Source: Promethearchaeota archaeon (GTDB lineage Archaea; Asgardarchaeota; Lokiarchaeia; Sigyniarchaeales; SOKP01). From it: a DNA stretch of 18,178 nt. A program made the translations under genes and the position numbers. The DNA is taken from positions 1 through 18,178 of the forward strand of contig JBHLME010000091.1 in NCBI GenBank assembly GCA_048938445.1, read 5' to 3'. The notes beneath the pieces are model-generated. The model was not told the DNA's origin. It worked only from the letters and a program-made list of their open reading frames with translations, and searched no databases. Below, piece by piece: positions 1-18,178 of this stretch (positions are counted from its first letter, which is position 1; each line of letters opens with the position of its first letter).

Positions 1-898
1 TCAACTCAGGTAGTTTTAAATAATTTTTACCCTTTAATGTCTCACGATCATATCCAATAAAACGCTCCAATGTAGAATTGACATCAAGAATAGTCCCTTC
101 TAAATCAAATAGAACGACTGATGTGGGAGAATTATTAAAAAGTTGGCGATATAATTTTTCTGATTTTTTTAACTCATATTCCGCATTTTTACGATCAGTG
201 ATATCCCTTCCAATTAAAATGAGCTTTTCATTACCTTTGCTAGTAGTAAATTTTTTTCCACTTAGTTCAAGCCATGCATATTCCCCATTCTTCTTTTTTA
301 CTCTTAATGAACCAATTGCTTCTCCCTTAGTTAATAGTTCATTTAGGTGTTTTAAAGCATATTCGATGTCATTTGGGTGGACGAGATCATTTCTATTCTT
401 TCCAATAAATTCCTGATTAGAATATCCCATTATTTTCATAAAAGCTTTATTTATGTATTCATATTCCATTTTAAGGTTTGCAACTGCGATGAAATCATAT
501 GCATTTTCGGTGATTAATCTATATTTTTCTTCTGATTCCTTTAATTTTAACTCAATACTTTTACTTTCTGTTATATCAACTACATAACCAATAATTTCAA
601 AGGGATTTCCCTCATCGTCGAAGATTAATTGCACCGTATCTCGCATCCAATGATAATTACCATCTTTAAGTTTAAATCTATATTCAAAAACAAAGTGATC
701 TCTACTTTCTAATTCGGAAAGTCTTGCAAGTACACCTTCTACATCATCAGGATGAATATTTTTTACCCAGAAGTCGGGGTTTTCTAAAAATTCTTCTGGA
801 TCATACCCCCATAAGATCTTCACATTTTCACTAATATATTTTGCAGCATAATCTCCTTTAAATTCTGAAGTATAAGTCACCGCAGGTGCCGAGGTCAC
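1..898 (-). CDS. Multi-PAS-domain sensor protein, probably a PAS histidine kinase; partial, runs off the left edge
   Basis: Manual translation of the minus frame (open from 1030 to the window edge) gives VTSAPAVTYTSEFKGDYAAKYISENVKILWGYDPEEFLENPDFWVKNIHPDDVEGV...EYRFKLKDGNYHWMRDTVQLIFDDEGNPFEIIGYVVDITE (PAS_3+PAC), then ESEEKYRLITENAYD...LVHPND...IGRDITDRK (second PAS) and the start of a third PAS. First canonical in-frame start is GTG at 898. Not in the ORF track because the stop lies outside the window. A kinase C-terminus is inferred, not seen. Confidence 0.85.
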   Translation of the reverse strand, partial: MTSAPAVTYTSEFKGDYAAKYISENVKILWGYDPEEFLENPDFWVKNIHPDDVEGVLARLSELESRDHFVFEYRFKLKDGNYHWMRDTVQLIFDDEGNPFEIIGYVVDITESKSIELKLKESEEKYRLITENAYDFIAVANLKMEYEYINKAFMKIMGYSNQEFIGKNRNDLVHPNDIEYALKHLNELLTKGEAIGSLRVKKKNGEYAWLELSGKKFTTSKGNEKLILIGRDITDRKNAEYELKKSEKLYRQLFNNSPTSVVLFDLEGTILDVNSTLERFIGYDRETLKGKNYLKLPEL

Positions 899-1292
899 CA
901 GGTACTTGAAATCCTCTGAATCAATTATATTCCTAACATTCTCTCGTTGTCTGATGGTAATATCACGTTTTAAAAGTAATTTCCGGTTAGAGCAAGTGAA
1001 AACCGTTAAATCAAAATAAAATATAATATATCAAATTTTTTCTTTATATAATAATAAATTAGTTACCTTATTATTTAAATTGAAAAAAATAATGATCCTA
1101 TTTTTCACTCTATTCACTTTTTTCGAGATATAATCTAGTTATATTATATAATTTTAAATATTGTATTCTTTTAAACATGATTTCATATAACTTCTTGAGA
1201 TTTATCTCTTTAGTATCCGTAATATTAATAAAAGTGTAATTTATTATGTTAATAAAATAAGATTACTGCAAAAAAATAGGAGTAATATATTC

Positions 1293-3323
1293 TTGGATCG
1301 AAGAAAACTTCGAGCATTACTTCAATGGTATAGGCAAGAAGTAGGAGATGATTTTGTAGCAGTTCTCGTTATAAATCGAGATGGTATAGGTTTTGACGTA
1401 TTAACCAAAGATCCTCGCAAATCTGTACAAGAAACGTTATTGGGAAATGTAAGCTTACTGATTGATTTAATCCTTAAAAAAATTACTAGAGAATTCACGT
1501 TAGGTTCTTTTGGAGTAGGGACATTTGATACTGAAGAATATAGATATATATTTTGTGAAGCAGGCCCTGAATATGTTCTTGTAACCGTCTTAAATGCACT
1601 TGCTTCAGTAGATCCATACTTTCCTTATGCTTATCTAGCTGCTGAAAAAGTGGCACGTATTGCAGATGGAAGACCTGTTAGTCCTGTCATTCCAAAAATA
1701 TATGTTGATGAGAAAGAAAGAATCATCACTCGAAAAATGAACACGCTCCAACAAATTAAGATTCATTCCTCATTATATGCATATAAATTAATATTAGGAG
1801 GAGAAGGAGGCGTTGGAAAAACAAGCATGGTACATAGATTCGTTGATGATGTTTTTCAGGATGATTATAAGGCAACTATAGGGACTTCAATAACTAAAAA
1901 AGAATGTGAATTTGATGGATTAAATTCTAAGGTTCGTTTCGTGATTTGGGATTTAGCAGGACAAGTCCAGTTTAAAAGAGTAAGACAAGCATATTTAGCA
2001 GATTCAGAAGCAGGTATTTTAGCTTTTGACCTTACCAGAAGAGAAACTTTTGAAAATATTAGAGAATGGTATAAAGAACTCACGGAACATTCTCCACCAG
2101 GATTATATCTTATTCTGGTTGGGAATAAAAAAGATTTAGAAATTTCAAGAGAAGTTACAAGTCAAGAAGCAGAAGATCTAGCAAGAGACTTAGGATTATC
2201 ATATGTTGAAACATCAGCAAAAACAGGAGAAAATGTCAATGATGCGTTCAAAATGCTCGCAATGCAAATGATAAAAAGGTTTCTGGAGACAGAGGATCTT
2301 GAAAAAATTGATACCAGTATTATGGAAGAAGAAAGCTCTAAGCCATTTAAAATCATACCTGAATTCACCAGGATAACTGAAGAAGAAGAACTCAAGGAAG
2401 AAAAGGGTTTTATTCAAGAAGTAAAAGTCCGAATTAAAGATGTTTGGCCTTCTTTAGAAGAAGATTTTACACGTTGGTTAGAAAAAAATATTGAAAGCTT
2501 GAACAAAACATTAGACATGGCAATCACGACAGTTGACTTAAAAGGTGGAACTATACTTGGAAGAGATAAATATGGGAGTAGAGTGCTTGTTGAGTGTCAA
2601 TTTGGAGAAACAAGAGAAGAGATTCTGGGTAAAATTCTCACGTCCATAATTAGACATAATATAAAAATTGTCATATGGATAAGTGAAGAACCATTACAAG
2701 AACATGTGAAAGCAATTAACTCATTAAATAAGAGCATGATGAATGATGCAGTATATTATCTTTTAAAAGTTGAAGTATTTGAAAAGGAAAATGTTATAAA
2801 GCCAAATTTTAAAATAATTTGTGATCCACGTGAAGCGGAAGATAATACCATTAGGGATAACGAAATTAATGAAGAAAATCAAGTTTTATCACTTGAAAAC
2901 AAACGTTTAAAATTTTGGAATCAATTACTTGATAAAATTAATGAAAAATCTCTGGATCATTCTAATTTAACAGCAAGTAAATCTTCATGGCTTTTTATAC
3001 CTACTGGTAAAGAAGGATTAAATTATGCTTATAAAATCAAAGAAAACTGGGCATCAATAGAATTATTTTTGGATAACCATAATAGACTCGTCAATAATGA
3101 GAGATTTAAACAACTTCATAAAAAGAAAGAAGAAATTTTCCTTTTTTCTCATGCAATTGAATGGGACTATGATGAAATAAGAAGTTTTCAATCTTTAAGG
3201 ATCCGAATTAACGGAGGCTTAAATGATGAAACTAACTGGGATGCACTTCAAAATAAAATGATAGAAATAATGAAATTATTAAAGAATAAAGTAGATCCTC
3301 ATTTAATTCATCTCAGGCTTTAA
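1293..3323 (+). CDS. Roadblock/LC7 + Rab/Ras-like small GTPase + degenerate PD-(D/E)XK-like + DUF4268 fusion protein
   Basis: TTG start with AGGAG at 1278-1282. aa1-125 have a Roadblock pattern (helix, FVAVLVINRDG, helix, three strands, helix). aa163-330 carry G1 GEGGVGKTS, G2 YKATIG, G3 WDLAGQ, G4 NKKD and G5 ETSAK. Acidic linker follows. aa378-510 (DVWPSLEEDFTRWLEKNI...VLVECQFG...LGKILT...VIWIS) resemble the N-terminal nuclease-like domain of DUF4268 proteins. aa535-676 (RLKFWNQL...SWLFIPTG...IELFLD...FKQLHKKKEEI...IEWD...NWDALQNKM) resemble DUF4268. Confidence 0.88.
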   Translation: MDRRKLRALLQWYRQEVGDDFVAVLVINRDGIGFDVLTKDPRKSVQETLLGNVSLLIDLILKKITREFTLGSFGVGTFDTEEYRYIFCEAGPEYVLVTVLNALASVDPYFPYAYLAAEKVARIADGRPVSPVIPKIYVDEKERIITRKMNTLQQIKIHSSLYAYKLILGGEGGVGKTSMVHRFVDDVFQDDYKATIGTSITKKECEFDGLNSKVRFVIWDLAGQVQFKRVRQAYLADSEAGILAFDLTRRETFENIREWYKELTEHSPPGLYLILVGNKKDLEISREVTSQEAEDLARDLGLSYVETSAKTGENVNDAFKMLAMQMIKRFLETEDLEKIDTSIMEEESSKPFKIIPEFTRITEEEELKEEKGFIQEVKVRIKDVWPSLEEDFTRWLEKNIESLNKTLDMAITTVDLKGGTILGRDKYGSRVLVECQFGETREEILGKILTSIIRHNIKIVIWISEEPLQEHVKAINSLNKSMMNDAVYYLLKVEVFEKENVIKPNFKIICDPREAEDNTIRDNEINEENQVLSLENKRLKFWNQLLDKINEKSLDHSNLTASKSSWLFIPTGKEGLNYAYKIKENWASIELFLDNHNRLVNNERFKQLHKKKEEIFLFSHAIEWDYDEIRSFQSLRIRINGGLNDETNWDALQNKMIEIMKLLKNKVDPHLIHLRL

Positions 3324-3545
3324 CTACTTTTATTTATTATATTAGATTCAAACAAAACCTAAAATTAGTTTTTTTTTATCGAAAACCAATAAATAAGAAT
3401 AATATCTCCTCTTAAATAAGAAAGTTTTGGGTAGCTCAATCTAAAAATCTGCAAAAAATTGTGATTTTATCAACAAACCTATCAATAGGTTATATCAAAA
3501 ATATGAAATAATATTAAAAAAATAGATGAGAGGAAGAAATTAGAT

Positions 3546-4130
3546 ATGAATTTTAATGATTTTGAGATAAAAACAAGGATTTATGTGAATAAGAATAAAA
3601 TGGACGAGCTTCAATCGAAAAAAAAAATCTTTGGTTTCCTACAGATGAAATTATCAATTAAAGCGATAACAAAAGAATTTCAAGATTCAATAAGACACAA
3701 GTTAAATAAAAAACAAGGGATTCCAATAATAAAACTTGCCAAGGAATGGGAACTTAATGATATATTAAATATATACAATCGCTCTTTTCTTAGCTCAAAC
3801 ACGCCTTTCCAAAAGATTGAAATAGATTTCTTGAAAGAGCTTTATAATATACCAGAAATTTCATTCTATATAGCAAGATATAATGGTGTGCCAGCAGGGT
3901 TCATGATCTTGGATTTCGAAGGAGATAATAAAGAATATGGGTTTATAACTGCATTAGGCATATTACCTAGATTTCAAGGAAAAAGAATTGGAACATTACT
4001 AGGCATACAAGCTTGGAATCACTTTAAAGAGAAAAATATAGAAGAACTTAGATGTGAGGTGTATTTCACTAATCAAAAATCAATTAGTTTCTTGAAATCA
4101 TTGAAATTTGAAGAATTTGCGATAAGATAA
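3546..4130 (+). CDS. GNAT-family N-acetyltransferase
   Basis: Acetyl-CoA motif A LGILPRFQGKRIGTLL and motif B VYFTNQKSISFLKSLKF. Purine-rich GAGAGGAAG upstream. Confidence 0.88.
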   Translation: MNFNDFEIKTRIYVNKNKMDELQSKKKIFGFLQMKLSIKAITKEFQDSIRHKLNKKQGIPIIKLAKEWELNDILNIYNRSFLSSNTPFQKIEIDFLKELYNIPEISFYIARYNGVPAGFMILDFEGDNKEYGFITALGILPRFQGKRIGTLLGIQAWNHFKEKNIEELRCEVYFTNQKSISFLKSLKFEEFAIR

Positions 4131-4182
4131 AATGATTCAATATCATATTATCATATAATAAATAATGAAAGAGGAGAGTTAA

Positions 4183-4710
4183 ATGGAAATTATTCTAAAA
4201 GATAAGTATGAAATATCACTTGAAACACAAAAATTTATTTTGCAAATGTGCATGGCTCAATGGGATGCCCAATGGTTTTTAAAATCGATAAAAAAGTTTG
4301 GGATAGATATTGCTAACGAAATGAATCAAACAGTAGTATCGTCATTCGGAAAAATCGAGGCTAAGCACATTTTAAATGCATTAGGAATTAAAAAAGGAAC
4401 TATAAAAACAATACCCGAAGTGTTCAAGATAATGAACACGATCATGGATGTGATCATTCCAAAAATCATGAAATTCAAGATGGTAATTCATTCTGACACG
4501 GAGGGGGATGGTATTGTAAAAAAGTGTTTTGTATGGGAAGAAGTAAAAAAGGCAAACAATGAAAATAACTATGTTTGTGCATGTAATTTTCGACACCGGG
4601 GATGGATGGAAGCAATGGGAATAGATGGAGAGATCATTCCAATGAAACGATTTCCTGATGGAGATGATGAGTGCATATTTAAATTTATCATGGATAACAG
4701 TAATGATTAA
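4183..4710 (+). CDS. V4R/ATC-hydrolase-like (DUF6125-like) Cys-containing protein
   Basis: N-terminal WDAQWF motif, then C-x15-CAC and a terminal GDDEC, the pattern of 4-vinyl-reductase-like folds. GAGGAG Shine-Dalgarno upstream. Paralog at 7526-8074. Confidence 0.65.
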   Translation: MEIILKDKYEISLETQKFILQMCMAQWDAQWFLKSIKKFGIDIANEMNQTVVSSFGKIEAKHILNALGIKKGTIKTIPEVFKIMNTIMDVIIPKIMKFKMVIHSDTEGDGIVKKCFVWEEVKKANNENNYVCACNFRHRGWMEAMGIDGEIIPMKRFPDGDDECIFKFIMDNSND

Positions 4711-4745
4711 ATTTAGGGACTATTCTTATATTTTAAGATAAAAAC

Positions 4746-5600
4746 ATGATAAATATTAAGGTTAAGGTAGAACTCATCGATCAAGAACCAGTCAAGATTT
4801 ACAGGATGTCTACTTTAGATTTACAAGAGAATCCCGTGATGTGGGTTTCAGCGTTTTTAATAGATGGTCTTCTCATAGATTGCGGTCATCATCATGCAAA
4901 AGAATTATTATTAAAAAAATTAGATTTTGATGAAATTGAACTGTGTATCTTGAGCCATCATCATGAAGATCATTATGGTTCTGCGCGTGTTCTAATGAAC
5001 AAGTATGATATCCCTGTATTTGCTTCCAAAGAAACTGCTTATTTAATTCAACCAAAAATCAGAATACCTCCAGAAAGGATGTTGGTGTGGGGCATACCAG
5101 AATCATGTAAGGTTAACATCTTACCAAATCTTCAGGAGATAAAAACATCTAAAACAAAATTTAAAATCATTCCTTCACCAGGTCATTGCAATAACTTAAT
5201 ATCTTTTTTTCATAAAAAGGAAGGAATATTATTCTCGACTGATGCGATGATTGATAAAAAACAGTCTGTAATATTTTATTGGGAAAATGCCAATTTAATG
5301 TTAGAAACATTCAAAAAATTTAAAGCTTTAAGACCAGAATATTTGTATTCTTCAAATAGTAACATTTTTTCTTATGAAGATCTTGATCATCTCATCGAAT
5401 ATTGGATAAATATTAAAGAAAAAAGCGCTAAATTACATTCTACAGGATTAAAACCTAGAGAAATTGTTAAAAGGGTTTTTGGAAAAGAAAGTTGGTTAAA
5501 AACAAGCACGAGAGGCGATATATCTCGTGAAAATTTAATAAGGTCTCTTCTTCATCTACCTCCTATCTTCAAGAAAAGAAGGATGAAGAAAACTATTTAA
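4746..5600 (+). CDS. Metallo-beta-lactamase-fold hydrolase
   Basis: LLIDCG, HxHxDH motif SHHHEDH, PGH and bridging Asp (FSTDA). Confidence 0.88.
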   Translation: MINIKVKVELIDQEPVKIYRMSTLDLQENPVMWVSAFLIDGLLIDCGHHHAKELLLKKLDFDEIELCILSHHHEDHYGSARVLMNKYDIPVFASKETAYLIQPKIRIPPERMLVWGIPESCKVNILPNLQEIKTSKTKFKIIPSPGHCNNLISFFHKKEGILFSTDAMIDKKQSVIFYWENANLMLETFKKFKALRPEYLYSSNSNIFSYEDLDHLIEYWINIKEKSAKLHSTGLKPREIVKRVFGKESWLKTSTRGDISRENLIRSLLHLPPIFKKRRMKKTI

Positions 5601-5622
5601 AAAAACTAAATAATCACTATTT

Positions 5623-6813
5623 ATGTATGAAGAACTTAATGACTATGACCTTACTTTAAAAGCTTATAATTCAATAAAAAAAAAATTTAATTCTTTAGCG
5701 GTCCAATTACCAAAAAAAAAAACTTTTTTAGGATTTGATGGATATGTTGATTCTTTATACTCCTTAGTTGAATCTCGGGAAACTGTGACAAATTGGAAAA
5801 AAATGGAAACAATGAGGTTCTTTGGTGAACGAGTTTTGCAGGTAGCTGGAAGTGCCGCTAGTATTGAAAGAGTTTTAAAGAGAAAAATATCTGGAGGTTT
5901 TGCTCCTAATACTTGCAAAGCGCTAAATGGTATTGGGATGAATGTGACTCTCATGGCAGCAATTGGTTATCCTGAAATTCAAGATGTATTCATACCAATT
6001 ATTGAAAATGATACAATTGAAGCCATTCCAATTTCCAATCCTGGCGAAACTATAGGTCTGGAATTTGATGATGGTAAAATAATGCTCACTGAATTCGAAA
6101 ATATTTTCAACATAAATTGGGAACTTTTAAAAGAAAGAGTTGGATTAGATATATTTTCTGATAAGTTAGAAATAGCAGATATTATAGGAATGGGACACTG
6201 GTCTTTAATTCCAGAACTAACTAATATATGGAAAAAAATGTTAGATACAATAATTCCATCAATAAATACTAAAGACATGTTGTTTTTTGTAGATCTTTCA
6301 GATATCAAGAAAAGATCAAAAGAAGATATACTTGAAATGCTAAATACTTTAAAAAAAATCGAAGATTTCATGCCTGTCTTATTAAGCCTTAACGATCAAG
6401 AAGCAATAGACATTTCAAAAGCTCTAGATGGTGTTGATATAATTGATCCATCTAAACCAGAACACTCAGGTTATCATAAAGCTGGTTTAAATATCAACAA
6501 AAAAGCAAGTTTATCTTATCTAGTCATTCATTCGCCTTACTTTGCAACAATAACCACTAAAAATCACGATCATTTCTGGATAACAGAAGGATATACATCA
6601 AAACCAAGATTTACTACAGGAGCAGGAGATCATTTCCATTCTGGTACTGTCGCAGGATTAAGCAGTGGTTTAAGTCCAGCTGAATCAATTTTATTAGGGA
6701 ATGCATTAACTGCTATATTTGTTCGCACTGGTGAATCCCCAAACTTAGAAGATTTGGAAAAATTTGTGAGTAAATATATTGACTATATAGAGAAGGATAA
6801 TCCTAATATTTAA
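5623..6813 (+). CDS. PfkB/ribokinase-superfamily carbohydrate kinase
   Basis: C-terminal signature TTGAGDHFHSG with catalytic Asp, NxxE motif (LNDQEA) and N-terminal GG motif (SGGFAPN). Confidence 0.8.
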   Translation: MYEELNDYDLTLKAYNSIKKKFNSLAVQLPKKKTFLGFDGYVDSLYSLVESRETVTNWKKMETMRFFGERVLQVAGSAASIERVLKRKISGGFAPNTCKALNGIGMNVTLMAAIGYPEIQDVFIPIIENDTIEAIPISNPGETIGLEFDDGKIMLTEFENIFNINWELLKERVGLDIFSDKLEIADIIGMGHWSLIPELTNIWKKMLDTIIPSINTKDMLFFVDLSDIKKRSKEDILEMLNTLKKIEDFMPVLLSLNDQEAIDISKALDGVDIIDPSKPEHSGYHKAGLNINKKASLSYLVIHSPYFATITTKNHDHFWITEGYTSKPRFTTGAGDHFHSGTVAGLSSGLSPAESILLGNALTAIFVRTGESPNLEDLEKFVSKYIDYIEKDNPNI

Positions 6814-6874
6814 TGTGTTGCAAATATTCAAGTTAAATCAATCGCTAATTTTATAATTCTATATCCTTTTTAAT

Positions 6875-6894
6875 ATAGTAAGGGATCGAATTAT
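6875..6894. promoter_or_regulatory. Predicted MarR operator (autoregulatory site)
   Basis: ATAGTAAG-GGAT-CGAATTAT matches 13/16 arm positions of the palindrome ATAGTTCG-N4-CGAACTAT. It abuts a TATA-like TTTTTAATAT and lies 34 nt upstream of the marR ATG. Confidence 0.5.
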
Positions 6895-6928
6895 TATTAA
6901 ATAATAAATATAAAAAACTGATTATAAC

Positions 6929-7384
6929 ATGACTATGGAAGATTTGTTCATGGAATTATTTTATCTAGTAAAAAAAGTTGAAAAACAATTCAACAAAATA
7001 GAGCGGAAATTATTACAGGAACGACCAAAAATTGATAAAAAAAATATTACACCACCTCAATTTTTTGTATTAAGAATATTATGGTATCAAGATGGATTTC
7101 CATTGAACCACTTAGCAAAACTGGCGAGATGTTCCCGTTCTACTATGACCGGTATCATAGACACTATGGAAAAGAATGGATTAATAAAACGTATACCAAA
7201 TCCAAAAGATGGGAGAAGTACTTTAGTTAAGCTTACAAATGTAGGTAGAGAGCTTAGACATTATGCTCCTCCATTAGATACATATATGATGGAACATTGT
7301 GAAACGTTTAGCAAGGAAGAACTTCAAATGTTAATCTTACTTCTTAAAAAGTTCTTAAAGTGTTTAGGATCTAACGATTTATAG
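6929..7384 (+). CDS. MarR-family transcriptional regulator
   Basis: ITPPQFFVLRILW, wHTH LAKLARCSRSTMTGIIDTMEKNGLIKR and wing motif DGRSTLVKLT. Confidence 0.93.
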   Translation: MTMEDLFMELFYLVKKVEKQFNKIERKLLQERPKIDKKNITPPQFFVLRILWYQDGFPLNHLAKLARCSRSTMTGIIDTMEKNGLIKRIPNPKDGRSTLVKLTNVGRELRHYAPPLDTYMMEHCETFSKEELQMLILLLKKFLKCLGSNDL

Positions 7385-7432
7385 TCAAATAATGACGTGA
7401 TTGAATAAATAGTGTAGACATAGTTATGAAAG

Positions 7433-7477
7433 ATAGTTCGGATCCGAAACATTTAAATTGGTTCGGAACCTAATTAT
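7433..7477. promoter_or_regulatory. Tandem palindromic operators flanking an archaeal BRE/TATA box
   Basis: Site 1 at 7433-7452 is ATAGTTCGGATCCGAAACAT, containing the perfect 12-bp palindrome TTCGGATCCGAA at 7437-7448. Site 2 at 7458-7477 is TTGGTTCGGAACCTAATTAT. TTTAAAT at 7452-7458, preceded by a BRE-like CGAAA, lies between them. Confidence 0.65.
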
Positions 7478-7525
7478 AATTAGATAGTAATATAATTTTT
7501 ATAAAAATATGGAGAACCTAATAGA

Positions 7526-8074
7526 ATGAGAAATGATAAAGAACCACAAATTCATGAATTAGTTTCATCAATTCCTGAAAAAGAAAAATTTAACATGATG
7601 AGTAAAAATTGGTTATCTCATGATGCTCGATGGCAGATAGGATCTGTAATGTTTTTAGGATGGGATAAAGCAAATAAACTCAATCAAGATGTGACTAAAC
7701 AGATAGGTAAAATCTTGATGTTTCGGTTGATGAATGCCCTCAATATCTCTCAAGTAAACAATTTTCATGAACTAATGTTATTGTTAGGAACGGCAATTTA
7801 TCTTAATTTCTCTGTCAATCCATCTAATTGGCAAATGGAAATATTTTCAAATGAATTATGTAAGGTAGAAATTGAAAAATGTTTAACTTTTGAGAATATT
7901 AAACGTGCTGGAGCAATAGGAAATTATGATTGTGCTTGCTTTGCGTTGCGGGAAGGCTTTTTTGATGCTTTGAATTTACAAGTAGAACAATCCTGTCAGA
8001 AAAGTTTAATGAAAGGAGATGATAAATGTGAAATTTGTCTTAAAATAAAAAACTGGAATAAAAATAACAATTAA
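7526..8074 (+). CDS. V4R/ATC-hydrolase-like (DUF6125-like) Cys-containing protein, second paralog
   Basis: NWLSHDARW motif, C-x15-CAC and GDDKC, aligning by eye with 4183-4710. GGAG upstream. Confidence 0.65.
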   Translation: MRNDKEPQIHELVSSIPEKEKFNMMSKNWLSHDARWQIGSVMFLGWDKANKLNQDVTKQIGKILMFRLMNALNISQVNNFHELMLLLGTAIYLNFSVNPSNWQMEIFSNELCKVEIEKCLTFENIKRAGAIGNYDCACFALREGFFDALNLQVEQSCQKSLMKGDDKCEICLKIKNWNKNNN

Positions 8075-8089
8075 GCGGAGAAATATAAT

Positions 8090-8421
8090 ATGAACAAGGA
8101 TTTAATTAAGAAATCAAAACTTACCAAAGAAGAATTGAAGGAATTAGAAGAAAAAACAAGAGATCTTGATAAAAAGCAATCACATTATCTTGCCTATAGA
8201 CGATGATGAATGAAATTCGAAGGGAACTTTTACAATTTATCGGGTGTGAAATTAGATCCATTGATGAGATTAAAAATCAATTTAATATAGATTCAGATCA
8301 ACTTCAATATCACTTATCCATGTTAGAGCAATGTTTTTACATTATAAATTCAATTGAAGGATGGAAATCTACCCCTTTAGCCTTAGGATTTTTAGAAAAT
8401 GTGAAAATGGGTGACTATTAA
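8090..8421 (+). pseudogene. ArsR-like winged-helix protein split by an apparent 1-nt frameshift near 8200 (pseudogene or sequencing error)
   Basis: ATG 8090 with GCGGAG upstream opens a 38-aa frame (MNKDLIKKSKLTKEELKELEEKTRDLDKKQSHYLAYRR, TGA 8204-8206). The 72-aa wHTH ORF (MMNEIRRELLQFIG...SIDEIKNQF...QLQYHLSMLEQ) starts at 8203 in the -1 frame. Adding one base gives the contiguous ArsR-like helix HYLAYRxMMNEIRRELL. Confidence 0.65.
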
Positions 8422-8468
8422 AGATAATCATCTTTTAAATAAGCAATTGACATAAAATTAAAACTAAA

Positions 8469-9329
8469 ATGAAAGTATTAATAATTTATTTTTCTCAAAC
8501 CGGAAATACTGAAAAAATAGCAAAAAAAATTCAAAATGGAATTAATAAAAGTGGAAATGATTGTCAAATTGAAAATATTTTAGACGTCAAACTTGAGCAA
8601 ATAAAAATTTTTGATTTAATTGGTCTTGGAACACCCACTTTTTTTTATAGAGAACCCCGAAATATTAAAAAATTTATTAATAACTTAGAACCCGTTAATC
8701 AAAAACATTGTTTTCTATTTTGCACGCATGGTTCTCAAATTGGAAATACATTTTATTACATGAAAGAAGCTTTAATAAATAAAGGATACTTAATAATAGG
8801 GACCTTTGATTCATATTCAGATGCATCAATACAATTTTATCCAACACCATGGCATACTACCGGTCATCCCGATGAAATTGAATTAAATGAGGCTGAAGAT
8901 TTTGGAAAAAACATTTGTAATATTAGCCTTAAGGTACATGATGGTGATTTAAGTTTAGTCCCTGAAATACAATTAATAACAGATACACTTTGGGCGCAAG
9001 AATCGAGTCAGTTAACATTAGACATTTTAAGAAGGGGATCGCCTCGCTTTACCATAAATCAAGAAAAATGTACACAGTGCTTACAATGTCAAAACAAATG
9101 TCCGTCAAATGCTATTAATATTGAAATTGATCCTCCAGAAATCCAAAATGAAGGATGTATATTTTGTTGGTTTTGTGAGAAACTCTGTCCTGAAGGAGCT
9201 ATTGAGGCCGATTGGGAGGCCATGAAAATAAGAAATAGGAAGAATTTAACTATGTACGTTAAATTTTTAGAAGAGGCCGAAAAGGAGGGTAAATTTCGAC
9301 CGTATATTGACTATAAAAAGATAATTTAA
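8469..9329 (+). CDS. Flavodoxin + 2x[4Fe-4S] ferredoxin fusion (EFR1-like)
   Basis: FMN phosphate loop YFSQTGNTEKIA, GLGTPTF, and two CxxCxxCxxxCP motifs (CTQCLQCQNKCP, CIFCWFCEKLCP). Confidence 0.92.
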   Translation: MKVLIIYFSQTGNTEKIAKKIQNGINKSGNDCQIENILDVKLEQIKIFDLIGLGTPTFFYREPRNIKKFINNLEPVNQKHCFLFCTHGSQIGNTFYYMKEALINKGYLIIGTFDSYSDASIQFYPTPWHTTGHPDEIELNEAEDFGKNICNISLKVHDGDLSLVPEIQLITDTLWAQESSQLTLDILRRGSPRFTINQEKCTQCLQCQNKCPSNAINIEIDPPEIQNEGCIFCWFCEKLCPEGAIEADWEAMKIRNRKNLTMYVKFLEEAEKEGKFRPYIDYKKII

Positions 9330-9368
9330 TGATATAATAAACAAAAAATATATTTAGAGAGATGTTAA

Positions 9369-9944
9369 ATGGAAATTGAAGTAGCAAAACAAATTTTAGG
9401 TGTTGAGTTCAGCTTCATTTATGACGATATCATTGGTCCTGTCTTCCAAATGTTAAATATTGATAAAAATGCGAAAATCTTGGATGTTGGAACGGGTGAA
9501 GGGAGAATGGCAATATCACTCGCATTACATAAACATTCAGTACTTACGGGTGAACCAGAAGAAGATTTTTCTGAATATGCAAAGCAAGATTGGCAAGGCA
9601 GTGCAAAAAGGGTGAAGGTAGACCATTTAATCACGTTTAAACCGTTTGATGCTAAAGACTTGCCTTTTGAAGATGAAGAATTTGATGTAGTTTTCATGAT
9701 GGGTGCTCTTCATCACATAAATAATAGAAGTTCGGCAATAAAAGAATGTATTCGTGTTGTTAAATCCGGTGGAAAATTTTGTATCATCGAGCCTACAGCA
9801 AAAGGACTAAAAATAATAAGAAAAAGAATGCCCAACCACCCAGATGCTGTTGATCCAAGAGATTATTTAAAAGAATTTCCATTAGAGATAAAAAATAGCT
9901 TCATGTTTGATGCCTTTATCTTTAAAAAAAATGAAATTCTGTAA
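9369..9944 (+). CDS. Class I SAM-dependent methyltransferase
   Basis: Motif I ILDVGTGEG, then DAKDLPFEDEEFDVV, ALHHI and RVVKSGG. Confidence 0.92.
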   Translation: MEIEVAKQILGVEFSFIYDDIIGPVFQMLNIDKNAKILDVGTGEGRMAISLALHKHSVLTGEPEEDFSEYAKQDWQGSAKRVKVDHLITFKPFDAKDLPFEDEEFDVVFMMGALHHINNRSSAIKECIRVVKSGGKFCIIEPTAKGLKIIRKRMPNHPDAVDPRDYLKEFPLEIKNSFMFDAFIFKKNEIL

Positions 9945-9957
9945 GATATTCTTGAGG

Positions 9958-11211
9958 TTATCTACTGAAAATTCTTTTCGTTATTGACAAAGCACAATAT
10001 TTCCCACACATCGAACAATCTTTTTCGTGATTTTGAGGATTTTCGATTAATTTTTCAGGATCAATACCTAATTCAAATTGTTTGTTCCAATCTTTTGAAA
10101 ATCTATTTTTAGCAAGTTTGAGATCATTATCAAAAAGGTGATTTAATCCAAATTTTAAAGAATCACCTACATGGGCAGCAATTTTACAAGCTATTAATCC
10201 TTGTTTTATATCTTCAATATTTGGGAGTCTAAGATGTTCAGCAGGAGTAATAGCACATAAATAATCTGCTCCAAAACCCGATGCAAATGCACCTCCTATT
10301 GAAGCGGCAATGTGATCATATCCAACAGCAATATCTGTAGGAAGTGGTCCTGATACAAATAAAGGACGGTTACTTGTTATTTTTTTATGGATTTTAATCC
10401 AATCAATTAAATCTCTAGCATTAACATGCCCTCCCAAACCTTCCAATATGACCTGAATGCCTTGATCATTGGCCTTTTTTGCCAGCTTTGAATTCAACAT
10501 TATTTCAGCAAATTGGAATCCATCCATTCTATCGTGAACACACCCGCTCCTCATTGCATTCCCCAAGTTTAGAACAACATCTTTTTCTTTTAATAAATCT
10601 AATATATAATCAAAATTTTTTAAAAATGGATTTTCCCTTGAATTATGATGCATTATAGAGGCTGTAAAACTACCTCCTTTGGACACTATTCCCATAATTC
10701 GTTTATCTTTCATTTTATATAAATTCTCGAGAGTAAAAGCAGGATGTATTACAATTGAACTTACTCCATCATCAATTTGCTTTTGAATTATCTTAATAAT
10801 TAAATCTTCTGAAACATCAATTAAAGAATTAGCCTCAACAACGGATTGATAAATAGGAACTGTTGTTATGGGAACAGAAGAATTTTCTATTATTTTTTTT
10901 CTTATTTGATTTATATTTCCTCCCATTGATAAATCTGAAATGGTATCAGCTCCAAATTTTTGAGCAATTTCGACTTTTTTGAGTTCTTCTACCTCATCAT
11001 GGATAGTAGAAGAAGTTCCGAGATTCACGTTTATTTTTGTTCGCAATAATGTACCAATACCTAATGGTTTGGATTTTTTTCGCTTTATTATTATCGCGCG
11101 TCCTTTTGAGATTTCATTTAACAATGCATAAGCATCTAAATTCTCATCCTTTGAAACCACCTTTATCTCATCAATCATTCTTCCATTTACAGCGTCTTCA
11201 TAGATAGTCAT
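9958..11211 (-). CDS. thiC: ThiC/Bza-family radical SAM enzyme (divergent phosphomethylpyrimidine synthase-like)
   Basis: TKINVNLGTS, GADTISDLS, TVPIYQ, ENPF, GPLPTDIAVGYDHI, TPAEHL, KIAAHVGD and C-terminal CSMCGKYC cluster motif. Short archaeal-type length. Several substrate-site residues are altered (see findings), so the gene symbol denotes family only. Confidence 0.8.
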   Translation of the reverse strand: MTIYEDAVNGRMIDEIKVVSKDENLDAYALLNEISKGRAIIIKRKKSKPLGIGTLLRTKINVNLGTSSTIHDEVEELKKVEIAQKFGADTISDLSMGGNINQIRKKIIENSSVPITTVPIYQSVVEANSLIDVSEDLIIKIIQKQIDDGVSSIVIHPAFTLENLYKMKDKRIMGIVSKGGSFTASIMHHNSRENPFLKNFDYILDLLKEKDVVLNLGNAMRSGCVHDRMDGFQFAEIMLNSKLAKKANDQGIQVILEGLGGHVNARDLIDWIKIHKKITSNRPLFVSGPLPTDIAVGYDHIAASIGGAFASGFGADYLCAITPAEHLRLPNIEDIKQGLIACKIAAHVGDSLKFGLNHLFDNDLKLAKNRFSKDWNKQFELGIDPEKLIENPQNHEKDCSMCGKYCALSITKRIFSR

Positions 11212-11543
11212 ATTTTTTCAACACGATAGGTAATAGTATAATTAGAACAATTTAGCGTACCTAATTTACTCTTTTTTTTTTTAATAAATTTGAAGAAAGA
11301 AATAGGGATGAGGAATAAAAAATTCCTAATAGTATAGAAAGAGAATGATAAGGCGATTAGGGTAGGAACTTTTATTCTAAATTCATAACTTTACATGGGT
11401 GTGCTAAAATAAAATTAGATTATGTGGATTAAAATCACTATACCGTGTTAATTTATTAATTTTTAAAAAATTAAAATTTATAATTCAAGAATTTTTAAAA
11501 CAAAATTACTATAGTACAATTATTATAAATGTAAGTGGACAAA

Positions 11544-11681
11544 ATGAAATGTGAAATCTGCAGAAAAGAAGTATCAGGTATTAATGCCATACAAAAATTT
11601 GATGTTGATGAATACACAACCGTACATGTTTTTTGTTCTGAAGAATGTCAGAAGAAGTGGAAATCTAAGAAAAAAAAATGA
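11544..11681 (+). CDS. 45-aa TRASH/YHS/MYM-like zinc-finger microprotein
   Basis: Manual translation gives MKCEICRKEVSGINAIQKFDVDEYTTVHVFCSEECQKKWKSKKKK*, i.e. CxxC-x24-CxxxC with the FCSxxC signature. Below the ORF-track cut-off. GTGGA upstream. Confidence 0.75.
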   Translation: MKCEICRKEVSGINAIQKFDVDEYTTVHVFCSEECQKKWKSKKKK

Positions 11682-11912
11682 ATTCATGCAAAAACATTTA
11701 TAAAATTTCTTAAAAATAACTTTTATTCTTTTAGAATTACATGTTCTAAAGAATGAACGACCATTCAATTATTAAAGTATATTCTTAGTATCTATAAGAA
11801 AATATTTCTCATTTATTAAATAGGGAATAATTATAAATATAATACAATAATATCATTTATTGGTATATCTAATATATAATTTAATTTACACCAAAAGAGG
11901 GTAGTTCTATTA

Positions 11913-12209
11913 ATGGAAGAAATCGAAATCAAAAAAGAAGTTTTTAAAAAACGAAAAGAAAAATATATGGAAGAGGCAAGTTTACAGTATGAAAAAGTGT
12001 ACTTGGAACTTAAATTAAAAATCATGGAAAAAAATAAAGAAAAGTTAAGACCACTAATAAAAAAGCATAATAACAAAGTAATTGATTATTTTGAAAAACG
12101 ACTCTCAGAAGAAGTTAATAAAGCAGAAAGACAAGGTAAAAATTTTAAGACACCTGAATATGTTAAATTAGTAAAAGATTTTTGGGATAGATTATACATT
12201 TTTGAATAA
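11913..12209 (+). CDS. Hypothetical charged helical protein (98 aa)
   Basis: ATG with GAGGG upstream. K/E-rich composition typical of real genes in this window. No recognisable motif. Confidence 0.65.
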   Translation: MEEIEIKKEVFKKRKEKYMEEASLQYEKVYLELKLKIMEKNKEKLRPLIKKHNNKVIDYFEKRLSEEVNKAERQGKNFKTPEYVKLVKDFWDRLYIFE

Positions 12210-12274
12210 TAATATAAATCTCAAATTATGTATACTTAGTTAAAGTTCAATAAGAAAAATAATAAGGTTATTTT

Positions 12275-13195
12275 TTACATTGGAGGAGTCGTTAAAATCT
12301 GCGATACTCTCTCCCAACACGTTTTTATATCCCAATCTTTTTTGGATTTGATTTGGGCGGAAATATTTTTCAAAACATCTCTTATTTGAAGGCTTTCAAA
12401 GACATTTATCTTAGGTGCTATTACACCAAGCATGTATTGTTTCTCTCCTCCTCTCGTTTTAGCATCTGGATATGAATCAAAAAATATATAACCCCAACGT
12501 TTAATATTCTCGATATTCAATAATATTCCTTCGGCTTTCGTTATGTTTTCATGGCCATAGATGGATACAGTTGATTGAAATAATTGTGTTCCTACAGCTT
12601 CTAATTTGATATTTAATTTTGATTCTTTTGGATAATATGATTTTAACTCTGGACCTATATAATCATGCCAAGCAATCCAAAGAACGATAATTAGTTCTTT
12701 TTCAGCTTCTGAAATTGAAGGTGTAATATCAATATTCATTAACTCGATTAATTCTTCTACTTTCTTGTTAACTAAGCGGATTTTTTGGCTTCGAGCTATT
12801 TTTCCTCCTACAACCGCATAAAGATCTTCCCTCTTAATAGGTTTTGTTATGTAATCATCCACACCTAATAATTTACCTAGTCGAACATCTTCAGGAGTAG
12901 ATAGTGCACTAAGAAAAACAAAGGGAATTTGATTTAGATTAGGATTTTCTGAGACTGTTTTAAAAAATTCATATCCATCCATTCCTGGCATTAAAATATC
13001 GCTAATGATAAGATCTGGAATTTTATCTGAAATTTCTGAGAGAACATTCAATGCATCTATCCCATTTTTTGCAGTAATTACGTGATAATCTGCAATTTCT
13101 AGTGTTTTTTGAGTTAACATGAGTATATCTGGATCGTCCTCGACTAGTAAAATTAATGGTTTCACTTTTACATCTGCTGTATTATTTAATGTCAT
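12275..13195 (-). CDS. Response regulator: receiver domain + C-terminal longin/uDENN-like domain
   Basis: Intact REC domain (LLVEDD, phospho-acceptor D66 in ISDILMPGMDG, FLSA, DYITKP). aa168-302 carry WHDYIGPELKSYYP and FFDSYPDAKTRGGEKQYMLGVI, resembling NPRL2/FLCN-type longin motifs. REC call is secure; longin call is moderate. Confidence 0.85.
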   Translation of the reverse strand: MTLNNTADVKVKPLILLVEDDPDILMLTQKTLEIADYHVITAKNGIDALNVLSEISDKIPDLIISDILMPGMDGYEFFKTVSENPNLNQIPFVFLSALSTPEDVRLGKLLGVDDYITKPIKREDLYAVVGGKIARSQKIRLVNKKVEELIELMNIDITPSISEAEKELIIVLWIAWHDYIGPELKSYYPKESKLNIKLEAVGTQLFQSTVSIYGHENITKAEGILLNIENIKRWGYIFFDSYPDAKTRGGEKQYMLGVIAPKINVFESLQIRDVLKNISAQIKSKKDWDIKTCWERVSQILTTPPM

Positions 13196-13230
13196 TTTAT
13201 CGAAAATATTGGATTATTATATTTTAGTAT

Positions 13231-14802
13231 TTATAATTTTTTAATTTTTTTTTGATTAATTGGAAGTTTTATTATGAACGTCGAACCTTTATTTCGACCA
13301 TCTGATTTAACATTAATCTCACCATCATAGAGATCAACAATTTTTTTAGTGATGTAGAGCCCTAGTCCCGAACCTTGAATATTTAGATATTCAGTTCCTG
13401 GTCCTTGTCTCTCAAGTTTGCTAAATCGGGTGAATTTAATGAGTCTATTTAATTCATTTTCGGTTAAACCCACACCCGTATCCTTTACGCTAATTTCCGC
13501 CCAATCTTCATTCTTTTTAAGTGAAATATCAATTTTACCTCTTGGTGGTGTATTTTTAATAGCATTTGATAATAAATTCATAAAGACTTGTTCAATTCTT
13601 AATTTATCGACTTCTAATGACAAATCTGCTTGAAGATTTAGATTCAGTGCAATTTCTCTTCTTTTTAATAAATATTTCATCTCATTTGAACAATCTTGAA
13701 TAACCGTGCTTAGATTACATTCCTTATTTTCTAAATTAAGTGAATCTAGCTCCAACCTAGAGATATCAAAAAATCTTTCTACTAAGCTAGCTAATCTCCT
13801 ACTTCCTCTATCTATCATCTTGACTAGATCTAAAGCATCTTCGTCTGCTTTTGATATATATACTTCTAAAAGAAGCTCAGAAGCTCCTGAAATGGTCATC
13901 AATGGTGTTTTCAATTCATGTGATACACTTGAAACCAGGTCTTTTCTTATTTTTTCAAGTTCTTTTAATTTCTCTATTTCTTCCCTAATTAAATCTTCTG
14001 CTCTCTTTTGTTCTGAGATATTGTAAAACATGACTTGCATCATGATTTCACTATCTACAGTAACCAAGGATGATTGCATGTTAGTCCAAATTAAATTACC
14101 ATCTTTTTTTTTAAATTGTGCCTCTAATATCAGTAATTCACTGCTTTCTGGATTGTTTTTAAAATAATCAAAAAGAAAATGTAAATTCTCTTTAAGAGTA
14201 ATTGAAAATTCTGAAAATATTTTACCAATTAATTCGTCTTTTGGATATCCAAGCACTCTAGTTGTAGTATAGTTACAATCTTTAATGATACCATTTGAAT
14301 CAAGTAAAACTATCGAAAAAGGTAAGCTTTCAATTAAATTGTGGTATTTTTCTTCAGTTTTCATTAATATTTTACCATTTAATTTTAATCCTCCAATAAA
14401 TGCCTCATTTTTTTCTTTTTCAATTGGTTCCTTTTTAGAAATTTCTCTAAGCATTAAAATTGTCTTTAAACCATCTTTTGTACTTGTTAAGACCTTGCTC
14501 TTTACTTCAAATAAATTCCACTGTCCATTTTTATGTTTTACATGCAATTCAACTATTTTTGAATCAAATAATCTCTTTTCGGTATTTTTATCAAAAATTA
14601 ACTTTTTATCATCAGGATGTATAATACTAGTTATTTTTTTCCCAATAATATCTTTTTTTGAATAACCTAAGCTTTTAAGATAGATATCTTCATTAATATA
14701 ATCAATTTCAAATTTGTCATTGAGAACGACGACATAATCATTTGAATTTTGCATTATAAATGAGATAATATCATATGTTTCTTTGTTAATATCTTCTTTC
14801 AT
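13231..14802 (-). CDS. Cytoplasmic PAS-PAS sensor histidine kinase (HisKA + HATPase_c)
   Basis: Two PAS domains (IIHPDD...HKNGQW; YHNLIESLP...KKDGNLIW), H-box VSHELKTPL, N-box NLLSNAIK, G1 DTGVG and G2 GSGLGL. No hydrophobic transmembrane stretch. Ends 35 nt upstream of the regulator. Confidence 0.95.
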   Translation of the reverse strand: MKEDINKETYDIISFIMQNSNDYVVVLNDKFEIDYINEDIYLKSLGYSKKDIIGKKITSIIHPDDKKLIFDKNTEKRLFDSKIVELHVKHKNGQWNLFEVKSKVLTSTKDGLKTILMLREISKKEPIEKEKNEAFIGGLKLNGKILMKTEEKYHNLIESLPFSIVLLDSNGIIKDCNYTTTRVLGYPKDELIGKIFSEFSITLKENLHFLFDYFKNNPESSELLILEAQFKKKDGNLIWTNMQSSLVTVDSEIMMQVMFYNISEQKRAEDLIREEIEKLKELEKIRKDLVSSVSHELKTPLMTISGASELLLEVYISKADEDALDLVKMIDRGSRRLASLVERFFDISRLELDSLNLENKECNLSTVIQDCSNEMKYLLKRREIALNLNLQADLSLEVDKLRIEQVFMNLLSNAIKNTPPRGKIDISLKKNEDWAEISVKDTGVGLTENELNRLIKFTRFSKLERQGPGTEYLNIQGSGLGLYITKKIVDLYDGEINVKSDGRNKGSTFIIKLPINQKKIKKL

Positions 14803-15181
14803 AAATTTGAACTTAGATGCTATATATTCTTACATTTATCCTAATTATGTACATAAGACTAATAACTTGTCCAATATTTAATTGTTAGTTTTTATATAAT
14901 GGTAATAATCTAGTTTTGTATAACACATACATATATAAGGATGGTTTTAAATTAATTTCCATAATTACAAAAACTTTTGAATGGGAATTTTATGTTGGAT
15001 AAAATATTCTTTTATTTCAGTGAAGCTAGCGCTATTCGATTTATTTGTAGAAAAGTGAAAAAAATTGATATATAGCGTGATATTGTATAAATCGTTTCTT
15101 AGATTTTCAAAAAGATTTAATAGTTAAATTCCCTAAAACAGAATTCATTAATTATAATTAAAGTGAGAGGAAAGTATTTTT

Positions 15182-16138
15182 ATGTTGTCCAACCAAGAAA
15201 CACAGATGATTATTAACAATCTTAATAAAGTTTTCATACCTCATAAGTCTGTCCTTGAAATGGAGGCTTTAATTTGCACTTGTTTAATTGATTTTGGCTA
15301 TGACCATATTAGAGAGGTTCCTAGTATTCGGCCAAATGCAGAACAATTATATGATATTTTGAAGATTAAAGGAATTCCACCATTAATGGAAATTGTCGAA
15401 AGATTTATCAATATAACTGTTGAAAAATTGAAACCTATTGCAATGTATTCGAGAAATCATCATAATATCAATAGGATGGGGAACGTAATTGCATATAGTA
15501 AAACGAGAATACCTCTGTTTTTAGCATTATATAGATTAAAATTCAAATTTTTATTATTAAAAAATTATCTGGATAGGTTCAAGCAAAATAATTATAATAT
15601 AATATCCCAAGATTCGAAAATAAAATTTAGAACAGCAATATATGAGGATTATTACTTGAAAAATAAGATGGCTCTTGATTTAATGATTCCTGAAAGACAC
15701 GAATCAAATGAGGTGAGAAAAAGATTGAATTTATCTGGAAAAATTCAGAGAGAAGACATAATTGATATGGCAACGATAGAAGATTTTACTTCAGGTGATA
15801 AAGAATCAAATTATTTAATGAGAAGCATTAAAGCATCATTTTTCGTGACTAAATTTCTATTTTCAAAAATTGATGTTTTAAAACCTTTCAGGACAGGAGA
15901 TATACAAGTGGATGTAGAGGAAACCATATCTAGCAATATAATCATACCTAACATGATCCAGGCGGTATCAAACTTTCATTCAGAGAATAATTTGAACCTA
16001 TTAAAAGATAGCTTCCTAGCATTCGAATTTTTAATAAAAAATGTGCTTGAAGGAATAAATAATGCATTAGGTATTGCTTCTGGAGGTCAAATACAACTTG
16101 ATTTAGAATCAAACATTAAAGATTTTAATGTTAATTAG
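15182..16138 (+). CDS. Hypothetical protein (318 aa)
   Basis: Long ORF in AT-rich DNA with GAGAGGA upstream. No recognisable motif. Confidence 0.75.
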   Translation: MLSNQETQMIINNLNKVFIPHKSVLEMEALICTCLIDFGYDHIREVPSIRPNAEQLYDILKIKGIPPLMEIVERFINITVEKLKPIAMYSRNHHNINRMGNVIAYSKTRIPLFLALYRLKFKFLLLKNYLDRFKQNNYNIISQDSKIKFRTAIYEDYYLKNKMALDLMIPERHESNEVRKRLNLSGKIQREDIIDMATIEDFTSGDKESNYLMRSIKASFFVTKFLFSKIDVLKPFRTGDIQVDVEETISSNIIIPNMIQAVSNFHSENNLNLLKDSFLAFEFLIKNVLEGINNALGIASGGQIQLDLESNIKDFNVN

Positions 16139-16917
16139 CGATAAATTAACTCCTCCTTTCTGATATCACTTTGTAATTGTTCAAATTCCTTATCGGATAA
16201 AAATCCCTTATGCATTAGAATATCATAAATTTTTTCAATTAATCTTGATGAAATTTTGGTATTTTCATCATATTCTTCTATTTTTTCAACTTTCCGGGAT
16301 AATTCAAGTATATCTTTGGTTTTTTCTGCTAATTGATATTTTAGTTTATCGATTAATTTATCTTTATCTTGAATTGATACTTCTAAACCTTCCTTAACGA
16401 AAGAAACCTCTTTCTCTTTCCGGTCTAATTTGATTTCAAGAATTTTTATTTGATCATCTTTATCATTTATGATACTCGCCAGGTGTTCTATTTCTTTATC
16501 TCTCTCTGATATTAGCATTTCAAGATCATCATTTTTCTCTGAAGTCAAATTTTCTAATTCCATTTCTAGATCCTTTTTTTCTTTTTGCACCTTGATCAAG
16601 CTTTTCTCTAACTGAGTATTAATATTTTTTAGGACATCTCTTTCTTGCTTGAGGAATTCTTCATTTTTATGGATTTCATCTTTTTTAAGCGTAAATAATT
16701 CAGAAACACTTGATAAGTGTTCTTGTGTATTGTTTAATTTGTTTTGAATTTGGAGAATATCTTCCATTTTCTTACTTAATTCAACCTTGTATCGCTCAAG
16801 TTGTAGATCTAAATTATTCATTTTTGCTTCCATATCTAAAAGCATTTGGCCTTTAATTTTTTGAAATGATTCAGGTTTTTCACGAGCTTTTTTCCAGTCT
16901 ATGACCACAGATTTCAC
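16135..16917 (-). CDS. Long coiled-coil protein with short SHOCT-like C-terminal motif
   Basis: GTG start. About 190 aa of K/E/L/Q heptad-like sequence without Pro, then C-terminal ILMHKGFLSDKEFEQL. Stop codon overlaps that of the convergent ORF (TTAG 16135-16138). Confidence 0.75.
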   Translation of the reverse strand: MKSVVIDWKKAREKPESFQKIKGQMLLDMEAKMNNLDLQLERYKVELSKKMEDILQIQNKLNNTQEHLSSVSELFTLKKDEIHKNEEFLKQERDVLKNINTQLEKSLIKVQKEKKDLEMELENLTSEKNDDLEMLISERDKEIEHLASIINDKDDQIKILEIKLDRKEKEVSFVKEGLEVSIQDKDKLIDKLKYQLAEKTKDILELSRKVEKIEEYDENTKISSRLIEKIYDILMHKGFLSDKEFEQLQSDIRKEELIYR

Positions 16918-17042
16918 CCCATTTAATCATTAATATTGTTTCATCCAACCTTTTATTAAAATTCTTTATCGAATTTTTTAAGGTATTGGACGTTTCTGTA
17001 TAAAATAAGTATGCTTTCTATAAAAACGTTTCTTTAGTTGGA

Positions 17043-18137
17043 TTATTGATTTATCCAATTATAAAGCTTTCCAAGGATAACTCCTTTATTTATATTACTT
17101 TTTAATTCTTTTATTGAACCAATATTCATCAACCACATGCATGACTGCAATTCATTTTTTAATGTTTGAATTTCTCTGATAGTATTGGATATTGTTTCTT
17201 CCTCAAAATCTTTCCAAGCAGTGACTAAAAATTTATAGGCAAAACCGCCAATATCTGCACCTAAAACAATACTTTTGGCAATATCAACGCCCGTTTTTAA
17301 GCCTCCGGTTGCTATTATTGGTTTTTGAGATACTTTCCGGACATTTATAATACTAATGGGAGTTGGATTTCCCCACTCTCTAAAAATTTTAGCAGGATTT
17401 CGTGAATATTTTTTCTTTATCACTTGATTTCTTTTTTCTTCTATAGCCGCAAAACTCGTACCACCCGCTCCACCAACATCAAAACCATCGAATCCCAATT
17501 CTTCAAGTTTTCTTGTTGATTCTTCATTAAAACCTGATCCTACTTCCTTTCCGATTATTGGGATGTCTGTAGAATTCCTTAATTTTTTAAAATTTTGTTG
17601 GAATAATTTATAGGAAATGTCGCCACCATCTTGGACTAATTCGTGCAAGGAATTCAAATGTATCGCCATTATATCAGCTTTGATCATATCAACGCACCCA
17701 TTAAAATAATCCAAAGAAAAATCGGGCTTGCTTACCTGACCAATGCCAATATTTCCAATGATCGGGATATCTGGTGCCACTTCTCTCACAATTTCAAAAG
17801 ATTCCCTCATATCCGTATTTTCAATTCCTGCTCTTTGGCTTCCAACACTCATTATGATATTTTCCTCTTGTGCAGCTCTAGCTAAAATCTCATTGATCTT
17901 TTCTGAAACTGGATGACCCCCTGTTATTGCTGAAATGCATATTGGTGCAGAAATTTTCTTTGAAAAAAATTGAGTTGAGAGATCAACTTCTTTGAAGTCC
18001 ATCTCTGGTAAAGGATTATGAATGAGTTTAATATATTTGAAATAGTTTTTTGAATGCTGGACATCATGTTCTATGGGAATTTTTAGATGTTCTATTTTTC
18101 TATCTCTTATTTCTTTTGACGATTTTGGATTTGGCAT
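17043..18137 (-). CDS. fni: Type 2 (FMN-dependent) isopentenyl-diphosphate delta-isomerase
   Basis: RKIEH, TGG, VGSQR, GNIG, HLNxxxE, KEVGSG, GGAGGTSFAAIE, WGNPT and TGGLKTGVDIAKSIVLGAD motifs. Confidence 0.95.
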   Translation of the reverse strand: MPNPKSSKEIRDRKIEHLKIPIEHDVQHSKNYFKYIKLIHNPLPEMDFKEVDLSTQFFSKKISAPICISAITGGHPVSEKINEILARAAQEENIIMSVGSQRAGIENTDMRESFEIVREVAPDIPIIGNIGIGQVSKPDFSLDYFNGCVDMIKADIMAIHLNSLHELVQDGGDISYKLFQQNFKKLRNSTDIPIIGKEVGSGFNEESTRKLEELGFDGFDVGGAGGTSFAAIEEKRNQVIKKKYSRNPAKIFREWGNPTPISIINVRKVSQKPIIATGGLKTGVDIAKSIVLGADIGGFAYKFLVTAWKDFEEETISNTIREIQTLKNELQSCMWLMNIGSIKELKSNINKGVILGKLYNWINQ

Positions 18138-18178
18138 ATTTTATGCTATGATAGGTTTTTTCTGTGATATAAAGTCAA

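Follow-up and report, generated by a model that had tools for sequence, protein, structure and literature searches.

A Roadblock/Rab-like GTPase of Lokiarchaeia carrying a degenerate PDC-S11/Madara-type restriction module

Asgard genomes encode dozens of Ras-superfamily GTPases, and little hints at the targets of these proteins apart from features such as the domains added at their C-termini. Here we describe an archaeal protein of 676 residues in which a Roadblock domain is followed by a Rab-like GTPase, an acidic linker and a two-domain unit composed of a NucS-like PD-(D/E)XK domain and a DUF4268 domain. The addition can be traced in this case to an entire restriction protein of the anti-phage type, which was captured a single time, was disarmed and has long been kept under selection. 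The explanation that we prefer, with a probability of roughly 0.6, is that the unit is an exapted, non-catalytic restriction module placed on a dimeric Roadblock-GTPase switch.

Results

Gene and reading frame

The DNA analysed, termed the window, is a stretch of 18,178 nucleotides from a Promethearchaeota archaeon of the class Lokiarchaeia (assembly GCA_048938445.1, contig JBHLME010000091.1, positions 1 to 18,178). The protein is encoded on the forward strand by a single uninterrupted open reading frame, which starts with TTG and spans 1293..3323 with its stop codon. The orthologues share the first residue of the window's protein and begin with M-D-R-(R/K)-K-L, in agreement with the TTG start. 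The AGGAG sequence at 1278..1282 (+), located 10 nt upstream of TTG, is a possible ribosome-binding site, to judge from its letters. Rfam and tRNA scans of the window give no match. The genome contains about 50 small-GTPase genes (53 matching loci), and the closest paralogue among them is a Roadblock-GTPase of 340 aa with 64% identity.

A preliminary description, made from the DNA letters, proposed that this frame joins a Roadblock domain, a Rab-like GTPase with five G motifs, an acidic linker and a two-domain unit of the DUF4268 type. This organization is confirmed by Pfam, AF2 and Foldseek, as described below.

Roadblock domain, GTPase domain and acidic linker

The N-terminal domain (aa 1-125; 1293..1667, +) is a Roadblock/LC7 domain of the MglB-like type according to its AF2 topology and Foldseek matches. 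The AF2 model of aa 1-165, calculated from a 53-row alignment (pLDDT 83.8, pTM 0.83), has the order alpha-beta-beta-alpha-beta-beta-beta-alpha, as in solved Roadblock proteins. Foldseek retrieves 77 PDB matches with this model at E<=0.001; among the top matches are 9jue, which is Roadblock3 of Prometheoarchaeum MK-D1 (E 1.4e-6, TM 0.76 on target), and the MglB structures 1j3w and 3t12 (E about 1e-6, probability 1.00). The Pfam model PF03259 (Robl_LC7) gives sub-threshold matches only: for the window's protein there is no match at E<=1 and the gathering score is not reached, and the weak matches of this model occur in 11 of 32 family members, the best with E 0.022. The domain is thus shown to be a Roadblock domain by its predicted fold only. 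It is followed by a conserved connector (aa 126-162; 1668..1778, +) with a mean identity of 0.58 among orthologues, in which the columns from S130 to P134 form an invariant SPVIP motif.

The GTPase domain (aa 163-330; 1779..2282, +) is matched by Pfam Ras over aa 165-327 with E 1e-48 and 165.4 bits, as compared with a cut-off of 21.6. It has all motifs from G1 to G5, namely GEGGVGKT (170-177), YKATIG (192-197), DLAGQ (220-224), NKKD (278-281) and SAK (308-310). At the G-motif positions checked, all 32 orthologues agree, with Gln224, the catalytic glutamine of DxxGQ, among the shared residues; the one exception is K310, which is kept in 28 of 32. The best solved relative is a Thorarchaeota Rab (7ezb, E 3.5e-40). 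The domain is most similar to the Rabs Sec4, Ypt6, Rab8 and Rab1 (E about 1e-33 to 1e-34), and is Rab-like in the sense of this best-match similarity; switch I (YKATIG) and DLAGQ with its catalytic Gln are shared with eukaryotic Rabs. It differs from them, however, in that the hypervariable tail is replaced by a folded module of 300 aa and a Roadblock domain is added at the N-terminus. The C-terminal Cys prenylation motif of true Rabs is also absent from the protein, which ends with HLIHLRL.

The acidic linker downstream of the GTPase domain (aa 331-377; 2283..2423, +) is poorly conserved in sequence, with a mean identity of 0.22 among orthologues, and varies in length.

Identity and fold of the C-terminal module

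The preliminary description took the C-terminal half for a unit of restriction type with stand-alone counterparts. This half proves to be equivalent to the PADLOC family PDC-S11 over its whole length. The model PDLC04914 matches aa 378-674 with E 3.6e-54, covering HMM positions 10-311 of 314, and three further PDC-S11 models match the module as well. In an exhaustive search, stand-alone proteins of about 312 aa align with aa 374-675 at 34-37% identity. A word-indexed homologue search with the module alone, for which the index sensitivity is low, returns one fragment. A profile search with the module retrieves the stand-alone family, with 6583 proteins at E<=1e-10 among the 8000 scored, and stand-alone relatives are present in 361 plasmid records. 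The AF2 model of aa 373-676 (pLDDT 89.6) consists of two domains.

The first of these (aa 378-512; 2424..2828, +) has a PD-(D/E)XK nuclease fold like that of NucS, as indicated by PADLOC and structure matches. It superimposes on the nuclease domain of NucS (2vld_B) with Z 10.2 and rmsd 2.2 over 97 residues, such that model residues 15-132 are matched to residues 126-233 of the 2vld chain. Further matches are EndoMS (5gke/5gkj; probability 1.00) and two modification-dependent enzymes, AspBHI (Z 8.4) and MspJI (Z 7.5), through their nuclease domains. Pfam NucS_C gives sub-threshold matches only, and in only two of five stand-alone relatives. The family resembles NucS/EndoMS in its C-terminal nuclease fold and in the motif spacing D-x13-E-x-(K/Q) followed by positions +13 and +17, but the N-terminal DNA-binding/dimerisation domain of NucS/EndoMS is absent from the present protein, and Asp and Tyr are absent from the window's copy.

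An interdomain linker (aa 513-537; 2829..2903, +), with a mean identity of 0.19 and low confidence in its modelled part (pLDDT <50 at model residues 146-158), leads to the DUF4268 domain (aa 538-676; 2904..3320, +). Pfam PF14088 matches aa 538-667 with E 1.1e-14 and 55 bits, as compared with a cut-off of 27. This domain is the putative reader of a ligand or of modified DNA in stand-alone PDC-S11/Madara proteins. Its nearest folds are alpha+beta proteins of the YbjN or type III secretion chaperone-like type, at a borderline Z of about 8. An EVE-like fold is suggested in the Madara preprint (bioRxiv 10.64898/2026.09.05.749240); EVE, PUA and YTH do not occur among the structure matches listed for the domain, an absence that does not exclude EVE. 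The mean net charge of DUF4268 is -1.5 in fused proteins and +3.7 in stand-alone proteins, with +2 for the window's own domain, and is ambiguous as evidence.

Degeneration of the active site

The stretch at 2550..2645 (+) is identified as a degenerate active site by alignments and residue counts. Stand-alone proteins carry the motif D-x13-E-x-Q ... K-x3-Y, which the window's protein does not have: it contains Thr420 at the position of the catalytic Asp, after a deletion of 8-9 residues, and Ser451 at the position of the NucS-type Tyr, and retains Glu434, Gln436 and Lys447. The spacing in this stretch fits D160/E174/Q187/Y191 of P. abyssi NucS (PMC7343888). Y88 (P0184 numbering) of the stand-alone proteins is located at E+17, at the same spacing as Tyr191, a residue regarded as key to the active site of that enzyme (PMC7343888).

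Of 130 rows of stand-alone length, 129 preserve D57, E71 and Q73 (P0184 numbering), and the exception (L018) is a fragment of a fused gene cut by the end of its contig. D..ExQ is therefore kept in 129/129 true stand-alone proteins, as against 8 of 36 fused proteins, the latter count being 13/56 before removal of rows with at least 97% identity. At least six changes of the D..ExQ state are required on the tree. When retention in the 36 fused rows is scored for residues present in at least 90% of 127 stand-alone proteins, it is lowest for Y88 (0.00), H79 (0.03), E18 (0.06) and D80 (0.11), and reaches 0.28 for K84, 0.44 for E71 and 0.53 for D57. Several polar residues of DUF4268 that are conserved in stand-alone proteins are likewise lost in most or all fused proteins, with retentions of 0.0 for R266, 0.11 for D240, 0.17 for K236 and 0.22 for E250, so that the ancestral ligand, presumably modified DNA, may no longer be bound. 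Residual or altered catalysis is conceivable on these alignments, since D..ExQ persists in 8/36 fused proteins and three residues of the motif persist in the window's protein.

Selection on the module

The module is under purifying selection despite the loss of its active site. The dN/dS values of its two domains are 0.07-0.27 in all 11 pairs, including lineages without Asp or Glu; many of the dS values exceed 1 and are saturated, and two pairs with low dS fall within the same range. The aromatic and core residues W395, N479, F541, W542, Y580, W624, G642 and W649 are retained at 0.94-1.0. R604, S619 and Q633 of DUF4268 are found in 0.86-1.0 of the fused clade, as compared with 0.03-0.05 of the stand-alone proteins. 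Compared with the N-terminal half, the module has diverged more rapidly, with a mean identity of 0.39-0.40 versus 0.62-0.69. Its frame is not disrupted in 16 full-length genome copies with aligned codons. Stop codons are flagged in two genomes (G158 and G160), yet the frames at both loci run uninterrupted for 683-691 aa.

Distribution and origin of the fusion

Public data contain 32 other full-length proteins of this architecture from independent assemblies (660-693 aa, 41-76% identity). Full-length open frames of 643-710 aa are present in 17 of 400 Asgard genomes, which include the window's own and belong without exception to its family; the architecture thus recurs in 16 other Asgard genomes. 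Any match at all is obtained in 22 of 134 other genomes of the family.

The module tree (54 rows, quick IQ-TREE) unites the 36 fused rows and one contig-cut fragment in a single clade with an SH-aLRT of 100. The sister of this clade is a pair of stand-alone proteins (SH-aLRT 99), one of them encoded by a genome of the same genus as the window. The N-terminal-half tree gives the same main groupings as the module tree; the trees are midpoint-rooted and result from quick searches. At the level of sequence comparison, a single origin of the fusion is shown. In the GTPase tree, forms of about 510 aa without DUF4268 and forms of 397 aa without any module are nested among the fused forms, indicating that the module is dispensable in some lineages.

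The fusion is a genuine single gene and not a chimera. The possibility that two neighbouring genes were joined by assembly or gene calling is effectively refuted by the uninterrupted frame, by its recurrence in the genomes and proteins counted above, by the shared groupings of the two trees, and by a contig from an independent study (X4), which covers 2042-2367, from the GTPase domain into the linker, with no difference. What can be said for an artefact is that, with sequencing runs compared as contigs, no independent contig bridges nt 2368-2471, which is a gap in cover and not a break, and that the gene is spanned in full by a single contig, from a run that is possibly the source of the window itself.

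Genomic context

The genes of the window and of eight other fused loci are metabolic, PAS-kinase, Tpt1 and GNAT genes. The eight loci include near relatives and are therefore not independent. No defence system is found in the window or in these loci by Pfam, or by PADLOC for the window and seven of the eight (L038 was covered by Pfam only); the PADLOC output consists only of domain-level matches and a single type II methylase at a distance of about 3.8 kb. Both stand-alone loci examined have defence neighbours: one has a type I-D CRISPR-Cas system next to it, and HEC-05 (GmrSD-like) and PDC-S05 are found near the other.

Discussion

Relationship to known proteins

PDC-S11 is named Madara in a 2026 preprint, in which it is presented as a modification-dependent anti-phage nuclease whose defence is abolished by the D63A mutation (bioRxiv 10.64898/2026.09.05.749240). 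Phage T4 with modified cytosines is restricted by Madara according to that preprint, and by MdgA according to another (bioRxiv 10.1101/2025.02.28.640651). MdgA may belong to the same family, given that D63 of Madara and E77 of MdgA are spaced by 14 residues, which fits the family's D-x13-E and is the sole point of fit. The module of the window's protein resembles PDC-S11/Madara in its whole-length match, its two-domain build and its place in the tree, where the fused modules lie beside stand-alone members. It differs in that it forms the C-terminal part of a 676-aa GTPase protein instead of a protein of about 312 aa, lacks the catalytic Asp, the Tyr and the H-D-H motif, and is encoded outside a defence island.

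The statement of the preliminary description that Roadblock-GTPase fusions occur in Asgard archaea agrees with the published record (Tran et al. 2024, PMC10933270). These fusions and the MglB/MglA pair share with the window's protein an N-terminal Roadblock domain followed by a Ras-superfamily GTPase, and by predicted fold its Roadblock domain is closest to MK-D1 Roadblock3 and MglB. However, the fusions presented in PMC10933270 end after the GTPase or with a short tail, and MglB is a separate protein. The legend of Fig. 1f of PMC10933270 gives only '?' domains of unknown function, and its main text contains neither 'DUF4268' nor 'nuclease'. No description of the present fusion is found in the literature consulted on DUF4268, PDC-S11, Asgard Roadblock domains and small GTPases, and Asgard defence (including PMC11529989), although it could be listed under '?' in Supplementary Fig. 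4 or Table 3 of PMC10933270. With the DUF4268 and PD-(D/E)XK matches obtained and coverage free of a break, the architecture as first proposed stands. The function proposed with it, a DNA/RNA-responsive or defence-linked one, is weakened by the degenerate site, the loss of polar residues from DUF4268 and the lack of defence neighbours.

Proposed origin and function

An ancestral Lokiarchaeal Roadblock/Rab-like GTPase would have gained, once, a complete stand-alone gene of the PDC-S11/Madara type at its C-terminus, so that the captured module sits where eukaryotic Rabs have their targeting tail. The restriction nuclease function probably ceased after the fusion, with the NucS-type Tyr and the H-D-H motif lost from the whole fused clade and Asp and Glu of D..ExQ subsequently lost repeatedly, while purifying selection maintains the fold, its aromatic core and some polar residues of DUF4268 that are new and specific to this clade. 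The loss of catalytic residues from a module that is nevertheless kept by selection suggests that a eukaryote-like switch protein took over a DNA-directed module.

The GTPase is probably a working GTP/GDP switch. The Roadblock domain would dimerise the protein and regulate the GTPase, by analogy with the action of MglB on MglA and of the Roadblock domains in Rag GTPases. The dead-nuclease/DUF4268 module would serve for binding, most likely of DNA or of a ligand derived from nucleic acid, a preference that follows from the ancestry of the module alone; a nucleic-acid-directed role is plausible to this extent. As a binding module, it would either localise the switch or feed ligand occupancy into the GTPase. 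A complex prediction of aa 1-340 with GTP and Mg against aa 373-676 gives a score of 0.00 and is neutral as to an intramolecular contact.

A bolder form of this reading, which we regard as tentative and rather doubtful, is that a Rab-type switch is wired to a reader of DNA or DNA modification exapted from a type IV restriction enzyme, coupling GTP and nucleic-acid state in one dimeric protein. If so, the protein might be a GTPase signalling device directed to the nucleoid or to foreign DNA. It would then be the first small GTPase of Asgard archaea with a role that faces DNA and not the membrane, and in concept would stand closer to Ran or to immune GTPases than to the Rabs of membrane trafficking.

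Alternative explanations

The module may instead have ceased to bind nucleic acid and act through protein interaction or as an intramolecular regulator of the GTPase, for example as an effector-like or GAP/GEF-like lid or as a second dimer interface. Such a role would account for the loss of most conserved polar residues from both domains, the retention of the fold core, and the new fused-clade-specific residues in DUF4268, whose nearest, borderline matches are small protein-binding chaperone-like folds; the shorter forms nested among the fused ones are also compatible with it. It is nevertheless unlikely, because no positive evidence points to a protein partner or an intramolecular contact, the ancestry of the module points to DNA, and a long, acidic, unconserved linker suits an independent module on a tether. 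Still less probable is a working type IV restriction enzyme under the control of GTP, in which foreign DNA with modified bases is sensed by DUF4268 and cut by the NucS-like domain, with the GTPase as the gate or timer of the response. Control by GTP would follow the logic of McrBC, which is a GTP-dependent member of the NTP-dependent type IV restriction systems. The full-length homology to a family in which Madara and MdgA restrict T4, the motif residues kept in the window's protein and in 8/36 orthologues, and the presence of stand-alone relatives on plasmids and in defence islands favour such an enzyme. The window's protein, however, has Thr420 in place of Asp, the Tyr is gone from 36/36 fused proteins and H-D-H almost gone, where D63A alone kills Madara; moreover, defence genes are found neither beside the window's gene nor beside the eight fused loci, and the fused gene is restricted to one family, unlike mobile defence genes, which spread.

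It is very improbable that a useful Roadblock-GTPase carries along a C-terminal module which is itself functionless and decaying. Decay would be in keeping with the lost catalytic residues, the faster evolution of the module and the existence of shorter forms, but not with the low dN/dS in 11/11 pairs, the undisrupted frames of the 16 copies, the core and clade-specific residues that are near-invariant over 36 sequences, or the confident AF2 model. On the preferred reading, that of an exapted, non-catalytic module, the protein is a clean natural case, from the closest lineage to eukaryotes, of a defence nuclease turned into part of a signalling protein, and it provides a testable hypothesis for one GTPase family, that DNA or ligand binding is coupled to the GTP cycle.

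The protein resembles McrBC and GmrSD in that an NTPase is joined with a nuclease fold, but the NTPase is of the AAA+ or ParB-like type in those systems, whereas here a Ras-type small GTPase with a Roadblock domain is combined with a degenerate nuclease site. DUF4268 also occurs on GmrSD enzymes (PMC4619093, PMC5714182). The fused proteins and their stand-alone relatives are naturally occurring variants of Madara, some with the catalytic residues and some lacking them, and are useful for dissecting recognition by DUF4268.

Domain organization of the fusion protein

The fusion gene (1293–3323, plus strand) is a single open frame encoding 676 residues, with a TTG start located 10 nt 3' of AGGAG and with the same first residue as its orthologues in the alignment. 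The window makes up one whole contig of 18,178 bases, and its genome bin (4.6 Mb, 256 contigs) has a completeness of 96.5% and a contamination of 8.2%; the GC fraction of the window is ~0.25–0.34, and the closest public proteins are labelled Lokiarchaeota or Promethearchaeota.

The Roadblock domain (residues 1–125) is identified by its predicted fold. Sequence profiles remain below significance: Pfam detects no Roadblock domain in the window protein at E ≤ 1, and the weak Robl_LC7 matches are confined to 11 of the 32 family members (best E 0.022). The AF2 model of residues 1–165, built from a 53-row alignment (pLDDT 83.8, pTM 0.83), has Roadblock topology, and Foldseek matches it to 77 solved chains at E ≤ 0.001, the top ones being Roadblock3 of Prometheoarchaeum MK-D1, MglB, a Thorarchaeota Roadblock and Ragulator/LAMTOR subunits. 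For the Rab-like GTPase domain (residues 163–330; Pfam Ras, E 1e-48), the closest relative with a solved structure is a Thorarchaeota Rab, and eukaryotic Rabs come next. The domain carries all five G motifs, with Gln224 among their residues, and the positions checked are identical in 32 of 32 orthologues, except for K310 (28/32). These results bear out the preliminary description, in which a Roadblock-like N-terminal domain and a GTPase with five G motifs and a catalytic Gln were proposed. The protein sequence contains no C-terminal cysteine motif. The acidic linker (residues 331–377) is not conserved (mean identity 0.22).

The C-terminal two-domain unit (residues 378–676; AF2 model, pLDDT 89.6) is assigned as a whole to PDC-S11 by PADLOC (PDLC04914, E 3.6e-54, HMM positions 10–311 of 314). 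Its first domain fits the nuclease domain of NucS from P. abyssi (Z 10.2, rmsd 2.2, 97 residues) and also those of AspBHI, MspJI, FokI and further restriction enzymes; the structural match of the module to EndoMS has a probability of 1.00. The second domain, DUF4268 (residues 538–667; Pfam E 1.1e-14), is closest to YbjN and type III secretion chaperone-like folds, with a borderline Z of ~8. Whole-length matches of the module in the viral library are phage proteins annotated as restriction endonucleases. The proposal that this half combines DUF4268 with a restriction-type nuclease-like domain is confirmed by Pfam, PADLOC and AF2 superposition.

Stand-alone PDC-S11 proteins form a large family: of the 8000 proteins scored in a profile search, 6583 reach E ≤ 1e-10. 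Matches are also found in 361 plasmid records, and in 99 of these the coverage is at least 80%. E. coli PDC-S11, renamed Madara in a September 2026 preprint, is reported there to restrict T4 with glucosyl-hydroxymethylcytosine but not unmodified T4, and to consist of an N-terminal NucS-like PD-(D/E)XK nuclease, in which D63A abolishes defence, and a C-terminal putative modification-sensing domain (10.64898/2026.09.05.749240). DUF4268 is also reported for the modification-dependent nucleases MdgA and MdgB, of which MdgA is inactivated by E77A (10.1101/2025.02.28.640651), and for GmrSD type IV enzymes (PMC4619093, PMC5714182). Positions 63 of Madara and 77 of MdgA are 14 apart, which fits the D-x13-E spacing of PDC-S11; MdgA may be a member of this family.

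Spread and origin of the fusion

The fusion is real and has a single origin. Public data contain 32 other full-length fusion proteins (660–693 residues, 41–76% identity, 97–100% coverage), as well as shorter forms. A PDC-S11 match is present in 39 of 400 genomes of the phylum, and uninterrupted fused frames of 643–710 residues in 17, including that of the window; all 17 belong to the family of the window. The same architecture, for which a search of other Asgard genomes had been suggested, is found among these 400, in one family only. Any PDC-S11 match occurs in 22 of the 134 other genomes of this family, patchily by genus (g1 4/5, g5 4/4, g13 4/7, g10 4/10, g11 2/54, g12 1/42), and the genome of the window has one copy. 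Other Asgard families contain stand-alone frames of 290–342 residues, as does a single genome of the window's genus that carries the fused gene too. In a module tree of 36 fused rows (those at least 97% identical removed) and 18 stand-alone representatives (quick IQ-TREE, LG+C20), every fused row falls into a single clade (SH-aLRT 100), together with L018, a fragment truncated at the end of its contig. The sister of this clade (99) is a stand-alone pair, one member of which is the copy from the window's genus. Support from reads is thin. A contig from a possible source run spans 1240–3600 with zero differences, and a contig from an independent study spans 2042–2367. Across 2280–2430, where read mapping had been proposed, the possible-source contig is unbroken, and 2368–2471 has no cover by an independent contig.

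Decay of the active site and retention of the module

The stand-alone motif is D57-x13-E71-x-Q73, followed by K84 (E+13) and Y88 (E+17), in the numbering of the stand-alone reference P0184. In P. abyssi NucS they are paralleled by D160, E174, K176, Q187 and Y191, the last of which is reported to be a key active-site residue (PMC7343888). Of 130 stand-alone-length rows, 129 have the D/E/Q residues intact, and the remaining one is the cut fused fragment; among fused rows the figure is 13 of 56, or 8 of 36 once redundancy is removed, with at least six changes of state on the tree. For residues that are conserved in 90% or more of 127 stand-alone proteins, retention over the 36 fused rows is 0.00 for Y88, 0.03 for H79, 0.06 for E18, 0.11 for D80, 0.28 for K84, 0.42 for H81, 0.44 for E71 and 0.53 for D57. 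In DUF4268 of the fused rows, aromatic and core residues are retained (0.94–1.0), R266, K236, D240 and E250 are lost, and R604, S619 and Q633 are clade-specific gains (0.86–1.0 in fused versus 0.03–0.05 in stand-alone rows). Nei-Gojobori dN/dS for 11 gene pairs is 0.07–0.27 for both module domains and 0.01–0.17 for the Roadblock and GTPase domains. These ranges also apply to lineages that have lost Asp or Glu and to the two pairs whose dS is not saturated; many of the other dS values are above 1, so that the corresponding dN/dS is rough.

The best-supported account is exaptation of a restriction protein onto a GTPase. A mobile single-gene restriction protein would have been fused once to a Roadblock/Rab-like GTPase in one Lokiarchaeal family. 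Catalysis was probably lost early in the fused clade, because the Tyr and H-D-H residues are gone clade-wide, and the module would have been retained as a non-catalytic binding module. By analogy with the parent families, the Roadblock domain may dimerise the protein, and the module may bind DNA or a related ligand, with binding coupled to the GTP cycle. In the window protein, Glu434, Gln436 and Lys447 are retained; Thr420 occupies the Asp position, preceded by an 8–9-residue deletion common to its 11-member subclade, and Ser451 occupies the Tyr position. It is unlikely that this protein is a working GTP-gated restriction enzyme, and some residual nuclease activity is conceivable from its sequence. 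PMC10933270 describes fusions of Roadblock and GTPase domains from Asgard archaea; the legend to its Fig. 1f gives '?' domains as being of unknown function, and neither 'DUF4268' nor 'nuclease' occurs in the main text. No description of the Roadblock-GTPase-PDC-S11 architecture is found in the article texts searched; supplements may contain it without a label.

Related Roadblock-GTPases

In the window's genome, 53 loci match the Roadblock-GTPase half at E ≤ 1e-10; the closest of them is a Roadblock-GTPase frame of 340 residues with 64% identity. Four of them lie within ~50 kb on contig C208, three within ~3 kb (63985–66808). A 397-residue family (P0041–P0076), 49–57% identical to the N-terminal half and with a C-terminal tail of ~65 residues, is widespread under the source names Lokiarchaeota, Promethearchaeota, Heimdallarchaeota and Hermodarchaeota. 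In a quick LG+G4 tree of the N-terminal half (86 rows, root not inferred), 33 of 34 rows of this family group together (SH-aLRT 97) next to one of the fused subclades (90), and four of seven intermediate-length forms (480–518 residues) lack DUF4268 and are nested in another fused subclade. This result suggests, with moderate tree support, that the 397-residue and DUF4268-less forms are secondary losses. Roadblock-GTPases of ~510 residues with the NucS-like domain and without DUF4268 are encoded at L038 9794–11323 (genome G169) and at L028 (G172), and include P0034, P0035 and P0038; most such forms retain D..ExQ, and in the GTPase tree they fall within a fused subclade. At L038 15425–16964, ~4 kb from the ~510-residue gene, a small GTPase gene adjoins a leucine-rich-repeat protein gene. 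An 854-residue open frame in a genome of the window's family matches the DUF4268 half only (G227:C4:45839–46318; PDC-S11 positions 150–311) and may be another DUF4268 fusion.

Gene neighbourhoods

The fused gene is flanked upstream by a divergent gene for a PAS-domain protein, whose frame runs past the contig end; further neighbours encode a GNAT acetyltransferase, a metallo-beta-lactamase-fold protein, ketohexokinase, MarR, ThiC and a two-component pair. The eight orthologous loci, 20-kb stretches that are non-independent because several are from the same genera, contain metabolic genes and PAS kinases. In two of them the fused gene is followed directly, in the same orientation, by a gene for Tpt1/KptA (RNA 2'-phosphotransferase; L032 9300–9860, L034 8719–9276), which is absent from the window; GNAT genes lie near the fused gene in two more. 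PADLOC gives only domain-level matches and one type II methylase ~3.8 kb away in the window and seven of the eight loci (all except L038). Elsewhere in the window, 4183–4710 and 7526–8074 are paralogous ORFs (175 and 182 residues) with sub-threshold Pfam DUF6125 scores (22 and 20 bits; cut-off 27). The ~1 kb between ThiC and a response-regulator gene (11212–12274) has the lowest GC of the window (0.25) and ORFs of just 64–98 residues, and Rfam and tRNA scans detect no family and no tRNA in it.

Of the two stand-alone Asgard loci inspected, L040 lies near HEC-05/GmrSD-like and PDC-S05 genes, and L039 adjoins type I-D CRISPR-Cas. The PDC-S11 gene of L039 (G153:C95:1–15000, 4567–5490), from a genome of the window's genus that carries the fused gene on another contig, has D..ExQ and Tyr intact. 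It is flanked on one side by a gene whose 1009-residue product has an NYN/Zc3h12a RNase domain at its C-terminus, and on the other by the complete type I-D set (Cas10d, Cas11d, Cas7d, Cas5d, Cas3d, Cas6 and CARF).
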